In this document: piece by piece, positions 1 through 64,000 of the stretch | How the letters are laid out: each line of letters begins with the position of its first letter | Numbering within the stretch: the first letter of the stretch is position 1 | IMG/VR virus record: IMGVR_UViG_3300032245_000936 | Span: 48,658 to 112,657 of that record | Reading direction: 5' to 3' (one strand) | From: a virus | Length of the DNA: 64,000 bases | Made by a program: the position numbers and the translations under genes | The notes under the pieces: model-generated | The model's input: the letters and a program-made list of their open reading frames with translations, nothing else | Database searches by the model: none | What the model was told of the DNA's origin: nothing

Positions 1-308
1 GTATCAAAACGAGGCAGTAAATCGCGATAGCGTTTGATAAACAATCCGTTGGTATTGATACTAGGGCGGCAACCTTTTGCCTCCAATGCGTCTAGTATGT
101 AAACAATGTCCTCACGTTTCATTGTACCAACTTCGCCACCGCTGAGTGTTACATTATAGCCAGGTATTATTTTATCTATTTTTTCTTTAACCTGATCCAT
201 GCCAAGTTTAGGACGATTGTGTGTGTCCACACAGCAATAGTTACAATGCCATTGGCATACCCATGTAACCACAAGTTCAATTTCTTTTTCTTTTGCTTGT
301 ATTGCCAT
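1..308 (-). CDS. Radical SAM protein (partial, runs off window); not in the ORF track
   Basis: Manual translation from ATG at 308: MAIQAKEKEIELVVTWVCQWHCNYCCVDTHN...TLSGGE...SINTNG. CxxxCxxC and GGE motifs; TGATG overlap with the upstream stop. Confidence 0.9.
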   Translation of the reverse strand, partial: MAIQAKEKEIELVVTWVCQWHCNYCCVDTHNRPKLGMDQVKEKIDKIIPGYNVTLSGGEVGTMKREDIVYILDALEAKGCRPSINTNGLFIKRYRDLLPRFD

Positions 309-889
309 CAGTGCCACCTTGCCACAACTGTAACAAACTCATCCAGGCTATATGGATGAACCTTGTGCCCGTGTTGGTTGAAGAAGTCCATCATTAGATT
401 CAAACTAATCTTGCGTTGACTACGTACATCAGGCAACAACAAGAACTTGATATGAGGATACTTCTCTATCATTTTATGTATGCTTCCATCCAGGAAGTTT
501 GTATTGGTTACTACCAATGCGTAGAACACATGATCTAATTCTAAATTAGGAAACTCTATGTCGTCGGGCAGATACTCCACGCAATGATAATGTATCTTTC
601 CAAACTCATGTACCAATGGCATGTGTTGCCTGAAGAACAACCCGTTTGTCAACAGGTCAATTATACAGTTCTTGTCCTTGAGCAGTTTTATTATCAACTC
701 CAACTGCTCACGTTTCAGTAACCCAGGCTCTCCTCCGCCAAACGTGACCTCTGTGTCGGGTTCAATGGCCTTTACCCTGCGTAGTACTTCTTCAAAAGGC
801 AGCTCTGGTTGGTTGTGTATATCTGCAACACAATAGTCACAGTGCCAGTTGCACTTGTTGGTTAAAGGCAATTCAATTTCTTTTTTCAT
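308..889 (-). CDS. Short radical SAM protein
   Basis: CNWHCDYC, GGGEP, LLTNG. Likely start MKKEIEL at 889 (ATGA overlap with the upstream stop) rather than 931. Confidence 0.88.
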   Translation of the reverse strand: MKKEIELPLTNKCNWHCDYCVADIHNQPELPFEEVLRRVKAIEPDTEVTFGGGEPGLLKREQLELIIKLLKDKNCIIDLLTNGLFFRQHMPLVHEFGKIHYHCVEYLPDDIEFPNLELDHVFYALVVTNTNFLDGSIHKMIEKYPHIKFLLLPDVRSQRKISLNLMMDFFNQHGHKVHPYSLDEFVTVVARWH

Positions 890-1560
890 CTCAATGCCTT
901 TAACTTGCGGATATTGTTTACTTCCCAGCAACTGGTAATCAAATGTAGATAGCTGTCAGGTGCAATACGATCTTTATACTGATTATATACTTTGAATCCA
1001 TTGGCTCTGCTCAATCCTTTGCCAATTACATTATCTGCTCCAAATACTAAAAATCTGATATCCGGATATTGATTGATATAAAAGTCCAAACGGTGCATGG
1101 TATCATCTGTGATTACCAATTGAAAATCAATTTTGGATATATCAACGTGCTCAGGAATCCAAATGTCATCATTGTCTAAATGTTCACTACAGTGATATAA
1201 AAAACTGTCTGGGATATGGCATAGATTTTTGTGTTTTTTAAAAAATGTTCCATTGGTGTTTACATTAACAAAGCATCCTTTATTCTTTAACTCTGTTAAC
1301 ACCCATTCCATAACAGCATGATCAATGAGCCCTGGCTCGCCACCAGTTAATGCAACATCACTGTTTCCTGGTATTGCTTCAACTTTTTGTTTTATGTCAT
1401 GATAGGTTACATCAGCTCTGTTGTGTGTGTCCTCAGAGCAGTAGTCGCAGAACCAATTACACTTATAGGTTAGGTACAAGGTATAACTGTTAGCTCCATC
1501 AAGTCCTCCTTGAAAGAATTCATAGTTGTCGTGCTTTACTCTTGGCAATTGATTGCTCAT
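886..1560 (-). CDS. Short radical SAM protein
   Basis: CNWFCDYC, LTGGEP, VNTNG; paralogous to its two downstream neighbours. Confidence 0.9.
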   Translation of the reverse strand: MSNQLPRVKHDNYEFFQGGLDGANSYTLYLTYKCNWFCDYCSEDTHNRADVTYHDIKQKVEAIPGNSDVALTGGEPGLIDHAVMEWVLTELKNKGCFVNVNTNGTFFKKHKNLCHIPDSFLYHCSEHLDNDDIWIPEHVDISKIDFQLVITDDTMHRLDFYINQYPDIRFLVFGADNVIGKGLSRANGFKVYNQYKDRIAPDSYLHLITSCWEVNNIRKLKALR

Positions 1561-2609
1561 TTGTAAAACCCTTTTCTATAAAAATTTACCTGTGTGATTT
1601 TTTCACCCGGAGCCGGAGTCAGTACCACATCTTTGATCTGTTTCTCAACACCATCACAGATGTAATAATGTTTACACTCTAAGCAGTCCTTGGTTTTATA
1701 GTATGTGCGGTTGCGTTTGAATGCGGCTGCATCATACATGGCCTTGAGTGGATCAGCGCGATATGTTTCAGGATCGATGTCACCATTGTATACCGCAATA
1801 TTCCAATCATATACATCATAGATATGTTGATAATAATTGCAAACGTATTGTTCATAGCCTGTCATGAAGCAATAAGGTGTGTACCTTACGTTGATTTTTT
1901 TAACTTGATCTTTTAACAAATCAATGGCCTGATGTACATAAGGTGTAACTTCAGCGTAGTTGATAGTGTCTTGTTTGCCAGCATCGTCCCAATAGTTGAG
2001 AGTGAGAAAGTTCACTTCAAAGGGTTGTAGTTCTTGCATCAGTGCCACAAACTTTGTGGGCAAGGATTTGTAGTTCCGGTGAGTCACTGTGCAATTAACA
2101 CGAACCAAAATGCCTAACTCATGTGCATTGTGTATGGCCTGGACAATATTTTCAAAGCCCTTGCGATGACCTACTAATATGTTGTGAGACTCTTTGTCAT
2201 AACCATGTACACTAAATAGGATTTCTTCTAGTCCGTGTTCTTTTGATTTTGCTAAGAATTCTTTATTGGCAAATTTGTACCCATTGCTCAGTGTACTGAT
2301 TTTCAATCCATGCCCGCGGCAGTAGTCTAGTATATCAAACCATTGCTTGTGAATACTGCTTTCTCCACCACTAAGGTCTACTTCTTTAATTCCACAAGCA
2401 ATCAAATAATCAATGCGTTCTTTTATTTTTTCAAACTCAGTTACTTCATCAAGCTGTGTTTTGTAATAGCAGAACTCACAACGATAGTTGCAATGTGTGC
2501 CAGTGTCTAGTTTGGCACGATTGCACATAGGCTCGTTACTATCAATCTGTAACTTATTGCTCAGCTCGTTGTATAGTCTCACGTTCAATCTCTTGGTATT
2601 GTTGGTCAA
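1557..2609 (-). CDS. Radical SAM protein with C-terminal CxxCx5C cluster
   Basis: CNYRCEFC, LSGGE, LSNG, FSVHG; C-terminal CLECKHYYICDG. Start (TTG) uncertain. Confidence 0.88.
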   Translation of the reverse strand: MTNNTKRLNVRLYNELSNKLQIDSNEPMCNRAKLDTGTHCNYRCEFCYYKTQLDEVTEFEKIKERIDYLIACGIKEVDLSGGESSIHKQWFDILDYCRGHGLKISTLSNGYKFANKEFLAKSKEHGLEEILFSVHGYDKESHNILVGHRKGFENIVQAIHNAHELGILVRVNCTVTHRNYKSLPTKFVALMQELQPFEVNFLTLNYWDDAGKQDTINYAEVTPYVHQAIDLLKDQVKKINVRYTPYCFMTGYEQYVCNYYQHIYDVYDWNIAVYNGDIDPETYRADPLKAMYDAAAFKRNRTYYKTKDCLECKHYYICDGVEKQIKDVVLTPAPGEKITQVNFYRKGFYK

Positions 2610-3399
2610 TTGGCTCTGGATCAGCCTGATATTTCTTTTTACTTGCCACCATCAATTTAAATGATGACACCGATTCTTTATAACAAGTCCTACTAAAACT
2701 ACTGCAATGATTTAAACATATACTTTGGCTATCAAAGAACTTGTATCTAATAGGGTGCTCTAATGCTTCCTTTAGTGACACTGTGTTTAGATTTGCAAAG
2801 GCCAACTTATCATTATAAGGAACATTGTCTTTTACGAACTTACAAAACATCACATCACCATTGGCCAATATCTTGGGCATACTGTGAAAATGGCATTTGA
2901 GTTTAGAGTTGAATTCTTCGTTTATTTTTGTGCCGGTGTAATTGAAAACATAGTTTCGATCGCGGCGCTCTAGGTTGTAACGTATACCGGCTGCATCAAG
3001 TTCATCAATTCGACGATGCACAATATCAAATAAATTTTTATCCATGCCGGTTAGCTCTTTGAACTTTTCTGGAGTGTCACCATAATAACTGATACAGAAT
3101 TTAATATTGGTCATACCAATTTTTTTCAGCTTCTCTACATTCACTGCGGTTACATTGGTAAACACAATGGTGTATTTCATATGCGTGTTTACAAAATCAA
3201 GCATTTCATAAATGTCAGGATGCAGGAATGGTTCGCCTTTTGCAGGAATCAAATCAACTTCTGTTATGCCCATTGCCTTTGCTTCTAAAATAATTCTTTT
3301 GAATAATTCTAGATCCATATACTGCGGCTCGGTGATATCTTTGGCTTTGCAAAAATAGCATTTGAAATTGCAATACTCAATGATTTCTACCACTATCAT
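2554..3399 (-). CDS. Radical SAM protein with twitch/SPASM-like C-terminus
   Basis: CNFKCYFC, KGEPFLHP, FTN; C-terminal C...ILANGDVMFC...ICLNHC. Confidence 0.88.
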   Translation of the reverse strand: MIVVEIIEYCNFKCYFCKAKDITEPQYMDLELFKRIILEAKAMGITEVDLIPAKGEPFLHPDIYEMLDFVNTHMKYTIVFTNVTAVNVEKLKKIGMTNIKFCISYYGDTPEKFKELTGMDKNLFDIVHRRIDELDAAGIRYNLERRDRNYVFNYTGTKINEEFNSKLKCHFHSMPKILANGDVMFCKFVKDNVPYNDKLAFANLNTVSLKEALEHPIRYKFFDSQSICLNHCSSFSRTCYKESVSSFKLMVASKKKYQADPEPIDQQYQEIERETIQRAEQ

Positions 3400-4289
3400 A
3401 TTATGCCTTTAAGGATGTCCACTATCTCATCATTGGGCTTTAGATGGATGCTGTCAAACTTATAGTCAATATCCCAGCGTCTCCAATACAGTCCTAGATC
3501 TTCTGCCCAGTAATCTATATCATGATAAATTACCTCTTTGCTGTAGTATTTACATTCGGCTATGAAACGAGGCGAACAATCCCACTTTCTTTCAACTGGA
3601 GTGTACACATACGTGGTAAACTGTTCAAACAGATTGTCTACTGGTGGAAGTATAAACGTAATTCCAGTCACTGGAGTTGGTTGATTTTCTGCATTGGTAA
3701 TTGCAACAATAGGTTTATTGTATCTTGCAAAGTCTGCCCAATCTTTTATATTGCGGCAGTTTTTGGTGGCATACAGCAATATTTGATTTTTGCTTTCGCC
3801 AATGGTTTTTAGTCGACTAAAGAGTATTTTCTTTTTATAGTTGATTCCGTTGGTTTTGACAGGATCATACACACGGTCGTCTTGTAAGATGTAGACGTTG
3901 TGTTTATCATTGTCTTTGATCTCTTTGTTTCCGCAAGCAAAGAAGATGATGTTGTCAAATAACAGCGTGTACTCTTGTGCATTTACAATACCTCCGTCTG
4001 TAAATAAAATATTACGGCCACGTAACAAACTAGGGCGATTGCCGAACACAGTATGTGCGCGAATATCGGCAATTTCATGATCTGTAAAATCATACTTGTT
4101 TCTAATACTTCTCTCAACGGTTTGCCAATCAATATCTTCTCCTAAAAAAATTCCCACTTTAAAATGATCTTTGAGTACGTGATAGTAGTCAAATACTTCA
4201 AAGGTATGTCCACACACGCCGTGATTGTTGTTGCTCCAGGTATAGCTGAGCCAGAGATCGTACGAAGGATCTAATTGTATTATTTTCAT
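3396..4289 (-). CDS. Hypothetical protein, possible GT-B fold glycosyltransferase
   Basis: C-terminal DCSPRFIAECKYYSKEVIY resembles the GT-B nucleotide-sugar-binding helix motif; similar to the neighbour at 4286-5074. Confidence 0.5.
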   Translation of the reverse strand: MKIIQLDPSYDLWLSYTWSNNNHGVCGHTFEVFDYYHVLKDHFKVGIFLGEDIDWQTVERSIRNKYDFTDHEIADIRAHTVFGNRPSLLRGRNILFTDGGIVNAQEYTLLFDNIIFFACGNKEIKDNDKHNVYILQDDRVYDPVKTNGINYKKKILFSRLKTIGESKNQILLYATKNCRNIKDWADFARYNKPIVAITNAENQPTPVTGITFILPPVDNLFEQFTTYVYTPVERKWDCSPRFIAECKYYSKEVIYHDIDYWAEDLGLYWRRWDIDYKFDSIHLKPNDEIVDILKGII

Positions 4290-5074
4290 CTGAGCATTGC
4301 CTTTACCATTACATCATCTTGTGTCAGTGTGTAATTAGTCAGTCCGTTTTGTTTGATATCATTGTAGCGTAGCATGATTGAATCTACACCTGTATAGACT
4401 TCTTCTACTGTGACTTGTTTATTGTAATAAAATCCCTCAGGGATGATTCGATTGTTGCTGTCTCGTACCACATGTATATAATGCACTGCATCAATCAATT
4501 CAAACAAGTTGCCTACTCCAGTGTGTTGCTTCTTTAGTATAATTGGTCGATTGAACTGTTTCTTTAATCGTTCATATTCAAATCGAATAAACTGTGGGTC
4601 CAGACAACTCACAAACACGCCAGGTGCTGAAGTTGTTAGCTGTGGGAATATTTCAAAGTTTAATTTTAGATAGCAGAACACATCGTAGTATTGAAAATCA
4701 TAGCTTCCGTAGTAGGTTACAGATCTTTGATTGCGGTAGCGGAACCATTCGTGTTCTTCGTTGCTAAAACAATGTACTTCGTTGGTGAAAAACTCTCGGC
4801 ATTGACGAAATGTATCAACATCCAGTACCAGAGTTCTGTCTAGATCAAGTTGATAGAGTTCGGTGAGTTTGATTGGAACAATGCCGTCTGTGAAAATTTG
4901 ATATTTTTGAGAAAGTATGTTTGCGACGAGGCGAAGATCGCCTTCTGTTATGCCTATAACATAAAATTGAACATCAGTATATTTTTGTAAAAACTTAAAA
5001 TATTCAAAGCAGTAAAACAGAGTTCCGTTGATCTTGTTATGTGGTTTGTGTTTGTACACCACTCCAAGTTTCAT
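4286..5074 (-). CDS. Hypothetical protein, possible GT-B fold glycosyltransferase
   Basis: INGTLFYCFEYF N-terminus and DSNNRIIPEGFYYNKQVTVE C-terminus parallel the neighbour (VCGHTFEVFDYY; SPRFIAECKYYSKEVIY). Confidence 0.5.
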   Translation of the reverse strand: MKLGVVYKHKPHNKINGTLFYCFEYFKFLQKYTDVQFYVIGITEGDLRLVANILSQKYQIFTDGIVPIKLTELYQLDLDRTLVLDVDTFRQCREFFTNEVHCFSNEEHEWFRYRNQRSVTYYGSYDFQYYDVFCYLKLNFEIFPQLTTSAPGVFVSCLDPQFIRFEYERLKKQFNRPIILKKQHTGVGNLFELIDAVHYIHVVRDSNNRIIPEGFYYNKQVTVEEVYTGVDSIMLRYNDIKQNGLTNYTLTQDDVMVKAMLR

Positions 5075-5075
5075 A

Positions 5076-5690
5076 TTAAAATCTTGCGTAGAAGTCTTCT
5101 AAAAAGTTTTGTTCTATTGTTTTAACTTCTTCTTGTGTGTTAGACAATTTAATTGCAGTGCGGAATGCACTGAACTTTCTTTCTAGCTGTGCCACAGATT
5201 CAATTTCATCTTTGTAGTTTAGATAATCTTCTAACTTGGTAATCAGTTTCTCGTCGCCGGTTTCAAGTATTTCCAAATACTTTTCTTCACGGTTGTCATT
5301 GGTGATGAAATATCCAGCATTGGCTAGATCGTTGTTGAGCATGATAAATCCATACATGGTCAGCCCAGCAATCTTGGAAAGCTCTGGTGTAATCAACATG
5401 CGAATTTTTATCATGGCTGCATTTCTTGCTTCCTGGAGAGGGTCTGTTTCCATAAGGTCAATGACCTCAAACTCCCCGGGCAATACTTCCGTGGTTCTGA
5501 GAGTTTTACTGATATGAATAGTTTTGTTTTCAACCACTGCTTTTTTCATCATCTCAGCACTCATGTAACTGAGTTTGAGATATTTTTCTTGGTGGTCCGC
5601 CGGGGCATCTAATGTGTTGTTGACCACATTAGTTACCCGGTAGTAAGTGCCGCAGTCAATGACGTGGGCCAGATCGTAAAGCATTGTCAT
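5076..5690 (-). CDS. Hypothetical protein, possibly a fibre-assembly chaperone-like helical protein
   Basis: ORF directly downstream of the S74-containing gene. GAGGA RBS before ATG at 5690 (track start 5714 is TTG). Helical C-terminus. Function inferred from position only. Confidence 0.55.
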   Translation of the reverse strand: MTMLYDLAHVIDCGTYYRVTNVVNNTLDAPADHQEKYLKLSYMSAEMMKKAVVENKTIHISKTLRTTEVLPGEFEVIDLMETDPLQEARNAAMIKIRMLITPELSKIAGLTMYGFIMLNNDLANAGYFITNDNREEKYLEILETGDEKLITKLEDYLNYKDEIESVAQLERKFSAFRTAIKLSNTQEEVKTIEQNFLEDFYARF

Positions 5691-5716
5691 AATTGATTCC
5701 TCATTGTATACCAAAT

Positions 5717-6385
5717 TCAGATTGGTAAGAGTTTATAGTTCACCATGTAAAATCCGCGAGCATCCTTCTTTAATGCTTGTTCATGTTTGGTTCCAACTAG
5801 TTCTTGAGCAATAACGCCAACATACTCTGTGGCTTTGTCCCAGATATATGTCCAAGAATAGATATTCAGACCATTGCGTGTTTCAATGAACTTGATGTTT
5901 TCTTTGAGACGTTGATCACTGTAGTTACAACCGCAGTCGTTGTGACAACTACAAACGTTGTTACAGGAGCAGTCTGAATTACAAATACAATCTTGGCGAA
6001 TTACATCGTAACGTGCTTTGAGCTCCGTCCAATGAGTAATCTGTACCTTTGTGCCTGCGGCCAGCGAAGCCGGAACTGTGGTCAGATATGCTACCATAGT
6101 ACGAAGATTGTTGTATTGTCCTGACGTGGCTGTGGTTGCGCCCGGTGAAAATGCAGTTCCCTCATACAATGTGTATGGGCCGTAATCGCCATGAGAATCA
6201 TAACGAGCAATCTCGTCACGAATACTGCTACGTAATAAATTTATATCTGCGGCTGTTACCTTACCACCTTGAGCCCATTCATTACTCATGGTAATGGCTC
6301 TGTTAGTAGAGCAGCCAGGACGGTGATTTGAACAGGATGATGTGCCTGTTCCGTGGTCAGTGCAGTGTGAACCAGAGCATGCCAT
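5717..6385 (-). CDS. Cys-rich protein with C-terminal Peptidase S74 intramolecular chaperone domain
   Basis: N-terminal MACSGSHC...SC...GC; (CxCxxx)4 block CICNSDCSCNNVCSCHNDCGCNY followed directly by SDQRLKENI...GVIAQEL...VNY, the S74 autocleavage signature. Confidence 0.85.
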   Translation of the reverse strand: MACSGSHCTDHGTGTSSCSNHRPGCSTNRAITMSNEWAQGGKVTAADINLLRSSIRDEIARYDSHGDYGPYTLYEGTAFSPGATTATSGQYNNLRTMVAYLTTVPASLAAGTKVQITHWTELKARYDVIRQDCICNSDCSCNNVCSCHNDCGCNYSDQRLKENIKFIETRNGLNIYSWTYIWDKATEYVGVIAQELVGTKHEQALKKDARGFYMVNYKLLPI

Positions 6386-6389
6386 TTGG

Positions 6390-7565
6390 TTAAGTTCCTT
6401 CCATTTCTAATTGTTTTGCTTTTTCAGTAACAACTTGTAATTCGTTGTCAAGGTAGGATTGAACGGTTCTATCAATTTCACCAAATGCCTTAAAAAAGCC
6501 ACACATGTTGTTTACCCAACGATCAGTCCAACGATCGAAGTAATCTTCTTTTTTGCTATTGTCTAAACTGGACACTGGGCAAATCATACAAGTCGTAGCA
6601 ACACAGCCTTTGCAAATATCTGAAACTGTACGAATTGGAATGCTGTATGTTTCACTCATCTTGGCTACGTCGTCAACAAAACTGTCTTGGTCAATACTAC
6701 TGCCTCTCATGAGTTCTTTGTTTGGACTGTACAAAGATCCATGGCAAGCATAGCTTTGTCCATCAACGTCAATGGCGTGCATGTTGGCACCAGACGCACA
6801 GTGTACTTTTGTGTCGCCGCCGTCAAACCATGACATCAAATGATGATTGTGCTCACGATAGAATTTGATTTCTTCTCGCGCAACCATTAACATTTCTTTT
6901 CTAAAATCTTCAATCATCTTAGGCAAGTCGCCAGATGGAATCTCATTCACATAATCAATTGTAGGAGCATAGGTCACTGTGATATTTCTACCAATGCTGT
7001 TTAGACGTTGGTGTAAATCACGGAAGTCTAACCAAGTCTTGTAAAGACCAGTCATGCTCTTGAGAGGAATGGTGCTTTTCAATGAGATGTTAATACCTTT
7101 ACGTGCAAAGTATTCAATGTTCTCTACCACTGTGGAGCTGGTTGGTTTACCAGTGTGAGTTAAACGGAATTTGTCATTGATGTCTTTTCCGTCGTAACTG
7201 ATTTGAATCTGTAGTTTGCTAGTATCTACTGCATCAAAAATATCTTCTAGGCGCTTGCGGTTATAACCATTGGTGTAGATATGAAATTCAATCTCAGGAT
7301 ACTCATTGAATTCATTCATTACATCAATAATCATTTTACCATTTAGTGTTGGCTCACCACCCCAGAAGCTGATGTTCAAGCTGTCATATTTGTTGCGGAA
7401 CCAAGGTGACTTTCTTAGTTCGTGAATACGCTGTTTAACTAGATCTAGTTTGTCGTCTAGACGTTGTTTGTTGGTCTTCACACCCTCAAAGCAATAGGTG
7501 CAACCCAAGTTGCACAAAGCAGTGGTGGTGATTTCGATAGTAAATTGTCCTAAACGTTCATTCAT
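6390..7565 (-). CDS. Radical SAM/SPASM-domain protein (anSME/peptide-maturase-like)
   Basis: CNLGCTYC, FWGGEP, YTNG, ISYDG; SPASM-like HCASG...DVDGQSYACH...CKGC...CMIC...C. Confidence 0.9.
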   Translation of the reverse strand: MNERLGQFTIEITTTALCNLGCTYCFEGVKTNKQRLDDKLDLVKQRIHELRKSPWFRNKYDSLNISFWGGEPTLNGKMIIDVMNEFNEYPEIEFHIYTNGYNRKRLEDIFDAVDTSKLQIQISYDGKDINDKFRLTHTGKPTSSTVVENIEYFARKGINISLKSTIPLKSMTGLYKTWLDFRDLHQRLNSIGRNITVTYAPTIDYVNEIPSGDLPKMIEDFRKEMLMVAREEIKFYREHNHHLMSWFDGGDTKVHCASGANMHAIDVDGQSYACHGSLYSPNKELMRGSSIDQDSFVDDVAKMSETYSIPIRTVSDICKGCVATTCMICPVSSLDNSKKEDYFDRWTDRWVNNMCGFFKAFGEIDRTVQSYLDNELQVVTEKAKQLEMEGT

Positions 7566-7795
7566 TGTGTGTCTTTCCCCATGGTCATAATTTCATCTAA
7601 AATGCTCATCATACGATCATCTGAAACTTTTTCTTCTTCAGGTTGAATAATCAACGCCATTTCAGCTGCCATGTGTAAAAGTTTATCGGATTCGTCCTGA
7701 AATTCTTGCACATTTGACAAGTGTTTGGATGCTTCCAGTAGATGATTGCTGGCATAAAACAGCGCCTTGTTCATCTTTTTAATGCTAGTTGACAT
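7562..7795 (-). CDS. Small helical hypothetical protein between two SPASM enzymes
   Basis: ORF overlaps both neighbours (translational coupling); ATG at 7795. Confidence 0.65.
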   Translation of the reverse strand: MSTSIKKMNKALFYASNHLLEASKHLSNVQEFQDESDKLLHMAAEMALIIQPEEEKVSDDRMMSILDEIMTMGKDTQ

Positions 7796-8792
7796 TCTCA
7801 ATTTCCTCTTTAAGTTGTTGTATAAAGTACGGATTGCTACCTAGCTCTTGTGACATCCTACTTACTTGCCTGTAAGTGTATTTATATATGCTACAGAGCT
7901 CCACGATAGGACCTTTGTTTTTGATTTGCTCAAATAAACAGCCTTTTTCGCAGTAGTTTTTTACTTCGCAGGATTGACACTCGGGCATTTGTGCATATTT
8001 GGGTATTTCTGCAATCAGCTCGGGTGCTTTGGTAAAACGTGTGCAGGGCACAATCTTGTTGTCGCTGAACATGAATATGTCTGTTCCTGCGCCGCAGTTG
8101 TGTTTTTCTAATCCTTTAACTTTGTAATTTAAAAAATGGCGAAGATAAAATGTGATGAAAAACGGCATCTGCTCATGCGGATTTGCGATGTACCAATCAA
8201 ACAGTTCTTCGATACCTGCTTTGAGTTTTTCCACACTAGCAGAATCCCATACATCAACGTCACGTACCAGCGTAAGCTCTGGATTCACTCCAAAGTGCTT
8301 TTTTATAAACAAATGATTTTCCAATAGGTTATAGCAACCCTTGTAAATCATTGTGTGCATACGTAGGTTGGGTATCTGTTTGAATAGATCTGCTTTTTCT
8401 AAAAATCTATGTGAGGTTTTGCGACCGTTTAACTGTAGCCTATATTTGTCTTGCCACAGTCCGTCAAAACTCACAGATGTTTCAATTTGTTCTTTAACTA
8501 GGTACTCCAGTATTTCATCTGTTAACAACAACCCATTCGTGGGCATGAATAATTTTACATTGCCATCTTCACGTACACCATCTACTATACGCTGAATCAA
8601 ATCAAATTGCAACAGGGGCTCACCCCCAAAAAAATCAATCTTGATACGTTCAGTCGGGTGTTGTTCCCGCATCTTTCGAAACTCATCAAGATACATGTCT
8701 ACATCAATGGCTTTTTTGCTCCATTTATCCACGTCACAGTAGGTGCAATTTAGATTGCACTTTTCTGAAAGGACCACAAGCAAGGTTTTCAT
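7785..8792 (-). CDS. Radical SAM/SPASM-domain protein
   Basis: CNLNCTYC, FFGGEPLL, PTNG, VSFDG; SPASM CGAG...VPC...CQSCEVKNYCEKGC...C. Confidence 0.92.
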   Translation of the reverse strand: MKTLLVVLSEKCNLNCTYCDVDKWSKKAIDVDMYLDEFRKMREQHPTERIKIDFFGGEPLLQFDLIQRIVDGVREDGNVKLFMPTNGLLLTDEILEYLVKEQIETSVSFDGLWQDKYRLQLNGRKTSHRFLEKADLFKQIPNLRMHTMIYKGCYNLLENHLFIKKHFGVNPELTLVRDVDVWDSASVEKLKAGIEELFDWYIANPHEQMPFFITFYLRHFLNYKVKGLEKHNCGAGTDIFMFSDNKIVPCTRFTKAPELIAEIPKYAQMPECQSCEVKNYCEKGCLFEQIKNKGPIVELCSIYKYTYRQVSRMSQELGSNPYFIQQLKEEIENVN

Positions 8793-9526
8793 TTTCTATA
8801 GATCTCGTTTAATTTTAATACAGTATTTAAGAGCTCTATGTCAAACATATCTGCTAGTGCTTTTGTATCTTTAGGCAAGCACGGGCCACCAAAGCCTCGC
8901 TGGCCATCTGGGCCCGGAACTTGAAAATGATGTGTGCCCATCCATGGCTGCATTTTTAACACATCAACGATACTGTTGTAGTCAGCGCCCAGCTCATTGG
9001 CAACATCATATATGGCATTCATGTATGTTACTTTGAGTGCATAAAAACTGTTCATTGTGTATTTGGCCAATGCCGCAGTTTTTATGTCTGTGAATTTTAC
9101 TGTGCTCATGTTCACATCAGAGTATTTGCGATACAGATCTGCCACACGCTGAGTTTTGTCTGTGTCACCACCTAGTAGTACAAAAGGCGGGTTAATAAAA
9201 TCATCTGCGGCTGTTGCACGGCTTAAAAACTCGGGGTTGTAAACAATGTCGTATTGTTCTAGCACATGTGGAAGTGCTGTGCTTTTTACAACAACAATTC
9301 CTTGGTAATTGGTACTTTTAATACGTTCCAATGTTTCACGTAGTATTTGATAGTTGCTATGATCAGTAGGAGTAGGCACACATACAAAAACAGCGTCAGG
9401 ATTTTCCCCACACATATATTCTATGCTGAGATCGTTGTATGCAGGGTCAGAGAGCATCACTGCGGTTTTACTAAACCCAGTTGCCACCGCCTTGCCAACC
9501 ATTCCGTAACCAATTATTCCGATCAT
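8789..9526 (-). CDS. ugd: UDP-glucose/GDP-mannose dehydrogenase family protein (short form)
   Basis: GIIGYGMVG Rossmann motif, VCVPTP, KST, YNPEFL, AKY..N, catalytic GFGGPCLPKD; lacks the usual C-terminal domain. Confidence 0.88.
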   Translation of the reverse strand: MIGIIGYGMVGKAVATGFSKTAVMLSDPAYNDLSIEYMCGENPDAVFVCVPTPTDHSNYQILRETLERIKSTNYQGIVVVKSTALPHVLEQYDIVYNPEFLSRATAADDFINPPFVLLGGDTDKTQRVADLYRKYSDVNMSTVKFTDIKTAALAKYTMNSFYALKVTYMNAIYDVANELGADYNSIVDVLKMQPWMGTHHFQVPGPDGQRGFGGPCLPKDTKALADMFDIELLNTVLKLNEIYRK

Positions 9527-9551
9527 GAGTTCTTTCGTAGAAACAGGTGTT

Positions 9552-9581
9552 ATTGTAGCAAAACAACAACACCTGTGTCAA
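9552..9581 (-). promoter_or_regulatory. sigma70-type promoter for the ugd/radical-SAM operon, overlapped by an inverted repeat
   Basis: Minus strand TTGACA-18 bp-TACAAT with extended -10 TG; inverted repeat ACAGGTGTT (9543-9551)/AACACCTGT (9568-9576). Confidence 0.65.
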
Positions 9582-9594
9582 GTACTATTTTAGA

Positions 9595-11658
9595 TTATCG
9601 AATTGTAACAGCGGCTTCAACTAGTTCTTCGCCTGATGTTACTTTTTCTTGCAGAGTACGTCCAATTACATTAAATGCTGTGGCTTCACCGGGTTTGGCA
9701 GCACGGGCCACTCCATTTCCTGCACTTACCAAACGGCCATTGCGTTCTACTGGGCCAACCACACGCACAGGAACTCGTCCTGCTAGTGCAACTGGAAGAC
9801 CATCTGAACCTGCATTCAGCACATGTCCTGGATTGGTAGAAATTACGCCAAACACATTTTCACTTGCATCGTCGTTCTCTTGAGTAATTTCAGCTGAGCC
9901 GCCAATTCTTACTAGTGTACCTGGTGCGTAGTCTATGTCACTTGCATAACGTTCTGCCAAGTCAGCGTATCTTGCTTGAATTGACACACCGTAGATGTTG
10001 TTCCACCATGCGCCTGAGCTACCTAGGTTAACTGCGGCATTACCAGCTGGCAATGGAGCAGAAACAAATGTTGCTGTACCGCCAACTGTCAATGTGGTTA
10101 ACTGTGCTCCACTGGCATAAATTACACCAAAACGACTTGTGGATTGACCAATGTCGCCTGACAGGTTAGCACCAAAGTGTGGAAGGCTAGTAACAGTCAC
10201 CGCACCAGAGTAGATGTTGGCAAAAGTACGCAATGGAGTTCCAAGTTCGTACTGGTTATCTGTAGATGGCTTGAGCGTACCTGTTAGGTCCAATGAGCCA
10301 TCTCTGTTTAACTTGTTTGCAGTATGGTTACTGACTTCACCTTGTAGAGCATATACGTTAGAGAACATACTGCCAGCTGGACCTGGTACTGCACCAGCAC
10401 CTGGTTGTCCAAGGTTACTTAGTACGTTGGCATGAATTGCAGAAACGTTTGCCCATAAAGTCAAAAGGTTTCCTGCAAATGTATCGTTGGTTGTGAAACG
10501 TGCGTATGCGTTTGCGGTATATCCGCCTTGAGCAATCGCTAACAACGTTGGGTTATTAAAGCCCAACTGTGATTGTAACAAACGAACGTTACCATACATG
10601 GCTGTGTATGAACCAGTTGTGGTCAATACGTTAGCAACAATAGTACCAATACTGGTATTCAATGTGTTAACGTTTGATGCCAAGTAGGTTTGTAATGTGC
10701 TTGCTAGGTTGTCAACATAGTTCTTGGTTGCAACACCTAGACCAGTTTGTGGGTCGGCCAACACTGTGATCAAACCAGATGATTTGTCAACTGTTAATAC
10801 GTTAACTGTGGCACCAGCCGCGTTGTCAGGTTTGGATTGAATTACTAAACCGTTACCACGTACACGACTGAATAGGTTAACGTTTTGACCAGCGACTGTG
10901 ATTGTGAAGTCTGTCACTGTACCGCCAAGTTCTTGAATGGCCAAACCGTCTGGTGTTTGAATAACCAATTGGTTATTCAAAACTGCATTGGTCTTGGTTA
11001 AGAACTGGTTAGCTGGGACTCCGCCTAGATAAGCAGAGTTGTTGGCATTTTCATAATACAACAACGATGGAACGTTGTCAGAATTTAGGTTAAAGCCCGG
11101 CTTAACAGTTGCAAAGCCTGGCAATGTTGTTTGTGGTGTAAATGCAGAGTCTTTTGACAAGATAGCAACCAAACGGTTCTGCACATAGAACTTGACAACC
11201 ACGTGCGGAAATAGTGTGGTATCAATGATTGTGTCAGCAACCGCACCAGATGTACCAGTGGTTGTGGTAAAGCTAGGGCCAATAATAACCCAGGCTGCAC
11301 CAGAGTATACTTTTAACTGCTGATTAACTGAGTCAAACCACAAGTCACCAGCAACTGCATTGGTTGGTTGATCTGCTAGACTCTGGGCACCAGAAATTGA
11401 CTTCCACGTACCATATGTGTCGTAGACTTGTAACACTCGTGTGTCTGATTTCCACCATAATTGTCCTACTAGCGGATATAATGGTGCGCTTCTGTTAGAG
11501 AAGTTTTCTAGCAGTTTTACAAAATTCTCGTTCAGGAACGTGCCATAACCAGCATAGTTCTTTCCGATCAGTGTTAGACTGGTAGTGATGTTATTGGTCT
11601 GACCGTCTGCGACCACTGTCAACGGCGTTCCGTCTGATTTTACTATGTTATAGCTCAT
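9595..11658 (-). CDS. Tail fibre/baseplate-attached protein with C-terminal autoproteolytic chaperone-like domain
   Basis: N-terminal LIGKNYAGYG..LNENFVKLLENF and GQLWW/GDLWFD modules; C-terminal YADLAERY...GVIST.P...VALAGRVPV (Peptidase G2/IMC-like). Confidence 0.75.
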   Translation of the reverse strand: MSYNIVKSDGTPLTVVADGQTNNITTSLTLIGKNYAGYGTFLNENFVKLLENFSNRSAPLYPLVGQLWWKSDTRVLQVYDTYGTWKSISGAQSLADQPTNAVAGDLWFDSVNQQLKVYSGAAWVIIGPSFTTTTGTSGAVADTIIDTTLFPHVVVKFYVQNRLVAILSKDSAFTPQTTLPGFATVKPGFNLNSDNVPSLLYYENANNSAYLGGVPANQFLTKTNAVLNNQLVIQTPDGLAIQELGGTVTDFTITVAGQNVNLFSRVRGNGLVIQSKPDNAAGATVNVLTVDKSSGLITVLADPQTGLGVATKNYVDNLASTLQTYLASNVNTLNTSIGTIVANVLTTTGSYTAMYGNVRLLQSQLGFNNPTLLAIAQGGYTANAYARFTTNDTFAGNLLTLWANVSAIHANVLSNLGQPGAGAVPGPAGSMFSNVYALQGEVSNHTANKLNRDGSLDLTGTLKPSTDNQYELGTPLRTFANIYSGAVTVTSLPHFGANLSGDIGQSTSRFGVIYASGAQLTTLTVGGTATFVSAPLPAGNAAVNLGSSGAWWNNIYGVSIQARYADLAERYASDIDYAPGTLVRIGGSAEITQENDDASENVFGVISTNPGHVLNAGSDGLPVALAGRVPVRVVGPVERNGRLVSAGNGVARAAKPGEATAFNVIGRTLQEKVTSGEELVEAAVTIR

Positions 11659-11697
11659 GTGCCTTAAACTCCAAGTTAAAGTTATTTATTTTCATAA

Positions 11698-14469
11698 TTA
11701 CGGTAGGTATTGGAACCATATATCGTTGTCTGCTCCGTCGCCAGATCCAGGTGCGGCTGTAGAAATGTATTTTCTGCTACCACTCCAATATGGCACGCTT
11801 GCATAGGTTGTTGCCCAGGTTTGTACCCATCCAGTACTAGCTGCCTTAGCAGTGTTATCAGTAGCAGGCGCGGTATTACCCAGTGTCACTATCCCTGTAA
11901 ATGTTGGATTGTTAATTGGTGATTTTGTGTTAGCAACAGTCATAACAAATGCTGTGCTGGCAATCTGCAGGTTTGCTGTGCCTGCAGGCGCTGTTGGGAC
12001 TGCAGGAACTCCACTAAATGCTGGACTTGCAATTGGTGCGGCGCCAGTGATATCTCCAACAACCAGAGCTACATTGCCTATTTTGCCTGCTACACTCAGT
12101 ACAGGTGATGATGTTTTAACAAACTGTGTTGTGGCAATCATTGAGTTAGATGTTGTACTTGGTGCTGTGGGTGCCTCTGGTACACCAGTTAAAGTTGGAC
12201 TTGCCAAGTTAGCCTTGATGCTCATCAAATTGTCGGTAACCGACAGCATCAATACATTTGCCGCTGTTACTTTATTGTGAACATACTGGGTCGTGGCAAT
12301 CATTGTACTAACATTACTGTCAGTTGGTGTCACTGATTGCGGAACGCCAGTTAGTACAGGGCTTGCAAGCGGAGCTTTTAGTGCTAACTGTTGATCTGTA
12401 TAGTCTCTGAGAGTTGTTACTAGGTTACCAACAAACCAAGTATGTGCAATTTGCAGAGTGCGTGTTGCGTCACCGCTGGCTGGACTTGGTACTGTTGGAA
12501 TACCAGTGAACTCTGGGCTGGCAATGTTGGCTCTTAATAAGATCTGAGCATCTTGTGTTAGTGCATTGGCAGTGAATTTGTTGTCTAGATCATCTAGTCC
12601 GGTTGTAACAAACTCTGTTGTTGCCAATAGTGTTGAGCTGTCGCCTTGATTTGCAGTTGGTGCTCTTGGGAATCCAGTAAATGTTGGATCAGCAATGTAC
12701 GCTTTGAGATCAACATCTACTCGCAGAGCATCGGCAGTGGCAATAATTGTATTGGCCAATGCACTTATGTTGCTAAAACTTCGTCTGTTAACAGGTGCGC
12801 TTGGACCAATCAGTGTGTTTACATTGTTTTCAAGATTAAGTGTTACCGCTGCGTTTGCTTGGTCAACATAATTTTTAGTAGCAACGCCCAATGATGATGT
12901 TGGATCCATACGAACTTCAACATTACCGTAGCCGCCATTGATGTATAAACTGCGTACACGATTTCCAGCAAGTGTAAAAGTCTCGCCTAGTCCAATGTTA
13001 GCAGGACTGCTTAAAAGAATTTGACTATTGCCGCTGAATATATCTGCTACAACAATTCTATCTTGTGCGCTGACATTTCCGCTAACAATAATATCGCCAA
13101 CGAATACATTACCTGTACTCTGCACTGAGATCAAATTTGATAACACTGCCCCAATAGAAGCTGTGGCACTACGAGGTGTTGTTGTGGCAACACTGGTATA
13201 GACGCTGATATCGTGCCCGAAGCCATTGCTATCAATTTGAATATCGCCACCAGCTGGCGGTGCTTTGATGCTAAAGTTGTTGTCTGCACCAACATACAAG
13301 TTGCCAGTGGCCAGACTTACATCTCCTAAGAATGTTTCATCTCTGTCTCGACGTGCATAGTTGTCAGGAGTAACATTGTTTAATTTTAGTGCATTTGACA
13401 CTGTGCCATTGAACATGTAATCTTTGTCGACGCCACCTTGTAATTCTACCAGCTCGCCTGTTGCAACTGCTGTAGTTGTGTTAATAGTTACAGTTGAATT
13501 TGCTGAATCAATTGACCCAACTGTGATTCCTGATGAAAACGCTACATTGCCACTGATAAAATAATCGCCAATTCTTATATTTTCAGTGCTGGATAGTTGT
13601 ATTGTGGTCTCACCTGATGAACCTTGTGCTGTTGCTGTAACTGTTTTGACCACTCTGCCTGCGGTAGTACTGTGTAATGTTATACCTGGGCCAATGATTC
13701 TGAATCCTTCGATTGCAGAAGCAACTGCTAGAGTAAATTCTGCGTCCTTGCTGGTAACGCCAAGTACCTTGCCGTTGGTATAAATTAAACCAATGGTATG
13801 AACAATTCCGTTTGTGTCTGTTACTGTGCGTGGAGATATGCTGGTATTGCGTTGTGATCGTGTCCAACTTGGTCCAACTATGTACCACCCGGATCCATTG
13901 ACAAATGTAACTGTCTCACCGTATCCAATGGTATAAGGATTAGTAATGCGAACGGTTGTTCCACTGGTAATTTGCTCAACTACTGCAAAGTCAACAGGTC
14001 CAATATTAGCGTGTTGTACTATGTCACCTACTTGAATACCGGTTGTGGTGTTTACTGTTACCACATTGCCAGTGCTAGGCAATGTTGAAGTCAATACGTT
14101 TGTGGTTTGACCAGACCAAACTTTCATTTGATACTCAGTAGTGTCCCACCATAGGTCGCCTATACGAGCACCTGCTGTTGCTGGTGTGCTACCGGAACTG
14201 ATTAAAAATGCCAGTGGTTTCCAGTTTGTGCCTTCCCATGCGCTTAGTAACTTGGTTGTGGTGTTCATCCACAGTTGGCCAACCAATGGTAAAATTGGTG
14301 CCGCGCTGTTGGCAAAATTTTCCATCAAGTGGACAAAGTTGTCGTTGATGAATACGCCGTAACCAGAATAATTTCTACCAACTAGCGTAATACCGTAATC
14401 AGTATTAAGCTGGGTATCTGGTACTGGAACCAGTGTGTCACCGTTTGTTTTAATTATTGTATATGACAT
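11698..14469 (-). CDS. Tail fibre protein
   Basis: Same N-terminal module as 9595-11658; several (L/I)ASPxxTGxPxxPT...xATTxxV fibre repeats; C-terminal GADNDIWFQY. Confidence 0.8.
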   Translation of the reverse strand: MSYTIIKTNGDTLVPVPDTQLNTDYGITLVGRNYSGYGVFINDNFVHLMENFANSAAPILPLVGQLWMNTTTKLLSAWEGTNWKPLAFLISSGSTPATAGARIGDLWWDTTEYQMKVWSGQTTNVLTSTLPSTGNVVTVNTTTGIQVGDIVQHANIGPVDFAVVEQITSGTTVRITNPYTIGYGETVTFVNGSGWYIVGPSWTRSQRNTSISPRTVTDTNGIVHTIGLIYTNGKVLGVTSKDAEFTLAVASAIEGFRIIGPGITLHSTTAGRVVKTVTATAQGSSGETTIQLSSTENIRIGDYFISGNVAFSSGITVGSIDSANSTVTINTTTAVATGELVELQGGVDKDYMFNGTVSNALKLNNVTPDNYARRDRDETFLGDVSLATGNLYVGADNNFSIKAPPAGGDIQIDSNGFGHDISVYTSVATTTPRSATASIGAVLSNLISVQSTGNVFVGDIIVSGNVSAQDRIVVADIFSGNSQILLSSPANIGLGETFTLAGNRVRSLYINGGYGNVEVRMDPTSSLGVATKNYVDQANAAVTLNLENNVNTLIGPSAPVNRRSFSNISALANTIIATADALRVDVDLKAYIADPTFTGFPRAPTANQGDSSTLLATTEFVTTGLDDLDNKFTANALTQDAQILLRANIASPEFTGIPTVPSPASGDATRTLQIAHTWFVGNLVTTLRDYTDQQLALKAPLASPVLTGVPQSVTPTDSNVSTMIATTQYVHNKVTAANVLMLSVTDNLMSIKANLASPTLTGVPEAPTAPSTTSNSMIATTQFVKTSSPVLSVAGKIGNVALVVGDITGAAPIASPAFSGVPAVPTAPAGTANLQIASTAFVMTVANTKSPINNPTFTGIVTLGNTAPATDNTAKAASTGWVQTWATTYASVPYWSGSRKYISTAAPGSGDGADNDIWFQYLP

Positions 14470-14475
14470 AATTTA

Positions 14476-15147
14476 TTATCCTATCGAGCTCAGGTTTGTC
14501 AAGGTTTGTATACGCACTGTGTAATCAACCTGTACCAGTCTGTTCAATGATTTTTGAACAGGGTGAAAGATCACGTGTGTTAGCAGTTTTCCGGCGCCAA
14601 GAACACCATCAGGTGATCTTGCCTTGATACCCAGTTCGTCGAAAGTAAATGCGTCATTTAATGTTGAGCTGTTGTCGAAAACACTTTGAGTAGCTGGCTC
14701 ACCGTAGTCTAGCAGGCAGGTTATTTTGATATCAGTAAAAGCATTTCCTGGTATGTGGCGTACCTCCATTTTATTATGGAAAGGATCAGGATTGTTTGCT
14801 GTGTCTGTATCGTCAATTACCTTGAAATATGTTGGGTTGTACAAATTAGCGTTTTGGCTGTTGGTATTAGGAATCAAATAAGTGATAACTCCAGTGGAAT
14901 CCACTGCACTGCCCCCGTTGCCAAAGTGCATTTCGTACATGAATAGCTGATCACGGTGGCTTAAACTGTAGGCCAATGCTTCACTCATGTTTTCGTAGTG
15001 AATTGCATTTGGCTTGTCTACGTACACTTCGCCAGATTCTGGATCGTGAATTTTAATATGCCCGCGAACATACACTCCTCCCACGTCGTTTGGACGTTGT
15101 GACTGAGTTACGGGCTGTTCCTGTGGATTGTCTGTATTTTGATTCAT
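14476..15147 (-). CDS. Baseplate/tail-collar fibre-attachment protein
   Basis: FGNGG...FDELGI...LLTHVIFHPVQKSLNR..YTVRI pattern of tail-collar-like proteins. AAGGA RBS favours ATG at 15147. Confidence 0.65.
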   Translation of the reverse strand: MNQNTDNPQEQPVTQSQRPNDVGGVYVRGHIKIHDPESGEVYVDKPNAIHYENMSEALAYSLSHRDQLFMYEMHFGNGGSAVDSTGVITYLIPNTNSQNANLYNPTYFKVIDDTDTANNPDPFHNKMEVRHIPGNAFTDIKITCLLDYGEPATQSVFDNSSTLNDAFTFDELGIKARSPDGVLGAGKLLTHVIFHPVQKSLNRLVQVDYTVRIQTLTNLSSIG

Positions 15148-15173
15148 ATCCTTATTTAGCATGTTGCATTATC

Positions 15174-16319
15174 CTAAGATGTAAGAGTACGTATACCCAG
15201 GCTGGTAATTAAGTTTCCTGCTGTGATATTGCCTGAAATTGTGGCGCTGGGTGTATCGCAAAAACTTCTGGTAAGCCCGGTTAGAGTACTATTTGACTCC
15301 CAGGCTTTTTCGTATAAAATAACTTCTTCTCTAACCCTAACAGACCCTTTGATATCATAGGGCGTAAAGTGCAGAACTGCTCCCGACGTTATTGTTAAAT
15401 TACTGCGTATTGGGTTCAAGCGAATTGTATTGTTATTGGTAAAAATCCTATCAACAATGGTGTTGCTACTGGTCGGAATAACATCTGTGTCTGCTCTAGC
15501 ACCAATTGTAATGCCCAACACTGTGGTCACTGGCACAATCAATACATTAGATACCAGCAGATTTGCTGTGACCGTGGCATTTGCGTAAACTTCGCTGGGA
15601 GAAGGAAACAATGCAATATTGCTCACAGTGATTTCTGCATTTGCTCCTGCTATTAAATTTGCTGTGATTGTGTCGTGTTTGGGCAATCTTGGATCAAGCC
15701 CAATGTCGTATGCCAGACTCTCGCGCAAAAATTGCGCTGGTTTGCTGGCTGCGGCCCAAAGGCCGTTGCCTTGAACTAGTGTTTGAAACTGCAAAGTATC
15801 ACCAATGGTGAGTGCAGGAATATTGCCTGATACAGTAATTGGGGTTGTATAAGTTTGCGCCCAGGCCACTACATTTGACGACCCTTCTACAATACTAGAA
15901 TCTCTAATTACCACATTGCCGCCTGTGTAATATCCTGATCCACCAGATGTTACTGCCACTGCACGTACCTGCGATGATGATACAAAAACTTGTCCAAATG
16001 TAGCAGGCACTTGTGCATTACCCGATTCGTCACGCACTGAAATAGTCAAAATATTTTGTATACTGTTAACCTGTGTGAACGAACCAATTATAGCAACGTT
16101 GCTATTTGCGTAAGAATAAATTGGTTTAACAGGATTAACTCCAGACACCTTGGCTGCTGTGCCTCGGGTACCACCTCTAGTAGTGTCCAAAATCAAGTGT
16201 CCACTTTCAACAAGTGATTGGTCTTGTATCCATAACACCGACGAGAACACGGTGTTTTCGGCACTACCATATGAAGTAGTTGAAGCAAAATTAAGTAAGG
16301 TTGTGTTGGCTACAATCAT
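15174..16319 (-). CDS. Virion structural protein
   Basis: Beta-rich with a GGSGYY motif; C-terminal module resembles the C-terminus of the 6226-aa protein. Confidence 0.65.
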   Translation of the reverse strand: MIVANTTLLNFASTTSYGSAENTVFSSVLWIQDQSLVESGHLILDTTRGGTRGTAAKVSGVNPVKPIYSYANSNVAIIGSFTQVNSIQNILTISVRDESGNAQVPATFGQVFVSSSQVRAVAVTSGGSGYYTGGNVVIRDSSIVEGSSNVVAWAQTYTTPITVSGNIPALTIGDTLQFQTLVQGNGLWAAASKPAQFLRESLAYDIGLDPRLPKHDTITANLIAGANAEITVSNIALFPSPSEVYANATVTANLLVSNVLIVPVTTVLGITIGARADTDVIPTSSNTIVDRIFTNNNTIRLNPIRSNLTITSGAVLHFTPYDIKGSVRVREEVILYEKAWESNSTLTGLTRSFCDTPSATISGNITAGNLITSLGIRTLTS

Positions 16320-16320
16320 G

Positions 16321-19300
16321 TTATTGTCCTAAGTCCAGCCATATACTACCCTGTGGTACATGTGTGGTTGTTGCTACTCGATACACAGCAGTATTTTGGA
16401 TGCTTGCATTACCAATATTGTTGTACACAGAGTAATCATTTGAGATTGTGAGTACTGTATCAGTTTCAAACTGTTGTACTGGGCTTGCATCAGTAATTAT
16501 GCTTCCGGCCACATGCACCAAAGGAATACTTGTTCGTTGTGCTCCACGACGTATGTCTGTTAGCACCCCACGGTTAAGGTCAATTCCAAAATAGTTAATC
16601 TTTTCGCCATTGACCCAAATACTGCCTGGCTGATTGATAGCTGCCGCTGGTGCTGGCAATCTAGCAATGTCAGCTACTGAAATCTCAGTGTCTTCATAGG
16701 ATAGGTTGGCAGTCAACACTGTGGTATTTGCATCTGGCAATCTGTAATAGACCGTTGACAGTTTATAATCAGTGAAGATCTTGAAGGCTGTTACATTACC
16801 ATAGTCAATGTTGCCATTGGTTACATTTGCAGTAAACACATTCATTTGTAAACTGTCAATCACCTGACCAGGTACCAGCTCTTCAGGAGCATGACTACTA
16901 TACTTGTCAATAAATTTACCGCCGTCAACAATGATATCTTCAGGACGAATACCTAATAGGTTATCAGTGTATTCACTGCTGATAATAGTATCTAAACTCA
17001 ATGGATCAGTATTGGTTTGTAAAAACTCCTGCCCTTTTACCAAGCCGCCTGGATAACTTGCACCCGGAATCTTATCAGGAATATCTCTATACAAATGATC
17101 TAGTACGCCAGCAATGTTGTATTGGGCAGTACTCACAATTTTTGTTCCAGACTGTATACCAAACACAGTGTCAGGGGACAACACATAATCAATTTTTAGA
17201 CCGTCTGTGGTCTCAAATATCAATGTGGTTGTGTTATTACGCACATCCTGTGTTGTTGTTTTTTGTATTTTTGTACCTGTTGCATCAAAGAATGTCAATG
17301 ATGTTCCGGCCGGAATAGCAACACTGGTGTCAGTTGACGGTTTATTTGGCAGAGACAACGGCTTGTTCAACTGCAATGTTGTTTTGTTTACAACAATTGA
17401 TTCGTAGTTGATGTTGTTGTCGCGTCCAGATCCACGTGCAAACTTCCAGGTGAACTTGGCAAAACGTCCAATTCCGTTAACCGTTGCAGCAAGAGGAATA
17501 CCAGTTCCGCTGATAGACCAGTTAGCAGTTACCTTTTCGTATCCATTTACATATACCACTGAGTCGCCTTTAGCGGCTGTGCGACTCACTGTTAGAGTTT
17601 TGGTTGTTGCTGTGTCAATGTCTGTAAATGTCAATACTGTGCCTACTGGAATTTCTGCAGTAAACAAATACTCTGCAATAAAAGATCCTAGCACTGTGGT
17701 TGTAATATTTGCAGAAGCAAAACTAATTGTGATGTTCCAACTGCCAGCAATTAACTCAACGTTTGTAATAATGGAATCAGTTGGTAACCCAGCACCGTTG
17801 AGAGTCATACCTCTAATAGGTGCGCCAATTACATCAGTTACTGGTATAGAAATTATCAGCGAAGTTAATCCAGTACCACCGGTCCAGTGTGCAGATGAAT
17901 TTCTAGTGTACGCATACCTATTAGGATTTATATTGCCTAGCTCAATGTATACTTCGTCATTGTATCCTGGGTAGCCCCAGATCACAGTAGATTTATTACC
18001 TACTACAATAAACTTTTCGCCGTCCCAGCTAATGTCAGTGAAATCGTACTTGCGTACATTTTCTGCGCTCAGCGGAAGAACAAAGTTATCAGAATCAAAT
18101 TCACGGAAGTTTTTAAACACATTGATACCGTAGTTCATCACAACCTTACCAATGGTATCTGCACCTGTGTCTGCATTGCCTAGTTGAACCTGTAGCGGAC
18201 TATCTAGTTTGTTCCAGATCAAAGTGCCACCGGATCCAATTGCAATAATCCACTGTCCTACATCATCACTGATCGCAATGGCATTGATTTGCTCTCCACT
18301 ATAACCATCGCTGTCGCCAGCAACAGACTTAGGCACATTCATTGGAATCCATGGGTAGTTAAAATCAGTGCCTTTGCCGCTATCATAGTTATAGCTTAGT
18401 TTGTATCCTTGTTGTAGATCATCAAGTCTGTTATAACTGGTGATGTACATGTTTCCATTTATGCCGCCAATTACCACAAAACCAACTTGCATTGGTTTCC
18501 CAAACCCATTTAGTGTAAAACTACCAGAACCTTCAAGATTTGCGTTATAGTATGCAAAATGTACCATTTGTGCCGGACGTGTTGTACCCACTGTGCCAGC
18601 TGCCGCAATCGCAGTATTTTCCGTAAAGCCCAACTGTATCACAGTGGTGCCTGGTGTTGTTGAACTATCAACGTTGATCACGCCGTGATTTGTTGGCACG
18701 TACGGACTGATCATTGTCATACCAAATTCAATAGTACCAGAAATATCCGCAGTTGGAATTCTTACAATCAACGTGCTACCAGTCACTGCTGCCCAGGTTG
18801 CTGATGCGCGAAGTGTTTTAGCGCGAATAAACAAAGACAAATCGCCAAAACTTCTAGAGTCCACTGCTAAGAAATTAGCCGGAGTATTGTATACCTTAGG
18901 CTGTGCTTTGGCTGCGTACCAAGTGTTTTCAAACGGCGCACTGGCATTAGTATCTGTTGGGTTCAACAGAATAGTATCACTGTTACCCACAGTTAAAATA
19001 TAACTGCCTTGTGTGCTAGTAAATGCTGTGACGCCAGTTAAGTCAACTGCTTGTGCGGCTTCGTTCAGTACCAAACCATTCACAGCATCTAGCGAAGGAC
19101 TGTATCTAAATGTTATAATTTGATCAATGTTCCAATTAACAGCATCCAAGCTGGTTAGAACATATCCACGGTTACCAATAGCCACCCATGTTGTGCCGTT
19201 ATAATACACCACGTCTCGCAAGTTCACTGCTTGATCATTCAATGGCACGTTGGTCCAGTTAACACCGTCTTGACTGTAGCTTAATAGTCCTCGCTGACCA

Positions 19301-22300
19301 ACTGATATGTATTGGTATTCGTTTGCGGCAGGAATGACTCCAGAGAATGCTGTTCTTGCCCACTGGTTACCTGTAGAACTTGCATCGTTGTTATTTGATG
19401 CAGGTGTTAGACGCACAGTATCAGGTGAGTTAAACAGTACCGCAACATCGGGTGTTCCTGGTTTATGGAACGCGGCCAGTCTGTCTACTGCGTTGTCAAC
19501 ATCCGAGCCTGACAGTTTTTGCACAACTGCATCATTTTGGAAAATGTTCAAATCCAAAGTAACAGTGCCAAGAATTGTCTTTAACACTCTATAAGGTGTA
19601 CTAAAGGACGGAACTGCCTGGTCAGGCAAATTGTAAAATACCGATGTCTTAACGTCTGGAACCACAACAATGTCGCCCACGTGATAGGTTGTGTAGGGCT
19701 TCCATGTGCGAACACTGGACGAGTATGTTATTCTATCAAAATTCAATATTGTGGTAATTGTACGCACAGTTTTGCTAGAATTATCAACGGTAGTGTTACC
19801 AGTCAATGACACCAACTCTGCATAGGCTTTAGCACCAGACCCACCGCCGCCAACAAATGTAATTGTTGGAGCACTGGTAAAATACTGACCTGGCGAAGTA
19901 ATTGTTACAGAAACAACTTTTCCATCAGTATCTAGTACCGCTCGTGCGCTGGCACTAACACCACCGCCACCAGATATTCTAACCAATGGGCGTTGCTTGT
20001 AGCCTGATCCTGAATCAGTTACTACGATGCGCTGAATTGAATAACGGTAGTTCTGGTACCAGTTCTTCCACACACCGGCATTGACAATCGCTAAATCTGT
20101 GGCTTTTGTTGGGTTCAATGATCTTGTTGTTCCTCGTACAGGATCGTAGTAAGCAGGAAAATCAAAGTCAGCAATAGCGTTATAACTTTCATCAAGCCCT
20201 TCGTAGTCAAGTAGATAGTCTCTGAGTTGAGTTCTATATGGTTTGACTTCGTTGATATAGCTTTGATAGTAGTCTTGTTGATCCTTGATATAACTAGCAA
20301 ATTGTTCGAGTTTACGAATCTTTTGTACCACAGTAATAAAGCTGGTCTTGAACAACCAATCGGCATTTTGTTGCTCACTGAGAATATAGTTTACTAGTGC
20401 AAAGAATACTTTGTTTAATTGCACACGGTTGTCACCAATGAAGATGTAATTAAAAATACCATTGATAATATTTCTAGCTTCAATGGCCAAGCTCTTGGAG
20501 AATCCGGTAGTATCAAAACCTGGATTGTCAAAGCCCACTAAGCTCTTGGTGTTGTCATACAAGCTGGAATTCAGTTGTATAGTTCCGTTTTCTGCGCCAA
20601 CCAATGTTGGAGTGATTATTCCGGCTGAGTCTACTGCCAACTGATATAATTCAAAATTACCACCAAAGTTTGTTACTTTTAGGATATCGCCATCGACAAC
20701 TTTTTCTTTTAGTGTTTCTATATCGTTGTAACTATTGATAATATGATTAACTTGAATATTATCATTAAATGTGTCATTGATATACCAGTTTGCATAATTC
20801 CAATAGCGTGTGCTATCGTAGGACTGAATACGTTCTAGTGTAAATGTTTTGTCTTTTGCTGTGTAAAAATAGATGGTCCAGAAACCACTATAGTCTGCGT
20901 CGGTTTCCACTAGCACACGGAATCCATCAAACAGGTCAGCTGGAGTAAAGTATGCCAACGCATCTTTAGTAGTTACTCTACTATCGTAGAATCCTAGGTT
21001 TTCCTGAGGAATTGCCTCAGCTAATTTTAGCTGTGTTAGATCGTACTCTTTGGCTATTAGATACTGCTTGAAGAATTTGTTTACAAACTGTACCAACACG
21101 CGAGTGCCAGCGGCCTGATCTTTAAGCATACTCTGACGAGGACGAAGAGAAATACCCAGTCTGTCAACTTCTCGAAGTTTTAGATCGGGTACCACGTCAC
21201 CAGTTAGGTTCTCACCTGCTAGGCTATCAATCAACTTGTTGATTAGTTTTGTTGGAATAGCACTTAAAGGATTTCCTTGCTGTACCAGTTCATACTCACT
21301 GTGTGCAATGTTGTTATTCAACACCTGAGCATACTCAATACGTAGTATCGAGTCTTTGCCCGAGATAAACGGCTTGCTGTTGTATACCGCAAAAGTATTG
21401 GTACTCAATGCCGCAATATATGGCAATTCTTGTTTGATTGGATTCTGAATAATATCCGAAATAGCAGAAATGCTATTGATACGTTTTGTCTTGGCGGTGT
21501 CTACAGATACTTTATCCGTTACCCAGTAATAGTATTTGGTCTTGACCAATCCAGACTGAGTGTCAATGTAGGCTACTTCAACATAGGCAGAGTCGTTAGG
21601 ATACTTAGGAACTCCGTCGCCGCCATTGGCCACATAATCGCTTGGTAGGTATTGACTTTCGACCCACTCTAGGATTTCAATGGTACTACCTGGGAACAAT
21701 CCGCCCCATTGGCTAATACGATAGGTAAGCTCACCCTGTTCGTAAGTTATGTAGCGGCAAGCGTCTAGGTTCCACCAAACTCTTCCAATCTGTACATCAT
21801 TCCAATAACTAGTAGCATCAATGTTTACTGTGGTATCTGTGCCTTTGTTATAAAATGCTGGGTCATAGCTGGTCTTGTAATCAATGTCTTGATCTGCAAT
21901 ACCCAATATTTTTCCCTTGGCTGGATCATAATAGTCAAACGTACTCAGTGCTACTTGTGTCTTTTTATTGTATGCTGATACTTTGTTGATATAATCAATA
22001 TCAACCAGTTCAGATCGTGAACGCAACTTGCTCCAGCCTTTCTTGGAAGTTGGGTTGATAAACAAGTGCATCAAACCTGCTTGAGTGCTGTAGTAACTGC
22101 TATTAAAAGCACCAACCATAATTCTACCATTGTTGATGTCAACGGAGCTACCAAAATTATCGTTGAATTTAATTTTACTATTCTGTAGCACTTGGTTAAA
22201 CAAGAACTTACCTGGATTTTGTAAAGTCTCTCCGGGCACAGGTAGGTAATCGTAAACATACACCGCGCCAGAATTCTTTAGGGAATCAATAAAACGTGTG

Positions 22301-25300
22301 GTATCTCTGTCAAATATTGTGCCCTTGGCGTCAAATGTAACTGACGCCAGTGTAGCTGCCCCGTCGCTGGATATAACCAATGTTTCACCAGTCTGTCCAT
22401 CACAACGAATGACGTAGCCAAATTTTTCTGGTTGATCAAGTCTTGGGTGTTCAATCACCTGGGTCAGAGCATATACTTTAATTCCAGTATCTTTTAATCC
22501 AGTACCAACACCAGGCAAGATGTCTAGTCGTTTAATTGCCTGGGTACTAGTAACTTCAATACGCAATGGGCTACCATCATTGATAGCAATCGCACTGGCT
22601 TGGGTTGTGCGAGCACCAGTGATTGTAACTTTAGGCAAAGATGTGTACCCGGATCCATTCTCAATGATGTCATATGATTTGATTGCGCCATTACCACCAA
22701 AAATCTGAATATTCCCAACCAGTGCTTGTGTGCCAGTTATTAAATCTGGTGGCGCAACAGTAATAGCAACATTGGTACTAAAATACCCTGCGCCTCTGTT
22801 ATTAAATTCAATTCCTGATATACCTTCCACGCTGGACGTAACACCAATGATGTTCTGTGCAGAAATATCATTTAACACCTTTAAACTACTACCATTACCA
22901 GTGGCTGTGTCAATTGATCCAGATAATAACACATCAACATCATTGATACGTATTGTATCACCTAGTGTTGTAACTGGGTACAACTGTGTTGTCAAGGTTG
23001 ATCCATAGAACAAACCTTGATTAACAAAACGATACACTCGTCCATTGTAATAGTTTACATCGCGATATCCAGGAGCACCAATGAATATGCCTTGATTGTC
23101 TGGTGCCATCGCAACAGATTTACCAAAGAAGCCCTGGTACACAGGATCTACACTAGGAATATTCTGAATCAGGTTAAACTTGTTAATGTCAATCTTGATA
23201 CGCTGACCAGATTTTGGAGCTTCAAAAAAGCGCACGGTGAACCCAGAAGCAGTATAGTCAATGCCTTCACGTACTTCAAAGTCATCAAGGGTGACACGGT
23301 TTACCACGCCCAATGCCAGAGACGTTGTGAATAGTGTTTGGCCGCTACCTGTGCCTGTGTACACTTGATATGCTCTATCAAATACATATGATTTACCAGC
23401 TTTGGCTATAACTGTACCGCCTGATGGTTGTTCAATTCCTGTGTCAATTGATACCTCAGGAGCCCCGACAACAACCTGGTAACCAAGGTTGGTACATGCT
23501 ACCGCTTGCCCAAATTTTGAAATTCTAGACACTAATAAATTTTCAGTGCCAATTACAATATACTGATCTGCCAGATAGATGTAAATTTCGTACTGACTAT
23601 ACGTACCTAATTCTGCCACGTAGTTCATTACCTTGGCCAGTGTACCATTGGCAAGATTTGCGTCTACCATTTCACTATAGGTAGTATATGTATTGTTAAT
23701 AGATCTAGTTTGTGCTTCAAGATCGTGAATTGTTTGTACCAATGTTATCACCGAGGCATCATCATACAATGCTTTTAGTTCATCCTTGGTCTTCCAGGTA
23801 ATACGATCATCTGGTTCCAATACCGCTGCCTCAACATAATAAGGATCCAATGGTGATACTGTAATAGACGCTTCGTTGATAAATTCTTGAGTCAAGAAAA
23901 TAATAGTTGAGCCAATTACAGTAAATTCTCGACTTGGTACATACAAGCGTCCACTGGAACCTACTACAGAAATTGTTTCAACACCATTTGGTCGTTGTAC
24001 CAATGGATAAATTGTTTGGTACAAGTCATTTGCATCCTTTAACGGAATAATAGTAGTTGGCTGCGCCTGGCGTGTTACATAAACAGCAACTTCGCCTTCG
24101 ATGGCATCAAATGGGTCAACACTACCTGTAGGAGGAATGAAGGTTAAAATACCACCTGAGATTGAGTAGTCAAAAGCCGCCAAGAATACCCGTCCACTGG
24201 TGCCAACTACTTTAAGCACAGCAGGATTGGTTACATCAACAAAGTTTGTGACATAACTGTAGACTCGACGTTCTGCATCAATGTTAATCTTTAACTGACC
24301 AGTGCCTGGTGATTTACGTGCATACACATACACTTTGTTTGCACCTGGGGCGCCAACATACAACCACTTTTCGTCACGGCTACATGCTAGGCTTTCACCA
24401 AATCTTGCATTAGGTTCTAGATCAACAGGACTCAATACTTGTTTGTTGAGCCAGTTTGTTTTGAAATATTCTGATACTTGCACGGCGCCTCTGGCAGTGA
24501 AGCTACCTGGTGCGCTGGCAAATGTATAAGTGTAACCAATATCCACTGCGTGACCAAACTCAATTGCATCAACAGAGAACGGACGCAGGGTATTGATTGC
24601 TTCTAGGTCCAATGTGCCCACTGCACCTGGGCGAGTAAATGCTTTTACTGCACCTGTTGTAAAAATTGTTTCTAGCACTGCACCGGAACCTGTTCCATCA
24701 GGATCGTATACTGTTGCAACAGGCGCTTTGGCATAACCAGTACCAGGTAATAACGGATAGATTGTTACAGAGGCAATAGAATTGTCTGTTACACCCACCG
24801 TGCCAGTTGCTCCAACGCCAGTATCACCTGAATAGGCCTGTATTAAAAGTTTTGGTTCTTTGTAGCTTTGTCCTGGTTGTGATACAATCAAATCTTTGAT
24901 TGGTACAGGAGATAATCTAGAACGTAGAATTACTGGAGTTGGATTGGTAGTAATTAGATTAACAATTGGTGGTTCTGTATAACCAGCACCACCTGTTGCA
25001 ACTGCAATGGCTGTAATAGTACCAGAACTAATAGTCACTGCACCAGCTGTTGCTCCGCTGCCACCACCACCAATGATTTCAACTGACGGCACAGATGTAA
25101 ATCCGCTACCGCCGTCAATTACGTCAATGAAAGTAACATTGGTTGGGCTCAGTCGAGCGTTAATAATTCCGCCGGTACCACGTGTGAAATTTACAGCAAT
25201 TCCAGTATTTGCACTCAGTGTTCCACTTACTCTAACTTTGTTATTGTTAGAGAAAATCTGTTGAACGGTGATACCATCAGACACAAAAATATTGCTATAT

Positions 25301-28300
25301 CCATACTGTCCAGCTGTTAAGCTAATAGAGTCGCCAACATACACATTTGCCACGTTGCCAAATGTCATTACATCACTGAGTAGTGTATTAGATATTAGTG
25401 TGTGCGTGGTCCCATCAACTATGGTAATATTTGGTTGCAATTGGTAGTTTAGACCAATTGCAGTTAGTTGTGCATTGATTAGCGTTCCGCTTGAAATTCT
25501 AACGTTGGTGACAGGAGCATAGCCCCCTGCTACATCTGGGGTACTAATGAACACTTTGGTCAGAGGACCGTATCCGCTACCTGGGTTTAGTACACGCAAA
25601 CCTGAGATTGTTCCTTGACTGTAGCCTGGAGTTCCAGCTACATATAATCTGTTGTCAACGCTTATTCTTGCTGATGCACCGTAGCGTTCACCAGAAGAAA
25701 AATCGCCATCGCGGATTGGCATCAATTGGTTGAAGTTCCACTGTGATGATTTTTCAAACACTGCCCAGACACCATTGCTTATGTCATTGTCTACCCAGAC
25801 TCTGTCATTTTCTCGCCAGCCGTGTATTGGGGTAAACTTGGTGATATCACTGACCTGATTATAACGAACACTATCCATGACAAAGAATATGCCTTTGCCT
25901 TCGATTGTCTGCTGTTTTCTTAATCTCTGTAGATTTCTGTAACCTGGTACAATAACTGTAAACTGATCGGTAACTGTGGTAACTCTGTAGAATCCATTGA
26001 AGTCAGGATCGAATGATTTAAGCACAAACAAGTTGTTTACTTCAAGCCCGTGCGGAAGATCAAATGATATTTGAATTGTGTCTGCAACACCAATTCTTAT
26101 TTCTGTGATTGTGATATCTGTTTCTGTAGCACGATATACATTCCAGTCTTTGTTAAAGTCTTTAGCTACCCAAAGTTTGTATCCTGCACCAATCTGTTCA
26201 ACTAACTGATAGTAAGATGCAAAGTCAGAAATGTCATATACTGTGTAGTCTACATCGTCCAAGCGTGGATAACCCGCTGTCAAGTTATCGCTGATACGAG
26301 GAGTTACATCGGTACGTGCTCGCACAATCTGTGGATTGTATGTGTCTTCAGTGAATCTATAAACTGTTTCCGGAGTAACATTTACTGCATTATTTACTGG
26401 TGTTTCTCCGCGAGCCAATAGTACCACTGCGGTAGGATCATTAACAAATGTGCTTTCATCCAGCACAATTTCAATTGCCTGGTCTGAACCCAATGCGCCG
26501 TAATCACCAACGCGGAATCCCCACTCTTCGTAAAGGCTAATGTTGCTACCTAGATTATTAAAGTTACCGCGAGTCAAGGTAGTCACTGAACTTAGCGTAC
26601 CTTTTTGTTTGATAAACCCGTGATAGAATTTTACTTGACTTGTTTGATCCAAATCAAAATCTTGGAAGTAGTTACGTGCGCGATACCCAACTAGTCCTTG
26701 ACTAAATTGATCAAGTGTTGAGTCTGCAGGGTGATTATCTAGGTCGTAGATGTTGTTAAACTTCTGTGCGTTTAATGCAAAGTTTGGTAGCAGTCCAGTT
26801 TTAATACGTGACTTTTCAATTGGGGTCCATTTAGAGAAATCAAACTCTGCGGCTGCATTGACTTCTACACTTGCATAGTAATAGTTGTCTTTGAAATTGA
26901 CTAGGCTACCACGTCGATACTGTGTGCCCACTTGCCATATATCAACTTTATCGTTGTTATAGATAAACCCAGCTGGGTTTAGTTGCCCGGTCCAACTTCC
27001 GGTTTTGTTGCCAATTAGTTTTAATCGATACTGACGACTGCCTAGTTCTGGCACATAGATTACATCATTGAACACTGTGGTGTTGTCAAACACAACCACG
27101 TGTTCGTACTGTACTAGGTTAAGGTCTACTAGACCAAACGTCTGACCAAATATACTTTCCAGGGTGAATGTATTGTCTTCACGAGTGACTGTGAATTGGT
27201 TGTTCTTGATAATTGTGAAGTTCTGGTCTAGAACTTTGCTGCCGTTGAGTACATTTTCAACATGGTCAACAACACCATTTTTGTTTGTTACTTTGATAGC
27301 GTTGAAGGCCGGGCTTAGTACCAACACATTGCCGGCTTTCCAGCCTTGTTGGCTCCAAACCAGGAACTCTCTAGCACTTAATACCCAATCTTGCTTGATA
27401 GTTAGATCAATATTGTATTCATCAAATACAAAACCTTGTCCAATCAAGAATCGACCGTAGCTTACCAAGAAGTCAACAATTTCTTGTCGTGTGGTAAATT
27501 CGTAACCATATGGTACTGTGATGCGAGTGCGTTGGAAGTCTCGATAAACTACCGCAGTTTCGTTTAGTTCACTGATCTTATAAGCATTATTATTTGATGA
27601 ACTTGGAATAATTGTAAAGTATGGCGTAATTGTATCGTAGCCAGTTACTGTGTATCTGCCAGCTGATTTTTCAATTATCACTGCGCTATAGATTAGTCTG
27701 TTTAGCGGAGTGCCCTTGTTCAAGAAAATTTTGTAGTTTTCTTGAGGAATTACCACGCTAGAAGAATTACTGCTTGGCGAACTTTGATCGGCCAGGATCG
27801 TTAGGAACTTGCTGTCTGCAAAACCTGCCATTTTGTATCCTAATTTTAATTTAAAATTAGTGATATAATTTCTAAGTGTTTGGCTAGCTGGTAGTCCTTT
27901 GCTAACCAAGTAGTCTCTAATCCAGTTCACATACCCAGCTGTGAATGTTGTTGTTTCGTTTATACCAATGCCATCGCTAGGAATATCAAAAGACGTCTGT
28001 GTTACACGCTGTTTTGTAGTGGTCAACAACAACTGATCAATATCTCTGTCGCGGTAGTAGTTGTTGGTGTTAAACATACTACCAAAGTAGAATGCAGGTT
28101 TTGCCAATGCTAGTGCAATTTGCACTGCATACGGAAACGCACTACTACGGCGCCATGCGGTTTCAACTGGCCCTTGATCTCCAATGGACCAACTGGCTCC
28201 TGTGCGGGTACCATCAAAATTACTGACCACTAGTTTCTCAGGACTGAGCAATAGGCCAATATCATCTACTGGAATATATTTGTTTAGGCCTGGGCGAGCA

Positions 28301-31300
28301 AAACGTGTATCAACTCCTGCACGAGTACCCCGGGCAATACGTCCAGCTTCTAAGTCGTCCCATAGCAGTTTGTTTGCACCAGTATACGGAGCTGGGCCGT
28401 ACACTTCTGTCCACCATGTTGGCTGTTCACTAAAACCTAGCATCTCCCATGGTGCAGTATTAGGACGGTCGGTGTCATAGTAATGTTGATATACTGCTCT
28501 CCAGAATCCTGGCAAGAATTCTCCGTCGGCATCTTTGAGATAATGATAGTTCCATGACCATGAATTATTGGCTGCAAAGGTATCATTGCGTGTGTAGTTT
28601 AATTGATTATTACCTACCCAATTTAAGAAATTGCGTGTTAACAATCTATTAAATTCTGCAAGAGTGTATTCAGTATTGCGGAACTTGCCGGGCAAGTAAT
28701 CATATATGTCTAAGATATTGGCTTGGTAGTCAACTTTGATGTTGTTGTAGATTCGAAGTTCTAGCTCCATCAACAAACGATCACGTATGTCATTGAACAC
28801 AGGAGTTAGCGATCCGTCGTGTCCTTGGATCACCATCACTGGTACTTGATATGTAGTATCCTCAAACATTGTTGGAACATAACGTGGATATAAACCTAGC
28901 TTGGTAGGTGTTTCAGGAACATAACTACCAATAGTGCTTGGTCTTTCAACCACTAGCAATGTTTGTGTATAGGTTAGTTGTACGTGGTCAGCTAGATCAA
29001 TGGCCGGCAAGGTTTGATTAAATTCAAAATCAATTCCTTTAATCAATTGTTGATTAAGTCCAATAGAGTCATCGCGAAGATATACCAATATGCTACGACG
29101 ACTTAACTCCATGTCTTTGTAGATGTTTGGAATTTCGTAACGACGACGCTGTGTATTGATTATTTTTATTGGAGTATTAACTACTGCGCCACCCCATGGC
29201 ACCATGTCACTGTCATACCATGGACTGGTTGAGTTCTTGCCTACCATGACAGAAGTCATTACAACTTCAAACGCATCAGCAATGTTTGATGGTAAATCTT
29301 GTTTCAAGCATTGATCTAGGAATCGTTGCTTGAACCTAGTATATTCTTTTTGTGCATATTCTGCGGCTTCAACAAATCCCAATCCCTTGCTTATATTACT
29401 GCTAGTAGCCGACGAGTTTGCTTCTAGACTGCTAGTAGCAGAATCACCAAGCATGATTGCGGCATAGGTTCCAGGACTTGCATGTTGTACAATCGAGCCT
29501 TGCCAATCTTTAATATACAAATCTCTAGAATTATTTTTTCCTGCAACTGTTCCAGATAATCCTAGATGATTCTCACTCATATGAGTAAAGTGGTTACGCA
29601 TCTGTCCTAGGGTTAGTACAGTGAAATTAGAATTTTGTGCATTCACGTCAATGTTTGACGGAATCTCGTAATACCCCATGTTGCTCTTTGCTTTTGCATA
29701 GATAAAAATATCCACGTTACTTGCTGGTTTAACTTTCAACAATGCCTGATCAACAACCACTGCATAACGGCCGCCGTATTTGCGTAGTGTATATTGATCA
29801 CTGGAAATTTTGCTGTGATCAACATATACCTTGATATAAGGTATAGCCGCACTTGGCAAGGGCAATATATCAATTTCAAAATAATTGGTACGTCCATCAA
29901 ACTCATGATGTATAATTTGATACTGTTTGGTTTTTTCTTCGAGCTTGGTCCAAATATTTCTAAAAGCAAATGTTCCGTTGACTCGTGTTTTTAGAAAATA
30001 ATTGTTTACATTGCGAGAAACTTCAACTGTATCCAAATTATAGCGGAATGTGTCAATATCAAAGTCATTGTTGAACTGTATATCTCCAACGTTTTGGAAA
30101 CTGCGATAGCTCAACGGGAACCCTAGGAATTTGTCATTAGCTCCTGTTCCTACTTTGTATGAGTATACTTTTGTGCCTGCAAACTTGCTACCTGGATAGT
30201 AGTTTGAATCTCCGACAGAATTTCCATCTTTGTCAAAAATATCAAACAAAGGTGACTGATTATAATTGTTTTTCTGCTGACCAGGAATCCACTCTTGTCC
30301 AGTGTAGTAGTACTGATTAAACAATGTGATCACGCCAGTTTTTAACTGTGCTGTTGCAGTTGAACCTGCAGTGGGTTCTGTCAGTAATATTGTATCACCT
30401 GCTTCGTAGGTGTCTGGAGTGGTATCACCATCGCTAGCAATAAAATTGGTTGCAGAAGTAATTTCTGCAATGGCTTTTGCGGCATAGGTAAATGTTGCTT
30501 CAATGGTAACAAAAGGTTCTTGAGCAATATCTAGAATCACTCGATACTGCTTTTCAGTTGCTGATAACTGTACTGTCTGTAAGTCAACTACCTTAGGAAC
30601 ATCTGCGCCAGTGGTTAATCCAATGCCATTGGCGTTGTAGTTACTGGTCACTGTTGCGCCAATTTCAATACCATCATGATCTGGAACGATCAATACTGTA
30701 CCACCAGCACAGTCAGTGAATTTGGTCACTGCTGGAATTTGTGGTGTTATAGTGATTCGAGGTGCAGATGTATATTCTGCGCCAGGGTCAGTGATGTCAA
30801 TTCCAACAATCTTAGATGGAGCAAGTTTTGTAGTAACTACTGCACTAGTAGAAAACTTCAACGGAATATTCTGTCCAAGAGTAATAACAGAATTAACATA
30901 CACAATACTACTGTATTGATCAACGCTGGTCACGCGAAGATTGTCTGGCAACGATCCTGCAAGGTCTGTCACTGACATACCGGCTTGAATCCCCATAACA
31001 GTGTTCAAACGCAGGCCAGTCTCTGTAGCATTTTTACCTAACAACACTTGATTTACAATGTAAGATGTTTTATCAGAGCCAATTGGCTGTGACGAAGCAA
31101 ATTGTTCTTGTGTGAAGAAACGATTCTGTGCAGAGAATACAACTTTGCTACCAGCTGGTAGATCAATTGGCTCGCCGTCAGCATCACGAGCATCAATGTC
31201 ACCAGTTAACACAACCTGATTATCAGCCACCGCCAGTACTTTTAGAATATTCGCATTGGACAGATCCACGTCCATATAGAACTGATATGTGTCTGGATTT

Positions 31301-34300
31301 GGTCCTGTTACCTCAGTTTCAACATACGGAGTTCTAGAGAAGTCAGCATAGTAGAAACCACCAGTGGCATTTGGTACTACCAAGAAAGCCAACCAACCTG
31401 GTTTTATATATTGTACGTCTGTGTAGGAGTCAAAGGTTAAAACTCTTGATCCGTAAGCAGAAGCTTCTCCGGTGGCAACTTCTACATTGTTAATCACTGT
31501 GGTGATAATGTCTGTGCCCAAGCGATATCCAGAACCCACAGATTGAATTGTAAAGTATTCAATTGTGTTATTGTTCAGAATTGCTGTTGCAGTTGCTTGT
31601 GCAGTGAGAATTTCTGGATTTGACGGTGGTGGTGGTATAGTCAAACTTGGGGCGCTGGTATAACCAGATCCAGGGTCATTGATAATCACTGTGTAAATTC
31701 CGCTACCATCGCCGTTGGCGCTGCCTTTTGCAGGAACGCCTAAGAAAACTAATTCTGTGCCTTGTTTCAAACTCACTGATTTGCTAAGTTGCAGAGTGGT
31801 GCTATCAATAATTCTTATTACTCTCGTGTCGTAGGGCACAGTATACCCCGAGGTGTATCCACCAGAAACATACTCAAAGTAACTACGACCGTCAACTGGA
31901 TCAGTGAGTCCAACATCGCTGTACAAGTTAATTGTTAATGTGTCAACTACATCAACATAATAACTGTTGTTGTTTAACTGTGTGGTTCCGTTTACACCAA
32001 TAATGGTCACTAGATCGCCATTGACAAACCCATGAGGATTGCCCGGACTTGTGGTAATAGTAATTGGTAATACCACCGCAGAAGTGGTATACAGGAAAAT
32101 GTTTTGAATTGGAACAGGAGTTGATCCGCCCACAAGTATCATGTTACGCATGGTATATTGTGTGGTGTCAACTTTGATCTGAGTTTGGTATCTCACTGTC
32201 TCTGACACAATTGAAACATTTCCAACGTTGCTCTTGAATGTCAATGGCACTGTGAGTGTGTTGGCATTAGGGCCTGGTTTAGCCTCATCAGCACCAAACA
32301 AACGCACAGGAATGCTGAGTGTGATATTTCCCGAGATTCCATTTACGGCAGAAACTTTTGTTCCACTAAGAATATTAGGTGCATATACAAACCAATTTTG
32401 TGCTAGCCCAGACGGCACTGCATCCAAAGTGATAGTATCTGAAGTCACAAGCCCGTTGGCAAATGCGCTAACAAAAGTATTTGCTTGAGCTGGATTTGGA
32501 GAGCTGAATATGACATCGATGTTTTGTGCTGAATACCCTGCGCCTTTGTCAGTGATACGAATATAATCAACATACTTGAATGCGTTGTAAACAGGAGTAA
32601 TCACTGCCGGAGTATCGTATGTTGTTGAAATTGTTACTGTTGGTTCAGCAATGTAGTTTAGTCCAGAGAAATTTACATCAATCAAATTAACGCTGGTTGG
32701 TGCAGCCAGGGCCACGCCTTGTGCAGTACGAGTACCAATACCAGGAAAAGGTGAAGTAAATGTCACAGTTGGAACGGTGGCATAGGTTGGTGCTGTGGCA
32801 TAATTTGTTCCGCCACTGATCAATTCAATTTGCCCAACATAGCCTGTGCCTGTTAGATGAGCCACTGCATTGGCTCCAATGCCTTTGCCTTTGTTTACAA
32901 AAACAATAGTAGGTGTTCCACGGTAACCTGCACCTGTATTACCAATGATAATATTAGTAACAGTTCCTGTAATAGGATCTATATTTGCTGTGGCAGTAGC
33001 AGGGTATATTGGATTACCTCCAATAACAGCAACCTGTGTGTCTTGGACCATGGTGGCGCCTGACACATAATAGCTTGGGGCTGTTTGTGTATTCTTGCTT
33101 ACCAAATGAATCTGGGTCTGCTGACTAGTGGAAATAAAATCAACTTGCCAAATTCTATTTCGTACATCTGGATCCAGATCATTGGCAAAAATAATACGTG
33201 TTCCACTGGTCAGCTGACGTGTGACGCCATTAGGAAGTCGCACTATAAATTCTGTTTTACCTTCAACTTGGCTAAAGGCATCTGTAACTGTGTAGTCAAT
33301 TATGTCAACTGGTGCTTTTGCACGACTACCATGGTTGAACAGCATAATGTCTGCTTCAAATTCAATAATAGGGCGGCGAGCGCGAGTGTCTGCAAACTGC
33401 TCAAGTATGGTTGTATCGTTATTATACTTTGCGGTCAATGTCAGCAAGTCAGTGTGGAACCAGCGGTTACTGCGCGACCATGCGTTTAAATCTGAACTTG
33501 CACGATTGATAGTAACATAATCAGGTGTGGTTACTAATGGATTAACGTATTCCTCAGGTATAATCAAATTACCAACAGGAACCAATGTAATTGATCTACC
33601 AACACCTTCAACAATGTATAATCCATTAGAGTAGATAGCTGGAACAACAGTTGAGTCAAATCTTATTTTTAGCCCATTAGTAAACTTAACGCCATTGGGA
33701 CTGGTATAAACAGGTTTGCCAATAATATCTGTTTCAACATCAAGTTGTGCAAAGTCTGGTTCTACTAAACGAATAATTCCAGAGTACTTGCCGTCTACAC
33801 CATCCTGGTAGTAAAGAGTATCTAATGTTGCAGTGATTGGACGAACCGGTTCCCACTTTTGTCTTGAATTCTTAAAGAATGTAACACCAGAGTTTGCTTT
33901 ACCGGCTTTTACAAATACTTTTTGTCCAACATTAACCTGACGAATAGGAACCAATTGAATTACAAAGCGGCCGCCACCAGTATCAAAAGTACTGATGCGG
34001 AAAATATCTTGTCTATTCTCTTGAGGAATGTATACTGGAGCATCTTCACTGTCAAACGGACGGAAATCAAACACACCAGGATCAGTCCAGTCTTCGTTGT
34101 TGTCGCTAGGATTTAAAAAAATCAAAGTACGGTCGCGCAAACTTTCTGTTACGCCATCAATACCACCAGCGCGGACCAGATTTGAATTCAAATGATTTTG
34201 CAGTTGTGCAAAAGTCAAGGTAGTGGCCAAGTCAACATCGGCAACTTTCTCAGCTGAGATGTATGCGTCTTGAGCATTGGTATTTGGTACACGGAATGTA

Positions 34301-35001
34301 ATAAGTCCAGCGTCTATACCGTTGTTGTCAATTCCCAGGATGTCGCGGCTTAATGCTTCTGATTCAGTTGAGCGTGTGCCTGTTGCACCTAACTGAGTTT
34401 GAATCCAAAATGGATGCCCGGCTTGGCTGATGCTAAAGGTATAGGTAGTTCCTTTAACCAAAGTAAGAATAGGATTACTGTCAGTACCAAAACCAGTGAA
34501 ATTATATCCATTGGCAACTCTGTTGTAGTTTACTTTGTAATCAAGTACTTGCACATCAGAGCTGGCTGACACAGCCACTTCAGGAGGGCCATCTGGTAAC
34601 CAGTAGTATTGATTGAAGTTAACAAATTTATCAAAATCAATCAATCCATTGAAGTTGTAACTTTCGCCTGCAAACAAACGGCTATGGTCATTGACCAAAC
34701 CACCGTAGTAAGCAATTTTTTGCAACAAGTCTGTGTAGCTGTTAAAGAATGCAACATTTTTATTTGCATCTTCAACTACCATACTGGCTTCAAGTTGATA
34801 ATTCTGACGTTCTGCGGTTGGCTCTGGTATATAACTGTCTCCAGACACAAACGTAGGCGCGACTTGTCTTCCGATATAACCATTGATTTTTCTAAAATCT
34901 GGTTCTGATATCAGCTGATCCATAGTAGCAGAAACAAACTTATTGTTTGTTTTGCTCCTAAAGATCTCAGGCAAAAAATTGATACTTTTACGTACAGCCA
35001 T
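16321..35001 (-). CDS. Giant (6226 aa) baseplate wedge/virion structural protein
   Basis: Uninterrupted 18.7-kb ORF directly downstream of the gp6-like gene; many GxGY..P repeats, FG-GAP-like and BNR-like propeller repeats. Confidence 0.8.
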   Translation of the reverse strand: MAVRKSINFLPEIFRSKTNNKFVSATMDQLISEPDFRKINGYIGRQVAPTFVSGDSYIPEPTAERQNYQLEASMVVEDANKNVAFFNSYTDLLQKIAYYGGLVNDHSRLFAGESYNFNGLIDFDKFVNFNQYYWLPDGPPEVAVSASSDVQVLDYKVNYNRVANGYNFTGFGTDSNPILTLVKGTTYTFSISQAGHPFWIQTQLGATGTRSTESEALSRDILGIDNNGIDAGLITFRVPNTNAQDAYISAEKVADVDLATTLTFAQLQNHLNSNLVRAGGIDGVTESLRDRTLIFLNPSDNNEDWTDPGVFDFRPFDSEDAPVYIPQENRQDIFRISTFDTGGGRFVIQLVPIRQVNVGQKVFVKAGKANSGVTFFKNSRQKWEPVRPITATLDTLYYQDGVDGKYSGIIRLVEPDFAQLDVETDIIGKPVYTSPNGVKFTNGLKIRFDSTVVPAIYSNGLYIVEGVGRSITLVPVGNLIIPEEYVNPLVTTPDYVTINRASSDLNAWSRSNRWFHTDLLTLTAKYNNDTTILEQFADTRARRPIIEFEADIMLFNHGSRAKAPVDIIDYTVTDAFSQVEGKTEFIVRLPNGVTRQLTSGTRIIFANDLDPDVRNRIWQVDFISTSQQTQIHLVSKNTQTAPSYYVSGATMVQDTQVAVIGGNPIYPATATANIDPITGTVTNIIIGNTGAGYRGTPTIVFVNKGKGIGANAVAHLTGTGYVGQIELISGGTNYATAPTYATVPTVTFTSPFPGIGTRTAQGVALAAPTSVNLIDVNFSGLNYIAEPTVTISTTYDTPAVITPVYNAFKYVDYIRITDKGAGYSAQNIDVIFSSPNPAQANTFVSAFANGLVTSDTITLDAVPSGLAQNWFVYAPNILSGTKVSAVNGISGNITLSIPVRLFGADEAKPGPNANTLTVPLTFKSNVGNVSIVSETVRYQTQIKVDTTQYTMRNMILVGGSTPVPIQNIFLYTTSAVVLPITITTSPGNPHGFVNGDLVTIIGVNGTTQLNNNSYYVDVVDTLTINLYSDVGLTDPVDGRSYFEYVSGGYTSGYTVPYDTRVIRIIDSTTLQLSKSVSLKQGTELVFLGVPAKGSANGDGSGIYTVIINDPGSGYTSAPSLTIPPPPSNPEILTAQATATAILNNNTIEYFTIQSVGSGYRLGTDIITTVINNVEVATGEASAYGSRVLTFDSYTDVQYIKPGWLAFLVVPNATGGFYYADFSRTPYVETEVTGPNPDTYQFYMDVDLSNANILKVLAVADNQVVLTGDIDARDADGEPIDLPAGSKVVFSAQNRFFTQEQFASSQPIGSDKTSYIVNQVLLGKNATETGLRLNTVMGIQAGMSVTDLAGSLPDNLRVTSVDQYSSIVYVNSVITLGQNIPLKFSTSAVVTTKLAPSKIVGIDITDPGAEYTSAPRITITPQIPAVTKFTDCAGGTVLIVPDHDGIEIGATVTSNYNANGIGLTTGADVPKVVDLQTVQLSATEKQYRVILDIAQEPFVTIEATFTYAAKAIAEITSATNFIASDGDTTPDTYEAGDTILLTEPTAGSTATAQLKTGVITLFNQYYYTGQEWIPGQQKNNYNQSPLFDIFDKDGNSVGDSNYYPGSKFAGTKVYSYKVGTGANDKFLGFPLSYRSFQNVGDIQFNNDFDIDTFRYNLDTVEVSRNVNNYFLKTRVNGTFAFRNIWTKLEEKTKQYQIIHHEFDGRTNYFEIDILPLPSAAIPYIKVYVDHSKISSDQYTLRKYGGRYAVVVDQALLKVKPASNVDIFIYAKAKSNMGYYEIPSNIDVNAQNSNFTVLTLGQMRNHFTHMSENHLGLSGTVAGKNNSRDLYIKDWQGSIVQHASPGTYAAIMLGDSATSSLEANSSATSSNISKGLGFVEAAEYAQKEYTRFKQRFLDQCLKQDLPSNIADAFEVVMTSVMVGKNSTSPWYDSDMVPWGGAVVNTPIKIINTQRRRYEIPNIYKDMELSRRSILVYLRDDSIGLNQQLIKGIDFEFNQTLPAIDLADHVQLTYTQTLLVVERPSTIGSYVPETPTKLGLYPRYVPTMFEDTTYQVPVMVIQGHDGSLTPVFNDIRDRLLMELELRIYNNIKVDYQANILDIYDYLPGKFRNTEYTLAEFNRLLTRNFLNWVGNNQLNYTRNDTFAANNSWSWNYHYLKDADGEFLPGFWRAVYQHYYDTDRPNTAPWEMLGFSEQPTWWTEVYGPAPYTGANKLLWDDLEAGRIARGTRAGVDTRFARPGLNKYIPVDDIGLLLSPEKLVVSNFDGTRTGASWSIGDQGPVETAWRRSSAFPYAVQIALALAKPAFYFGSMFNTNNYYRDRDIDQLLLTTTKQRVTQTSFDIPSDGIGINETTTFTAGYVNWIRDYLVSKGLPASQTLRNYITNFKLKLGYKMAGFADSKFLTILADQSSPSSNSSSVVIPQENYKIFLNKGTPLNRLIYSAVIIEKSAGRYTVTGYDTITPYFTIIPSSSNNNAYKISELNETAVVYRDFQRTRITVPYGYEFTTRQEIVDFLVSYGRFLIGQGFVFDEYNIDLTIKQDWVLSAREFLVWSQQGWKAGNVLVLSPAFNAIKVTNKNGVVDHVENVLNGSKVLDQNFTIIKNNQFTVTREDNTFTLESIFGQTFGLVDLNLVQYEHVVVFDNTTVFNDVIYVPELGSRQYRLKLIGNKTGSWTGQLNPAGFIYNNDKVDIWQVGTQYRRGSLVNFKDNYYYASVEVNAAAEFDFSKWTPIEKSRIKTGLLPNFALNAQKFNNIYDLDNHPADSTLDQFSQGLVGYRARNYFQDFDLDQTSQVKFYHGFIKQKGTLSSVTTLTRGNFNNLGSNISLYEEWGFRVGDYGALGSDQAIEIVLDESTFVNDPTAVVLLARGETPVNNAVNVTPETVYRFTEDTYNPQIVRARTDVTPRISDNLTAGYPRLDDVDYTVYDISDFASYYQLVEQIGAGYKLWVAKDFNKDWNVYRATETDITITEIRIGVADTIQISFDLPHGLEVNNLFVLKSFDPDFNGFYRVTTVTDQFTVIVPGYRNLQRLRKQQTIEGKGIFFVMDSVRYNQVSDITKFTPIHGWRENDRVWVDNDISNGVWAVFEKSSQWNFNQLMPIRDGDFSSGERYGASARISVDNRLYVAGTPGYSQGTISGLRVLNPGSGYGPLTKVFISTPDVAGGYAPVTNVRISSGTLINAQLTAIGLNYQLQPNITIVDGTTHTLISNTLLSDVMTFGNVANVYVGDSISLTAGQYGYSNIFVSDGITVQQIFSNNNKVRVSGTLSANTGIAVNFTRGTGGIINARLSPTNVTFIDVIDGGSGFTSVPSVEIIGGGGSGATAGAVTISSGTITAIAVATGGAGYTEPPIVNLITTNPTPVILRSRLSPVPIKDLIVSQPGQSYKEPKLLIQAYSGDTGVGATGTVGVTDNSIASVTIYPLLPGTGYAKAPVATVYDPDGTGSGAVLETIFTTGAVKAFTRPGAVGTLDLEAINTLRPFSVDAIEFGHAVDIGYTYTFASAPGSFTARGAVQVSEYFKTNWLNKQVLSPVDLEPNARFGESLACSRDEKWLYVGAPGANKVYVYARKSPGTGQLKINIDAERRVYSYVTNFVDVTNPAVLKVVGTSGRVFLAAFDYSISGGILTFIPPTGSVDPFDAIEGEVAVYVTRQAQPTTIIPLKDANDLYQTIYPLVQRPNGVETISVVGSSGRLYVPSREFTVIGSTIIFLTQEFINEASITVSPLDPYYVEAAVLEPDDRITWKTKDELKALYDDASVITLVQTIHDLEAQTRSINNTYTTYSEMVDANLANGTLAKVMNYVAELGTYSQYEIYIYLADQYIVIGTENLLVSRISKFGQAVACTNLGYQVVVGAPEVSIDTGIEQPSGGTVIAKAGKSYVFDRAYQVYTGTGSGQTLFTTSLALGVVNRVTLDDFEVREGIDYTASGFTVRFFEAPKSGQRIKIDINKFNLIQNIPSVDPVYQGFFGKSVAMAPDNQGIFIGAPGYRDVNYYNGRVYRFVNQGLFYGSTLTTQLYPVTTLGDTIRINDVDVLLSGSIDTATGNGSSLKVLNDISAQNIIGVTSSVEGISGIEFNNRGAGYFSTNVAITVAPPDLITGTQALVGNIQIFGGNGAIKSYDIIENGSGYTSLPKVTITGARTTQASAIAINDGSPLRIEVTSTQAIKRLDILPGVGTGLKDTGIKVYALTQVIEHPRLDQPEKFGYVIRCDGQTGETLVISSDGAATLASVTFDAKGTIFDRDTTRFIDSLKNSGAVYVYDYLPVPGETLQNPGKFLFNQVLQNSKIKFNDNFGSSVDINNGRIMVGAFNSSYYSTQAGLMHLFINPTSKKGWSKLRSRSELVDIDYINKVSAYNKKTQVALSTFDYYDPAKGKILGIADQDIDYKTSYDPAFYNKGTDTTVNIDATSYWNDVQIGRVWWNLDACRYITYEQGELTYRISQWGGLFPGSTIEILEWVESQYLPSDYVANGGDGVPKYPNDSAYVEVAYIDTQSGLVKTKYYYWVTDKVSVDTAKTKRINSISAISDIIQNPIKQELPYIAALSTNTFAVYNSKPFISGKDSILRIEYAQVLNNNIAHSEYELVQQGNPLSAIPTKLINKLIDSLAGENLTGDVVPDLKLREVDRLGISLRPRQSMLKDQAAGTRVLVQFVNKFFKQYLIAKEYDLTQLKLAEAIPQENLGFYDSRVTTKDALAYFTPADLFDGFRVLVETDADYSGFWTIYFYTAKDKTFTLERIQSYDSTRYWNYANWYINDTFNDNIQVNHIINSYNDIETLKEKVVDGDILKVTNFGGNFELYQLAVDSAGIITPTLVGAENGTIQLNSSLYDNTKSLVGFDNPGFDTTGFSKSLAIEARNIINGIFNYIFIGDNRVQLNKVFFALVNYILSEQQNADWLFKTSFITVVQKIRKLEQFASYIKDQQDYYQSYINEVKPYRTQLRDYLLDYEGLDESYNAIADFDFPAYYDPVRGTTRSLNPTKATDLAIVNAGVWKNWYQNYRYSIQRIVVTDSGSGYKQRPLVRISGGGGVSASARAVLDTDGKVVSVTITSPGQYFTSAPTITFVGGGGSGAKAYAELVSLTGNTTVDNSSKTVRTITTILNFDRITYSSSVRTWKPYTTYHVGDIVVVPDVKTSVFYNLPDQAVPSFSTPYRVLKTILGTVTLDLNIFQNDAVVQKLSGSDVDNAVDRLAAFHKPGTPDVAVLFNSPDTVRLTPASNNNDASSTGNQWARTAFSGVIPAANEYQYISVGQRGLLSYSQDGVNWTNVPLNDQAVNLRDVVYYNGTTWVAIGNRGYVLTSLDAVNWNIDQIITFRYSPSLDAVNGLVLNEAAQAVDLTGVTAFTSTQGSYILTVGNSDTILLNPTDTNASAPFENTWYAAKAQPKVYNTPANFLAVDSRSFGDLSLFIRAKTLRASATWAAVTGSTLIVRIPTADISGTIEFGMTMISPYVPTNHGVINVDSSTTPGTTVIQLGFTENTAIAAAGTVGTTRPAQMVHFAYYNANLEGSGSFTLNGFGKPMQVGFVVIGGINGNMYITSYNRLDDLQQGYKLSYNYDSGKGTDFNYPWIPMNVPKSVAGDSDGYSGEQINAIAISDDVGQWIIAIGSGGTLIWNKLDSPLQVQLGNADTGADTIGKVVMNYGINVFKNFREFDSDNFVLPLSAENVRKYDFTDISWDGEKFIVVGNKSTVIWGYPGYNDEVYIELGNINPNRYAYTRNSSAHWTGGTGLTSLIISIPVTDVIGAPIRGMTLNGAGLPTDSIITNVELIAGSWNITISFASANITTTVLGSFIAEYLFTAEIPVGTVLTFTDIDTATTKTLTVSRTAAKGDSVVYVNGYEKVTANWSISGTGIPLAATVNGIGRFAKFTWKFARGSGRDNNINYESIVVNKTTLQLNKPLSLPNKPSTDTSVAIPAGTSLTFFDATGTKIQKTTTQDVRNNTTTLIFETTDGLKIDYVLSPDTVFGIQSGTKIVSTAQYNIAGVLDHLYRDIPDKIPGASYPGGLVKGQEFLQTNTDPLSLDTIISSEYTDNLLGIRPEDIIVDGGKFIDKYSSHAPEELVPGQVIDSLQMNVFTANVTNGNIDYGNVTAFKIFTDYKLSTVYYRLPDANTTVLTANLSYEDTEISVADIARLPAPAAAINQPGSIWVNGEKINYFGIDLNRGVLTDIRRGAQRTSIPLVHVAGSIITDASPVQQFETDTVLTISNDYSVYNNIGNASIQNTAVYRVATTTHVPQGSIWLDLGQ

Positions 35002-35049
35002 AATTTTTTTGTGTTCTCTCTAAACTATCTAGTATTTACCGGATAAAAA

Positions 35050-38000
35050 TCACTGTAATTGTGAGGCAGTAATATCTGTAATAATCTGAACGTTGTCTAC
35101 TGTTGCGGCGCTGATTACAATTTCACTTGGCTCTGCATTGATTTGATATAGGTTACCAAATGCGCTTCCGGTACTGGTTGGTACAATAATAATACTGGAA
35201 ATCCTTGGCGCCAGAGTCTGATGCAAATATGCACTAAGCTCTGAGAAGTAGAACGGTTCACCAAAGTCCCAGTTGTTGATATCAAAGTATTTGTTAATAG
35301 CAGACACCACAGCTACCTTAATGTCATTGTCGCTGACAATAACAGAAGGATTTTTAATCACTTTAAATGTAGCCTGTAGTGCAGGATCGGCTTTTTTACC
35401 AAACAACGGTTTGAACTTAGCCGAGTTATAGATCAAAGTATCACTAATTGTTTTAAAGTTATCCAGCTCGCTGTATTGCAATTCTAAATCGTCTGCTGTG
35501 TCAGGAGTAGGTTGTGTCACTGTGCCAGTGGTATCCTGTACCCAGTTCTGGTATGAACTAGCATACTGCTTGGTTAAGATATACAAGTCCACAATGTTAT
35601 TTGGACTAGGATCAATTCGTCGATTGGCAGGTGCGGCATGGCGGTATTGGAAATACAAGTCCTGACGACCTCGTAACAAGATGTACTGTTCACCAGGAGC
35701 ACTGGCAGTTAAACTCTTACCACCGGTCACTGAATCAATGTTTAGTACATAGAATGTGTTTTCTGCGGTTGCATAGAATACCTGTCCTGCGGTGTTGTAC
35801 AAACTGAATGTTTTTACAATATCGCCCTGTGATGCAAAGCCTGTTTCCACAGCACCTGTATCAAGAACCTGATATTGAATATAGTTATTGGAGTTGTAGA
35901 TCTTTTGAAAGAACACCAACTTGCTAATTGGATTGGTACTTGGAGCTACCACTTCTGTAAACAAATCTGGATTGTCAGGTACCCCGTCACGGTTGCTATC
36001 AGGGTATTTGACTAAAATTTTGTTTACATTTTCATAACCATCTTGATCTACAATCATTTTGTAGATAAAGAATGTTTTGTCATCATATAAACTACCAGTG
36101 CTGTCTGGAGCTGAATTGGACCGCAACACTTTGACGTTGTCGTTGATAACGGTTGCAGTCTTGGAGTCGTATACACGCACACGAGAATCATAGTAGAACT
36201 TGGTTTCTCGTTTGCTTTCAAACACATAGTTAACCTGGCGATAGAAAACAGTATAACCGTAGCGCCCGGATACAAACGCAAATACCCAACTGCTGTCTAA
36301 ACTTGCTGACGCGGTGCTACCGGCACCAATATCACTCCACTCACTGTTGATTCCGTTGTTGCTTAAAATGCTTGAAGTATTTTGAGACAGTTTCAAATCT
36401 TGTGGTTGTACCAATGCCCACTTTTGTGCAACCTGGTCAAAGCGTAGACCAAAGTTTTTCTTACCATTGACCAAGTTGGTTGCCGCTGTTAGCACAGTGG
36501 TTGGAATCTGATTATAGATCTTAGGAACAATCTGATCCACGTATGCACCTGTGGGAATAAAGCTACTGAGTGTCAGTGGACCTTCAGTACCACTAACCAA
36601 TAAACCTCCGGCTGTTCCGTCATCCACAACCTTGACTACAGTAGCGTACACATAGATACGGTCACCGGCCTTGGTTGGAGTTCCTTCTTGGATATTGTTG
36701 TTAGAATCAAAGTATGCTGGATATGCCGCTATCAGTGGGCTAGCACGAAAACGAATAATTGCACCTGGCTTGAGATATTTGAACACACTGGAGCTGGCTG
36801 CACCAACTTTCAATGGTATTGCAAAAATATTATTGGCCTGGGCTGTTGTCCAGTTTGCCTCAGTGGCAAAAAACCCTGTACTCTGATTGGTACTGATTGT
36901 CATCTGTGTCCATACTGCATTAAAAACTGCGGAGTTGATATCAATGTCAGATGTTGTAAAGCGTCTAAATTTTTCATAGAACAACTGTGTAAATGGCACA
37001 TAGTTATCAACCAATAGTTTGTTGTTCAATGTGTCGTTCAAGCTACCCACAATATCACCGTTGGTGGCAGGAATAAAGTCTTGCGCTTCAATTGTTTCTG
37101 TTCTGTACAAGATACCATCTTCACCAAACACGTTGGTAGAGGAGTACTTGCCGGTAATATCCAATGTATCTAAATATCGACTAACGCCTGAACTACTGCG
37201 ATTGGTACTTTTGATTTTAAGAATACTGGAGAACTTGGTAAATGGCAGGATGTTATAGTCCTCGCCGGTAATCATGCGATTTTGTGTGTAGTACTGTTGT
37301 GGTGCCTTGGCTTTGATCTCTTCCAGCGTTTCGCGAGTGTTTGCATTGTTCACTGTGTAGTGCAAGCTGGCCTTGACTGTTAGAGTCTCTGCGCGACCAG
37401 TTCTGCTCACATAGGTTATAGGAACAACCACGTTTTGCATTTCCTCAGGAGTGATCTTGTAGCTGAGTGCGTTGCCTGTACGATAGAACACTCGGAATGT
37501 GCCAATTGGAATGTCAGCAAATGCTCCGTCGCCAAACACAATGTCAATTTGATCGTTGGCGCGAGTATTGATTTGATAAATCTTACGCTCAACGCTGGTG
37601 TTATAGATAACGTTAAATCCTGCCACGTTAGGAACTTCTGTCCACTTCTCACTGAGGTTTCCGTTGGCATCTAATTTATACACCCACACATCAGTGTTGT
37701 TGATGTTGTCAATGTTCACACTGACCACACGATTTGGCAGACTTTCATTGAGGTTAAAATCAATGTTGTTCAATTGACCTTGTTTGAAATAAACAAACCA
37801 ACCAGTGTTGTTACTGTTATTGCCTAGATTGTCATTGCGATACAGTGCATTAAAGATTCTGCTTGGTGCAGGATCTTTTTCGTATAGGTAAGTTTTGCCC
37901 GTGGAAGTTGCACTTACAATTTCAAATGTCATTTGTGCGCCTTGTACACTAGACTGAATTTTAAATGCAGGAATAATGTTAGGCAGTAGATTAAAGCTGT

Positions 38001-38559
38001 ATTCTTCTGTACGAATACCGCCAAGGTTTTGTGTGTTACCAGGCTTTCCAACCACTTGACTATTGATCATTGCGGCGTTGAGTACCACAGCAAATTGCTC
38101 TTGCCAGTTTTCATTGCCCGGGTCATTCCAGCTGATAGGAATATTGCTTAGATTTAAACCTTGACTGTCAATGAGTCCTTCTGTGCTGGACACACTATCA
38201 ATACGCAATAGACCAGAACTAGGAATGTTACGTTTGGGACTGTAGCTGATAAGTCGGGCTAGTTTTAGTACACTGTCGCGTCTTTCTGCTGTGTCAATAA
38301 AGTTTTCGCGAGCATTAAGATCCGCACGGAAAGCAAGTGATTGTCCTAAGAATGCAATTAGGTCAATTAGTGCCACATACTCTGAACTTTCCAGGAAGTC
38401 GTTAAAGTCTTCTGGATAGTAAGTACGCAGATAGTCAATCATTGACTTGCGTAGTGTTTCAAAGTCGTAGCTGGAAAAGTCAGCATTTTGGAAGCTCTGA
38501 TAGATCTTCTTCCAATCTTGCTGTACTAAGAGATTTTGTTGTCGTGTATTGGCCGCCAT
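35050..38559 (-). CDS. gp6: Baseplate wedge subunit, T4 gp6-like
   Basis: DFETLRKSMIDYL, ENFIDTAERRDSVLKLARLISYSP, FGDG, TQNRMITGEDY. Confidence 0.88.
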   Translation of the reverse strand: MAANTRQQNLLVQQDWKKIYQSFQNADFSSYDFETLRKSMIDYLRTYYPEDFNDFLESSEYVALIDLIAFLGQSLAFRADLNARENFIDTAERRDSVLKLARLISYSPKRNIPSSGLLRIDSVSSTEGLIDSQGLNLSNIPISWNDPGNENWQEQFAVVLNAAMINSQVVGKPGNTQNLGGIRTEEYSFNLLPNIIPAFKIQSSVQGAQMTFEIVSATSTGKTYLYEKDPAPSRIFNALYRNDNLGNNSNNTGWFVYFKQGQLNNIDFNLNESLPNRVVSVNIDNINNTDVWVYKLDANGNLSEKWTEVPNVAGFNVIYNTSVERKIYQINTRANDQIDIVFGDGAFADIPIGTFRVFYRTGNALSYKITPEEMQNVVVPITYVSRTGRAETLTVKASLHYTVNNANTRETLEEIKAKAPQQYYTQNRMITGEDYNILPFTKFSSILKIKSTNRSSSGVSRYLDTLDITGKYSSTNVFGEDGILYRTETIEAQDFIPATNGDIVGSLNDTLNNKLLVDNYVPFTQLFYEKFRRFTTSDIDINSAVFNAVWTQMTISTNQSTGFFATEANWTTAQANNIFAIPLKVGAASSSVFKYLKPGAIIRFRASPLIAAYPAYFDSNNNIQEGTPTKAGDRIYVYATVVKVVDDGTAGGLLVSGTEGPLTLSSFIPTGAYVDQIVPKIYNQIPTTVLTAATNLVNGKKNFGLRFDQVAQKWALVQPQDLKLSQNTSSILSNNGINSEWSDIGAGSTASASLDSSWVFAFVSGRYGYTVFYRQVNYVFESKRETKFYYDSRVRVYDSKTATVINDNVKVLRSNSAPDSTGSLYDDKTFFIYKMIVDQDGYENVNKILVKYPDSNRDGVPDNPDLFTEVVAPSTNPISKLVFFQKIYNSNNYIQYQVLDTGAVETGFASQGDIVKTFSLYNTAGQVFYATAENTFYVLNIDSVTGGKSLTASAPGEQYILLRGRQDLYFQYRHAAPANRRIDPSPNNIVDLYILTKQYASSYQNWVQDTTGTVTQPTPDTADDLELQYSELDNFKTISDTLIYNSAKFKPLFGKKADPALQATFKVIKNPSVIVSDNDIKVAVVSAINKYFDINNWDFGEPFYFSELSAYLHQTLAPRISSIIIVPTSTGSAFGNLYQINAEPSEIVISAATVDNVQIITDITASQLQ

Positions 38560-38608
38560 ATATGTCCACCCGTTTTACATATTTACCTAGCGGCAATATA
38601 TGGTATTT

Positions 38609-39001
38609 TTAAGACATATCGCCAAATTTGCCCTTGGATACCCTTGGGTTGTCGCGGTCAAACATCATGCTGAGTGTTTGCGTTTTATTCTCAGGCAAAT
38701 AAGTTATGGTCAGAGCCACTTGAAGTCCGCGTTCAAATTCAGTTAATTCAATGCTGTCAGTGGCAATGCGTGGGTCATAGCCTACTATTGATTTAACATC
38801 ATCTAAGATAACTTTTTCAACTTCTGGAGTTAACGGTTCAAATATCAACCCCCAAATCACAGTTCCAAAATTTGGATTCATTAGCTTTTCGCCTCGACGT
38901 ATGTTGAAGTGATTGAACAAATTTTGTTTAACCAAGTCAAAGTCAGATAGCTGAAACTTTTTGTTTCTGTTGTATGTGCTGAATCCGTTGTATAGTGACA
39001 T
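38609..39001 (-). CDS. gp25: Baseplate wedge subunit, T4 gp25-like
   Basis: VKQNLFNHFNIRRGEKLMNPNFGT...YDPRI. Confidence 0.9.
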   Translation of the reverse strand: MSLYNGFSTYNRNKKFQLSDFDLVKQNLFNHFNIRRGEKLMNPNFGTVIWGLIFEPLTPEVEKVILDDVKSIVGYDPRIATDSIELTEFERGLQVALTITYLPENKTQTLSMMFDRDNPRVSKGKFGDMS

Positions 39002-39006
39002 AATGA

Positions 39007-39014
39007 TATTTATA
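39007..39014 (-). promoter_or_regulatory. T4-type late promoter
   Basis: TATAAATA upstream of gp25. Related TAAATA cores on minus at 11683-11689, 15153-15159, 35033-35039, 38580-38586 and on plus at 55551-55557, 57297-57303, 57606-57612. Confidence 0.7.
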
Positions 39015-41268
39015 CGTTAGTTGGAGCGGCCAGTACGTCAATTGCATACTTACCCACTGCAAAATACAGTCCGCCGGTTACTCCATTGGCATCCTGTCCT
39101 GCCGCGCTTGAGCGCCAGCCCTTGGCCCCTGGTGCTTTTTCTGTACCAGTATTAGGGCCCAGTAGCTGTGCCACGCACATCATGCCTGCTATAGTACACA
39201 GGTTATCTGCTTCTTTGATTGCACCATTACTGACCATGCGCTTGTAGTTTGCATTTAACAGTTTAAAAAACGCTTTTTCTTGTATAGCTGGAGCATTAAA
39301 AAAATCTTCAAGACTCTTGATGCCATCTTCTCCGGTCCATGCACCCGCCTGTTTAACCGCAGAATTCTTGTATTGCTTGTAAAAGTCTAACTTGATATAG
39401 CCCAGGTCTGTCAATGCGGCTGCACCAAATTGGTATTTGCCCACATAATTAAGTTGATTGATTGCTTTGTAGTTAAATGCGCTTTCGCAATAGCCCATGG
39501 CCACACAAAGTGCTTTAACATGTAGCTGGCTTAGAGGCCCAATACCGCCGGGTGGGTTTGGTGTTTCTTCACGCGACATATAGCTCTTTGGTGCCAATTT
39601 GGACTTAGGCAAATTCTGTCTGTATCCACTTGCAGGACCCGGATCCAGTTTTTCTTCGCCACTGGTAACGTAACCACCACTGCCACTTTTAACTGGGTTA
39701 CCGTTGCTGTCTTTGACTACATTGCTCGGTACACAATCTGTTGGTGTTGGTCCGGTCTCAGGAGCAGGTGCATCGTTGATAGCTGTCTTACCAGTGGTTG
39801 CGCCGCCTGCGTTTGCGGCTTGTCCTGCTGTGATATCTTTTTGGCTTACGCCGCTGAATCTTGTGTACGGCTCGTGTGTTGGAGCAATGTTTACGATGCT
39901 GGCCAGTGCGTTTGGATTTATGGTCCATGTGCCGGTGCCACTGTTGTATGCTGTTTCGTCCAGAGTAAAAATTGGAATAGTATTAGGTTTGCCTACTGTA
40001 GGGCCAGCGCCGGAGTTCAAAAGAATTTTGTCCCCAGTGACGTTGAATGCGCCAGAACTGTTCCAGCTAGTTGATCCACCAGCACTTACATTAACTGCAC
40101 CACTAGCACCAAGTTCAATCTTGCCACCATACATCACTGTACGATCGTTGGTAACAGTGCTTAATATGTTGGTGTTGATATCAACTGTTTGCCCGCCAAC
40201 CATTTTTAATCCATTGGCCGCGTAGATTTTTATATCCTTGTCACTGTGCATGTTGATATCACCTTGGCTGCGTAGATTCAAACCACCAGAGGAGAAAACG
40301 TGCATCTGCCCAGATCCTGCTAGTTCTACCCAACAGCTACCTTCGCTGTTGATGATATACAATGTCTTGTTACTGTCATCCATTAAAATTTGATGGCCGT
40401 ATGCTGTGCGTAATCGTACCAGCTGACTGCCACCGTAGAAGTCGCCGTCATCCATAACAAAGCTGTGTCCGCCTTTGCGAACAGTAAACTCTACATCAGT
40501 CGGAGTAATGCTGCCATCTTCAATTTTAGATCGAATAGCATCGTCATCAGCAGGATCTTTAGACAGCGGGCGACCCGGTGTGCTGATACCAAACACTGCG
40601 CTTGGTGAATTACGCTGTGAGCTAGAACTTACTGCTCCACGTATTCTATCTTTGTCTAGACCTTGTTTGATATAACGTTTGGTTTGCCACTCATGAGGCG
40701 CACGTTTTTTAGAAAGAAAATTACCTTCAACGTTTTTACCATCTGCTTCATTGATTTCAGTCATTGGCCAGTTACTGTCGTTGGTCAATGCTTTTTTGAG
40801 TTCGGCACTTTCAATTGCATTTGAATCAAATTTAGTTTGATCGCCACCTGCCAGCCCCGGAATCATATTATGATCTAGCTTGTTTACCACACAGGCAAAC
40901 CAGTATCCACGCTGTGGATCCCCGTTTACAAAAGTAACCAGTACCATGTTTCCAATATCAGGAGGTACTGCAAAAAACCCATAGGTGTTCTGCGCTTGGC
41001 TGTATAGATTTTCTTTAGGAGGATTTTCTGATGGTTGGTAGGTCATTCCAGCAAAAGGACTAGCATAGCTCACTGTTATCCAATTGTGTGCATCGTTTTG
41101 ATCGCCGGCACCCATGTCTGGAATCCAGACCTGTAGTCTACCAGATCTGGTACTGTCAATTACATTTTTCACAATCGCTTCAAACGGGCCGGGGTTTAGG
41201 TTAACCCCAGGCATTTCCGCTTTGGTGTTGGATGGTGTGTGTCTACCTAGTCTTTTATCTACTGCCAT
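39010..41268 (-). CDS. gp5: Baseplate hub/spike gp5-like with C-terminal lysozyme-like domain
   Basis: OB fold GRLQVWIP...PPDIGNMVLV; GHSFVMDD/GHQILMDD and beta-helix; PTHEPY; C-terminal ES..NY...GKYQFG. Confidence 0.85.
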   Translation of the reverse strand: MAVDKRLGRHTPSNTKAEMPGVNLNPGPFEAIVKNVIDSTRSGRLQVWIPDMGAGDQNDAHNWITVSYASPFAGMTYQPSENPPKENLYSQAQNTYGFFAVPPDIGNMVLVTFVNGDPQRGYWFACVVNKLDHNMIPGLAGGDQTKFDSNAIESAELKKALTNDSNWPMTEINEADGKNVEGNFLSKKRAPHEWQTKRYIKQGLDKDRIRGAVSSSSQRNSPSAVFGISTPGRPLSKDPADDDAIRSKIEDGSITPTDVEFTVRKGGHSFVMDDGDFYGGSQLVRLRTAYGHQILMDDSNKTLYIINSEGSCWVELAGSGQMHVFSSGGLNLRSQGDINMHSDKDIKIYAANGLKMVGGQTVDINTNILSTVTNDRTVMYGGKIELGASGAVNVSAGGSTSWNSSGAFNVTGDKILLNSGAGPTVGKPNTIPIFTLDETAYNSGTGTWTINPNALASIVNIAPTHEPYTRFSGVSQKDITAGQAANAGGATTGKTAINDAPAPETGPTPTDCVPSNVVKDSNGNPVKSGSGGYVTSGEEKLDPGPASGYRQNLPKSKLAPKSYMSREETPNPPGGIGPLSQLHVKALCVAMGYCESAFNYKAINQLNYVGKYQFGAAALTDLGYIKLDFYKQYKNSAVKQAGAWTGEDGIKSLEDFFNAPAIQEKAFFKLLNANYKRMVSNGAIKEADNLCTIAGMMCVAQLLGPNTGTEKAPGAKGWRSSAAGQDANGVTGGLYFAVGKYAIDVLAAPTNV

Positions 41269-41300
41269 GTTTTTCTACCTTGAAATTATATTATGCTCTT

Positions 41301-44300
41301 TTACTTCAGTGCTGCCTCGGCTGCTTTGGCGGCATCAAATTCTTTCTTAATTGCTGTGAGCTTTTGATTTTCTTCATTAAATGCTAACCTGGCGGCTTCT
41401 ACTGATCCTGTTCTTGACAATTCTGCTTTCTGAGCCTCAGTGCCGTTTTGATAAGCAGGGGATGCCGCAACTGCTTTTAGGTTAGCAATACGTTCATCAT
41501 TCTTCTGTTTAACCACTAGATATTGCGCTTCCCACTTTGCATCCAATTCTGCTACCTTAGCCGCTGCCGCCTCGCGCTGTTTTTGCTTGTCAGCTGTTGC
41601 ATCCGGCGGGGTGTCTCCACTGCTTTTAACTGGGTTTTCATTGTCCTGATTTTTAGCATCGTCAATGTCCCTATTTTCAATTTTGTTATCTCCTGCTACA
41701 TCTGCAAGTTCATCAGCGTTTGGATCCTCTTCTCCATTTGTGTCGTCTGTGTCATCACGGTTGTAGTCATTGTCAGCATCTTGATCTGTATCGTAGGTTC
41801 GTCCAAATATGCCTCGCTTCATGTCTTCAACACTGTTTCCTTGTGACAGATTACCATTAGCATCAGACACAGTTGAATCCAATGGAAACTCAAAAAACTC
41901 TTCTCCGTTTTGTCCTTGCAGTGTTGGTACCTTATCGTTACGATTGGTGTTGTTTTGTTTTTGCACGGCGGCAGGATTGTATCTTGGATCTTGCGGTTGA
42001 TCTTGCAATCGTATCATTTCTAGAGTTTGTTCAAACTTACCACCCGCAAACTGATTACTTACCGACAACACGCGGTATATACCACTAAATGCTGTGTTCA
42101 TTGTATCTTCTTTGAAATCAGCAAGTCCTGTGCTGTCATTCATGTCTACAGGAGTTCTAAATCTAACGTATGCGTGTACTTCGCCACCATCAGTGCCAAT
42201 ATTGATTCTTTCAGCGTCTAGGTATGTGTCGCTATAACGGCGCTGATTGAAACGTTTGTTTGCTGGTGTGTAATATAGGTCATCTTGTTTAATAAACTGA
42301 GGATCGCCAATTACTCTTAGTTGTACACTCAACATGTCACCTTTTGCGTCAGCATACACGCTTTCTTGCACACTGGCCACGCTCTGAGCCACGCTGTCTC
42401 TATTTTGATTGCCTGTACTGCTGGCCCCTAACTGTCCTTCAACGTTTTGAATTTGCGGTGGGTTTGGACCAACGTTTACTGTGGTGTTGTAGTTGTTTAC
42501 TTTTGTGTCTTGCTTGAGGTTGTCTTCTTGATTCTGGCTGTTTTGTGGGCCGGCGGCGGCTTGTGTTTTTCCTCGGTTGATAGTTACCTTGGTATAGAAC
42601 ATTGAATCAAAGTTAAGCTGAAAATCAATTATGTCGTGATTCTGTCCTGTGTAGATATACTGATATTCTTTATGCCACCCGGTGGGTAGGCTTTTAGCGG
42701 CATTAGGATGCACACGATTATACACTGTGTACGGGATCACGTGAAACGTTACTCTGTAGTTCCATTTGGCATTTTTAATATCATACTTTTTAAGTTGTAT
42801 GCTTGGAACAATCTTCCACCAGCTGAGATCTTTCTTTAGCTTTTCAGCATTTTGTTCTGCACCAATAGTAGGATCAACCATTTGACTACGAATATAGTCA
42901 CTGTTTTGCATCATTAAATTGATCAGCTCTGTTACCTGTGTGCCTGCGTTTACTGGCCATTTGCCCACAGTGAAGTCGGGCTGAGCAGTGGCCTTGCCTG
43001 CGTTAGAACGTATGGCGTCTCTTTGAGCATTTGCATCCTTGGGATTTTTTTCAGCAACCTGTCTACTACTTTGTACTTGAGGCTGAACAATGATTCCGCC
43101 CTTGCTATTGTTTGCTTCAAGAATTAGTTTATCAAACTCAACAAGAATCTCGTTATAATCTGTTTGGTACTTGAGATCTACCAGTGCCTTTTGCCAAGTA
43201 TTGTAAGCACTAACATAGCTCTTAACAGAGTATGCGTTGCCTTCACCTTGACCTGTGACTGCCGCACGTTTTTCGTCTGCATTTTTTTCAGAATCTGCTT
43301 TACGAACATCATCTGATTTAACGCCTTCGTTGCTCTTGGCAGCGGCATTGGCAGCTGACTCACGCTGATTCAATGTTTTAACCAGCGCACTTTCGTCTGT
43401 GTCTGGTTTAAAAAAATCTTGTAGTGTTTTGCCAGTGACTTCAAAGTTTGCAGGAGTTGTTCCAATGCTGTCTGTAAAACCTTGATGATGGTACGGAACG
43501 CCACGTACTGCATATTCAGCACCGCGACTGCTTACTTTAATTTTGCATTCTGTTAGTCGCATTGGAATATACTTGCGGTGTTCTAACAAATTAACCATAC
43601 TACCATCATCACGATAACCATAGAAATCAATCTGCAATAGATATGGTACTTGCATATAGTTGTATGCTTCAATACGCACAGCCGCTTGCATCAAGCGATC
43701 AACCAAAGTCATACCATAGGGTTCAATCAGTGTAAAACTAAAATCAATTGCGTTACTACCACGACTGCCTGCATTTAATCCCACAATCGTGTCCATCTTG
43801 AAATTGTCAATGTAAAAATCTTCTTGGAACGACTCATCGCGCTCAAACCCAGATCCTTGTGGGCCACGCTTGCCAGCACTGGCAATAATGGTATGTGATG
43901 GTCTCCACGGGTCTGCACCCTCAGGATCTGTGGCCATTCTATTATAATCTGTTTTGCTCAGCATGTGCCACGCAAGGCCGTATGTGTAACTAGCAAACTG
44001 ATGCAACACATTTGGTTGTGTAACAATCTCAGTCTTTTTTACCTGATTATCTATTACATCTGTGGTCTTGGGCGCAAACAATCCTCGTTTTTTATCTTCA
44101 ACAGAATCACCATAACTGGCTTCATTGTCGGCATCCTGTTGCGATAATGGAAAGTCTTGACTGGCATCTTGATCAACATCTGAGTTTGCTTCATTGGCTA
44201 TGCGATCAGCTTCGTCGTCATCTAGAGCGTCTTCTTCGTTTTCTAAATCATTTTCAATTGCCTGACCTTCAATTTCCTCATTGATAATGTCATTGTCAAT

Positions 44301-45521
44301 TGTTTCGCTTTGCGAACGAGCATCGCTGGCTTCTGTGTATGCAGCCTGGGCTTCTTGATCTAATGCGGCAGCTTCTTCACTGCGCTGAGTTGCAATATCA
44401 GCTGACTCTGATGCTTGGTTTCTATACTGTGCCGCTGCCGCTGGATCGCCATTAGCTTCTGCTTCGTCTGCAAGTCTGTTGTATCTTTCTGCATCTCTGC
44501 GAGCTGTGTTTTCCTCTTGGCGCTTTTCTTCAGATGCGTTTAATTTGTCTGTTGCTTCTTGATCTTTTGCATTGGCTTTTTCGTCGAGCTGATTTTTTTG
44601 TTCTTTGAGCTCGGACATTTTGACCTGAGACTCTAGTTTTCGATCTTTTAACTCGTTGGTTCTTTCCAGTGACCGGCCAGATACGTTTACATCACGTGGA
44701 GCTTTTTCAACAATAGGCTTGTCGCTTTCGACCACTTCTGCGGCGGTGGTAGTTTTGTTTTCGCCCGGTGTGGTTGTGACGATTGGATTTGCCGGTGGGC
44801 GAGTCTTAGAATACTCTTGGCCCGGTTTGTCATAGCTTACTGTGCCTTCAAGGACTTCGCGGTTAAATGCACTAGCAACTTTAGGGAATTTTAATTCTGG
44901 GTGAGCTTCTTTATAGGCCGCATACGCAGCCGCACGATTTTCTGCTTCCTTTTGATTTGCCGCTTCCTGACCTTGTTGCCATTCAGCACTGGGTTGCGGA
45001 ATAGTAATTGTTGTGCTTCCGCCACCTGTTACTGTTTCTGTGCTGGTAGACTCAACCTTGTAGTAGTCGCCGCCACCTTTCTTGACCGGAGTGATTTTAA
45101 CATCGTTCTCCGACATGAATTTTTCCATGTCCTTTTTCTGTTGTTCTTTAAGGACATTTCCATTTTCTTGGGCAACCTGTGCTGTGCTTTTCTTTTTAAG
45201 ATAGATATCTTTGCTCTGCTGAGAAAGTCTATCTAGTTGTGCTTGTTCATCTTGTGAAAAAGATGTTGAAGTTGAATTACCTGTTGCACTTTCCCTGTCA
45301 AAGCTCTGGGCCAGTGCCCGTCCATCGTCGCTGGCTTTTCTATTTTGATTTTCTAATGCTCGCTGAGAATTTTCAAATGCTCTGATGTTTTCAGGCGTGG
45401 GATTTTTTTCAGCCTCGTCAGAAAGACGTAGCTGTTCTTTTAACAGCCTGTCAGTAACGGCTTGATTTTTTTGATTCAGCTTGCGTAAAGCTTCATTCCT
45501 TGATTCAATATCGTCTGCCAT
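41301..45521 (-). CDS. Baseplate hub protein (gp27-like core) with long charged extensions
   Basis: Core NVLHQFASYTY...FTLIEPYG...LRVIGDPQF...FSGIYRVLSVSNQFAGGKFEQTLEMIR; lies between gp53 and gp5. Confidence 0.7.
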   Translation of the reverse strand: MADDIESRNEALRKLNQKNQAVTDRLLKEQLRLSDEAEKNPTPENIRAFENSQRALENQNRKASDDGRALAQSFDRESATGNSTSTSFSQDEQAQLDRLSQQSKDIYLKKKSTAQVAQENGNVLKEQQKKDMEKFMSENDVKITPVKKGGGDYYKVESTSTETVTGGGSTTITIPQPSAEWQQGQEAANQKEAENRAAAYAAYKEAHPELKFPKVASAFNREVLEGTVSYDKPGQEYSKTRPPANPIVTTTPGENKTTTAAEVVESDKPIVEKAPRDVNVSGRSLERTNELKDRKLESQVKMSELKEQKNQLDEKANAKDQEATDKLNASEEKRQEENTARRDAERYNRLADEAEANGDPAAAAQYRNQASESADIATQRSEEAAALDQEAQAAYTEASDARSQSETIDNDIINEEIEGQAIENDLENEEDALDDDEADRIANEANSDVDQDASQDFPLSQQDADNEASYGDSVEDKKRGLFAPKTTDVIDNQVKKTEIVTQPNVLHQFASYTYGLAWHMLSKTDYNRMATDPEGADPWRPSHTIIASAGKRGPQGSGFERDESFQEDFYIDNFKMDTIVGLNAGSRGSNAIDFSFTLIEPYGMTLVDRLMQAAVRIEAYNYMQVPYLLQIDFYGYRDDGSMVNLLEHRKYIPMRLTECKIKVSSRGAEYAVRGVPYHHQGFTDSIGTTPANFEVTGKTLQDFFKPDTDESALVKTLNQRESAANAAAKSNEGVKSDDVRKADSEKNADEKRAAVTGQGEGNAYSVKSYVSAYNTWQKALVDLKYQTDYNEILVEFDKLILEANNSKGGIIVQPQVQSSRQVAEKNPKDANAQRDAIRSNAGKATAQPDFTVGKWPVNAGTQVTELINLMMQNSDYIRSQMVDPTIGAEQNAEKLKKDLSWWKIVPSIQLKKYDIKNAKWNYRVTFHVIPYTVYNRVHPNAAKSLPTGWHKEYQYIYTGQNHDIIDFQLNFDSMFYTKVTINRGKTQAAAGPQNSQNQEDNLKQDTKVNNYNTTVNVGPNPPQIQNVEGQLGASSTGNQNRDSVAQSVASVQESVYADAKGDMLSVQLRVIGDPQFIKQDDLYYTPANKRFNQRRYSDTYLDAERINIGTDGGEVHAYVRFRTPVDMNDSTGLADFKEDTMNTAFSGIYRVLSVSNQFAGGKFEQTLEMIRLQDQPQDPRYNPAAVQKQNNTNRNDKVPTLQGQNGEEFFEFPLDSTVSDANGNLSQGNSVEDMKRGIFGRTYDTDQDADNDYNRDDTDDTNGEEDPNADELADVAGDNKIENRDIDDAKNQDNENPVKSSGDTPPDATADKQKQREAAAAKVAELDAKWEAQYLVVKQKNDERIANLKAVAASPAYQNGTEAQKAELSRTGSVEAARLAFNEENQKLTAIKKEFDAAKAAEAALK

Positions 45522-45524
45522 TGA

Positions 45525-45830
45525 TTACAGCCCCAAAACAGTAACAATATTATTTTTCTTAGGTATGCTGATAGTAACTCCGGGAATAAAATCTCCGAGA
45601 GGATCTTTTAGTGTGTTAGGATTACGAATCGCAAACACCCACCAAAGTGCGGCGTCGCCGTACAGGTCAAATGCCAATAGGTCTGGTCTGTGACGATATG
45701 CTTTGTCAATGGTGTACTGGACATCGTCGGGATATGCTGGTATGGATCTTTTGGCCATTACATCCAGGAAGTTTCCAAATTTGTCAGTGCCAAAGTAAGG
45801 ACTACTTTTGCTGTAGTTTGTTTCGGCCAT
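45525..45830 (-). CDS. gp53: Baseplate wedge subunit, gp53-like (LysM-type)
   Basis: RPDLLAFDLYGDAALWWVFAIRNP...G..ISIP. Confidence 0.85.
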   Translation of the reverse strand: MAETNYSKSSPYFGTDKFGNFLDVMAKRSIPAYPDDVQYTIDKAYRHRPDLLAFDLYGDAALWWVFAIRNPNTLKDPLGDFIPGVTISIPKKNNIVTVLGL

Positions 45831-46753
45831 TATAGGAATCCTCCATTGAGATAGTCAGCATGACCTTGATTACCGTATTCGCGGTGGTTGAACTTTGTGG
45901 CCTTGGTCCTACTCACAATTGGTTGTAGAGTCACGCTAACTGTACTGGAACTAGGCACTCTTCCAAACCTACCTAGGTCAATGTAGTCTACTTCTGCAGG
46001 CATGGTGTGTTGAAAACTAGTGATCACACAAGTCACGTGCGGAAAGTAGTAGTCACCGTAGCCGTCAAGATAAACCAGGGTTGGCGGTTGCCCTGCATTT
46101 GGGTCATCACCAAAGAACATTTTGGTACATGCACGGAAAAAATAGATAGAGGCCAATACGTACATTCCCTCGTCGAGATTCTGTGCAGTGAATTCTCCAC
46201 TGATGTTAATAGCAGAAACATCACTGCCTTCATAAAAATAATTCTTGTAGTTGCTGTGTACCAACGCCTGCTCACTGTAGCGAGCATTGTGTGTAACACT
46301 GATTGTTGGAGTGTATGGAAAAATTACTCCATCTGTGCCATCTGAAGAGTTCAATGGGCGCAGTAACCAATCTGCATTTTCTACCATGGTGCTGTCTTGA
46401 TACAATATTTGACTTTGTGACGGCAAACTAACACGCACACGCCAGTCAAATGCTGGTGACACAAGTCCGCGAACCTGTGCGGATTGATTTAATCCAATCA
46501 CAGTCGGTTCACTGTTTTTTGACTTTGGACTATTAGCACCACCGCTAAATAATCCTGCAATCTTCATACGAGTTTTGCTTGGGTCTAGTAAGTCCAACCC
46601 TTTGTCAATGAAGGATCCTGCTTTGCCTTTAAACTCGTCCCAGGTCATGCTGGGCTTTGCTGGTGCTGCCGGTCCGTCGTTACTGCCCGTGGTAACAGGG
46701 GTACCAAACCTGTCGGTTACTGGGTTGCCCCATCTATCAGTTAAGTTGCCCAT
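45830..46753 (-). CDS. Tail tube initiator/baseplate-tube junction protein
   Basis: GVIFPYTPTI...INISGEFTAQ...PPTLVYLDGYG...VITSF, a tube-fold pattern; next to gp53. Confidence 0.65.
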   Translation of the reverse strand: MGNLTDRWGNPVTDRFGTPVTTGSNDGPAAPAKPSMTWDEFKGKAGSFIDKGLDLLDPSKTRMKIAGLFSGGANSPKSKNSEPTVIGLNQSAQVRGLVSPAFDWRVRVSLPSQSQILYQDSTMVENADWLLRPLNSSDGTDGVIFPYTPTISVTHNARYSEQALVHSNYKNYFYEGSDVSAINISGEFTAQNLDEGMYVLASIYFFRACTKMFFGDDPNAGQPPTLVYLDGYGDYYFPHVTCVITSFQHTMPAEVDYIDLGRFGRVPSSSTVSVTLQPIVSRTKATKFNHREYGNQGHADYLNGGFL

Positions 46754-46768
46754 AATTTAAGAATCCTC

Positions 46769-46797
46769 TTGCTTATTGTATATTTATTTGTTACAAT
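46769..46797 (+). promoter_or_regulatory. sigma70-type promoter of gp55, with an antisense late promoter in its spacer
   Basis: TTGCTT-17 bp-TACAAT with extended TG; TATTTAT at 46781-46787 reads ATAAATA on the minus strand. Confidence 0.6.
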
Positions 46798-46822
46798 AAG
46801 TGGGTGTTTTAAAGGAAAAAGG

Positions 46823-47698
46823 ATGCGCCACAATTATTTAAATAACAAAGATATACTTAAAGAGATTCACAAGAGCAAAACTACCTACTGCTGGTTTGCT
46901 ACACCAGCCGACTCAGATTACGATATTATTTTATCTGTGGGCGAGAAAGGTAAGATTGCTAAAAAAGACGTTATGCAAGGGCGCCGCAATCGCGCTGAAC
47001 GTCTAGCTAAACTAGCACACGAAGCTGCCACAGCGGACGGTACCAAGCGTAAACTAGACGAATTTGAAGTCAAGCTCAAAGACGTTAAAGAAACAGATGT
47101 TGTGTTTCGTATCATGACCTGGACACATGTGCCAATTGATGAATCCAAAACCAAGAAACAATTGGCATTGGAAGAAGAAGCATCAGTTGATACGGAATAC
47201 GATGAAGGGGTTGAACCAGTAAAAGCGCCAACCAAATACATGAAGGTTAATTTTCCCCCATTCCAACATTGGAAACTCAATGAAGAAGGCGAATACTACA
47301 CCGTGGGTATCAGCCATTGGAAGGGTGATCCAGAATCCGGAAACTTCTCCAGAGACCATGGTAACATGACCAAGAAACTGGCGCTGATGTTCATGAAGCT
47401 GTGTGAACGCTATGCTACCCGTTCAAACTGGCGTGGTTATACCTACAATGACGAAATGCGCTCACAGGCATTACTACAACTAGCACAGATTGGATTGCAA
47501 TTTGACGAAAGCAAGAGTCAAAATCCATTTGCCTATTACACTGCCGCTATTACTAACAGTTTCACCCGTGTTCTTAATATTGAGAAACGTAATCAAAACT
47601 TACGAGACGATATTCTTGAAATGAACGGATTGAACCCAAGTTACACAAGACAGGGCATGAGTAGTGGCGCACCATCATCAGGTACTTACGAAGAATAG
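46823..47698 (+). CDS. gp55: Late-transcription sigma factor, T4 gp55-like
   Basis: NYLNNKD...NWRGYTYNDEM...FDESKSQNPFAYYT; AAGGA RBS before ATG at 46823. Confidence 0.9.
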   Translation: MRHNYLNNKDILKEIHKSKTTYCWFATPADSDYDIILSVGEKGKIAKKDVMQGRRNRAERLAKLAHEAATADGTKRKLDEFEVKLKDVKETDVVFRIMTWTHVPIDESKTKKQLALEEEASVDTEYDEGVEPVKAPTKYMKVNFPPFQHWKLNEEGEYYTVGISHWKGDPESGNFSRDHGNMTKKLALMFMKLCERYATRSNWRGYTYNDEMRSQALLQLAQIGLQFDESKSQNPFAYYTAAITNSFTRVLNIEKRNQNLRDDILEMNGLNPSYTRQGMSSGAPSSGTYEE

Positions 47699-47711
47699 AT
47701 TGTCAAAACAC

Positions 47712-47740
47712 TTGCATTTGTCATTGACTTTGTCTATACT
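47712..47740 (+). promoter_or_regulatory. sigma70-type promoter just before gp47
   Basis: TTGCAT-17 bp-TATACT, ending 8 nt before ATG 47749. Confidence 0.6.
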
Positions 47741-47748
47741 TGCAAGTT

Positions 47749-48762
47749 ATGTCTAATCTATTTAAAAAGGCTGCTGTCTGGACTGACATCCACTTCGGCC
47801 TCAAAAGTAACAGTGTCACGCACAACGAAGATTGTTTGGCGTTTGTTAAATGGGCCACGGCCAAAGCCAAGGAGGAAGGATGCGAGACCTGCTTCTTCCT
47901 TGGTGACTGGCATAATAATCGAGCCGCACTAAACATTCTCACGCTCAATTACAGTTTAAAAGCACTGGAGCATATGAATGATAATTTTGAACGTGTGTAT
48001 TTCATTCCTGGCAATCATGATTTGTATTATCGAGACAAACGAGATGTGCAGAGTGTGGAATGGGCAAGACATCTTCCCAATGTACAAATTTGCAACGACT
48101 GGTTTAGCGATGGTGATGTTACTATCGCTCCTTGGCTTGTTGGCGAAGATCATAAAAAACTATTAAAGAAAAAAGGCAAGTATTGCTTTGGACATTTTGA
48201 ACTGCCCGGCTATTACATGAATGCCATGGTACAAATGCCAGATGTTGGCGAAGTTAGACGTGAAAATTTCCTGGGCTTTGAACAGGTGTTTACTGGGCAT
48301 TTCCATAAACGTCAAACAGCCAACAACATTACCTATATTGGCAACTGTTTCCCACACAACTATGCAGACGACGGCGATGAAGAGCGCGGCATGATGATCC
48401 TGGAATGGGACAAAGAGCCAGAGTATCATGCTTGGCCTGATCAACCCACATATCGTGTGTTGAGTTTATCCAGCATTGTTAACAACCCTGAAAAAATATT
48501 CAAACCCAGAATGCACGCCAGGGTCAACATTGACATTGATCTCAGCTATGAAGAAGCCACGTTTATCAAAGAAACATTTGTTGAAACTTACAAACTGCGT
48601 GAGCTTAGTTTGATTCCCAAGAAAGAAATTGAAGTTGGGGCCGATGTTACTGGCGAAATTAAATTTGAAAGTATTGACACAATCGTGCAAAATCAAATCA
48701 ATGCAATTTCCAGCGAGCACTACAATTCTAAATTGTTGCTGGACATCTATAGGAACTGTTAA
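47749..48762 (+). CDS. gp47: Recombination endonuclease subunit (Mre11/SbcD-like)
   Basis: Phosphoesterase motifs DIH, GDW, GNHD, GHFE, GHFH. Confidence 0.93.
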   Translation: MSNLFKKAAVWTDIHFGLKSNSVTHNEDCLAFVKWATAKAKEEGCETCFFLGDWHNNRAALNILTLNYSLKALEHMNDNFERVYFIPGNHDLYYRDKRDVQSVEWARHLPNVQICNDWFSDGDVTIAPWLVGEDHKKLLKKKGKYCFGHFELPGYYMNAMVQMPDVGEVRRENFLGFEQVFTGHFHKRQTANNITYIGNCFPHNYADDGDEERGMMILEWDKEPEYHAWPDQPTYRVLSLSSIVNNPEKIFKPRMHARVNIDIDLSYEEATFIKETFVETYKLRELSLIPKKEIEVGADVTGEIKFESIDTIVQNQINAISSEHYNSKLLLDIYRNC

Positions 48763-50531
48763 TGTTTGTAATCAAAGATCTTACCTGTAAGAACTTCATG
48801 AGTGTGGGTAATTCCACACAAGCGGTACGGTTCAATCGCAATGACCTTACACTGGTACTGGGACAGAATCTAGACCTTGGTGGCGACGACACAGGCGCAC
48901 GTAATGGCACTGGTAAAACTACAATTATCAATGCCTTGAGCTATGCACTCTATGGAGAAGCACTGACCAAGATCCGCAAGGAGAACTTGATCAACAAGAC
49001 CAATGGCAAAGCCATGATGGTTACCATTGAGTTTGACAAAGACGGAACAAGCTACAAGATTGAACGTGGGCGTAAACCCAACACACTGAAATTCTTTGTA
49101 GGTGATATTGAACAAGAAGTCAAAGATGAAGCACAAGGCGACAGCAGAGAAACACAAGTAGCCATTGAAGCATTGTTGGGCATGAGCCATGAGATGTTCA
49201 AGCACATTGTGGCACTGAACACCTATACAGAACCTTTCCTTAGTCTCAAGGCAGCAGAGCAACGTGTGATGATTGAGCAGTTGCTGGGTGTCACACAGCT
49301 ATCAGAAAAAGCTGAAACACTCAAAGAGCAAATGAAGGCTACCAAGGATGGTATTACCAAAGAGGAATATCGCATCAAGGCAGTGCAGGATGCCAACAAA
49401 CGCATGGAAGAGCAGGTTGCAAATATCAAGCGCAGACAGAACATGTGGCAATCCAAGAAGCAAGAAGAACTGGACAAGCTGGCGCTGGCCTATGATGAAT
49501 TGGGCAAGATTGATATCGAAGCCGAGTTGTTGTCACACCAGGATCTAGCCAAGCACACACAGTTGGTTAAAGATCGTGCGGACATACAAAAACTAGTTGC
49601 TCGTTGTGAATTAGATGAAGCAAAAGAAAACAAAGCGATAGACAAGCTCAAAGCAGAAATTGCACAGCTAGAAGATCACAAATGCTATGCTTGTGGGCAG
49701 GAAATGCACGATGAAAAACACGGGCAGGTGCTTGCAGATAAACAAAAAGCTCTGCAGGAGGCTGCACTACAAGCATTGAGTACTAATACTCAATGGATGG
49801 AACTTACTGATGCTCTTGCAGAGCTAGGCGAGCCCGGACCCGCTCCTACTACATTCTATGAGCGTGAAGCTGATGCGTTTGAGCATCGTGCTAGCTTGGG
49901 CAATATTCTAAGCCAGATCACTGCAAAAGAAGAAGAAGCAGATCCATATGCAGAACAAATTGCAGAAATGGAAACTAGAGCAGTAGAAGAAATTGACTAC
50001 GATGAAATGAATCGTTTAACCACACTGCTAGATCATCAGGATTTCCTGCATAAACTGTTAACCAGCAAGGATAGTTTTGTGCGTAAACGCATCATTGACC
50101 AGAACTTAACCTATCTAAATCAGCGTCTAAGCTACTATTTGGACAAGATTGGATTACCGCACACAGTGATATTTCAGAACGATCTAACGGTGAATATTAC
50201 AGAGCTGGGCCGCGAGTTAGACTTTGATAATCTCAGTAGAGGCGAGCGAAATAGACTGATTTTAAGCCTGAGTTGGGCGTTTAGAGACGTATATGAGAGC
50301 CTGTATCAGCCTATAAATCTGCTGTTTATCGACGAAGTAGTAGACTCGGGTATGGATGCTAGCGGTGTAGACAATGCACTGGGCATACTTAAAAAGATGG
50401 CTAGAGACCGTAACAAGAGTGTTTGGCTTGTATCCCACAAGGACGAGCTGAGCAGTCGAGTAAACAATATCCTAACTGTGACCAAAGAAGGTGGATTCAC
50501 TAGTTACAGTTCGGATACAGAATTAGTATAA
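48762..50531 (+). CDS. gp46: Recombination ATPase subunit (Rad50/SbcC-like)
   Basis: KNFMSVGN, Walker A NGTGKTT, coiled coil with CYAC hook, LSRGE signature, IDEVVD, VSH. Confidence 0.93.
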   Translation: MFVIKDLTCKNFMSVGNSTQAVRFNRNDLTLVLGQNLDLGGDDTGARNGTGKTTIINALSYALYGEALTKIRKENLINKTNGKAMMVTIEFDKDGTSYKIERGRKPNTLKFFVGDIEQEVKDEAQGDSRETQVAIEALLGMSHEMFKHIVALNTYTEPFLSLKAAEQRVMIEQLLGVTQLSEKAETLKEQMKATKDGITKEEYRIKAVQDANKRMEEQVANIKRRQNMWQSKKQEELDKLALAYDELGKIDIEAELLSHQDLAKHTQLVKDRADIQKLVARCELDEAKENKAIDKLKAEIAQLEDHKCYACGQEMHDEKHGQVLADKQKALQEAALQALSTNTQWMELTDALAELGEPGPAPTTFYEREADAFEHRASLGNILSQITAKEEEADPYAEQIAEMETRAVEEIDYDEMNRLTTLLDHQDFLHKLLTSKDSFVRKRIIDQNLTYLNQRLSYYLDKIGLPHTVIFQNDLTVNITELGRELDFDNLSRGERNRLILSLSWAFRDVYESLYQPINLLFIDEVVDSGMDASGVDNALGILKKMARDRNKSVWLVSHKDELSSRVNNILTVTKEGGFTSYSSDTELV

Positions 50532-50573
50532 TTTTTATCATGGCACACAAAGAGATAATTATGTTTGCAGATC

Positions 50574-51002
50574 ATGACATGGACTTATCAAGGAAACCCA
50601 GTTGAAGAATTGCCCGACGACTGTGTGGGGTTTGTCTACATGATTACAAACACAATCTCTGGAAGAAAATACATAGGCAAAAAACTAGCAAAATTTTCAA
50701 AAACAACTACCAAAACGGTAAAACTTAAAAACGGCACCAAAAAGAAAAAGAAAATCCGCTCCAAGATTGACAGTGATTGGCGCACATATTATGGCTCAAG
50801 CCCAGAACTAACCAAAGATGTTGTAGCACTAGGCTCAGAAAACTTTTCCAGAGAAATCCTCTTTATTTGCAAATCAAAGGCAGAATGTAGTTACATTGAA
50901 GCTCGAGAACAATTCACACATAGAGTACTAGAATCAGCAGATTACTATAACGGACACATACAAGTCCGTGTACATGGCTCCCACATAATCAACAAACTCT
51001 GA
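50574..51002 (+). CDS. Small GIY-YIG-like nuclease-fold protein with a poly-Lys insertion
   Basis: GFVY..TN..SGRKYIG, SDWRTYYGSS, F.REIL, EAREQF, YYN. Confidence 0.75.
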   Translation: MTWTYQGNPVEELPDDCVGFVYMITNTISGRKYIGKKLAKFSKTTTKTVKLKNGTKKKKKIRSKIDSDWRTYYGSSPELTKDVVALGSENFSREILFICKSKAECSYIEAREQFTHRVLESADYYNGHIQVRVHGSHIINKL

Positions 51003-51471
51003 CACCCAGTCAAGCAATCAAAACAGTAAAGGCTAGCACAGGCCAAGCTCGTGTGCTCTATACCTGGACCTCGGGTCACAGGGACGGAATCCTCTGCGCT
51101 GTACAGAGTACTCAATCACTATCCTTGACAGGACGAAGATCACTAATTGCCGTGGTTTGATTGTTTGAATAGGTGTTAAAGGCTAAAAAGACGCTCTAGC
51201 GATAGAGCACGATTAGTAGATATGTTAGCGTATGTTTACTATTCCGCCGTTGTTATAAAGACACAACTCGAGGTACCGGACAACCGCCTCTGTAATGTTG
51301 TAACGCTAATGTGGCTGTGCTACTCAGATGAAGTACATTCATTTTCTTTGCCCTGTGCGGGCAAAGTGTGACCGCTTAATCTAGATGATATACTTTCGCG
51401 CTTCGCGCATCGATTATAATTAAAAAAATATTGCTGAGCGGTAGCGAAGCAATAGATCTCGTTAGAGATCT
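51000..51471 (+). ncRNA. Candidate large structured non-coding RNA
   Basis: About 12 hairpins/stems in a gap with no plausible plus-strand ORF, including a long-range 13-bp stem (51010-51022/51156-51168), a GCGA tetraloop and G-U pairs on the plus strand. Confidence 0.6.
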
Positions 51472-51707
51472 TAAAAGAATGGCATACCTGATTTCTTCGT
51501 TGCTTCCATATTGTCTTTGATAATATCAGCAATGATTTCTTTTTCTATTTTGCTTAATGCCATTGCGTCTTCGTAGGATAAGCCTCCACGCATCCACCAC
51601 GTGAATCTGAGGGCTTCTTCTTTTATGGCTCTTACCTCTTTTTCGTAGCCCGTGACTAGAGCTTCGATGCCTTCATTGTCTAATGCTAAGAGCCGTTGCC
51701 GAAAAAA
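51471..51707 (-). CDS. gp51-like/tail chaperone extension expressed by a -1 frameshift from the gp26-like gene
   Basis: The -1 frame after T TTT TTC reads RQRLLALDNEGIEALV...WWMRGGLSYEDAMALS...SGMPFF*; no start codon at its 5' end. Confidence 0.75.
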   Translation of the reverse strand, partial: FFRQRLLALDNEGIEALVTGYEKEVRAIKEEALRFTWWMRGGLSYEDAMALSKIEKEIIADIIKDNMEATKKSGMPFF

Positions 51708-52576
51708 TTTGTATAGTCAAACACCACATTCATGTCGATGCCTTTTCCACATTCAGGGTTTTGACACTTGACAGGCTGTGATGGTACCTTGCCTGCTTCA
51801 GCTACTTCAGCTAATCGTTCTTGAATCTCAGACACTATCTTGCCGCCGGCGTTTTTATAAAACTCAACAATGAATTCTTTGTCGGCTACTTGTAGATTAA
51901 GATCATCTACAGGAGCAATCCATTCTGTGCATTCTGCTAGTATCTCTAGATTTAGATCCAACAGTCGATTCATTTGTGCAGTCACATGATCACTCTTTTC
52001 GTCACTGGACTGCATGGAGTCAATGTACTGTCCTAGTTTCTGCACTTCGAAGTTGATCTTGTTTGCACGGTTCTGTCCAAAGTATGCTTGAGGACGGAAC
52101 TGAATCAGGAACTGTGTGGTTTGATACGCATGTTCGTAGTCAGGACAGGAAATTTTGTCTAGCATGGCACGTAGATCCATGCTAAAGGTATTGTCCTCAC
52201 CGCAGTGCGGGCACTTGCTTTCAAAATCCATCATGTGACCGTAGCTGGCAATGCGTATGGCAATCAATGTGGTATCCACATCCACCGCTGGCATTTTCCA
52301 GGCGTCTTTGATATTTGGGCAACAGCTCTGAATTACTTCTACCATGCCCTGTCCGTTGATCAGCGCATCTGGGGTACGAATAATAACTTCATCCTTGCTG
52401 GTCATTGGGTACACTGGTAACTCACCGGTGGCTGGTATATCCAAACTGCCTTCTGCCCACCACTTGCCCTGGCTAGGCAGCGCCATGTAAATTGCAGGCT
52501 GGCGAAAGTACTTGGATAGCGGATTTCCTGATGGATTTCCGGGAGGTGTTAGTTGTGGCATTGGTTCTGTGCCCAT
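51686..52576 (-). CDS. gp26: Baseplate hub assembly/tail chaperone, T4 gp26-like
   Basis: LPS.G...PMT.KDE..., DVDTTLIAIRIASYG, CPHC and CQNPEC zinc motifs, ends in NFF. Confidence 0.8.
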   Translation of the reverse strand: MGTEPMPQLTPPGNPSGNPLSKYFRQPAIYMALPSQGKWWAEGSLDIPATGELPVYPMTSKDEVIIRTPDALINGQGMVEVIQSCCPNIKDAWKMPAVDVDTTLIAIRIASYGHMMDFESKCPHCGEDNTFSMDLRAMLDKISCPDYEHAYQTTQFLIQFRPQAYFGQNRANKINFEVQKLGQYIDSMQSSDEKSDHVTAQMNRLLDLNLEILAECTEWIAPVDDLNLQVADKEFIVEFYKNAGGKIVSEIQERLAEVAEAGKVPSQPVKCQNPECGKGIDMNVVFDYTNFFGNGS

Positions 52577-52585
52577 ATTTTGATT

Positions 52586-52622
52586 CCTATAAATAGTTGA
52601 TATACGAGTATATATTTATAGG
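52586..52622. promoter_or_regulatory. Face-to-face pair of T4-type late promoters
   Basis: TATAAATA at 52588-52595 (+) and 52613-52620 (-), inside the inverted repeat CCTATAAATA/TATTTATAGG. Confidence 0.75.
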
Positions 52623-52633
52623 CACTTGACCCA

Positions 52634-55549
52634 ATGGATGAGAAACAATTAGAACGGATGTTTGAACGCTTTTTTGGTCGCGGTGGTGCGGGTAATTCTG
52701 CACCAAGAGGCCCAGCTGGTGGAGCAGATCCTGCAGAAACAGCCATGCGTACAGCCAAGCAGTTTGATCAACTGCGCGACACTGTAAACAAATCAAACGA
52801 AGCCCAGAAAAAACTGTCCATTAGCAGTGGCATGCTAGCGGCTGCTTTTGGCAAACAAAGCCAAAAAAATCAAGAGAACATGAATGATCTAGAAGATGCG
52901 TATCGCAATCTAGAACATGCAATCAAAGACCAAGACGCAGCCTTCACTGACAGTCAACGTGCAGAGCTCAAGCGTGAGCGAGATAGAATTAAGTCTGAAA
53001 TAGACAGACAAAATGCAATCAGTACAGGGCAACAGGCCACACTGGGTGCAATGAAAGAGTTCAGTCAAGGACTGGTTAGTACACTAGCCAGTACAGTTGC
53101 TAGCATAGCTCAAACAATTCAAGGTGGCGGATCGGGCTTTGCAATTGGCGCCCAGGTAATGAATGCCCAGATTGATGTAACCAATCAAGCGAACCAAGCC
53201 ATGGCAGGTGTTGCAGGGCAAGTGGGCGGAACACTAATGAACAGCACCAACAAAGGTGCTAAGTTAGCCGGTGGTGCAATGATGGCTGCTGGTGCTGCCG
53301 CTAGTATGGCAAGCAACGCATTGTCAACACTGGCCAAAGCTGGTGTGGCTATTATGATGGCCGAAGGTGAGAAAGTAATCAACACCTACAAGAGCATGGC
53401 TGAGTCTGGTGTAGTGTTTGGTAACGGCATTAGAGACATGCAGGCTGCAACGTCAGGTACAAAACTACGCCTTGAAGACATGGCAGAAGTAGTAGGCAAT
53501 AATAAAGATGCTTTTGCCAAGTCAGGTTTGGGCATGGCAGAAGCCACTAGACGTGTTGGTGGAATTGCCAAGGCTATGACAGCCAGTGGTATGGATAAAG
53601 AACTGTTGGCCTTAGGATACAGCTACAAAGATCAAGCGGCACTGGCAGCACAGGTATTTGCAGACATGCGTCAAAGTCGCGGCGGGCAAAATGTAACCAA
53701 TGCTCAGGCAGCTGAAGCAACCAAGAAGTATGCTGAGAACCTAACACTGATTGCGGCAATCACTGGCGAAGACATCAAAGCCAAGCAAGCCAAGATACAA
53801 GAAGAAAATGCCAACCAGGCCATGGAAGCCAAATTGGCTGCAATGGATCCGGCTAAACGCAAACAATTTGAAGCCGCACTGAACTCCATGGACGGTCCAA
53901 CTCGTGCGGCAGCTCGTGACATGTTGATCTTTGGCACTGTGCGAAATAAAGAAGCCGCACAGCTAATGGCATCAAACAGCGGATTTAGAAAGAACGTTGA
54001 ACAAATCTCAGGAGCAATGAGAGATGGGTCACTTGATACACAAAAGTCATTGGCTATTCAAAAATCTAACTCTAAAGAATTGATTGCACAGCAACGAGAG
54101 CAAGCAGATAGTGTAGGAGCCGCGGCTTATGCAGGTGCCGAAGGTGCCCAGGGCCTAAGCAAAGCAGGCTACGAAGCCACAGAAATGGCCAAGAGAATGC
54201 AGGATGCAGATCCTGCAAAAATTCTTAAGGAACAACAAGAAGCTGAGGAAAAAGCGCGAAATGCCAAAGGTGGTGACAAAGATCCAACAGCGGCTATGTT
54301 TACTGCAATTGAGCAAGGTGCAACTCTCGCTAAGAGTCTGCAGGACAAAGTCATTGACAGTTTGCATGTATTGCCTGGCAAAATGGCCGAGTACTATGCA
54401 CAAATTGACAAGATGCTTGCAGAAATGAGTAGTGGCGGTCAGAAGCAACTGGGACTCATGGAAAAGATCATGGAGATGTTGCCACTGGTAATTGGTGTTA
54501 TACAACTACTGGCAACTCTCAAAGGTATGAAGATACCGGGCATGGGCGGAGGCAAAACTCCTACTATTGTAGAAGCAGAAGCCAAGGCAGCTAAGAATGC
54601 AAGCAAAACAGCAGTTGACGCAGAGAAGACGGTGGCCAAAGAAGTGGCCAAAGATGCGGCAAAAGCATCAACCCTTGCGGCGGAAGCTACTCCAGCAGCC
54701 AACGGAATCAAATCAGCTGGTAAACGATTCCTTAAAGGAGTTCCAATAGTAGGAACTGCATTAACACTAGGGCTAGGTGCTACCAGTGTATATGGCGCAC
54801 AAACAGATGCAACAAAAACACAGCAACAAAAAAATGCTGCCACTGGTGAAGTAGTGGGAGATGTAGCTGGTGGTGCTCTTGGTGGATGGGGTGGAGCCGC
54901 AGCCGGTGCCGCAATCGGCACAATGATATTCCCAGGCGTGGGCACTGCTATTGGTGGATTGATTGGTGGCATTGCAGGTGGTATGGGCGGTGGTGCTCTT
55001 GGTGGAATGGTTGGCGATAAACTTGGTGGATTGTTTGGTGGTGATACCAAAGTAAAAACTGATGCAGTACCTGCAATGCCAAAACCGGATCCTAAGATAG
55101 CCAATGACTGGGCATGGAGTGTGTTCTCTGGAAAGAATAGACCTGGTGATGTACCAGCACCATACAGAGACATGGTTAGTAAGATACTTGCGGCACCACC
55201 TGCACACTGGGCCAAAGCGGCAGCTACTACCACAGCCTCTACTGTTAGCAGTGTTAGAAGCACTGTGGACAACATGAGTGCCTCTTCACTGAACACTAGT
55301 ACCGTTGCAAATAGTTTGTCTGCACAGCAAGCAGCCAATAATACATCGTCGCAGACTGGTACAGCAACCGGTAAACTGGTAAAGAAATCCGCAGAAGACC
55401 TATTAGAAGAACAAAATAGGATCATGGCTGAACAGAACAAACTGTTACGTGACCAGCACAAATTGATGTCTGTGAAGTTTGACCAAATGATTAACCATAA
55501 TCAGGATCTAAGCGACACAGCTAGAAAACAACTAAGAGCGTCTGCGTAA
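52634..55549 (+). CDS. Tape-measure-like protein
   Basis: Long Ala/Gln/Lys/Met-rich helical ORF with a hydrophobic segment and a glycine zipper; next to the frameshifted chaperone. Confidence 0.75.
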   Translation: MDEKQLERMFERFFGRGGAGNSAPRGPAGGADPAETAMRTAKQFDQLRDTVNKSNEAQKKLSISSGMLAAAFGKQSQKNQENMNDLEDAYRNLEHAIKDQDAAFTDSQRAELKRERDRIKSEIDRQNAISTGQQATLGAMKEFSQGLVSTLASTVASIAQTIQGGGSGFAIGAQVMNAQIDVTNQANQAMAGVAGQVGGTLMNSTNKGAKLAGGAMMAAGAAASMASNALSTLAKAGVAIMMAEGEKVINTYKSMAESGVVFGNGIRDMQAATSGTKLRLEDMAEVVGNNKDAFAKSGLGMAEATRRVGGIAKAMTASGMDKELLALGYSYKDQAALAAQVFADMRQSRGGQNVTNAQAAEATKKYAENLTLIAAITGEDIKAKQAKIQEENANQAMEAKLAAMDPAKRKQFEAALNSMDGPTRAAARDMLIFGTVRNKEAAQLMASNSGFRKNVEQISGAMRDGSLDTQKSLAIQKSNSKELIAQQREQADSVGAAAYAGAEGAQGLSKAGYEATEMAKRMQDADPAKILKEQQEAEEKARNAKGGDKDPTAAMFTAIEQGATLAKSLQDKVIDSLHVLPGKMAEYYAQIDKMLAEMSSGGQKQLGLMEKIMEMLPLVIGVIQLLATLKGMKIPGMGGGKTPTIVEAEAKAAKNASKTAVDAEKTVAKEVAKDAAKASTLAAEATPAANGIKSAGKRFLKGVPIVGTALTLGLGATSVYGAQTDATKTQQQKNAATGEVVGDVAGGALGGWGGAAAGAAIGTMIFPGVGTAIGGLIGGIAGGMGGGALGGMVGDKLGGLFGGDTKVKTDAVPAMPKPDPKIANDWAWSVFSGKNRPGDVPAPYRDMVSKILAAPPAHWAKAAATTTASTVSSVRSTVDNMSASSLNTSTVANSLSAQQAANNTSSQTGTATGKLVKKSAEDLLEEQNRIMAEQNKLLRDQHKLMSVKFDQMINHNQDLSDTARKQLRASA

Positions 55550-55583
55550 GTTAAATACATAATCGCAGAGAGGCCCAAATACA

Positions 55584-57287
55584 ATGAGTTGGAAAAAATA
55601 TTTTAAAGGTGCAAATCTTCCCCAGAATGCCAGTGTAATTGGCGGAAGGATGCCTGACCCTGGTTTTCGTAACTATCAAAGCCAACTACCAGAAGTGTAC
55701 ATTGGGCACCCAAATCGTGTTGAACGTTATAATCAATACGAGCAAATGGACATGGACAGCGAAGTAAATGCTGCCTTGGACATTATTGCAGAGTTTTCAA
55801 CTCAAACAGACAAAGACAGTAACCTGCCGTTTAACATACACTACAACAGCAACCCAACTGACAATGAGATCAAAATCATTCAAGAACAGTTGGAGCAATG
55901 GTGTAAGCTCAACGATTTTAATCGTCGTATCTTCAAGATCTTCCGTAATACGTTAAAGTACGGAGACCAAATTTTTATTCGTGATCCAGAAACTTTTAAA
56001 ATTTTCTGGGTTGAAATGTACAAAGTAGTAAAGGTTATTGTTAATGAAGCTGAAGGCAAAGAGCCAGAGCAATACATTATCAAAGACATTAACATCAACT
56101 TCAAGAACCTTACTGCTACCGCTATTGCGGCATCAGACACATATATAAATCACCCACAGGTAGGCGGACCCAGCGGTAGCTATGTACAACCTGCCACACC
56201 TTACAGTGGCGGAACACGCTTTAGCCATGCTCAAAACGAAGCGGCTATCAACGCAGAACACGTTGTACACATGAGTTTAACAGAGGGATTGGACGCATAT
56301 TGGCCCTTTGGCAACAGTGTATTAGAGAACGTTTTCAAGGTGTTTAAGCAAAAAGAACTGCTTGAAGATGCTATTATTATCTACAGAATTCAACGTGCTC
56401 CAGAGCGCAGAATCTTTAAAATTGACGTGGGCAACATGCCTAGTCACATGGCAATGGCGTTTGTAGACCGTATTAAGAACGAAATTCATCAGCGTAGAAT
56501 CCCCACACAATCAGGCGGTGGTACTAACATGATGGATGCAACATACAATCCACTTAGCACCAACGAAGACTTCTTTTTCCCTGTAACAGCAGATGGTCGT
56601 GGATCTAGTGTTGAAACTCTAGCAGGCGGTAGCAACCTAGGTGAAATCACCGACCTACACTTCTTTACTAACAAGCTGTTCCGTGGACTACGAATTCCAA
56701 GCAGTTACTTGCCTACCGGAATTGATGATGGGGCTCAAGGCAGCTTCACTGACGGTAAAGTAGGCACAGCATTGATACAAGAATGGCGTTTTAATCAATA
56801 CTGTGTGCGTTTGCAAAAAGCCATATCTGAAAAACTAGACAAAGAGTTCAAGTTATTCATGAAGTGGCGCGGTGTAAACATTGATAGTCAACTGTTTGAT
56901 TTAATATTCCACGAGCCTCAAAACTTTGCCGCATATCGTCAAGCTGAAATTGACACAGCTAAAATTGCTACATTCACACAGTTAGAGCAGTTTCCTTACA
57001 TGAGCAAGCGTTTCTTGATGACACGTTATCTAGGACTAACAGAAGCTGAAATGGCAGAAAACGAGCGTATGTGGGCTGAAGAACAAGGTGATGTAGGTGC
57101 CGCACCTGCAGACCCAGCAGGACTGCGTAGTGTTGGTGTTAGTGCAGGTGGCATACAAAGTGACATGGATGCAGTAGCTCCTGAGGCAGGAGCTGAAGCG
57201 GGTGCAGAAGATGCTGGAGCAATGGCAGGTGCCGCACCTGCACCTGAGGCTGGCATGCCGGCGGCACCGGCTGCACCAGGCATTTAA
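55584..57287 (+). CDS. gp20: Portal vertex protein
   Basis: LEDAIIIYRIQRAPERRIFKIDVGNMP, EDFFFP, LFRGLRIPSSYL. Confidence 0.95.
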   Translation: MSWKKYFKGANLPQNASVIGGRMPDPGFRNYQSQLPEVYIGHPNRVERYNQYEQMDMDSEVNAALDIIAEFSTQTDKDSNLPFNIHYNSNPTDNEIKIIQEQLEQWCKLNDFNRRIFKIFRNTLKYGDQIFIRDPETFKIFWVEMYKVVKVIVNEAEGKEPEQYIIKDININFKNLTATAIAASDTYINHPQVGGPSGSYVQPATPYSGGTRFSHAQNEAAINAEHVVHMSLTEGLDAYWPFGNSVLENVFKVFKQKELLEDAIIIYRIQRAPERRIFKIDVGNMPSHMAMAFVDRIKNEIHQRRIPTQSGGGTNMMDATYNPLSTNEDFFFPVTADGRGSSVETLAGGSNLGEITDLHFFTNKLFRGLRIPSSYLPTGIDDGAQGSFTDGKVGTALIQEWRFNQYCVRLQKAISEKLDKEFKLFMKWRGVNIDSQLFDLIFHEPQNFAAYRQAEIDTAKIATFTQLEQFPYMSKRFLMTRYLGLTEAEMAENERMWAEEQGDVGAAPADPAGLRSVGVSAGGIQSDMDAVAPEAGAEAGAEDAGAMAGAAPAPEAGMPAAPAAPGI

Positions 57288-57310
57288 TCATTTTGGGTAA
57301 ATAAAGTATC

Positions 57311-57550
57311 ATGAATGTATTTGAACTGTTTGACCCTACCTCTGATGGTTATCGCACTGAAAAGGACGATAACACACCTCTCAAACTAAAAGACCTACGT
57401 AAAACACGTTTGAGTCTAGAACAAATTAACCGTATGCGTAAAATGAACGATGTTCGTAAGGTAGAGCACGAACAAAAGTTAGAAAAAGTTTCAAAGCAAT
57501 ACAAAGCGGCAGCAGATGATGCAGGTGCTGCCGGCGGCGCAACACTGTAA
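57311..57550 (+). CDS. Small prohead-associated hypothetical protein
   Basis: ORF after the portal gene, preceded by a GTAAATA late promoter. Confidence 0.7.
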   Translation: MNVFELFDPTSDGYRTEKDDNTPLKLKDLRKTRLSLEQINRMRKMNDVRKVEHEQKLEKVSKQYKAAADDAGAAGGATL

Positions 57551-57567
57551 AATTAACAAAAACCTTC

Positions 57568-57597
57568 AAAAAACACCGATATTACCGGTGTTTTTTT
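57568..57597 (+). terminator. Intrinsic (possibly bidirectional) terminator
   Basis: AAAAAACACCG-loop-CGGTGTTTTTTT. Confidence 0.75.
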
Positions 57598-57642
57598 ACT
57601 TCTATGTAAATAGAATTACAAGCCATATTATAAGGAGTTCTC

Positions 57643-58578
57643 ATGAACAAGTATGAAAAGCTAATTGAATATATTGTCAACGGCGAAGAAAACAAAGCCA
57701 AGGCATTGTTCCATGACATCGTTGTGGAAAAAAGTCGTGACATTTATGAATCACTAATGGATCAAGAAGATCCAACAATGGGCGGTAACCCAGTTGAAGG
57801 AATGGTCGACGAAATTACTCAAGACGAAGTAGGCATGCACGAAGACGACGAAGAGTTGTCAGACATGGGTGACGAAATGGACGGCATGGACGACATGGGC
57901 GGTGACGACATGGGCGACATGGATAGCGAAGGCGGCGAAGGCGAACTAGAAGATCGCGTTATGGATCTTGAAGATGCGCTGGACGAGCTAAAAGCTGAAT
58001 TTGATGCTTTAATGGCTGACGAAGAAGGTGAAGAAGAACACCACGATGGTGAACACGATCCTGAATTTGGCGGCGACGACGAAATGATGGAAGCAGCCGA
58101 CGACGAAGAAGACGAAGAGGAAGAAGAAGAAACCACTGAATCACGTCAATACAAATCTTCAGCTGATCAAATCCGCGAGTATGTTGAAAAAGTAAGCGAC
58201 GGTCACGGCGCTGAAAAATCTGGTGCTGGCGAAGGTTCTGAAGTAGGCAAAGGCGGCAGCGCAAGCATTAACAAACAAGGTATCGTAGCTGGTAAAAACG
58301 ACATGGGCGGTTCAACTGCTAATATCGTTAAAGGCGGCAACGAAAGCGCACCAGACGGCACAAGCGCACCAAGCAACAAAACATCTGGTTTGTTGAAAAA
58401 AGGTAGCGACTTGATTGGCAAGGTTGAAAACAGCATTGGAGCAAATGCAGGTAAGAGTGCATTCAAAGCTAAACAACCAGGTCACGGTGCTGAGAAAAAA
58501 GGCGGCGCAGAAGGCAAAGCAGTTGGTCATGACGGTAGCGTCCCGGTCAACAAGCAAAGCATTCTGAAGCGTCAGTAA
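57643..58578 (+). CDS. Highly acidic prohead core/scaffold-like protein
   Basis: Asp/Glu/Met-rich, between portal and protease; AAGGAG RBS; duplicated GHGAEK motif. Confidence 0.7.
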   Translation: MNKYEKLIEYIVNGEENKAKALFHDIVVEKSRDIYESLMDQEDPTMGGNPVEGMVDEITQDEVGMHEDDEELSDMGDEMDGMDDMGGDDMGDMDSEGGEGELEDRVMDLEDALDELKAEFDALMADEEGEEEHHDGEHDPEFGGDDEMMEAADDEEDEEEEEETTESRQYKSSADQIREYVEKVSDGHGAEKSGAGEGSEVGKGGSASINKQGIVAGKNDMGGSTANIVKGGNESAPDGTSAPSNKTSGLLKKGSDLIGKVENSIGANAGKSAFKAKQPGHGAEKKGGAEGKAVGHDGSVPVNKQSILKRQ

Positions 58579-58593
58579 TTAGGCAACAATAAT

Positions 58594-59235
58594 ATGGCTT
58601 TGTACCTAAGAGAGAATTTAACATTCGATGCCGCAAGATTGGAAATCCTCAGTGAGGAAAACAATGACGGCAAAGGTGGTAAGAATCTCTACATGAAAGG
58701 GATATGCATCGAGGGCGGTGTGAAGAACGCTAACCAACGTGTGTATCCTGTTTCTGAAATACAAAATGCTGTATCAACCATCAACGAACAAATCAAAGGT
58801 GGATATTCTGTACTAGGCGAAGTTGATCATCCAGATGATCTAAAAATTAACCTAGATCGCGTATCGCACATGATTACTGACATGTGGATGGATGGACATT
58901 GTGGCTATGGCAAACTAAAGATTCTACCAACACCGATGGGTAACCTAGTTAAGACTATGTTAGAGTCTGGTGTTAAGTTAGGTGTTAGCTCACGTGGCTC
59001 AGGCAACGTAAGCGAAGGCACTGGACATGTTAGTGATTTTGAAATCATCACTGTGGACGTGGTTGCACAACCCTCAGCGCCACATGCGTATCCTAAAGCG
59101 ATTTACGAAGGTCTAATGAACATGCGTCATGGACATCGCGTTTTAGAAAATGCAAAAGAAGTTGGTGAAGACCAGCGTGTGCAAAAGTACTTGAAAGAGC
59201 AGGTAACTCGCTTGATCAAGGACTTAAAACTATAG
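58594..59235 (+). CDS. gp21: Prohead core protease
   Basis: NANQRVYP, LGEVDHP, INLDRVSH, TPMG, GVSSRGSG, DVVAQPSAP. Confidence 0.95.
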   Translation: MALYLRENLTFDAARLEILSEENNDGKGGKNLYMKGICIEGGVKNANQRVYPVSEIQNAVSTINEQIKGGYSVLGEVDHPDDLKINLDRVSHMITDMWMDGHCGYGKLKILPTPMGNLVKTMLESGVKLGVSSRGSGNVSEGTGHVSDFEIITVDVVAQPSAPHAYPKAIYEGLMNMRHGHRVLENAKEVGEDQRVQKYLKEQVTRLIKDLKL

Positions 59236-59245
59236 GAGATAGGTA

Positions 59246-60346
59246 ATGTTTGATGCTATCAAACCATTGTTAGATGCAGGCATCATCAACGAGGACACTC
59301 GTGTTGCTATCAATGAAGCATGGGAAACCAAGCTGAATGAGGCACGCGACGAAATCCGAGCTGAACTGCGTGAGGAATTTGCTCATCGTTATGAGCATGA
59401 TAAATCAGTAATGGTTGAAGCTCTTGACACTATGGTTACCGAAGCCTTGTCTGCCGAACTTAAAGAATTCGCAGATGAAAAACAAGCTCTAGCTGAAGAT
59501 CGTGTGAAATTCAAACGTCACATGACTGAAAGCGCCAACAAGTTTGATAATTTCATGGTTACTAAACTAGCCGAAGAAATCAAAGAACTACGTGCCGATC
59601 GCAAGCAGTATCAAAACTCTATCAAGGGTCTAGAAACATTTGTTATCAAAGCGTTGGCAGAAGAAATTCAAGAGTTTGAACAAGACAAGCAAGCAGTTGT
59701 TGAAGCACGAGTTAAACTTGTTGCTGAAGGCAAAGCTAAACTTGGTGAACTCAAAGCTCAATTTATTGAGAAGAGCGCACGTCTTGTTAAGGAAGCTGTC
59801 GCAACCAAACTTGAGACTGAATTGACACAGCTCAAGGAAGACATTCAAACTGCTCGCGAGAACATGTTTGGTCGTCGCTTGTTTGAAGCTTTTGCTGGTG
59901 AATTTGCTGTTACTCATTTAAATGAGAACAAAGAAATTGCCAAGCTACAAGCTACACTCAGTGCAAAAGAGCAACAACTACAAGAAGCCGTACAACAAGC
60001 AGAAGAAGTTTCTGTGCTTGTGGAAAGCAAAGAAAAAGAGATTCGTATTATCAAGGAATCACAAGATCGCAAGGCAAAACTGAACGATCTATTGAAACCT
60101 CTTAATACAGAGAAAGCCGCAGTAATGCGCGACTTGCTCGAGAGTGTGCAATCTGATAAACTTCAGACTGCATTTGAGAAGTATCTACCAGCCGTATTGA
60201 ACAACGGATCAGTGAAAGTAGCCTCACAAAAGACTATGATTTCTGAAAACCGTAGTGCAGTAACTGGTGATAAGACTGCTAATAAAGTCAGCGTTGAGTC
60301 CGGTGATAATGTAATCGAGATTAAACGTTTAGCAGGGCTAAAGTAA
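59246..60346 (+). CDS. gp22: Prohead core scaffolding protein
   Basis: Long Glu/Lys coiled coil between protease and capsid genes. Confidence 0.8.
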   Translation: MFDAIKPLLDAGIINEDTRVAINEAWETKLNEARDEIRAELREEFAHRYEHDKSVMVEALDTMVTEALSAELKEFADEKQALAEDRVKFKRHMTESANKFDNFMVTKLAEEIKELRADRKQYQNSIKGLETFVIKALAEEIQEFEQDKQAVVEARVKLVAEGKAKLGELKAQFIEKSARLVKEAVATKLETELTQLKEDIQTARENMFGRRLFEAFAGEFAVTHLNENKEIAKLQATLSAKEQQLQEAVQQAEEVSVLVESKEKEIRIIKESQDRKAKLNDLLKPLNTEKAAVMRDLLESVQSDKLQTAFEKYLPAVLNNGSVKVASQKTMISENRSAVTGDKTANKVSVESGDNVIEIKRLAGLK

Positions 60347-60372
60347 ACCCTAAACAGGAAAAGGAAAAAGAA

Positions 60373-61566
60373 ATGACAACCGCACTATTAGAGAGCCGTT
60401 GGGGCGAAACCAAAGATGCCCTGTTAGAAGGCTTAAATGGTTCTAAAAGAACTACAATGGGTGTAATCCTAGAGAACACCCGCAAGTACTTGGCAGAAAG
60501 TGCTTTAGCTAGCACAACTTCTGCAAGTAATGTTGCAACACTTAACCGCGTGATTCTTCCAGTGATTCGCCGTGTTATGCCTACAGTTATTGCAAACGAA
60601 ATCGTTGGTGTTCAGCCAATGACAGGTCCTGTGGCTCAAATCCACACCCTGCGTGTTCGTTATAGCGATAGCGTTGGCGATAGCTCAAGCTATGGTACAC
60701 CAACAACAGCTGGCGACGAAGCATTGTCTCCATTCAAAATTGCTGTTGCGTACTCTGGTGCTACAGTTGGTGGTTCTTCCACTACTGGTAAAGCTAACAG
60801 CACAAGCGCACTAGAAGCAGTTCCTGGCAACCGCATCAACGTTCAAATCTTGAAACAAGTTGTTGAAGCCAAGACACGTAAACTAAGCGCACGTTGGACA
60901 TTTGAAGCTGCTCAAGACGCACAAGCCATGCACGGTTTGGATGTTGAGGCAGAAATCATGGCCGCACTTGCACAAGAAATCACAGTTGAAATTGACCAAG
61001 AAGTGTTAGGTTCCCTACGCTCATTGGCAGCAACTGAGTACACATTTGACCAGGCAGCAGTGTCAGGTACAGCTACATTCGTTGGTGACGAGCATGCCGC
61101 TTTGGCAGTTCTAATCAACCGTACTGCTAACTTGATCGCTCAGCGTACACGTCGTGGCGCTGGTAACTGGGCTGTTGTTAGCTCTGCCGCACTAACAGTG
61201 TTGCAGTCTGCTACTACCAGCGCATTTGCTCGTACTACAGAAGGTACATTCGAAGCTCCTACAAACACCAAGTTTGTTGGTACTTTGAACGGTGCTATGC
61301 GTATCTATGTTGACAGCTATGCTAGCGATAGCCAAGCAGTTCTAGTTGGTTACAAAGGTTCTAGCGAGGCTGATGCAGCCGCGTTCTATTGCCCATACGT
61401 GCCATTGATGAGCTCTGGTGTTATCCTTGACCCAAGCACATTCGAACCAGTCGTAGGCTTTATGACTCGTTACGGATATGTTGAGTTGACAAACACAGCA
61501 TCGTCACTAGGTAACGCAGCCGACTACTTGGGTGAGATTGCTGTAAGCAACCTATCATTCCAGTAA
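60373..61566 (+). CDS. gp23: Major capsid protein
   Basis: GVQPMTGP, VEAKTRKLSARWTFEAAQD, EIDQE, YCPYVPL, GFMTRYG. Confidence 0.97.
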   Translation: MTTALLESRWGETKDALLEGLNGSKRTTMGVILENTRKYLAESALASTTSASNVATLNRVILPVIRRVMPTVIANEIVGVQPMTGPVAQIHTLRVRYSDSVGDSSSYGTPTTAGDEALSPFKIAVAYSGATVGGSSTTGKANSTSALEAVPGNRINVQILKQVVEAKTRKLSARWTFEAAQDAQAMHGLDVEAEIMAALAQEITVEIDQEVLGSLRSLAATEYTFDQAAVSGTATFVGDEHAALAVLINRTANLIAQRTRRGAGNWAVVSSAALTVLQSATTSAFARTTEGTFEAPTNTKFVGTLNGAMRIYVDSYASDSQAVLVGYKGSSEADAAAFYCPYVPLMSSGVILDPSTFEPVVGFMTRYGYVELTNTASSLGNAADYLGEIAVSNLSFQ

Positions 61567-61600
61567 TCAAAAGTTACTTTCTCAGGGATGGGAAGACATT

Positions 61601-61623
61601 AAAGGGCCGCAAGGCCCTTTTTT
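61601..61623 (+). terminator. Intrinsic terminator after the capsid gene
   Basis: AAAGGGCC-GCAA-GGCCCTTT followed by a T run. Confidence 0.85.
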
Positions 61624-61631
61624 GTTGACGT

Positions 61632-61712
61632 AAAAAAAAATACCCGACACATTTCTGTGCCGGGTACATAACTAAACAGGATGTTTTGACACCGTCTGAT
61701 TTGCGTCATAAC
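61632..61712 (-). ncRNA. Candidate ~80-nt small RNA with its own promoter and terminator
   Basis: Minus-strand TTGATT-17 bp-TATAAT (61747-61719), then terminator TACCCGGCACA-GAAA-TGTGTCGGGTA-T9 (61666-61632). Confidence 0.6.
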
Positions 61713-61767
61713 ACAAGTATTATATGACATAAACAGGAAACAATCAAGTTTTCTGATAAATATTTCT

Positions 61768-61822
61768 GTTCGCTCATGAAAGAGAGTTTATGCGGCCCCA
61801 ACCGCGTAGGCCTAGAACGCCA
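61768..61822 (+). promoter_or_regulatory. Structured 5' leader downstream of a late promoter
   Basis: ATAAATA at 61756-61762, then a GTTC...GAAC closing stem enclosing CTC/GAG and TATGCGG/CCGCGTA hairpins, just before the GGAG RBS. Confidence 0.45.
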
Positions 61823-61840
61823 TAACACAAGGAGAAACAA

Positions 61841-62524
61841 ATGGGACGTCCAATTAAAAACAAATATATTAACCCTGAGGGCTCACGTCCAGGTACAGGT
61901 GGTGAAGGTGTAACAGTTACATCTGCTAACGCAAGCCCAACATTTAGCAATCGTGGTCTAGGTTACTACACCGCCAACGTGTCAGCTACTGTTAGCGCAC
62001 CACAATTAACAAACGGTACTACAGCAACAATCAGCACAGTTCACCTGTTTGCCAACGGTGCTGTTAAAGCATTGCAAATTAGCAATGCTGGTTCTGGTTA
62101 TACCACAGCTCCAACAGTTACATTCTTTGGCGCTAACTCAACACCAGCAGCCGCAACAGTGGCAATTGATGTTGCTACAACTACAGGTAACTCAATTTTA
62201 GCCAACTGCTTTTTTACAGGTAGCGGTTCCGGTACACTCACTGCTGACATTTTGAAAGCACGTGGCGCACGTACATTTGTATGTAAAAACGGTGGTACAG
62301 CAGAAACATTGAAACTGATTACTAGCCCAAATAGCAATCCGTACATTGGTGGTACAATGACTATCACTGCTACATTTGCTGATGCTAGTACATTTAACGT
62401 TGCTAAGATTACCAATCGTAAAGTTTACAGTTCAACTGGCAAAGCATACAAGTGGACATTAACCACTGGTAGTGCAGCCAATGTAAGCGCAAGCGATATC
62501 ACAGTTGTTGTTTCTAGTCTATAA
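61841..62524 (+). CDS. Virion structural protein (capsid-decoration/neck-like)
   Basis: Thr/Ala/Gly-rich with NAGSGYTTAPTVT repeats; strong RBS; late promoter. Confidence 0.7.
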   Translation: MGRPIKNKYINPEGSRPGTGGEGVTVTSANASPTFSNRGLGYYTANVSATVSAPQLTNGTTATISTVHLFANGAVKALQISNAGSGYTTAPTVTFFGANSTPAAATVAIDVATTTGNSILANCFFTGSGSGTLTADILKARGARTFVCKNGGTAETLKLITSPNSNPYIGGTMTITATFADASTFNVAKITNRKVYSSTGKAYKWTLTTGSAANVSASDITVVVSSL

Positions 62525-62544
62525 TTAGGCTAGGTTGCAGTTGG

Positions 62545-62576
62545 AAAGAGGGCAGTTCGTCGCCCTCTTTTCTTTT
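62545..62576 (+). terminator. Intrinsic terminator
   Basis: AAAGAGGGC-loop-GCCCTCTTT-TCTTTT. Confidence 0.8.
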
Positions 62577-62617
62577 GAGTAAATGATTCGTATAAATAAA
62601 GCAAACGGCGAGATCCT

Positions 62618-63277
62618 ATGAGCATTGTAAAAAACGTCAGCGGTCCATATACTATTAACACCATCAACCATGATGATCCAATTATTTTGGATTCAAACGT
62701 GGTTATTATCAACGGCAATCTGCAGGTGATTGGTGCTAGCACAAACATAACCAGTACAGACACAGCCATTTATGATAATATAATTACTTTGAATGCTGGC
62801 ATTACAGGAATCCCAACACTAAACGCTGGTGTGCAGGTGGAGCGAGGCAATCAACCTGATGTGGAAGTACGTTGGTATGAAGCACAAAAAGTTTGGCAAA
62901 TTACCAATGATGGCACAAATTATGCCAACATCCAGACTTTCTTGGGATCAGGTGGCGGTGGCACAGGCTACAATATGCAACGCCTGGCCGATGACACAAC
63001 CCCGGGTCTAGGTGGAAATGTTTACACCAATGGATTTGCAATCACTGCCAACGCAGATGTTTATGTTGCTCCAGGAACAACTGGGTTAACATTAGATGGA
63101 AATCTAGTATTAAAGAAATATCTCACTGCGCCAGTGATAACCAATAACTATGTAACTGTACAAGCAAGCAATGCGGCAACTGGCGGCACAGGCTTGTACG
63201 TTACTAATGACGAAGGTACCGTGCAACAAGAACTAATCACCAAAGCTCGTGCCGTGGTATATTCAATCATATTCTAG
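62618..63277 (+). CDS. Virion structural protein
   Basis: INGNLQVIG...DNIITLN...AGVQVERG...W, a fibre-like module; TATAAATA at 62591-62598. Confidence 0.7.
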   Translation: MSIVKNVSGPYTINTINHDDPIILDSNVVIINGNLQVIGASTNITSTDTAIYDNIITLNAGITGIPTLNAGVQVERGNQPDVEVRWYEAQKVWQITNDGTNYANIQTFLGSGGGGTGYNMQRLADDTTPGLGGNVYTNGFAITANADVYVAPGTTGLTLDGNLVLKKYLTAPVITNNYVTVQASNAATGGTGLYVTNDEGTVQQELITKARAVVYSIIF

Positions 63278-63287
63278 GAAATAAAAA

Positions 63288-63596
63288 ATGGCTATAGCTC
63301 ACTCACCAATCAGCACAGTTCCAACCACAGTATATACTGCAGAGGGCAATTCTGCTGTCACTACCATGTATATTTGTAACAGATCACCAATAACTGTTAC
63401 CGCTAATGTGTTTGTGGTACCATACCCAGAATCATTGGATGCCAACAACATTATCTACAGCAACTTGGCAATCGCAAGCAACGATACCTATGTAATGGAC
63501 TTTGAAAGAATTTTATTAAGCAATGCAGATGCGTTGATTATGACATGTAGCTCAGTGAATTCGCTTGTGGCCACTGTCAGTTATGTAGGAATCTAA
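63288..63596 (+). CDS. Small beta-rich virion structural protein
   Basis: AGGA RBS; TTVYT...TTMYICN...VSYV jelly-roll-like pattern. Confidence 0.7.
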   Translation: MAIAHSPISTVPTTVYTAEGNSAVTTMYICNRSPITVTANVFVVPYPESLDANNIIYSNLAIASNDTYVMDFERILLSNADALIMTCSSVNSLVATVSYVGI

Positions 63597-63598
63597 TA

Positions 63599-64000
63599 AT
63601 GGGACGTTTTGTCAACAATACAGAACTGCGACATCTACGTAACCAAGGTTACGCAGTTAGACTACCGCATAGTAATACAGCTACCCGTCCTAGTTCACCA
63701 GTGGCTGGTTTGGTTCGTTTCAATGAAGACACTGGTTATATTGAAGCATACTATAACAATCAGTGGAACAATTTGGCCAAAGAAGGCACTGTTACAATCA
63801 AAAAAGACAGTAACGATGCCGCAGCCAAAACAGGAGTTACACTGGAGTCAGCTGACGGAATTCGAACAACGTTTACCATGGGCTATAGCTATACCAGTGG
63901 ACAAGAAGCTCAGGTAATTGTTTATGTAGGAAACGTTTATCAAAATCCAACAGTTGCGTACACATTTAACGGTACCACAACTATTACATTTACATCACCA
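63599..64000 (+). CDS. Virion structural protein (partial); not in the ORF track
   Basis: Manual translation MGRFVNN...LPHSNTATRPSSPVAGLVRFNEDTGYIEAY...DGIRTTF...VYVGNVYQNP; open to the window end. Confidence 0.8.
   Translation, partial: MGRFVNNTELRHLRNQGYAVRLPHSNTATRPSSPVAGLVRFNEDTGYIEAYYNNQWNNLAKEGTVTIKKDSNDAAAKTGVTLESADGIRTTFTMGYSYTSGQEAQVIVYVGNVYQNPTVAYTFNGTTTITFTSP

What the first reader, a model, noticed from the sequence alone, without database searches (positions are those of the whole stretch)
1..9526. Phage operon with at least 7 radical-SAM enzymes, GT-like proteins and Ugd around one Cys-rich protein: candidate virion-protein maturation system
Seen: twelve co-oriented ORFs, mostly joined by ATGA/TGATG overlaps, directly downstream of the tail-fibre genes. 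Seven carry CxxxCxxC and two have SPASM-type Cys arrays. The only obvious substrate-like gene is 5717-6385. Known: SPASM rSAM enzymes install thioether and other crosslinks on Cys-rich ribosomal peptides (sactipeptides, ranthipeptides, QhpD). Inference: this is a RiPP-like pathway repurposed to crosslink, metallate and/or glycosylate a virion fibre-tip protein.
Basis: partly seen in the sequence, partly recalled or inferred. Interest (0 to 1): 0.9.

Follow-up and report, generated by a model that had tools for sequence, protein, structure and literature searches.

The report
Radical-SAM maturation module for phage fibre
A large uncultured T4-like phage encodes a small fibre-like virion protein that ends in a strictly conserved cysteine array, next to two peptide-crosslinking-type radical-SAM enzymes, and the same pairing recurs in many environmental phages and in Campylobacter phages, so phages probably use antibiotic-peptide-style chemistry to mature a tail-fibre tip.

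Summary
The window holds 13 co-oriented ORFs after two tail-fibre genes, seven of them radical-SAM (rSAM). The operon runs past the window edge to ten rSAM genes plus sugar enzymes, an amidinotransferase-like protein and IscA.

The core is a truncated UGDH, SPASM rSAM "J", a 79-aa protein, SPASM rSAM "I", then a 222-aa protein. That protein carries an invariant array, (C-x-C-N-x-x)x4, directly before an S74 self-cleaving chaperone. After it come a conserved unknown protein, two GT-B-fold paralogs and rSAM "G".

I and J score best against peptide and protein thioether maturases (PapB, QhpD, CcpM, SCIFF/CteB).

Array and rSAMs co-occur. 47 of 50 close rSAM-J loci have an array, and the other three are truncated or broken. 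31 of 35 array-first loci have I/J-like rSAMs. S74 fibres without an array have none.

In relatives without S74, the protein stops exactly at the array.

Campylobacter phages CP220 and IBB_35 carry a related array protein that was detected in virions by MS.

Best reading (about 0.55): a RiPP-like rSAM crosslinking system for a virion fibre tip, probably coupled to glycosylation. The chemistry is untested. First readers of overlapping windows of this same genome noted it too, which is not independent support.

The parts
9595..11658 (-). Tail-fibre gene (687 aa) directly upstream of the module. Its C-terminal ~130 aa recur upstream of the module in most related loci.
   Evidence: PHROG tail-fibre hits. 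A weak PF11962 match at E 0.005, below the cut-off. TF687 matches in related loci.
9552..9581 (-). Sigma-70-like promoter match (TTGACA-18-TACAAT, 11 of 12, TG extended) just upstream of the first module gene.
   Evidence: Consensus scan only. Not evidence of function.
8789..9526 (-). Truncated UDP-glucose-dehydrogenase-like protein (245 aa). It has the NAD and central domains and the catalytic Cys motif, but no UDP-binding C-terminal domain.
   Evidence: PF00984 and PF03721 hits. Alignment to PDB UGDHs stops near residue 298 of 450. 48-67% identical across related loci.
7785..8792 (-). rSAM J (335 aa): SPASM-type radical SAM enzyme with no N-terminal RRE. It has CxxxCxxC plus 7 invariant C-terminal Cys, including Cx2Cx5Cx3C.
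   Evidence: PF04055. Best NCBIfam hits are PapB 5e-29, HxsB, QhpD, YhhB and CcpM. Best PDB hit is 5wgg/5why, which I recognise as the SCIFF maturase CteB. Invariant Cys seen.
7562..7801 (-). 79-aa acidic protein without Cys, always found between rSAM J and rSAM I in class-A loci. Possible accessory subunit; function unknown.
   Evidence: Conserved at 33-59% identity in nine class-A loci; a tenth, longer L070 protein aligns only weakly at 18%. No Pfam family.
6390..7565 (-). rSAM I (391 aa): SPASM-type radical SAM enzyme immediately upstream of the array protein. It has CxxxCxxC plus 7 invariant C-terminal Cys.
   Evidence: PF04055. NCBIfam hits are PapB 3e-25, QhpD, CcpM, anSME and the CXXX-repeat maturase, aligned over nearly the full length. 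PDB hits are a ChlB rSAM domain and anSME. Invariant Cys seen.
5717..6385 (-). Cys-array fibre-like protein (222 aa). It has a conserved Cys/His N-terminus, a variable middle, a C-terminal Cys array and an S74 intramolecular chaperone.
   Evidence: PF13884. 120 of 120 database homologs keep the array. A profile search finds 644 clusters at 50% identity.
5927..5989 (-). The array itself, residues 133-153: C-I-C-N-S-D / C-S-C-N-N-V / C-S-C-H-N-D / C-G-C, followed by N-Y-S. It is the predicted mature C-terminus after S74 cleavage.
   Evidence: Invariant columns. Relatives without S74 stop at the same point.
5720..5920 (-). S74 intramolecular chaperone / self-cleavage domain, with invariant Ser156 and Lys161.
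   Evidence: PF13884 over residues 156-196. Invariant S156, D157, R159, L160 and K161.
5076..5714 (-). Conserved 212-aa protein that always follows the array protein. The model shows an N-terminal beta-sheet and long C-terminal helices. Function unknown, possibly a fibre assembly factor.
   Evidence: Synteny. AF2 pLDDT 84. Only weak fold matches to uncharacterised phage proteins and, at low probability, to DUF4376 and tail-fibre-assembly entries. The CP220 homolog gp015 sits next to the baseplate hub gene.
4286..5074 (-). GT-B-like paralog of the next gene (262 aa).
   Evidence: hhalign probability 97.3%, E 2e-11. ESM Atlas lead to GT families, score 0.89.
3396..4289 (-). GT-B-fold glycosyltransferase-like protein (297 aa).
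   Evidence: AF2 pLDDT 89.8, pTM 0.89. All top Foldseek hits are GT-B enzymes. VIA Z 15.5, rmsd 3.5 A, 257 residues aligned to PimA.
2554..3399 (-). rSAM H (281 aa) with a near-threshold SPASM match.
   Evidence: PF04055, and PF13186 at 21.1 bits against a cut-off of 21.5.
1557..2609 (-). rSAM G (350 aa), the most conserved rSAM of the module. It is 48% identical to the rSAM of the Campylobacter phage CP220 group.
   Evidence: PF04055 at 70.6 bits. phrog_27238 at 1.5e-98. tblastn against phages. NCBIfam best hits are viperin, MoaA, HxsC and NirJ, all far below cut-offs. PDB best hits are a viperin-like enzyme and BlsE.
886..1560 (-). rSAM F (224 aa), a short rSAM with no auxiliary-cluster region.
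   Evidence: PF04055. Only the N-terminal half aligns to HxsC, QueE and NrdG-activase models.
308..931 (-). rSAM E (207 aa), a short rSAM and paralog of D and F.
   Evidence: PF04055; NCBIfam.
1..317 (-). rSAM D, N-terminal 105 codons. The gene (207 aa) runs off the window's left edge, and the operon continues with rSAM C, B and A and sugar-type enzymes.
   Evidence: L001 14352-14975.

Best explanation
This is a conserved phage module for post-translational maturation of a small, trimeric, fibre-like virion protein.

The 222-aa protein is made with a C-terminal S74 intramolecular chaperone. That chaperone cleaves itself off after Ser156. The mature C-terminus is then an invariant 8-Cys array, (C-x-C-N-x-x)x4, ending ...C-G-C-N-Y-S.

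Two compact PapB-like SPASM radical-SAM enzymes (J and I) are encoded directly upstream with a 79-aa accessory protein. They act on this array. The most likely chemistry is thioether crosslinks from Cys sulfur to carbons of the conserved neighbouring Asn, Asp or other residues, as in ranthipeptides, sactipeptides and QhpC. The product would be a redox-insensitive, rigid fibre tip.

The other strictly co-conserved genes probably add or prepare a second modification of the same protein, most likely a sugar. These are the truncated UGDH, the two GT-B-fold paralogs, rSAM G and the 212-aa protein. The phage IscA would help load the many Fe-S enzymes.

What is shown: gene content, family resemblance, motif invariance, co-occurrence, and virion presence of a related array protein.

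What is inferred: that I and J modify the array, the thioether chemistry, the trimeric fibre-tip location, and the glycosylation.
For: 1. Family resemblance. rSAM I and J have CxxxCxxC plus seven invariant SPASM-type Cys. Their best NCBIfam hits are all peptide or protein maturases: PapB 3e-25 and 5e-29, QhpD, CcpM, SCIFF, CXXX-repeat and anSME. Best PDB hits are 5wgg (which I recognise as CteB) and anSME.

2. Motif invariance. The array is invariant in 120 of 120 homologs while the middle of the protein is variable.

3. Co-occurrence from the enzyme side. 63 of 80 rSAM-J-related viral loci have a same-strand Cys-array ORF. Among the 50 closest, 47 do, and the other three are cut or broken. 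Controls gave 5 such ORFs in 768 kb of strand-bases, and one of those is a real array.

4. Co-occurrence from the array side. Every class-A array locus has J and I directly upstream. 31 of 35 class-B array loci have I/J-like rSAMs within 9 kb. S74 fibres without an array have none.

5. Same end point. Relatives lacking S74 end exactly at ...C-N-Y(-S/T).

6. Enzymes track the array class. Class-B loci keep the UGDH-like protein at 57-66% and rSAM G at 44-56% identity, but I and J at only 24-30%. Distant class-A loci keep I and J at 44-54%.

7. Enzyme number tracks Cys per repeat. The mode is 2 upstream rSAMs for arrays with 2 Cys per repeat and 3 for arrays with 3 Cys per repeat.

8. Virion presence. 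CP220 gp140 and IBB_35 gene 3-9 carry a class-B array. Gene 3-9 was detected in purified virions by MS/MS (PMC3322345 Table S2).

9. Possible acceptors. The positions after C-x-C are almost always Asn or Asp. PapB links Cys to Asp/Glu (PMC12373016).

10. GT-B fold of 3396-4289.
Against: - No chemistry has been observed.
- No RRE or leader-like recognition element was detected, and the substrate would be a 222-aa folded protein rather than a peptide.
- All NCBIfam scores are far below the family cut-offs (about 90-100 bits against 340 for PapB).
- Pfam's SPASM model does not reach E 0.01 on I or J.
- rSAM G, D, E and F resemble nucleotide and cofactor-type rSAMs as much as peptide ones.
- The module sits in a larger sugar/small-molecule-type operon, so genetic linkage to a fibre gene could be positional.
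- A CxC array in a trimer could simply bind metal or form disulfides.
- In CP220 the genes are dispersed.
- One array locus (L163) has no rSAM within 9 kb.
- MS coverage of IBB_35 gene 3-9 was only 2.6%.
Confidence: 0.55

Rival explanations
1. The array is a metal-binding or disulfide-locked trimer core, analogous to the HxH iron sites of the T4 gp37 needle. It needs no enzyme. The rSAM, GT and UGDH genes make or tailor a sugar or small molecule, for example a glycan placed on the virion or on the host envelope, and are merely linked to the fibre genes.
For: - CxC repeats with a fixed period suit metal or disulfide ladders (sequence).
- rSAM G and D-F score against viperin, MoaA, QueE and NrdG-type models, with BlsE also among G's hits.
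- The operon carries UGDH-like, GT-B, DegT, epimerase, PIG-L, deacetylase and amidinotransferase-like genes.
- CP220 keeps most of these genes dispersed.
Against: - I and J are specifically of the peptide/protein-maturase SPASM type.
- They diverge with the array class while UGDH and rSAM G stay conserved.
- rSAM number follows Cys per repeat.
- S74 fibres without arrays never have them.
- More distant relatives sit next to other Cys-repeat proteins or to a small Cys peptide.
Confidence: 0.2
2. The whole cluster is an auxiliary metabolic or host-takeover island. It would remodel host surface polysaccharide or lipid, or produce a secondary metabolite, during infection. The Cys protein would be an unrelated receptor-binding protein.
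For: - A sigma-70-like promoter match lies upstream of the module.
- Desaturase-like, AspH-like, PIG-L, deacetylase and APS-kinase-like genes lie downstream.
- The 2010 CP220 paper proposed a metabolic role (PMC2853527).
Against: - Core order and co-occurrence with the array protein are conserved across deep divergence, whereas the downstream sugar and lipid genes vary.
- The module always sits among fibre and baseplate genes.
Confidence: 0.12
3. The rSAM enzymes serve DNA or nucleotide hypermodification.
For: Phage rSAMs such as QueE act in 7-deazaguanine pathways, and CP220-group phages have fully modified G (bioRxiv 10.1101/2023.04.13.536721).
Against: - The same contig has separate FolE and QueD genes about 30-35 kb away. 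An earlier, only partly checked note places DpdA and QueE there too.
- None of the ten rSAMs reaches a QueE cut-off.
- The module is embedded in fibre genes.
Confidence: 0.03
4. The array protein is not structural. It would be a released RiPP-like toxin or effector that the phage matures and exports.
For: - The SPASM maturases and Cys-rich substrate resemble bacteriocin systems.
- Erwinia phage Caitlin has a 68-aa Cys peptide next to two rSAMs.
Against: - An S74 chaperone is typical of trimeric fibres and spikes.
- There is no transporter, leader protease or immunity gene.
- The IBB_35 ortholog was found in virions.
- Arrays sit directly after giant fibre genes.
Confidence: 0.05

Closest known systems
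PapB/PapA ranthipeptide system (NF047865). Also the NxxC-type ranthipeptides, cited from my own knowledge.
   Same: A compact SPASM rSAM without an N-terminal RRE. It is the best profile hit for both I and J, over almost the full length. The substrate is a repeat of Cys followed by Asp/Glu (PMC12373016), and here Cys is followed by Asn or Asp.
   Different: Scores of 89-101 bits against a 340-bit cut-off, so not an equivalog. The substrate here is a 222-aa virion protein with an S74 chaperone, not a small secreted peptide. Two enzymes plus a 79-aa protein are involved. The context is a phage tail-fibre operon.
QhpD/QhpC (quinohemoprotein amine dehydrogenase maturation, TIGR03906) and the anaerobic sulfatase maturase
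   Same: SPASM rSAMs that modify Cys in a protein rather than a short peptide. Both are among the top hits.
   Different: There is no quinone or haem partner here, and no C/S-x-P-x-R sulfatase motif. The scores are far below the cut-offs.
SCIFF/CteB, CcpM, the CXXX-repeat (TIGR04115) and Cys-every-fifth rSAM maturase systems
   Same: rSAM/SPASM enzymes paired with Cys-repeat targets. 5wgg, which I recognise as CteB, is the best solved-structure match for J. More distant phage relatives of J sit next to CxxxC-repeat proteins.
   Different: Those enzymes carry an N-terminal RRE of about 80-100 residues that I and J lack (alignment offsets). Their targets are peptides of 40-70 aa from bacteria.
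Endosialidase-type S74 intramolecular chaperone domains of phage fibres and spikes (PF13884)
   Same: The domain is present above the cut-off, with an invariant Ser-x4-Lys pair at the expected cleavage site.
   Different: Ordinary S74 fibres have no Cys array and no rSAM neighbours. Here some relatives replace S74 with a stop codon or a short stub.
Radical-SAM gene sets of the Campylobacter phages CP220, CPt10 and IBB_35 (Firehammervirus)
   Same: Homologs of J, I, G, H, A/B/C, the UGDH-like protein, hyp212b, hyp297, GT288, the amidinotransferase-like protein and the epimerase. A class-B array protein, gp140 / gene 3-9. 11-12 rSAM genes of unexplained function (PMC2853527).
   Different: The genes are dispersed there rather than in one operon. 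The array is (C-T-C-D/N-C-N-Y)n, internal to a 534-aa protein with no S74.
T4 gp37 needle with HxH iron sites (from my own knowledge, not tested here)
   Same: A short periodic two-residue ligand motif at the distal end of a trimeric fibre.
   Different: The residues are Cys, not His. No rSAM enzymes accompany gp37. Metal binding here is only a rival idea.

Membership tests
Radical SAM superfamily (PF04055) | CxxxCxxC cluster motif and a profile match above the gathering score | tested here: met
   Six window ORFs score 33-71 bits against a cut-off of 29.5. The seventh, cut by the window edge, scores 28.5. Ten such genes lie on the contig.
SPASM subgroup (PF13186 / TIGR04085-type) for rSAM I and J | A C-terminal 7-Cys motif (Cx9-15Gx4C ... 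Cx2Cx5Cx3C ... C) binding two auxiliary clusters | tested here: inconclusive
   Seven invariant C-terminal Cys are present in both. J has the exact Cx2Cx5Cx3C pattern and I has Cx2Cx4Cx2C. PF13186 gave no hit at E 0.01 for I or J, and only rSAM H scored, at 21.1 against 21.5 bits. The PapB-model alignments do run through this region.
PapB-family ranthipeptide maturase (NF047865, equivalog) | Whole-protein score above 340 bits | tested here: not met
   89.1 bits for I and 101.4 bits for J. These are the closest models, but I and J are not members.
RiPP pathway in the strict sense | A short precursor with leader and core, a leader-recognition element (RRE), and a leader protease or exporter | tested here: not met
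   The precursor is a 222-aa protein with an S74 domain. I and J start directly with the rSAM motif, so they have no RRE. The 79-aa protein has no family and is not shown to be an RRE. No protease or transporter is present in the operon.
Thioether (sacti- or ranthi-) crosslinked product | A Cys S-C bond to an acceptor residue, seen as -2 Da per link and loss of free thiol | not testable with these tools
   Needs mass spectrometry of the co-expressed or virion protein.
Peptidase_S74 intramolecular chaperone (PF13884) | Profile match above the cut-off and a conserved Ser/Lys pair at the cleavage site | tested here: met
   30 bits against a cut-off of 22. S156 and K161 are invariant in 30 sequences. 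Cleavage itself was not tested.
UDP-glucose 6-dehydrogenase | Three domains: NAD-binding (PF03721), central (PF00984) with the catalytic Cys, and UDP-binding C-terminal (PF03720) | tested here: not met
   The first two domains and the GFGGPCLPKD motif are present. The protein ends at residue 245, where the UDP-binding domain would begin.
GT-B glycosyltransferases (for 3396-4289 and its paralog 4286-5074) | A two-Rossmann-domain GT-B fold, a nucleotide-sugar binding site, and a sequence family match | tested here: inconclusive
   The fold is matched: Z 15.5, rmsd 3.5 A, 257 residues aligned to PimA, and all top hits are GT-B. There is no Pfam or NCBIfam sequence match. Donor-binding residues were not examined.
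   None of the ten rSAMs reaches any of these cut-offs. For rSAM G and D-F these models are nevertheless among the best weak hits.

The most novel reading that the evidence does not exclude
Many large phages, including the Campylobacter Firehammerviruses, build a chemically hardened fibre tip. Several radical-SAM enzymes, one per Cys position of a repeat, weave thioether links through a C-terminal Cys array of a virion protein. GT-B enzymes, a truncated UGDH and further rSAMs then decorate it with an unusual sugar. This would be the first RiPP-type radical maturation of a virus structural protein. It would also explain the unexplained 10-12 rSAM genes in these phages.
Probability: 0.35. Interest if true: 0.9.

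Novelty: new variant of a known kind. Interest (0 to 1): 0.8.

Why it matters
Radical-SAM/SPASM thioether chemistry is known from small bacterial peptides and a few enzymes. I found no report of it on a virus particle in the paper library that can be searched here.

The system is widespread. The array-protein family has 644 clusters at 50% identity.

It gives a concrete, testable function for the puzzling 11-12 rSAM genes of the Campylobacter phages considered for biocontrol (PMC2853527).

If the reading is right, it defines a new way to stabilise or specialise receptor-binding tips. It would also supply a set of protein-acting thioether ligases with defined repeat substrates, which could be useful for protein engineering.

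Tried and rejected
- megablast of the region against cultured phages found no match.
- A DNA pattern for CxCxxxCxC in CP220 found nothing. This first looked like 'homologs without a Cys partner'. It was a false negative, because CP220's array is the period-7 class.
- Complex prediction of rSAM I with array residues 105-170, plus SAM and three 4Fe-4S clusters, gave no verdict (score 0.02). It counts neither for nor against.
The neighbourhoods of the 120 database homologs therefore could not be read, and IMG/VR loci were used instead.
- The search for related loci with the mixed-class alignment A8 failed for lack of a conserved stretch. A class-B alignment was used instead.
- hhalign of the 79-aa protein family against the 124-130-aa acidic proteins of class-B loci found no homology.
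- Fold search of the 212-aa protein gave no convincing match in BFVD. The wide PDB search was not finished when last polled and was not collected again.
- Pfam on contig 19-35 kb looked for the deazaguanine genes in the wrong place. FolE and QueD were then located at 12.9 and 16.6 kb.
- The T4 late-promoter motif TATAAATA is not enriched, and no convincing terminators were found.
- DNA hypermodification and released-toxin readings were considered and ranked low; see the rival explanations.

Full report
**Where the window lies.** The window is the last 64 kb of a 112,657-bp IMG/VR virus record. The record is a linear fragment, and CheckV puts it at about 32% complete. The gene content is T4-like: late sigma factor, gp46/47-like nuclease, baseplate hub and wedge, portal and major capsid protein. 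The capsid protein is 66-68% identical to those of jumbo phages such as Vibrio phage 2.275.O and Pseudomonas phage PA5oct. The region has no nucleotide match among cultured phages.

**Checking the observation.** Thirteen minus-strand ORFs fill window 1-9526. They lie directly downstream of two tail-fibre genes and are joined by tiny gaps or 4-nt overlaps.
- Seven ORFs carry CxxxCxxC and match PF04055.
- ORF 8789-9526 is UGDH-like. It stops where the UDP-binding domain should begin, although the catalytic GFGGPCLPKD motif is kept.
- ORF 5717-6385 has an S74 chaperone domain above Pfam's cut-off.
- The operon does not end at the window edge. On the contig it continues with the rest of rSAM D and three more rSAMs (C, B, A).
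- Beyond those lie a DegT-like fragment, a GT-like protein, two desaturase-like proteins and an AspH-like oxygenase.
- Further on are an amidinotransferase-like protein, an epimerase, a PIG-L deacetylase, a polysaccharide deacetylase, IscA and an APS-kinase-like protein.
- The contig therefore holds ten rSAM genes.

**The Cys-rich protein.** Residues 133-153 read C-I-C-N-S-D / C-S-C-N-N-V / C-S-C-H-N-D / C-G-C. They are followed by N-Y-S and then D-x-R-L-K.
- Ser156 and Lys161 are invariant. They have the spacing of the Ser/Lys pair at which S74 chaperones cleave themselves; the spacing rule comes from my own knowledge of endosialidase-type domains.
- All 120 homologs returned from the 5.8-billion-protein collection keep the eight Cys in register. 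The middle of the protein varies and carries indels.
- A profile of the mature part finds 644 clusters at 50% identity, 313 of them at E ≤ 1e-10.
- There are two main array classes. Class A is (C-x-C-N-x-x)x4. Class B is (C-x-C-[ND]-C-[ND]-Y)n.
- Each class comes in three C-terminal forms: a full S74 domain, a short 'S-D-x-R-L-K-x-x-I-x-Y stop' stub, or a stop codon right after ...C-N-Y(-S/T).
- Evolution has therefore reached the same mature end in two ways, by self-cleavage and by a stop codon. That argues that the free C-terminal array is the functional element.

**The enzymes beside it.**
- rSAM J (7785-8792) and rSAM I (6390-7565) each keep the rSAM motif and seven further invariant Cys in a SPASM-like layout.
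- Their best NCBIfam matches are peptide or protein maturases throughout: PapB, HxsB, QhpD, YhhB, CcpM, the SCIFF maturase, the CXXX-repeat maturase and anSME.
- J's best solved relative is 5wgg/5why, which I recognise as CteB. I's best solved relatives are a ChlB rSAM domain and anSME.
- All scores are far below the equivalog cut-offs, so these enzymes are not members of any named family.
- The alignments begin at the very N-terminus of I and J but at residue 80-105 of the RRE-bearing families. I and J therefore lack an RRE, as the PapB model also does.
- The other rSAMs are less informative. G resembles viperin, MoaA, HxsC and BlsE. D/E/F align only over the N-terminal half. A/B/C best match a tungsten-enzyme maturase model.

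**Co-occurrence, searched from both sides.**
- Starting from the class-A array protein, every viral contig with the array has J, the small protein and I directly upstream. S74 fibres without the array have no rSAM.
- Starting from rSAM J, 63 of 80 loci have a same-strand Cys-array ORF. Among the 50 closest, 47 do. The other three are cut by a contig end or have a broken ORF.
- Control DNA gave 5 such ORFs in 768 kb of strand-bases, and one of those is a genuine array.
- Starting from the class-B array, 31 of 35 loci have I/J-like rSAMs within 9 kb.
- Of the four class-B exceptions, L162 is cut at the contig start just upstream of the array. L140 and L141 have about 9 kb of rSAM-free sequence upstream, and their contig ends about 1 kb downstream of the array. 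Only L163 has no rSAM in an intact ±9 kb.
- More distant J relatives sit next to other Cys-repeat proteins, with CxxxC, CQxCQ or CHSN repeats. In Erwinia phage Caitlin they sit next to a 68-aa peptide ending in CGGSCSWTCSGGC.

**Two further patterns point to an enzyme-substrate relation.**
- In class-B loci the UGDH-like protein (57-66% identity) and rSAM G (44-56%) stay well conserved relative to the window, but I and J drop to 24-30%. Distant class-A loci keep I and J at 44-54% with UGDH and G near 48-49%.
- Class-A arrays, with two Cys per repeat, are usually preceded by two rSAMs. Class-B arrays, with three Cys per repeat, are usually preceded by three, sometimes four.
- These are correlations among related sequences, not independent events.

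**Link to cultured phages.**
- Campylobacter phage CP220 has homologs of J, I, G, H, A/B/C, the UGDH-like protein, the 212-aa protein, the GT-B protein, GT288, the amidinotransferase-like protein and the epimerase. They are dispersed in its genome.
- Its authors counted 11-12 rSAM genes and could only guess at a metabolic role (PMC2853527).
- My first pattern search suggested CP220 had no array. The broader scan then found gp140, a 534-aa 'hypothetical protein' whose annotated 21-bp repeats encode (C-T-C-D/N-C-N-Y)x7. It lies 2.2 kb upstream of the rSAM-I homolog.
- The IBB_35 ortholog, gene 3-9 (60,318 Da, 'no homologs'), has the same array. It was detected in purified virions by ESI-MS/MS at 2.6% coverage (PMC3322345 Table S2).
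- This is the only experimental evidence that an array protein is a virion component.

**The rest of the core.**
- ORF 3396-4289 folds confidently (pLDDT 89.8) as a GT-B glycosyltransferase. The best match is PimA at Z 15.5, and every top hit is GT-B.
- ORF 4286-5074 is its distant paralog.
- The 212-aa protein that always follows the array protein has no clear fold relative.
- These genes, the truncated UGDH and rSAM G travel with the array in both classes. I therefore infer a second, sugar-type modification of the same protein. This is inference only.

**Rivals.**
- A metal- or disulfide-stabilised tip, with the enzymes making a sugar or small molecule, remains possible at about 0.2.
- A host-envelope or metabolic island is rated at about 0.12.
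- DNA hypermodification is unlikely. FolE and QueD lie 30-35 kb away on the same contig, and no rSAM reaches a QueE cut-off.

**Literature and earlier notes.** I found no paper describing rSAM maturation of a phage structural protein in the searchable library. First readers of overlapping windows of this same genome noted the same stretch. That is not independent support.

**Verdict.** The most likely mechanism is RiPP-like radical thioether crosslinking of a virion fibre tip, at a confidence of about 0.55. Novelty: a new variant of a known kind. Interest: 0.8.

Noticed in passing
window 16321-35001 (-): A single 6,226-aa ORF lies between the baseplate wedge gene and the fibre genes. Presumably a giant fibre or structural protein.
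   Followed up: no
contig G000:C1:12898-13431 and 16644-17102 (outside the window): FolE (PF01227, 137 bits) and QueD/PTPS (PF01242, 57 bits).
   Followed up: partly
L134 4939-5145 (Erwinia phage vB_EamM_Caitlin gp174) with gp172/gp171 at 6064-8302: A 68-aa peptide ending in ...CGGSCSWTCSGGCSHGAGNR lies directly upstream of two rSAM genes, one of them SPASM-like, in a cultured jumbo phage. It looks like a classic small RiPP precursor.
   Followed up: partly
L094 10577-11089 and 11089-11388; many database proteins such as P0124 and P0145: These array proteins end in a short stub (S-D-x-R-L-K-x-x-I-x-Y, then stop). In L094 the rest of the S74 domain is a separate downstream ORF. This could be a split chaperone, a frameshift or recoding.
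   Followed up: no
L083 10696-13260; L084 9501-11558: Three to four tandem paralogous class-B array proteins, most with S74 domains. Their middles differ but their arrays are identical, as expected for alternative receptor-binding tips.
   Followed up: no
L163 8647-9405: A 252-aa protein with 54 Cys, a very long class-B array, lies in a block of large structural genes. No rSAM lies within 9 kb.
   Followed up: partly
L001 8142-10197 (contig 42141-44196): Two fatty-acid-desaturase-like membrane proteins (PF00487) and an Asp/Asn beta-hydroxylase-like oxygenase (PF05118) interrupt the minus-strand operon. Their role is unknown. AspH-type enzymes hydroxylate Asp/Asn in Cys-rich domains.
   Followed up: no
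L001 4959-5777 and 7468-8145: Two paralogous proteins of unknown family share a G-M-P-K-F-V-x-E-T-x-H-F motif. They flank the amidinotransferase-like gene.
   Followed up: no
L001 1794-2120: A phage-encoded IscA/HesB-type Fe-S carrier (PF01521, 75.6 bits) lies at the end of the operon. A related gene also appears in class-B loci L076 and L136. It fits the need to supply clusters to ten rSAM enzymes.
   Followed up: no
window 9552-9581 (-): A near-consensus sigma-70-type promoter with an extended -10 element lies between the fibre gene and the first module gene. It hints that the module may be expressed before the late structural genes.
   Followed up: no

Follow-up and report, generated by a model that had tools for sequence, protein, structure and literature searches.

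A cysteine ladder encoded beside two SPASM radical SAM enzymes in a giant phage and in Halobacteriovorax, with an optional S74 domain behind it

The window, the stretch of 64,000 nucleotides analyzed here, is part of a 112.6-kb viral contig of 42.7% G+C that encodes portal, major head, baseplate-wedge, and tail-fibre proteins. A protein of the head-gene region shares ∼42% identity with one from PA5oct-type jumbo phages that is annotated in one record as a scaffolding protein, and the gene described here belongs to a giant phage. Directly after the tail-fibre genes lies a co-directional block, or cassette. In order, the block encodes a Ugd-like protein, a SPASM radical SAM enzyme (A), a 79-aa protein, a second SPASM enzyme (B), a small protein with a ladder of Cys residues, a 212-aa protein, two paralogues of 262 and 297 aa, and eight further radical SAM enzymes. 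There are ten radical SAM genes in all; the last of the window, of 207 aa, runs off its end and three more lie just outside. The run of radical SAM genes is followed by DegT-, epimerase-, PIG-L-, and deacetylase-type genes and an IscA-like gene. The features that bear on the ladder gene are listed from the head of the block.

9552..9581, minus strand: site resembling a promoter in the gap that follows the tail-fibre gene (TTGACA-18-TACAAT, with TG; consensus scan only)
8789..9526, minus strand: shortened nucleotide-sugar dehydrogenase-like gene, 245 aa, first in the block (TIGR03026, E 5e-37, below cut-off)
7785..8792, minus strand: SPASM radical SAM enzyme A, 335 aa (PF04055)
7562..7801, minus strand: conserved helical acidic protein of 79 aa between the SPASM genes (alignment A4)
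6390..7565, minus strand: SPASM radical SAM enzyme B, 391 aa, immediately upstream of the ladder gene (PF04055)
5717..6385, minus strand: gene of the Cys-ladder protein, 222 aa (ORF list, ATG start; stop codon 5717-5719)
6302..6385, minus strand: N-terminal Cys/His cluster, aa 1-28, with C3, H7, C8, H11, C18, H21, R22, C25, and N28
5990..6301, minus strand: central helical core, ∼aa 29-132 (helices of the AF2 monomer)
5921..5989, minus strand: Cys ladder CICNSDCSCNNVCSCHNDCGCNY, residues 133-155, four units of CxCNxx type, last residue Tyr155
5720..5920, minus strand: short-form domain of Peptidase_S74 / ICA type (ICA for intramolecular chaperone auto-processing), aa 156-222 (PF13884), with the predicted scissile bond between Tyr155 and Ser156
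5076..5714, minus strand: conserved 212-aa partner, directly downstream of the ladder gene (synteny)
3396..5074, minus strand: two paralogous proteins without family, 262 and 297 aa (conserved synteny)
3..3399, minus strand: five further radical SAM genes, 281, 350, 224, 207, and 207 aa (CxxxCxxC motifs; PHROG and NCBIfam matches)

The start of the ladder ORF lies 4 nt past the preceding gene's stop, and upstream of it is a Shine-Dalgarno-like stretch, GGAAGGAA. The collection's copy of the protein (P0001, 190 aa) begins at Met33. We place the true start at 6385 because homologues conserve the N-terminal 32 residues that are absent from P0001. The protein lacks a signal peptide. Its N-terminus, MACSGSHCTDHGTGTSSCSNHRPGCSTNR, contains C3, C8, C18, and C25 and three His; these four Cys and the eight of the ladder give a total of 12. 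Translation of the minus-strand ORF bears out two observations of an earlier, sequence-only reading, namely that CICNSDCSCNNVCSCHNDCGCNY at 5921-5989 stands directly before SDQRLK and that a second Cys/His cluster occupies the N-terminus. The ladder ends at Tyr155 and S156-D-Q-R-L-K161 begins immediately after it. Within the ladder, N136xxC139 and N142xxC145 are NxxC motifs.

Residues of the ladder are conserved across a large family. A word-based search identified 147 clusters of full-length homologues (220-260 aa), every one metagenomic. In 34 aligned homologues of 42-68% identity (alignment A1), all eight ladder Cys are invariant, as are N136, D138, N142, Y155, S156, D157, R159, L160, and K161 and, in the N-terminal cluster, C18, R22, C25, and N28. 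Homologues with identical spacing number 107, and each ladder Cys, N136, D138, and N142 are present in 107 of 107, N154 in 106 of 107; S156, D157, R159, L160, and K161 are invariant in this set too. The residue after each CxC varies between Asn, His, and Tyr among relatives. In distant relatives, the N-terminal region is a variable CX3-4C repeat or has shrunk to CxxH, and the number of N-terminal Cys ranges from 1 to 8. The coding sequence of the ladder has no 18-nt DNA tandem repeat; recent expansion of a DNA repeat is therefore rejected as its origin, and its periodicity is maintained by selection on the protein. Judged from its conservation among homologues, the arrangement of ladder and S74 domain is not due to chance.

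An exhaustive profile search for the ladder family recovered 229 clusters at 50% identity. Among 146 classified representatives, the ladder lies ≤3 residues from the C-terminus in 50, is followed by a tail of 4-20 aa in 43, and has an S74-sized tail in 31. The same search found proteins of 460-833 aa without known domain that also terminate in a helix and a ladder. These have no Pfam family, PHROG family, or IMG/VR locus, and the word-based search yielded no longer fused ladder forms. No ladder homologue was found among cultured phages: megablast of the region returned no match, and tblastn of the ladder protein returned only S74-domain matches in unrelated phages. Campylobacter phage CP220 was considered as a case of the same system and rejected. 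Its SPASM homologue is 27% identical, and the single small flanking ORF translated (117 aa, just upstream) is not Cys-rich.

The C-terminal domain has the hallmarks of S74 auto-processing in a short form. PF13884 matches residues 156-196 (E 6.5e-7, 30 bits, cut-off 22), PHROGs align the C-terminus with virion, ejection, and tail-fibre families via the S74 domain, and the catalytic Ser-Lys dyad is present within an S-D-x-R-x-K motif. The match above cut-off and the invariant dyad agree with the earlier proposal of an S74 site after the ladder. The protein ends 67 aa past Ser156 at ...YKLLPI, and DSSP on the AF2 model finds only short strands and a 4-residue helix in this part and no C-terminal trimeric alpha-helical coiled coil of the kind by which MyRF, endoNF, and T5 pb1 trimerize. 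Some distant relatives have long-form S74 domains (P0200, P0211, P0221, and L090). In characterized proteins, the cut is N-terminal to the conserved Ser, at Thr1263-Ser1264 in T5 pb1 (PMC4690869) and at P586-S587 in MyRF (PMC8326128), in which trimerization is driven by a C-terminal coiled coil (PMC8326128). A cut at the same position in the ladder protein would thus yield a terminus of ...CGCNY155, and this predicted terminus is the translated terminus of many S74-less relatives. Proteins at L091, L092, L095, L096, and L097 and in Halobacteriovorax stop exactly at ...CGC(N/H)Y, and those of L088, L094, and P0117 end one residue past the ladder Tyr. Others carry a 12-16-aa SDxRLK stub in place of the domain (L071, L079, L089, P0114/5/9, and P0120). 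The natural ...CGCNY ends support processing to a product of ∼155 aa, so the prediction of a mature protein of this length that ends in the Cys repeat fits both the published cut position and the relatives.

As far as the relatives' sequences indicate, the S74 domain is dispensable in the ladder family. In the closer clade, 114 of 136 relatives have the full domain, 11 have a stub, and 11 have neither. On a tree of these 136 rows built from the N-terminal part only, parsimony counts at least 13 changes of state, and at least four are forced by well-supported branches. In the wider family, about two-thirds of representatives lack a complete S74 domain and keep the ladder. Because S74-less relatives keep both the ladder and the enzymes, the SPASM enzymes cannot depend on the domain, and a trimer-folding chaperone is unnecessary for the ladder.

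The two SPASM genes upstream are the strongest evidence on what the ladder is, and the sequence-only reading did not use them for this finding. Enzyme A has C12, C16, and C19 of the radical SAM motif and SPASM Cys at 233, 250, 272, 275, 281, 285, and 300; the seven SPASM Cys are invariant in 26 of 26 homologues, and the CX3CX2C motif is likewise kept in every one. Enzyme B has C18, C22, and C25 and C-terminal Cys at 256, 274, 318, 321, 326, 329, and 355, and its CX3CX2C motif and seven C-terminal Cys are invariant in 32 of 32 homologues. The closest solved chain to enzyme A is CteB (5WGG, E 4e-13), and the closest to enzyme B are ChlB and anSME. For both enzymes, the best NCBIfam match is PapB (NF047865), at 101 bits for A, followed by HxsB and QhpD, and at 89 bits for B; both scores place the enzymes outside that family, which has an equivalog cut-off of 340. 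Their family matches include PapB, QhpD, CcpM, HxsB, SCIFF, the CXXX-repeat family, and TIGR04463/CrpC, all far below cut-off. Most of the matched families are Cys-targeting thioether maturases, but with scores this far below the curated cut-offs, the matches do not fix the type of reaction. Neither enzyme has an RRE, given that each reaches its radical SAM motif by residue 12-18. Searches of Pfam, PHROG, and NCBIfam found no match to PqqD or any other family in the 79-aa or the 212-aa partner, although a recognition protein of a novel kind is possible.

Linkage of these genes to the ladder is conserved over large distances. The linkage set comprises nine of nine IMG/VR loci with a full-length homologue, the divergent locus L014, and ∼30 metagenome loci with flanking sequence. 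Throughout this set, the gene directly before the ladder gene is that of the 391-type SPASM enzyme, and in most cases the stop codon of the one overlaps or abuts the start codon of the other; the 335-type enzyme lies upstream. Nearly all loci that extend downstream of the ladder gene, bacterial ones included, have the 212-aa homologue after it; at L008, one unrelated ORF separates the two. The 79-aa protein, which has no family match, is found in most loci including Halobacteriovorax, and the place of the dehydrogenase-like gene at the head of the block is likewise conserved across loci. Overall, synteny is conserved in ∼40 loci, and linkage persists at ∼30% identity and despite a rearranged cassette (L087, L088, L094, and L097). 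S74 proteins without a ladder, taken from the same locus scan, have no such gene cluster. A simple division of labor, with one SPASM enzyme per Cys-rich end, was rejected since both enzymes are kept when the N-terminal cluster is a single Cys.

The partners downstream were also modeled and searched. AF2 predicts a small beta domain and long helices for the 212-aa protein (pLDDT 84). VIA-align gave only generic helical matches (Z ≤ 9.4), and a Pfam scan of 16 members gave nothing consistent. An Atlas lead for this protein is DUF4376 at 0.87; for the 297-aa paralogue, it is glycosyltransferase clusters at 0.90.

Two Halobacteriovorax genomes carry the cassette on the chromosome, and it is also present in a Bdellovibrionales MAG. 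In Halobacteriovorax, it is flanked on one side by aroC, an aroB-aroA fusion, and an outer-membrane efflux gene and on the other by LysR, flavodoxin-like, and CAAX-protease genes; no phage hallmark genes were seen around it. The Halobacteriovorax ladder protein is 183 aa in length, lacks S74, and terminates in ...CGCHY. A nearby 526-aa protein, encoded beside a full-length Ugd, carries a prepilin-type N-methylation motif together with an S74 domain. Homology between this pilin-like protein and the 687-aa phage fibre was not detectable. Tail-fibre genes in the phage and a pilin-like S74 gene in Halobacteriovorax make the cassette fibre-gene-associated in both settings. Its place after tail-fibre genes or beside a pilin-like S74 fibre gene suggests a role associated with surface or virion fibres. 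Bdellovibrio uses phage-like trimeric fibres for prey recognition (PMC10769870).

Structure models separate the Cys segments from the rest of the protein. The AF2 monomer has an overall pLDDT of 74, with a confident three-helix core in aa 30-132 (helices 45-64, 88-99, and 116-131, pLDDT ∼75-91) and a confidently modeled, beta-rich S74 part. Both Cys segments, aa 1-26 and 135-156, have pLDDT <50. Fold matches in BFVD cover the S74 part only and are to ICA-domain proteins. Foldseek of the model against the PDB returned nothing at E ≤ 0.001, and a profile search of PDB sequences returned chance-level matches only, such as a phospholipase C at E 0.03. In these searches, there was no solved homologue that covers the ladder and no convincing structural relative of the helical core. 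A homotrimer prediction with three copies and alignment A1 scored 0.00, which counts neither for nor against a trimer.

We suggest that the protein is RiPP-like, with a C-terminal ladder that is cross-linked by the SPASM enzymes, probably through thioethers to the invariant Asn and Asp residues. We give this a probability of about 0.5. The reading is drawn from the strict linkage to an RRE-less SPASM pair, the periodic Cys core at the C-terminus, and precedents. For enzyme action on the ladder protein, the type of cross-link, cleavage, oligomeric state, and location of the product, we infer the following course. The precursor would consist of a helical body of ∼130 aa and a C-terminal ladder of CxC(N/H)xx units with Tyr as the last residue. 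In the cytoplasm, the two 7-Cys SPASM enzymes would act on one or both Cys-rich segments. The likeliest reaction would form intramolecular thioethers of ranthionine or sactionine type, from ladder Cys to residues such as Asn136, Asp138, and Asn142, and the product would be a stapled knot that is proof against reduction. In this phage lineage, the short S74 domain fused behind the ladder would adopt its fold, probably a trimeric one, and release itself by a cut between Tyr155 and Ser156, leaving a product with the ...CGCNY C-terminus of its S74-less relatives.

Several observations favor this course. The ladder lies at the C-terminus, the usual place of a RiPP core. The Cys segments are the parts that AF2 models with low confidence, while the rest is confident. 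The same block is present in Halobacteriovorax and in the Bdellovibrionales MAG. The earlier description of the Asn and Asp residues between the Cys as typical thioether acceptors holds by analogy, as both are documented acceptors for radical SAM enzymes (PapB and NxxcB). For the cleavage step, the invariant Ser-Lys dyad and the natural ...CGCNY ends of relatives point to a cut at the predicted bond.

Other observations weigh against it. Both enzymes lack an RRE. The exchange of Asn, His, and Tyr after CxC is no less compatible with a metal ligand or a turn residue than with a thioether acceptor, and metal-thiolate clusters classically have CxC spacing. The sugar-modifying genes and the eight other radical SAM genes of the cassette mean that the SPASM pair could have another substrate, for which the 79-aa protein is one candidate. 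The trimer step would have to be taken by a short-form S74 domain without coiled coil, and the stubs keep SDxRLK and have lost the rest of the domain.

In the main alternative, which we consider unlikely on balance, the ladder is structural and unmodified. The ladder would form a tight beta-solenoid or triple beta-helix whose inward-facing CxC pairs bind metal, make a metallothionein-like thiolate cluster, or form disulfides after release, and the cassette's radical SAM enzymes would work elsewhere, for example on nucleotide sugars or the 79-aa protein. S74 domains normally fold trimeric beta-structure directly upstream of the cut site (PMC4690869, PMC8326128), which is where the ladder lies. 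The i, i+2 spacing of Cys, the 6-residue period, and the Asn after each pair resemble ladders of ligands or turns, and the Asn, His, and Tyr that replace one another after CxC are compatible with such roles, as is the reduction of the N-terminal motif to CxxH in distant members. Genes of DegT, epimerase, deacetylase, PIG-L, and Ugd type mark possible targets of many of the radical SAM enzymes, the IscA-like gene is nearby in the contig, and low AF2 confidence is also expected of a metal- or trimer-dependent segment. However, an unmodified ladder leaves unexplained why the SPASM pair is attached to it at every locus and over large distances. The protein, which is without a signal peptide, is produced in a reducing cytoplasm, a search of Pfam and NCBIfam (E ≤ 0.01) found no match to a metallothionein or metal-binding family, and S74-less relatives indicate that the trimer-folding chaperone is not needed. 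Cross-linking and an unmodified role in binding metal or forming disulfides are not mutually exclusive and can both hold.

The sequence-only reading had gone further and cast the S74 domain as a built-in follower peptide and protease. In a strict version of this idea, the domain would be obligatory for recognition by the enzymes and for release of the modified core from a trimeric fibre. An intact Ser-Lys dyad right after the ladder and the presence of the domain in 114 of 136 sampled closer-clade relatives are in keeping with that role. However, 22 of the 136 and about two-thirds of wider-family representatives lack a complete domain, relatives without it keep the same enzymes wherever flanks are known, and the tree implies at least 4 losses of it (13 by parsimony). 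We therefore regard a strict requirement as improbable, and the claim that the domain is a necessary follower does not stand. A carrier, scaffold, or electron donor of Fe-S clusters for the ten radical SAM enzymes of the cassette is in keeping with the 12 Cys, co-transcription with many Fe-S enzymes, and the IscA-like protein encoded by the phage, but is highly improbable given that CxC spacing with invariant Asn and Asp is unlike known ferredoxin or scaffold motifs, that Pfam and NCBIfam show no Fe-S family match, that the same ladder terminates proteins of 460-833 aa, and that a self-cleaving, fibre-type S74 domain makes little sense on an electron carrier.

The kinds of system behind the proposed cross-linking of the ladder are known; they are SPASM-modified Cys-repeat proteins and S74 auto-processing. 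One close precedent is that of Methanococcus voltae, in which CrpC, a TIGR04463 SPASM enzyme, installs ranthionine cross-links on the Cys-repeat protein CrpA (PMC13692751). Like the ladder protein, CrpA is a whole protein whose N-terminal part is structured and whose C-terminus carries a periodic Cys repeat, is encoded beside a SPASM enzyme (the three-cluster CrpC), and has low AlphaFold confidence in its repeat. The repeat unit of CrpA is 17 aa with CxxQ/D whereas that of the ladder is 6 aa with CxCNxx, CrpC has an RRE and the phage enzymes do not, and the phage enzymes score 50 bits against TIGR04463 (cut-off 525). In contrast to CrpA and CrpC, the phage system has two SPASM enzymes, occurs in viruses and predatory bacteria, and includes a fusion to S74.

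Ranthipeptide systems offer a likeness at the level of motifs. PapB forms thioethers with an Asp acceptor, Cys-Xn-Asp, in PapA (freyrasin) (PMC9413430), and NxxcB acts on the NxxC motif of NxxcA with Asn as acceptor (PMC9389541). The ladder shares with them Cys close to Asp or Asn and NxxC motifs but differs from PapA and NxxcA in that the substrate would be a protein of 155-222 aa, the Cys are paired at i, i+2, and there is no leader/RRE logic. QhpD (TIGR03906), which is second to third in the family matches, is a SPASM enzyme that cross-links a real protein subunit; it makes Cys-to-Asp/Glu thioethers in QhpC, the gamma subunit of quinohaemoprotein amine dehydrogenase. Unlike that system, the phage has no QhpC-like sequence, dehydrogenase genes, or subtilisin-type leader protease, and processing is proposed to be autoproteolytic.

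The ladder protein has the SDxRxK dyad in a C-terminal S74/ICA domain in common with endosialidase K1F, T5 pb1, the phi29/GA-1 appendage, and MyRF. In contrast to those proteins, the domain has only 67 residues, and it follows a Cys ladder carried by a small helical protein rather than a long beta-helical fibre. Trimeric fibre and spike tips can have iron-binding HxH repeats, as in the tip of T4 gp37 and the apex of P2 gpV. See also bioRxiv 10.1101/2023.02.25.529910. Both HxH tips and the ladder have paired i, i+2 residues of ligand type stacked at the distal end of an adsorption-type protein, but in the ladder Cys replaces His and the gene is linked to dedicated radical SAM enzymes. In full-text literature, we found no description of such a system in phages or Bdellovibrionota.

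A wider proposal, which we put forward tentatively, is that a dedicated radical SAM pathway shared by giant phages and predatory Bdellovibrionota staples the Cys-ladder C-termini of surface or virion proteins, so that a structural protein in contact with host or prey would receive a RiPP-type modification, with S74 in phages as a disposable self-cleaving cap whose removal exposes the stapled ...CGCNY tip. If this is so, virus particles would have their first enzymatic cross-linking chemistry of this kind, and no earlier RiPP-like precursor would have had an autoproteolytic follower.

The ladder system is widespread, with 229 clusters at 50% identity and ∼40 syntenic loci. If the ladder is cross-linked, phages and predatory bacteria apply natural-product (RiPP) chemistry to their own proteins. 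Thioether staples would then provide disulfide-like bracing without oxidation for a protein that is made in the cytoplasm and works outside the cell. A branch from viruses and predatory bacteria would join the short list of RiPP-like proteins (QhpC, CrpA, and MCR) and would define a compact and strictly conserved target motif of 21-24 residues together with two small, RRE-less SPASM enzymes, and the S74 self-cleaving domain would gain a new use.

The cassette that carries the Cys-ladder gene is also found entire on a bacterial chromosome, in Halobacteriovorax sp. CON-3 (NZ_JBEBNA010000001.1, about 1,699,500-1,739,561; loci L099 and L101). This is a predatory bacterium, and housekeeping genes flank its cassette. 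The two settings differ in the nucleotide-sugar dehydrogenase-like gene, which encodes just 245 aa in all phage loci, whereas the Ugd of the Halobacteriovorax island is a full 398 aa with all three domains present.

Window 8789-9526, minus strand: nucleotide-sugar dehydrogenase-like gene, 245 aa, matching profile positions 75-294 of 413.
L101 13987-15567, minus strand: 526-aa protein of the cassette, bearing both an S74 domain and a prepilin N-methylation motif; its gene adjoins the full-length Ugd.

Radical SAM genes vary in number (5-10) and set among related loci; the ten in the present contig (G000:C1, of which the window is part) include three minimal paralogues of ~205 aa and three of ~300 aa. 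The cassette's far end holds a 108-aa ORF whose N-terminus, compared by eye, resembles that of A-type Fe-S carriers (IscA/ErpA). Genes similar to those for LmbE/PIG-L, epimerase, deacetylase, and P-loop kinase proteins lie near it.

Window 3-3399 and, outside the window, G000:C1 45624-48354: a single block of ten radical SAM genes that all run in the same direction.
G000:C1 35793-36119, outside the window, minus strand: 108-aa ORF, IscA/ErpA-like at its N-terminus.

A single ORF of 6226 aa, with the baseplate-wedge gene (35050-38559) on one side and the tail-fibre genes on the other, presumably encodes a giant fibre or structural protein. A tail-fibre-like protein of 687 aa, encoded upstream of the cassette, has a weak, sub-threshold match at aa 554-618 to Peptidase_G2, which like S74 is an intramolecular chaperone domain that cleaves itself. 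The conservation of this 687-aa protein with fibre genes of related loci is confined to its C-terminal ~130 aa.

Window 16321-35001, minus strand: 6226-aa ORF.
Window 9595-11658, minus strand: 687-aa tail-fibre-like protein.

In Campylobacter phages of the CP220 type, one gene product is a SPASM radical SAM protein with 27-29% identity across about 93% of enzyme B, the SPASM enzyme encoded next to the ladder gene; the one small upstream ORF translated in CP220 is not Cys-rich.

NC_027997.1 (Campylobacter phage CP220, L062) 164742-165911: SPASM radical SAM homologue of enzyme B, adjoining the tail lysin gene.

The helix and Cys ladder (...CGCNY) of the ladder protein also form the C-terminus of proteins of 460-833 aa (P0220, P0238, P0215, P0225, P0247, P0259, and others). 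These longer proteins have a conserved N-terminus in common (MS..TLLFEEI.K....NKDT) and match nothing in Pfam or PHROG. A different S74 protein, encoded by 627-aa ORFs in three IMG/VR loci (L010, L011, and L015), has an irregular Cys-rich stretch, CLTNGYCGVDDCYLEGPFACLGSGKFGCYCQYG, immediately ahead of SDERVK. These ORFs have no radical SAM gene close by, so a Cys-rich segment at an S74 site is not always enzyme-linked.

What the first reader, a model, noticed from the sequence alone, without database searches (positions are those of the whole stretch)
51000..51471. ~470-nt highly structured candidate ncRNA starting at the stop codon of a GIY-YIG-like gene
Seen: domain 1 is closed by TGACACC/GGTGTTA (51000-51006/51172-51178) and TCAAGCAATCAAA/TTTGATTGTTTGA. 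It encloses the hairpins AGCACA/TGTGCT, CCTG-GACC/GGTC-CAGG, CTCTG/CAGAG and TCCT/AGGA. Downstream lie GCTCTA-GCGA-TAGAGC, a G-U-rich stem (51215-51241), a nested ACAAC/GAGG/CGG stem, CTTTGCCC/GGGCAAAG, TATTGCT/AGCAATA and AGATCTC/GAGATCT. Mismatches resolve as G-U on the plus strand, which points to selection on RNA. TAAAGGCTA (51027, 51177) and AGATGAxxTAC each occur twice. I recognise no tRNA, tmRNA, RNase P or intron core. Inference: an undescribed large phage RNA, in an otherwise gene-dense genome.
Basis: partly seen in the sequence, partly recalled or inferred. Interest (0 to 1): 0.85.

Follow-up and report, generated by a model that had tools for sequence, protein, structure and literature searches.

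The report
Full-length twin-box Polynucleobacter-1 phage RNA
The gene-free stretch behind a small nuclease gene of this uncultured giant T4-like freshwater phage encodes a real, triply knotted non-coding RNA of about 450 bases; its first third has been catalogued since 2010 without a function, and the rest carries one 7-letter word twice for a partner that is still unknown.

Summary
Window 51024-51471 (+) is a conserved structured RNA. On 79 distinct homologues, 91% of cells pair, against 76% in shuffles and 34-41% in slid controls, and 75 of 99 pairs show compensatory changes. There are three pseudoknots.

It is not wholly undescribed. Positions 51031-51166 match Rfam RF01718 (Polynucleobacter-1 RNA) at 115 bits (threshold 37). 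Weinberg et al. 2010 already noted that motif downstream of one gene family. The 3' 300 nt match nothing in Rfam.

A 7-nt word follows CUC (51326-32) and again follows UCU (51383-89). The two copies are identical in 77 of 79 relatives. The word has changed about 30 times, always in both copies together.

I found no complementary partner in the RNA, in the flanks, in neighbouring proteins or in two complete genomes.

In these sets the RNA always follows a SegE-type GIY-YIG gene (83/83 and 59/59 loci). The word does not covary with that protein, and cultured relatives carry the gene without the RNA.

Function is unknown. My best guess is that the twin boxes read a nucleic acid. This scan has found the same RNA family many times on other DNA.

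The parts
50574..51002 (+). SegE-type GIY-YIG nuclease gene, 142 aa, catalytic domain only with a Lys-rich insert. It is always the gene upstream of the RNA.
   Evidence: Pfam PF19835 at 5.4e-35 over residues 6-132. tblastn matches start at the ATG at 50574. Found upstream in 83 of 83 RNA-selected loci.
51024..51471 (+). Full-length structured non-coding RNA. The ends are inferred from where conservation starts and stops.
   Evidence: Alignment A3 of 79 distinct homologues. Structure counts. The window's 49-aa ORF at 51222-51371 is kept in only 6 of 79.
51031..51166 (+). 5' domain, the Rfam RF01718 Polynucleobacter-1 motif. Helices: P1 51036-40/51052-56; P2 51064-70/51074-81; P3 51092-95/51105-08; P4 51113-17/51159-63; P5 51123-24/51131-32; P6 51138-43/51152-57.
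   Evidence: cmscan 115.1 bits against a gathering score of 37, model positions 1-141 of 141. Helices are 81-100% paired with compensatory changes.
51031..51044 (+). Pseudoknot PK0: GGCU (51031-34) pairs with GGCC (51041-44) in the P1 loop.
   Evidence: 90.8% paired against 82.8% in shuffles (0 of 500 as high) and 13-49% in slid controls; GC:51 and AU:24 at one pair.
51193..51208 (+). P7 hairpin GCUCUA-GCGA-UAGAGC, preceded by the invariant AAAAGA.
   Evidence: 6 of 6 pairs have double changes.
51211..51244 (+). P8 long G-U-rich hairpin. Its loop forms PK1.
   Evidence: 12 of 12 pairs have double changes; 92-94% paired.
51225..51309 (+). Pseudoknot PK1: UUAGCGU (51225-31, the P8 loop) pairs with ACGCUAA (51303-09).
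   Evidence: 98.1% paired; 7 of 7 pairs have double changes. Mutual information.
51249..51301 (+). Compact knot. PK2 is GUUGU (51249-53) with ACAAC (51280-84, the P10 loop). P9 is 51263-67/51297-51301. P10 is 51270-74/51286-90. Contains the invariant GGUACCGGACAACCGCC.
   Evidence: PK2 is 99% paired with UA:60/CG:19 and GC:63/AU:12. P9 has 5 of 5 pairs with double changes. P10 has AU:66/UA:12.
51321..51334 (+). Twin box 1: UA-CUC-AGAUGAA-GU, with the word at 51326-32.
   Evidence: The word is identical to box 2 in 77 of 79 sequences and at 98-100% of each variable position in 124 sequences.
51346..51366 (+). P12 hairpin CUUUGCCC-UGUGC-GGGCAAAG between the two boxes.
   Evidence: 94.8% paired. 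Replaced by a different complementary pair (UUCACCG/CGGUGAA) in class-B relatives.
51378..51391 (+). Twin box 2: AA-UCU-AGAUGAU-AU, with the word at 51383-89. In this window it differs from box 1 at the 7th letter.
   Evidence: The closest relative, L001, has AGATGAA in both boxes.
51398..51429 (+). Small variable hairpin P13 (51398-01/51405-08) and an A-rich spacer of variable length.
   Evidence: P13 is only 70% paired and is absent in some relatives.
51430..51453 (+). P14 hairpin with the conserved internal loop UGAGC...GCGAA (tandem G-A type).
   Evidence: P14a has 6 of 6 and P14b 2 of 2 pairs with double changes.
51454..51471 (+). P15 terminal hairpin. It ends at the stop codon of the converging minus-strand gene.
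   Evidence: 6 of 7 pairs have double changes, including G-U on the plus strand. ORF 51471-51593 on the minus strand.

Best explanation
SHOWN. Window 51024-51471 (+) encodes a roughly 450-nt non-coding RNA that belongs to the Polynucleobacter-1 family.
- The catalogued 141-nt motif is only its 5' domain.
- The uncatalogued 3' domain (51183-51471) is the part shared by all variants. Relatives exist with two other 5' domains.
- This 3' domain holds two of the three pseudoknots, an invariant core (GGUACCGGACAACCGCC) and two single-stranded 'twin boxes'.
- Each box has a pyrimidine triplet (CUC, then UCU) followed by a 7-nt word NNNURAN. The word is the same in both boxes and has changed about 30 times among 79 relatives, always in both boxes at once.
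- The RNA sits in a fixed place: gp55-gp47-gp46, then a minimal SegE-type GIY-YIG nuclease gene, then the RNA, facing the baseplate operon.

INFERRED. The RNA is made with or just behind the nuclease mRNA. It folds into a compact knotted body that displays the two boxes, and the boxes are read by base pairing with a nucleic acid.
- The boxes change as often as ordinary base pairs in the helices, so only two sites have to change together.
- The partner is therefore either not encoded in the phage (a host RNA or DNA, with the RNA acting as a seed or guide; about 30%), or it is the opposite strand of the locus itself (box 1 RNA pairing with the template DNA of box 2, as I recall for ColE1 RNA II anchoring a persistent hybrid; about 15-20%).
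For: Family identity:
- RF01718 at 115.1 bits, full length.
- Same gene context as in Weinberg 2010.

Structure:
- 91.0% of cells paired, against 76.0% in shuffles (0 of 500 as high) and 34-41% in slid controls.
- 75 of 99 pairs have compensatory changes.
- PK0, PK1 and PK2 are each supported.

Non-coding: the window's ORF is kept in 6 of 79, and 1527 of 1776 gap runs are not multiples of three.

Modularity:
- The 3' domain is present in 59 of 59 loci chosen by the nuclease.
- The RF01718 domain is present in only 29 of those 59.
- Class B and class C relatives carry other 5' domains.

Twin boxes:
- Mutual information with the twin is 0.8-1.0 bit, against at most 0.2-0.57 with any other column.
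- 77 of 79 words are identical; the maximum in 10,000 shuffles was 29.
- Fitch changes are 18/19, 6/6 and 11/12 at the three variable letters, all joint. This is similar to helix columns, which show 5-32 changes.
- Ten words occur in class A/B, plus ACAUGAA in class C.

No partner found:
- None in cis.
- None in the neighbouring proteins.
- No further copies in the opposite orientation in two complete 345-347-kb genomes, beyond chance.

Linkage to the nuclease gene: 83 of 83 and 59 of 59 loci. Fixed synteny.
Against: - There is no transcript evidence. The ends are inferred from conservation only.
- The sigma70-like promoter at 50503-50532 is not conserved across the family, and no terminator follows P15.
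- No target of the boxes was found, so reading by base pairing rests on exclusion and on the rate argument.
- Seven nucleotides is short for a specific guide.
- GC skew gives no sign of an origin at 51 kb.
- The window's own boxes differ at one letter.
- The 100% linkage to the nuclease could mean a partnership that my covariation test cannot see.
Confidence: 0.75

Rival explanations
1. Ribonucleoprotein nuclease. The minimal GIY-YIG protein lacks a DNA-binding domain and would use the RNA, through its twin boxes, to find its DNA target, much as IscB and TnpB use their omega RNAs.
For: - Linkage is 100% in both directions in these sets.
- The protein is a bare catalytic domain of 142 aa with a Lys-rich insert.
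- HEARO RNA had the same history: an orphan RNA next to a nuclease gene that later proved to be a guide (my knowledge).
Against: - Box letters do not covary with any residue or base of the nuclease gene (maximum mutual information 0.18-0.45, against 0.78-1.0 for the twin; 131 pairs).
- The same protein family is a single-copy gene in 479 deposited phage genomes. In the four regions I inspected it had no RNA behind it: Melnitz (50% identity), S-SM2, ACP17 and phiM12.
- There is no variable guide at either end of the RNA.
- A 7-nt match gives little specificity.
- Earlier agents of this scan report relatives of the RNA without the nuclease (not checked here).
Confidence: 0.1
2. RNA-primed replication origin. 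Box 1 of the nascent RNA pairs with the template strand of box 2 and anchors a persistent RNA-DNA hybrid over the A-rich spacer. The 3' hairpins would form on the displaced strand.
For: - Identity of two sense-strand boxes is what an RNA-to-template-DNA contact needs (logic; I recall a ColE1 RNA II precedent, not checked here).
- The two-site rate of change fits a partner that changes automatically.
- A variable A/T-rich spacer follows box 2.
- P15 loops are of the C-GNA-G type, which is also stable in DNA.
- T4 origins use R-loops (my knowledge).
Against: - There is no skew extremum at the locus; skew follows gene direction.
- The triplets before the words (CUC and UCU) would give C-A mismatches in such a hybrid.
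- A 300-nt knotted 5' body is not needed for priming in T4.
- Nothing here measures replication.
Confidence: 0.15
3. Cis-acting end of the operon. The RNA would be a long structured 3' UTR that stabilises or terminates the gp55-47-46-nuclease transcript and insulates it from the converging late operon.
For: - It lies between converging transcription units, and P15 abuts the stop codon of the minus-strand gene.
- The RNA starts within a few bases of the nuclease stop codon in most relatives.
- On the minus strand, P7 followed by a T-run looks like a terminator.
Against: - Three pseudoknots, invariant unpaired blocks, alternative 5' domains and the twin boxes go far beyond what a terminator or stabiliser needs.
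- Relatives with a 0.8-1.3-kb insert between the gene and the RNA keep the RNA intact.
Confidence: 0.08
4. Protein-binding scaffold. The twin boxes would be two sites for a dimeric phage or host protein, and the RNA would act as a sponge or assembly platform.
For: - Two identical sites 45-60 nt apart in like contexts (GUGAC-N5-NA-YYY-word) suit a dimer.
- U4, R5 and A6 of the word, and the pyrimidine triplets, are fixed.
Against: A protein would have to change specificity about 30 times in step with both boxes. No neighbouring protein covaries.
Confidence: 0.12
5. Intron or mobile-element remnant: a group I intron core belonging to the GIY-YIG homing endonuclease gene.
For: GIY-YIG genes often sit in group I introns, and the RNA is pseudoknotted.
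Against: - No Rfam intron match even at E up to 1.
- No split host gene: the flanks are a complete gp46 gene and a gene on the other strand.
- The position is fixed and syntenic in all loci, and the nuclease diverges in step with gp46 (55-92% against 51-81% identity). This looks like vertical descent, not homing.
Confidence: 0.02

Closest known systems
Polynucleobacter-1 RNA motif (Rfam RF01718; Weinberg et al. 2010, Genome Biol 11:R31, PMC2864571)
   Same: Positions 51031-51166 are a full-length member (115 bits). The motif has the same helices, the same habitat (fresh water) and the same position downstream of one gene family (GOS11034, here identified as a SegE-type GIY-YIG gene).
   Different: - The catalogued motif is 141 nt and was classed as a possible cis element or sRNA.
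- Here it is one of at least three interchangeable 5' domains of a roughly 450-nt RNA.
- The conserved 3' domain of that RNA (two pseudoknots and the twin boxes) is not in Rfam.
- The 2010 paper found no copy in a purified phage. These copies lie in T4-like phage contigs.
GOLLD, ROOL and OLE: large ornate bacterial and phage RNAs (Kretsch et al. 2025, Nature, PMC12286853)
   Same: All are large, multiply pseudoknotted orphan RNAs found by comparative genomics. Some are phage-borne, and none has a known function.
   Different: There is no sequence or Rfam match. This RNA is smaller. Oligomerisation has not been tested. Twin identical boxes are, to my knowledge, not described for those RNAs.
ColE1 RNA II primer (persistent hybrid model of Masukata and Tomizawa 1990; recalled from memory, not checked here)
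   Same: As I recall it, an upstream RNA segment must have the same sequence as a downstream sense segment because it pairs with the template DNA there. That is an identity rule between two boxes of one transcript.
   Different: ColE1 uses G-runs 245 nt apart in a plasmid origin. Here the boxes are variable 7-mers about 57 nt apart. No origin function has been shown.
Matched take-off and landing sites: T4 gene 60 ribosomal bypass, coronavirus TRS-L/TRS-B (my knowledge)
   Same: Two identical short boxes are separated by about 50 nt with a hairpin between them. In most relatives the word reads GGA or AGA followed by UGA or UAA, much like GGA-UAG in gene 60.
   Different: - The region is not translated. 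The spacing from any start codon varies by 1-2 nt, and stops occur in all frames.
- The identity spans 7 to about 10 nt, not one codon.
- No copying enzyme is known to act here.
Omega-RNA-guided nucleases (IscB with HEARO RNA, TnpB)
   Same: A structured RNA is tightly linked to a small nuclease gene, and the RNA was first catalogued as an orphan motif.
   Different: - The nuclease belongs to a different fold family (GIY-YIG).
- The RNA lies downstream and has no terminal guide.
- There is no transposon.
- No covariation was found.
- The nuclease family lives without the RNA in cultured phages.

Membership tests
Rfam RF01718 Polynucleobacter-1 RNA | Covariance-model score at or above the curated gathering score (37 bits) over the whole model | tested here: met
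   115.1 bits, E 3e-24, model positions 1-141 of 141, window 51031-51166 on the plus strand.
Rfam RF01718 Polynucleobacter-1 RNA | Consensus helices kept through compensatory changes in relatives | tested here: met
   P1, P3, P4 and P6 are 96-100% paired and P2 is 81% paired; all five show double changes. P5 is invariant and therefore uninformative.
Rfam RF01718 Polynucleobacter-1 RNA | Lies downstream of the GOS11034 gene family (Weinberg 2010 supplement) | tested here: met
   The text is quoted. Here the upstream gene is the SegE-type GIY-YIG gene in 83 of 83 loci. That GOS11034 equals this family is inferred, not checked by sequence.
Group I intron with homing endonuclease ORF | Intron core detectable and a host gene split into two exons | tested here: not met
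   No intron family at E up to 1. gp46 is complete and the next gene is on the other strand.
tRNA / tmRNA | Detected by ARAGORN | tested here: not met
   No genes found in the window or in the 112-kb record.
SegE-type GIY-YIG nuclease (Pfam PF19835), for the upstream gene | Profile match over the catalytic domain above the cut-off | tested here: met
   120.7 bits against a cut-off of 25, residues 6-132 of the 145-aa ORF translation. No solved structure was found by sequence.
RNA-guided nuclease system (omega-RNA type) | The RNA carries a variable guide that matches targets, and the nuclease depends on the RNA | tested here: inconclusive
   Variable twin words exist, but no target was found and the words do not covary with the protein. 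Dependence cannot be tested with these tools.
RNA-primed origin (ColE1 / T4 R-loop type) | Replication starts at the locus from a persistent RNA-DNA hybrid | not testable with these tools
   Only indirect evidence is available: twin identical boxes and an A-rich spacer, with no skew signal.

The most novel reading that the evidence does not exclude
The twin boxes are a programmable two-copy address. The knotted RNA, alone or with a protein such as the adjacent domain-only GIY-YIG nuclease, would recognise a nucleic-acid target by pairing the same 7-10-nt word twice. Diversification of the word would then reflect an arms race or host switching. That would be a new kind of phage RNA-guided system.
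Probability: 0.12. Interest if true: 0.9.

Novelty: new variant of a known kind. Interest (0 to 1): 0.62.

Why it matters
- Phage genomes are densely coding, so a 450-nt knotted RNA kept at one locus is presumably doing something important.
- The RNA turns a 15-year-old orphan Rfam motif into one domain of a much larger molecule. It also shows that the uncatalogued 3' domain is the constant core.
- The identity rule between two boxes is rare in RNA biology. They change together about 30 times, as often as base pairs do.
- The known precedents are take-off/landing or RNA-to-template contacts (gene 60 bypass, coronavirus TRS, ColE1 RNA II, all from my knowledge). The feature therefore points to an unusual mechanism that can be tested directly by matched and mismatched box mutants.
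- Practically, Rfam RF01718 could be extended, and giant T4-like phage genomes could be annotated with this RNA.

Tried and rejected
1. One search used a wrong register for one stem and is superseded.
2. Protein coding is rejected. The 49-aa ORF is kept in 6 of 79. Mini-ORFs starting at the GUG of each box unit are rejected because the spacing varies by 1-2 nt and in-frame stops occur.
3. No Watson-Crick or G-U partner for the boxes exists inside the RNA, whether in the 5' domain, the 3' domain or the linker. The U-rich tail of the 5' domain can pair with some words but does not covary.
4. No exact complement or third copy lies within several kb. Most nuclease-selected loci carry 3 kb on each side, and the other loci are 1-15 kb long.
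5. No covariation with the GIY-YIG gene at residue or base level, nor with gp46, gp47, the baseplate protein or orf40.
6. Whole-record searches found only chance hits. In the 112-kb record, the two nearby hits at window 7592 and 7616 are Asp-Asp and Asp-Glu codons of a small ORF. Two complete relatives also gave chance-level hits.
7. Antiparallel box-to-box pairing is rejected, because every combination of the variable letters occurs.
8. Gene conversion as the cause of identity is rejected. Fixed differences (CUC/UCU and the 8th letter) are interleaved with the identical letters.
9. K-turn, C/D-box and CsrA-site readings are rejected, because common words (GAUAA forms, AGA forms) break those motifs.
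10. A family-wide sigma70 promoter upstream of the nuclease gene was not found.
11. No cultured phage carries the RNA. blastn of the region found nothing in 50,697 phage records (the window's own genome may be left out of that collection). Nothing lies behind the orthologous genes of Melnitz and S-SM2, and the annotation leaves no gap for an RNA behind those of ACP17 and phiM12.
12. Bacterial genomes: hits are freshwater MAG bins holding phage contigs, or chance 17-mers in GC-rich genomes.
13. Literature: no functional study was found.
Full report
**Context**

The window is the last 64 kb of a 112.7-kb IMG/VR virus record, rated 32% complete. Close relatives are 345-347-kb T4-like phages, one of which has terminal repeats.

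Around the finding the genes are:
- a Mre11-like gp47 (47740-48762) and a Rad50-like gp46 (48762-50531), both on the plus strand;
- a 142-aa SegE-type GIY-YIG gene (50574-51002; Pfam PF19835, 5.4e-35);
- the gene-free stretch;
- a T4 baseplate gene on the minus strand.

The single-sequence fold is only mildly better than shuffles, and about equally so on both strands (z -3.1 and -2.9). The case therefore rests on comparison with relatives.

I collected relatives in two independent ways:
- by the nuclease protein (80 loci kept out of at least 579 hits);
- by a 14-nt RNA pattern (120 stretches).

blastn and nhmmer show that the whole of 51024-51471 is conserved at 63-80% identity, about as well as the coding gene beside it.

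On an alignment of 79 distinct full-length homologues (A3), a structure of 19 helices gave these results:
- 91.0% of cells pair, against 76.0% in column shuffles (0 of 500 as high) and 34-41% when partners are slid by 1-3 columns;
- 75 of 99 pairs show changes on both sides.

A further pseudoknot, PK0, is supported.

They pair in 50.9% of cells against 51.3% in shuffles. Their 5' halves are coding sequence in most relatives. One of them also competes with helix P4, which covaries at all five pairs.

Invariant G-U pairs on the plus strand would be C-A mismatches on the other strand, so the plus strand is the RNA strand.

The region is non-coding. The window's 49-aa ORF survives in 6 of 79 relatives, and most alignment gaps are not multiples of three.

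**What it is**

Rfam places 51031-51166 in RF01718, Polynucleobacter-1 RNA, at 115 bits over the whole model. Nothing else in 50400-51800 matches any family, even at E up to 1.

The only paper on this motif is Weinberg et al. 2010. Its supplement says that the motif occurs in environmental samples and in one Polynucleobacter genome, that most copies lie downstream of gene family GOS11034, and that none was seen in a purified phage.

The present locus shows three things.
- That gene family is most likely the SegE-type GIY-YIG gene.
- The carriers are giant T4-like phages. The hits in 'bacterial' genomes are freshwater MAG bins that hold phage contigs.
- The catalogued motif is only the 5' third of a roughly 450-nt RNA.

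The 3' domain (51183-51471) contains:
- hairpins P7 and P8;
- PK1, which joins the P8 loop to 51303-09;
- a compact knot (PK2, P9, P10) around the invariant GGUACCGGACAACCGCC;
- hairpin P12;
- a variable A-rich spacer;
- hairpins P14 (with a tandem G-A internal loop) and P15.

This 3' domain is the constant part of the family. It follows the nuclease gene in 59 of 59 checkable loci, whereas the RF01718 domain is present in only 29 of those. Other relatives carry one of two different structured 5' domains (classes B and C).

**The twin boxes**

A mutual-information scan of 124 distinct 3' domains recovered the helices. It also found five column pairs that covary by identity, not by complementarity. 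These pairs lie in two 12-14-nt boxes about 57 nt apart, one on each side of P12.
- Box 1 is NA-CUC-word (word at window 51326-32).
- Box 2 is NA-UCU-word (word at window 51383-89).

The 7-nt word has the form NNNURAN. Ten words occur in classes A and B: GGAUGAA, AGAUAAU, GGAUGAU, GGAUAAU, AGAUGAA, AGAUGAU, GCAUAAU, GAAUAAU, AGAUGAG and AGCUGAG. Class C has ACAUGAA.

The two copies are identical in 77 of 79 full-length sequences. The most seen in 10,000 shuffles was 29.

I built a tree with the boxes left out. On it, the variable letters changed 18-19, 6 and 11-12 times, and the joint count equals the single-box counts. Every change therefore hit both boxes.

The window itself is one of the two exceptions (AGAUGAA against AGAUGAU). 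Its closest relative has AGAUGAA twice.

**Who reads the boxes?**

I looked for a partner and found none.
- No column of either domain covaries with the word in a Watson-Crick sense.
- No exact or G-U-tolerant complement sits at a consistent place in the loci.
- No residue or base of the nuclease gene tracks the word: maximum mutual information is 0.18-0.45, against 0.78-1.0 for the twin, over 131 pairs.
- No residue of gp46, gp47, the baseplate protein or orf40 tracks it. Only the slowly changing fifth letter follows phylogeny.
- The 112-kb record and two complete relatives hold no more copies of the 11-mer, in either orientation, than the reversed-pattern control.

Other explanations also fail.
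- Antiparallel pairing of box with box is excluded, because all combinations of the variable letters occur.
- Gene conversion is excluded, because fixed differences are interleaved with identical letters.

One inference seems useful. The boxes change about as often as the paired columns of the helices (5-32 Fitch changes). This fits a two-site constraint, not a three-site one. Three possibilities follow:
- the partner is outside the phage genome (the host);
- the partner is the opposite strand of the locus itself, as template DNA or antisense RNA, which changes automatically;
- the boxes touch each other in a parallel, like-with-like fashion, which would be very unusual.

**The nuclease**

Linkage is complete in these sets (83 of 83 and 59 of 59). 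Synteny is fixed (gp47-gp46-nuclease-RNA-baseplate genes). The nuclease diverges roughly in step with gp46. This looks like a vertically inherited gene, not a roving homing endonuclease.

However, the same family is a single-copy gene in 479 deposited phage genomes. In Melnitz (50% identity), S-SM2, ACP17 and phiM12 it sits in other contexts with no RNA behind it. In S-SM2 a tRNA cluster follows it.

Together with the lack of covariation, this makes a guide-RNA partnership possible but not favoured.

**Expression**

The window has a good sigma70-like site at 50503-50532, just upstream of the nuclease gene, but this is not general in the family. In most relatives the RNA begins within a few bases of the stop codon, so co-transcription followed by processing is the simplest reading. 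No intrinsic terminator follows P15. GC skew follows gene orientation and shows nothing particular at 51 kb.

**Verdict**

This is a real, large, triply pseudoknotted phage RNA, and the region does not behave like a DNA-only element. The 'undescribed' label is only two-thirds right. Its function is open, and the twin boxes are the lead worth following.

Notes of this scan show that the same family was met many times on other genomes, with the same conclusions. I reached the twin-box result before reading them.

Noticed in passing
window 16321-35001 (-): A single 6226-aa ORF lies inside the minus-strand structural block. It is very large for a phage protein. I did not examine it.
   Followed up: no
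window 6390-7565 and 7785-8792 (-): Two radical-SAM proteins (PF04055, about 1e-14 each) sit next to tail-fibre-like genes, with a small roughly 70-aa ORF between them (7566-7784).
   Followed up: partly
window 51471-51593 and 51686-52576 (-): The T4-baseplate-family gene (PF12322) stops at 51686, and a separate 40-aa frame runs on to 51471. Both pieces are conserved next to each other in relatives. This may be a frameshift. Another note of the scan covers it.
   Followed up: no
L005:3627-3972, L016:4514-4836, L027, L039, L089, L178 (alignment A3 columns 403-453): Some relatives carry a 30-60-nt insert of repeated (A/T)TTATAG(A/T) units between P10 and the 3' strand of P9. The same ACTATAG motif occurs upstream of the nuclease gene in some loci. 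It may be a phage promoter-like or mobile mini-repeat.
   Followed up: no
L022, L026, L029, L058 and others (class B); L002, L049, L055, L062, L077 (class C): Two further structured 5' domains replace the Rfam motif in front of the shared 3' domain. Class C also has a different knot region and the word ACAUGAA. In L062 a small CxxC-containing ORF (about 88 aa, L062:3427-3690) lies between the nuclease gene and the RNA.
   Followed up: partly
window 51191-51210 (-): Read on the minus strand, hairpin P7 followed by CTTTTT looks like an intrinsic terminator. It could stop antisense read-through from the late operon after it has crossed both boxes.
   Followed up: no
L208, L212 (Haliscomenobacter MAG contigs of 148 and 183 kb), L211/L275 ('Bifidobacterium' MAG), L213 (Polynucleobacter MAG): Several public MAGs contain contigs that carry this phage nuclease-RNA cassette. 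These contigs are probably phage DNA binned with bacteria.
   Followed up: no
L203 (Synechococcus phage S-SM2, NC_015279 140298-142683): In this cyanophage the orthologous small GIY-YIG gene is split or mis-annotated ('sodium:alanine symporter'). It is followed by a cluster of eight tRNA genes. So the gene sits at the head of a stable-RNA locus there too.
   Followed up: partly

Follow-up and report, generated by a model that had tools for sequence, protein, structure and literature searches.

Behind the major capsid gene of an uncultivated phage, on the strand opposite to the capsid operon, lies a short stretch of DNA (61632-61747, minus strand) that an earlier note had read as a stand-alone gene for a small RNA whose 10-nt seed is complementary to the leader of the capsid mRNA. 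Is this a genuine non-coding RNA gene, and if so, is the capsid message what the RNA acts upon? The DNA in which we addressed these questions, the window, is a stretch of 64,000 nucleotides that forms the final part of a 112,657-bp viral metagenome record, estimated to be ∼32% complete.

The capsid gene of the window (60373-61566, plus strand) encodes a protein of 397 residues that matches the major head protein family phrog_138 in PHROGs with an E value of 6e-101 and is 66-68% identical in amino acid sequence to the capsid proteins of Vibrio phage 2.275.O and Pseudomonas phage PA5oct. By this identity the source phage groups with the PA5oct-like jumbo phages, whose core genes are of T4 type, and the name gp23, under which the gene had been described before, is fair as a statement of homology, given the head protein match and tblastn matches that include many Escherichia and cyanophage records. 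Most of the sequencing runs that contain related sequence are metagenomes from freshwater or lakes, in each of which it makes up a small share. Along the plus strand portal comes first, followed by an unnamed gene, protease, a functionally unassigned gene of 366 aa and then capsid; the structural region also holds a single open reading frame of 6226 codons on the minus strand (16321-35001).

A gp55-like late sigma factor gene is present at 46769-47698 on the plus strand; a Pfam search for such a factor gave no match, and it was the PHROGs search that returned one (phrog_12791, E value of 4.7e-77). ATAAATA boxes are depleted genome-wide, with 15 observed against ∼35 expected, and those that occur stand mostly upstream of structural genes, and sigma70-like promoters immediately precede the gp55-like gene and many of the non-structural genes. 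Based on this distribution of the ATAAATA boxes, the sigma70-like promoters and the presence of the gp55-like gene, the phage very probably relies on the sigma70 polymerase of its host at first and turns to a T4-like late promoter as infection proceeds. The sequence preceding the gp55-like gene reads TTGCTT-17-TACAAT (46769-46797), with a −35 hexamer identical to the consensus of the family described below, and its spacer contains ATAAATA on the other strand, directed into the divergent structural operon.

Within the gap behind the capsid gene, the minus strand carries all of the elements of a compact transcription unit, which are collected in Table 1 together with their neighbors. The promoter TTGATT-17-TATAAT, at 61747-61719, was found just as it had been proposed, and with 10/12 positions it is the best sigma70-like match within 56-64 kb. 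The 5′ end of the RNA was inferred as the seventh nucleotide past the −10 hexamer and the 3′ end as lying within the U-run, so both ends are predictions. In the predicted fold of the resulting 81-nt RNA (−28.3 kcal/mol, z = −4.9), a linker that contains the seed is left unpaired between a 5′ hairpin and the terminator hairpin; the GAAA-capped terminator with its U9 and the minus-strand body of ∼80 nt that had been read from the letters were recovered in the same places. A three-part fold of this predicted kind is typical of trans-acting base-pairing sRNAs, and the U-rich stretch before the terminator hairpin, together with the poly-U tail, fits the layout of Hfq-dependent sRNAs by analogy.

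Table 1. Predicted elements of the minus-strand unit, its candidate target and the adjoining features, in window coordinates
Feature	Position	Strand	Basis
−35 hexamer TTGATT	61742..61747	−	Promoter scan
−10 hexamer TATAAT, 17 nt past −35	61719..61724	−	Promoter scan and homologues
Third TAAACAGGA copy, in promoter spacer	61730..61738	+	Window-specific
Predicted sRNA, ∼77-81 nt	61632..61712	−	Fold and covariance model
5′ hairpin, loop with invariant UCAGAC (61699-61694)	61683..61712	−	Fold and homologues
Single-stranded seed AUCCUGUUUAG(U); core 61681-61672 complementary to capsid leader	61671..61682	−	20 homologues
Rho-independent terminator: 12-bp stem 61667-61640, GAAA loop, U8-9 tail	61632..61667	−	Terminator scan
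Candidate target CUAAACAGGA, 4 nt past upstream stop codon, over distal SD-like AGGA	60350..60359	+	Leader comparison
Capsid operon terminator, 8-bp stem and T-run, back to back with sRNA terminator	61601..61626	+	Terminator scan
ATAAATA late-promoter-like box of next gene, 8 nt from sRNA −35, divergent	61756..61762	+	Kept in relatives
Structured 5′ leader of next gene, freshwater-2-like	61769..61843	+	RF02980, 48.0 bits vs gathering cutoff 49.9

The unit lies wholly inside the 274-nt gap between the capsid stop at 61566 and the next start at 61841, and hence the RNA is not a cis-antisense transcript. It also appears to be non-coding: the two frames of 43 and 36 codons in the window run through the terminator, homologues with the short type of 5′ hairpin have no AUG, and a small-protein reading of these frames was rejected on the grounds that they cross the terminator and lack conservation. 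In an Rfam search of the sRNA no family reached its gathering cutoff; the best of the subthreshold scores (SdsR/RyeB, VrrA, NsiR1 and others) were 25.2 against 38, 24.4 against 50 and 22.9 against 39 bits, and look like terminator-driven noise. When assembled contigs from four freshwater metatranscriptomes were placed on 60300-62100, the capsid gene was covered by way of relatives, with next to nothing over the sRNA region, and one contig of low depth (5.3) skips 61666-61745; these contigs are uninformative on sRNA expression and were not used as evidence.

We examined relatives of the locus for copies of the unit. Among the best 80 capsid relatives (78-92% amino acid identity) it was found neither by BLAST nor with a covariance model; these genomes share the capsid terminator, a gap of variable length that often holds inserted genes, the ATAAATA box and the structured leader. 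A search with the poorly conserved next gene (61841-62524) returned six closer relatives, five of them distinct, and all of these carry the unit in the same place. From the letters common to the protein-found copies a search pattern was made, the first version of which demanded seed, loop and −10 hexamer alike, and the scan with this pattern gave 13 viral and ∼16 true metagenome loci, bringing the total to ∼20 distinct copies. The five distinct copies found through the protein were never filtered on the letters of seed, loop or −10 hexamer, and repeat viral scans, one dropping the seed and one the loop requirement, returned the same 12 loci with no variant seed or loop among them. The unit was not found in 50 further relatives of a neighboring gene, in PA5oct, Vibrio phage 2.275.O or the cultured-phage collection, or by the pattern scan of 185,579 prokaryote species genomes. 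Its carriers form one clade of PA5oct-like uncultivated freshwater jumbo phages, with one copy in the record of the window and one in a complete 355-kb relative. The predicted sRNA is 61-79 nt long in these relatives, and in the window our covariance model, R1, matches 61634-61708 at 73.3 bits.

Comparison of the copies separates what is kept in the promoter from what is free. In the 18 distinct promoters TATAAT and the exact 17-nt spacing are invariant, and the −35 hexamer is TTGCTT in 15, otherwise TTGATT, TTGCGT or TTGTAA, and always starts with TTG; TATAAT is also present in the five distinct relatives that were found through the protein search alone. The spacer of these promoters contains no invariant column and has a mean pairwise identity of 45%. 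Two further features that had been singled out around the promoter, a copy of TAAACAGGA in the spacer and the sequences GTCATA/TATGAC on either side of the −10 hexamer, do exist in the window; both are absent from every other distinct homologous promoter, as is CCTGTTT, which occurs in the spacer of the window only. On this comparison the spacer copy and the palindrome are probably due to chance and without function. We also considered whether two copies of TCCTGTTTA could be a target-site duplication flanking a tiny mobile element, and rejected this because the spacer copy is confined to the window.

A plain MAFFT alignment of the copies gave no useful structure in RNAalifold, because the two types of hairpin and the differing stem lengths misalign. 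In the alignment fitted to the covariance model that was used instead, and which leans toward the structure, 95.4% of the cells pair, compared with 78% in shuffles and 28-46% with slid partners. Nine of the 19 base pairs have changed on both sides, with 47 compensatory cells against 12.5 expected, a number that none of 500 shuffles reached. The 5′ hairpin comes with two types of stem, long (AUGACGC/GUGUCAU) and short (GRUGCW/WGCAUC), in which U-A is exchanged for A-U and A-U pairs have become G.U, and its UCAGAC loop is invariant across the copies, including those from scans that did not demand these letters. In the terminator stem both sides have changed in 8/13 pairs, and 97.5% of the cells are paired. 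The G.U pairs (36 cells) also indicate which strand is the functional one, with 95.4% pairing on the minus strand compared with 85.4% on the plus strand. With the promoter hexamers and their spacing, both hairpins, the seed and the U-tail kept in ∼20 homologues, the stand-alone minus-strand sRNA gene that the earlier note had proposed has strong comparative support, and 61632-61747 very likely represents a real and new family of phage sRNAs.

We next turn to what the RNA might bind. The core of the seed, UCCUGUUUAG (61681-61672), is the exact complement of CTAAACAGGA at 60350-60359, so that the 10-nt match to the capsid leader that had been noticed in the window is correct to the letter. This target occupies positions −23 to −14 relative to the capsid ATG at 60373, within a leader of 26 nt that separates this ATG from the stop codon of the upstream gene. 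In the RNA the seed has a mean unpaired probability of 0.68, and AUCCUGUUUAG is invariant in 20/20 aligned homologues, which leaves 11-12 nt fixed while flanks, stems and spacer vary; judged from this alignment, the seed is under selection. When sRNA and leader were folded together, the minimum-energy structure used exactly the seed-target duplex and kept both hairpins, with a ΔΔG of −12.9 kcal/mol; the core duplex has −12.7 kcal/mol. The duplex has 10 bp, six of them A-U.

On the side of the target, CCCTAAACAGGA followed by G or A is present in the capsid leader of all 17 distinct sRNA-bearing genomes with leader sequence, and in 1/76 distinct genomes without the sRNA. That single exception is L004; the other genomes lacking the sRNA read TAATTAGGAG, TAAATAGGAG, TAAAAGGAAA or unrelated sequence in the leader. 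In a nucleotide tree of the capsid gene all carriers of the sRNA fall into a single group (SH-aLRT 92), and with this single origin of the clade the association between sRNA and leader provides one independent contrast, resting on one evolutionary event, and a test of it is powerless. Likewise, with neither seed nor target varying and one origin for the whole clade, what we see is co-conservation and not covariation. Most of the target is ancestral sequence kept for reasons other than the sRNA: CCCTAA and AGGAG are also found in relatives that lack it, and the only letters specific to the clade are AC, which are shared by the sRNA-lacking L004. Within the clade these AC letters have stayed fixed over ∼1.15 substitutions per site, a figure that is our own sum of the branch lengths of the capsid tree in the sRNA clade, and they vary among close sister genomes. 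A separate element, GCAGGGCT...AACCCTAA at 60330-60352 on the plus strand, surrounds the stop codon of the gene preceding the capsid gene and is conserved well beyond the sRNA clade; its AGGG and CCCU might pair into a small hairpin whose loop would contain the stop codon.

How exclusive is the match? The 112.7-kb record contains four copies of the motif TAAACAGGA, all of them on the plus strand: three are found around the capsid gene, and one is located inside the giant minus-strand open reading frame. The expectation is ∼0.6 per 64 kb, and four copies were reached in 0/100 shuffles. In this record the capsid initiation region alone has at least 8 nt of seed complement, and in the complete relative of 354,959 bp, which has five copies of TAAACAGGA, the motif is intergenic only at the capsid leader and in the sRNA gene. 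With composition-matched shuffled seeds, 2.7% match 10 nt in any initiation region of 112 kb. A genome-wide ranking by duplex energy, in which longer imperfect duplexes outscore the capsid site, is dominated by such long imperfect duplexes and was judged not useful. Taken on these sequence counts, specificity for the capsid site is reasonable. A second contact with the capsid region through the UCAGAC loop was considered and rejected, since no conserved occurrence of its complement, GTCTGA, was found around the capsid gene; without a partner there, the loop leaves part of the function of the RNA unexplained.

A mechanism can be outlined from these elements. The unit would be a self-contained non-coding RNA gene (∼65-80 nt), probably transcribed by host RNA polymerase with sigma70, and given that its promoter is of the type found before non-structural genes and the gp55-like gene, expression of the sRNA is probably early or middle. 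The unpaired AUCCUGUUUAG(U) would then pair with CUAAACAGGA, forming a perfect 10-bp duplex that would cover the distal SD-like AGGA(G), with the proximal AAGGA just downstream. Such a duplex would be expected to lower 30S loading and might destabilize the capsid message, setting a threshold that would block capsid synthesis from leaky or early transcripts; later, transcription from the ATAAATA promoters would flood the cell with polycistronic capsid mRNA and the threshold would be overcome. More speculatively, late polymerase on the ATAAATA box might also silence the sRNA promoter, whose −35 hexamer is only 8 nt away. That the sRNA gates capsid translation in this manner, as a threshold against early capsid synthesis, is a tentative reading to which we give slightly less than an even chance. 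The fuller proposal is that a virulent-type jumbo phage would possess a trans-acting RNA dedicated to its own major capsid protein: an early sigma70 sRNA, back to back with a late promoter, would mask the distal SD of the leader within a polycistronic late mRNA by its invariant seed and gate capsid translation apart from the co-transcribed portal, protease and scaffold genes. This is somewhat more doubtful.

The geometry of the site itself tempers this outline. The target begins 4 nt past the stop codon of the upstream gene, so that terminating ribosomes would, by our reasoning, tend to strip the duplex, and the proximal SD is left free, so that activation or no effect at all would also be possible outcomes. 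The short and A-U-rich nature of the duplex likewise weighs against simple repression, as does the invariant loop, for which the surroundings of the capsid gene offer no partner.

Other readings of the same locus have to be set against capsid gating. The sRNA could be a real trans-acting regulator with its main targets among host or other phage mRNAs, the capsid match being incidental or the abundant late capsid leader serving as a sponge that would turn the sRNA off toward the end of infection. The evidence for the sRNA gene itself is equally good for this reading; the seed contains UCCU, an anti-SD-like tetramer able to reach many ribosome-binding sites, and the UCAGAC loop that has no partner near the capsid gene suggests other partners. 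The capsid site is, moreover, mostly ancestral sequence, and a 10-nt match is not rare, the frequency found for 112 kb extrapolating to ∼8% per full genome. Against it, the capsid leader is the sole leader-located match of 9-10 nt in the complete relative genome, the AC letters that are free in the sister clades are invariant in 17 genomes over the evolutionary distance given above, and the target lies 1.3 kb from the sRNA gene in every genome. On balance we regard other main targets as rather unlikely. In another reading, TAAACAGGA might be a site for a phage protein on plus-strand DNA or RNA, at the capsid leader and downstream of the gene, with promoter and terminator unrelated to it. All intergenic copies do share one strand, and at both places the motif adjoins hairpins. 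The earlier note had entertained this alternative as a site present three times, but the third copy is unique to the window. Furthermore, the second site coincides precisely with the unpaired linker of an RNA on the minus strand that has a conserved promoter, U-tail and G.U pairs, and the letters on either side of the motif are not the same at the two places (CCC...G compared with AA...T), so that they have only 10 pairable nucleotides in common, and we consider a protein site very improbable.

The unit might instead act in cis, either as a promoter with a leader and attenuator for co-oriented accessory genes, gained and lost between the unit and the capsid gene, or as an antisense RNA or insulator that would stop read-through from the capsid operon into the next gene or destroy it by pairing. 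At least five relatives do have a gene on the sRNA strand ∼20 nt or less past the sRNA terminator, one of which is, by its motifs, putatively methyltransferase-like, and any transcript reading through would be complementary to the RNA over its full length. The site between capsid terminator and late promoter is, in addition, an insertion hot spot in relatives, with a homing endonuclease in PA5oct. Yet ∼15/20 copies have no such downstream gene, and the genomes with inserts are nested among near-identical ones that are free of them, as illustrated by L105 and L106, which are ∼0.01 apart in the capsid gene. This scatter of inserts among near-identical genomes, at what is a general hot spot, points to the sRNA module as the stable element. 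A pure antisense or insulator role, for its part, needs no invariant single-stranded stretch of 11 nt and no invariant loop amid variable stems, and action in cis is therefore improbable in our estimation. Finally, the unit could be a chance look-alike or a decaying remnant without function. A promoter-like and a terminator-like site can co-occur by chance in a single window, and the 8-kb region around the unit has 18 promoter-like sites where shuffles lead one to expect 14.3; but ∼20 diverged copies keep the hexamers, their spacing, two compensated hairpins, the seed, the loop and the U-tail, and the divergence of the capsid genes excludes that the copies are assembly duplicates of one sequence. 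We find this last reading barely credible.

The proposed gating of capsid translation can be compared with several known systems. Lambda OOP, P22 sar and P1/P7 c4 are short phage RNAs that block the translation or stability of phage mRNAs near the ribosome-binding site, and c4 acts in trans on a nearby target. These classical phage antisense regulators serve lysis-lysogeny or immunity decisions in temperate phages, and we know of none that targets a major capsid gene; the sRNA described here has no sequence similarity to them. In T4, mobile promoter/stem-loop cassettes of the PeSL type occur in several copies per genome, with a stem-loop upstream of an early promoter. The present unit is not such a cassette, since it has one copy per genome and the order promoter, RNA, stem-loop. 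Nearer in architecture are the trans-acting sRNAs of Gram-negative bacteria and their prophages that have an Hfq-type module, such as DicF and lambda PreS, with which the sRNA shares its own sigma70 promoter, a length of 60-80 nt, a 5′ hairpin, a conserved unpaired seed by a U-rich stretch, a terminator with a long U-tail and complementarity to an initiation region. In contrast to these it has no sequence or Rfam relationship with them, its carrier is a virulent-type jumbo phage with a T4-like late program and not a prophage, and the message that it is proposed to target, the major capsid mRNA, belongs to the phage itself and not to the host. Further examples of base-pairing sRNAs from phages are covered in a review (PMC12197685) and a recent report (bioRxiv 10.1101/2024.10.31.621285), the former including the phage antisense regulator lambda aQ (PMC12197685).

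In terms of the biological role that is proposed, the closest parallels are in the virulent Pseudomonas phages LIT1, LUZ7 and PAK_P3/PAK_P4, in which early or middle antisense transcripts have been proposed to silence premature late-gene expression (PMC9163698; PMC12197685). By proposal, both there and here a pre-late RNA restrains structural proteins and is later outnumbered by late mRNA. The RNAs of those phages, however, are long, cis-antisense and overlap the genes that they silence, whereas the sRNA here is short, is encoded 1.3 kb from its target without coding overlap and is proposed to act through a 10-nt seed. The phage sRNAs reviewed so far act in lysogeny control, host takeover or virulence, and capsid targets go unmentioned (PMC12197685), and a 2026 review of jumbo phages notes only that phiKZ expresses non-coding RNAs (PMC13282480). 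Few trans-acting sRNAs of virulent phages are known, and we came across no description of one that regulates a major capsid gene. If the proposal is true, this would be the first such sRNA family to come from comparative genomics of uncultivated phages, and post-transcriptional gating would, beyond promoter classes, shape the timing or stoichiometry of late-gene products in T4-like jumbo phages. The RNA of ∼70 nt and the 26-nt leader, with their predicted 10-bp contact, make a compact pair that is testable even though the phage is uncultivated.

As an RNA family for freshwater viral genomes the sRNA takes its place beside the orphan freshwater-2 motif, which we encountered at the same locus. 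The freshwater-2-like leader follows directly on the conserved ATAAATA box (61755-61843), and in seven relatives freshwater-2 (RF02980) scores 51.6-62.3 bits, so that the orphan motif thereby gains a genomic home in PA5oct-like freshwater jumbo phages. The leader is 80-86% conserved in nucleotide sequence, and its protein is ∼40% conserved in amino acids in most relatives. The two RNAs have habitat and phage clade in common, the freshwater-2 element lying 20 nt beyond the sRNA promoter on the opposite strand; they are nevertheless separate, as freshwater-2 is a plus-strand leader and is also present in many relatives without the sRNA.

The remainder of the gap is also of some interest. The capsid operon terminator is conserved in relatives with and without the sRNA. 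Comparison of L002-L081 and L165 marks the interval 61567-61755 as the insertion hot spot, with 0.1-2.6 kb of extra DNA and open reading frames on either strand; the endonuclease that PA5oct has in its post-capsid gap is Hef-like. In L006, which has no sRNA, a different minus-strand promoter-like site, TTGACT-17-TAATAT, occupies the corresponding place (within 4179-4410). It points at the capsid terminator, which in this genome looks as if it could work in both directions, and on our reading of the sequence might produce a short RNA unrelated to the sRNA. Elsewhere in the window, just past the open reading frame at 50565-51002, the plus strand holds a strong match to Polynucleobacter-1 RNA (RF01718) at 51031-51166, which at 115 bits against a cutoff of 37 (E value of 3e-24) is the sole Rfam match at gathering level in the window.
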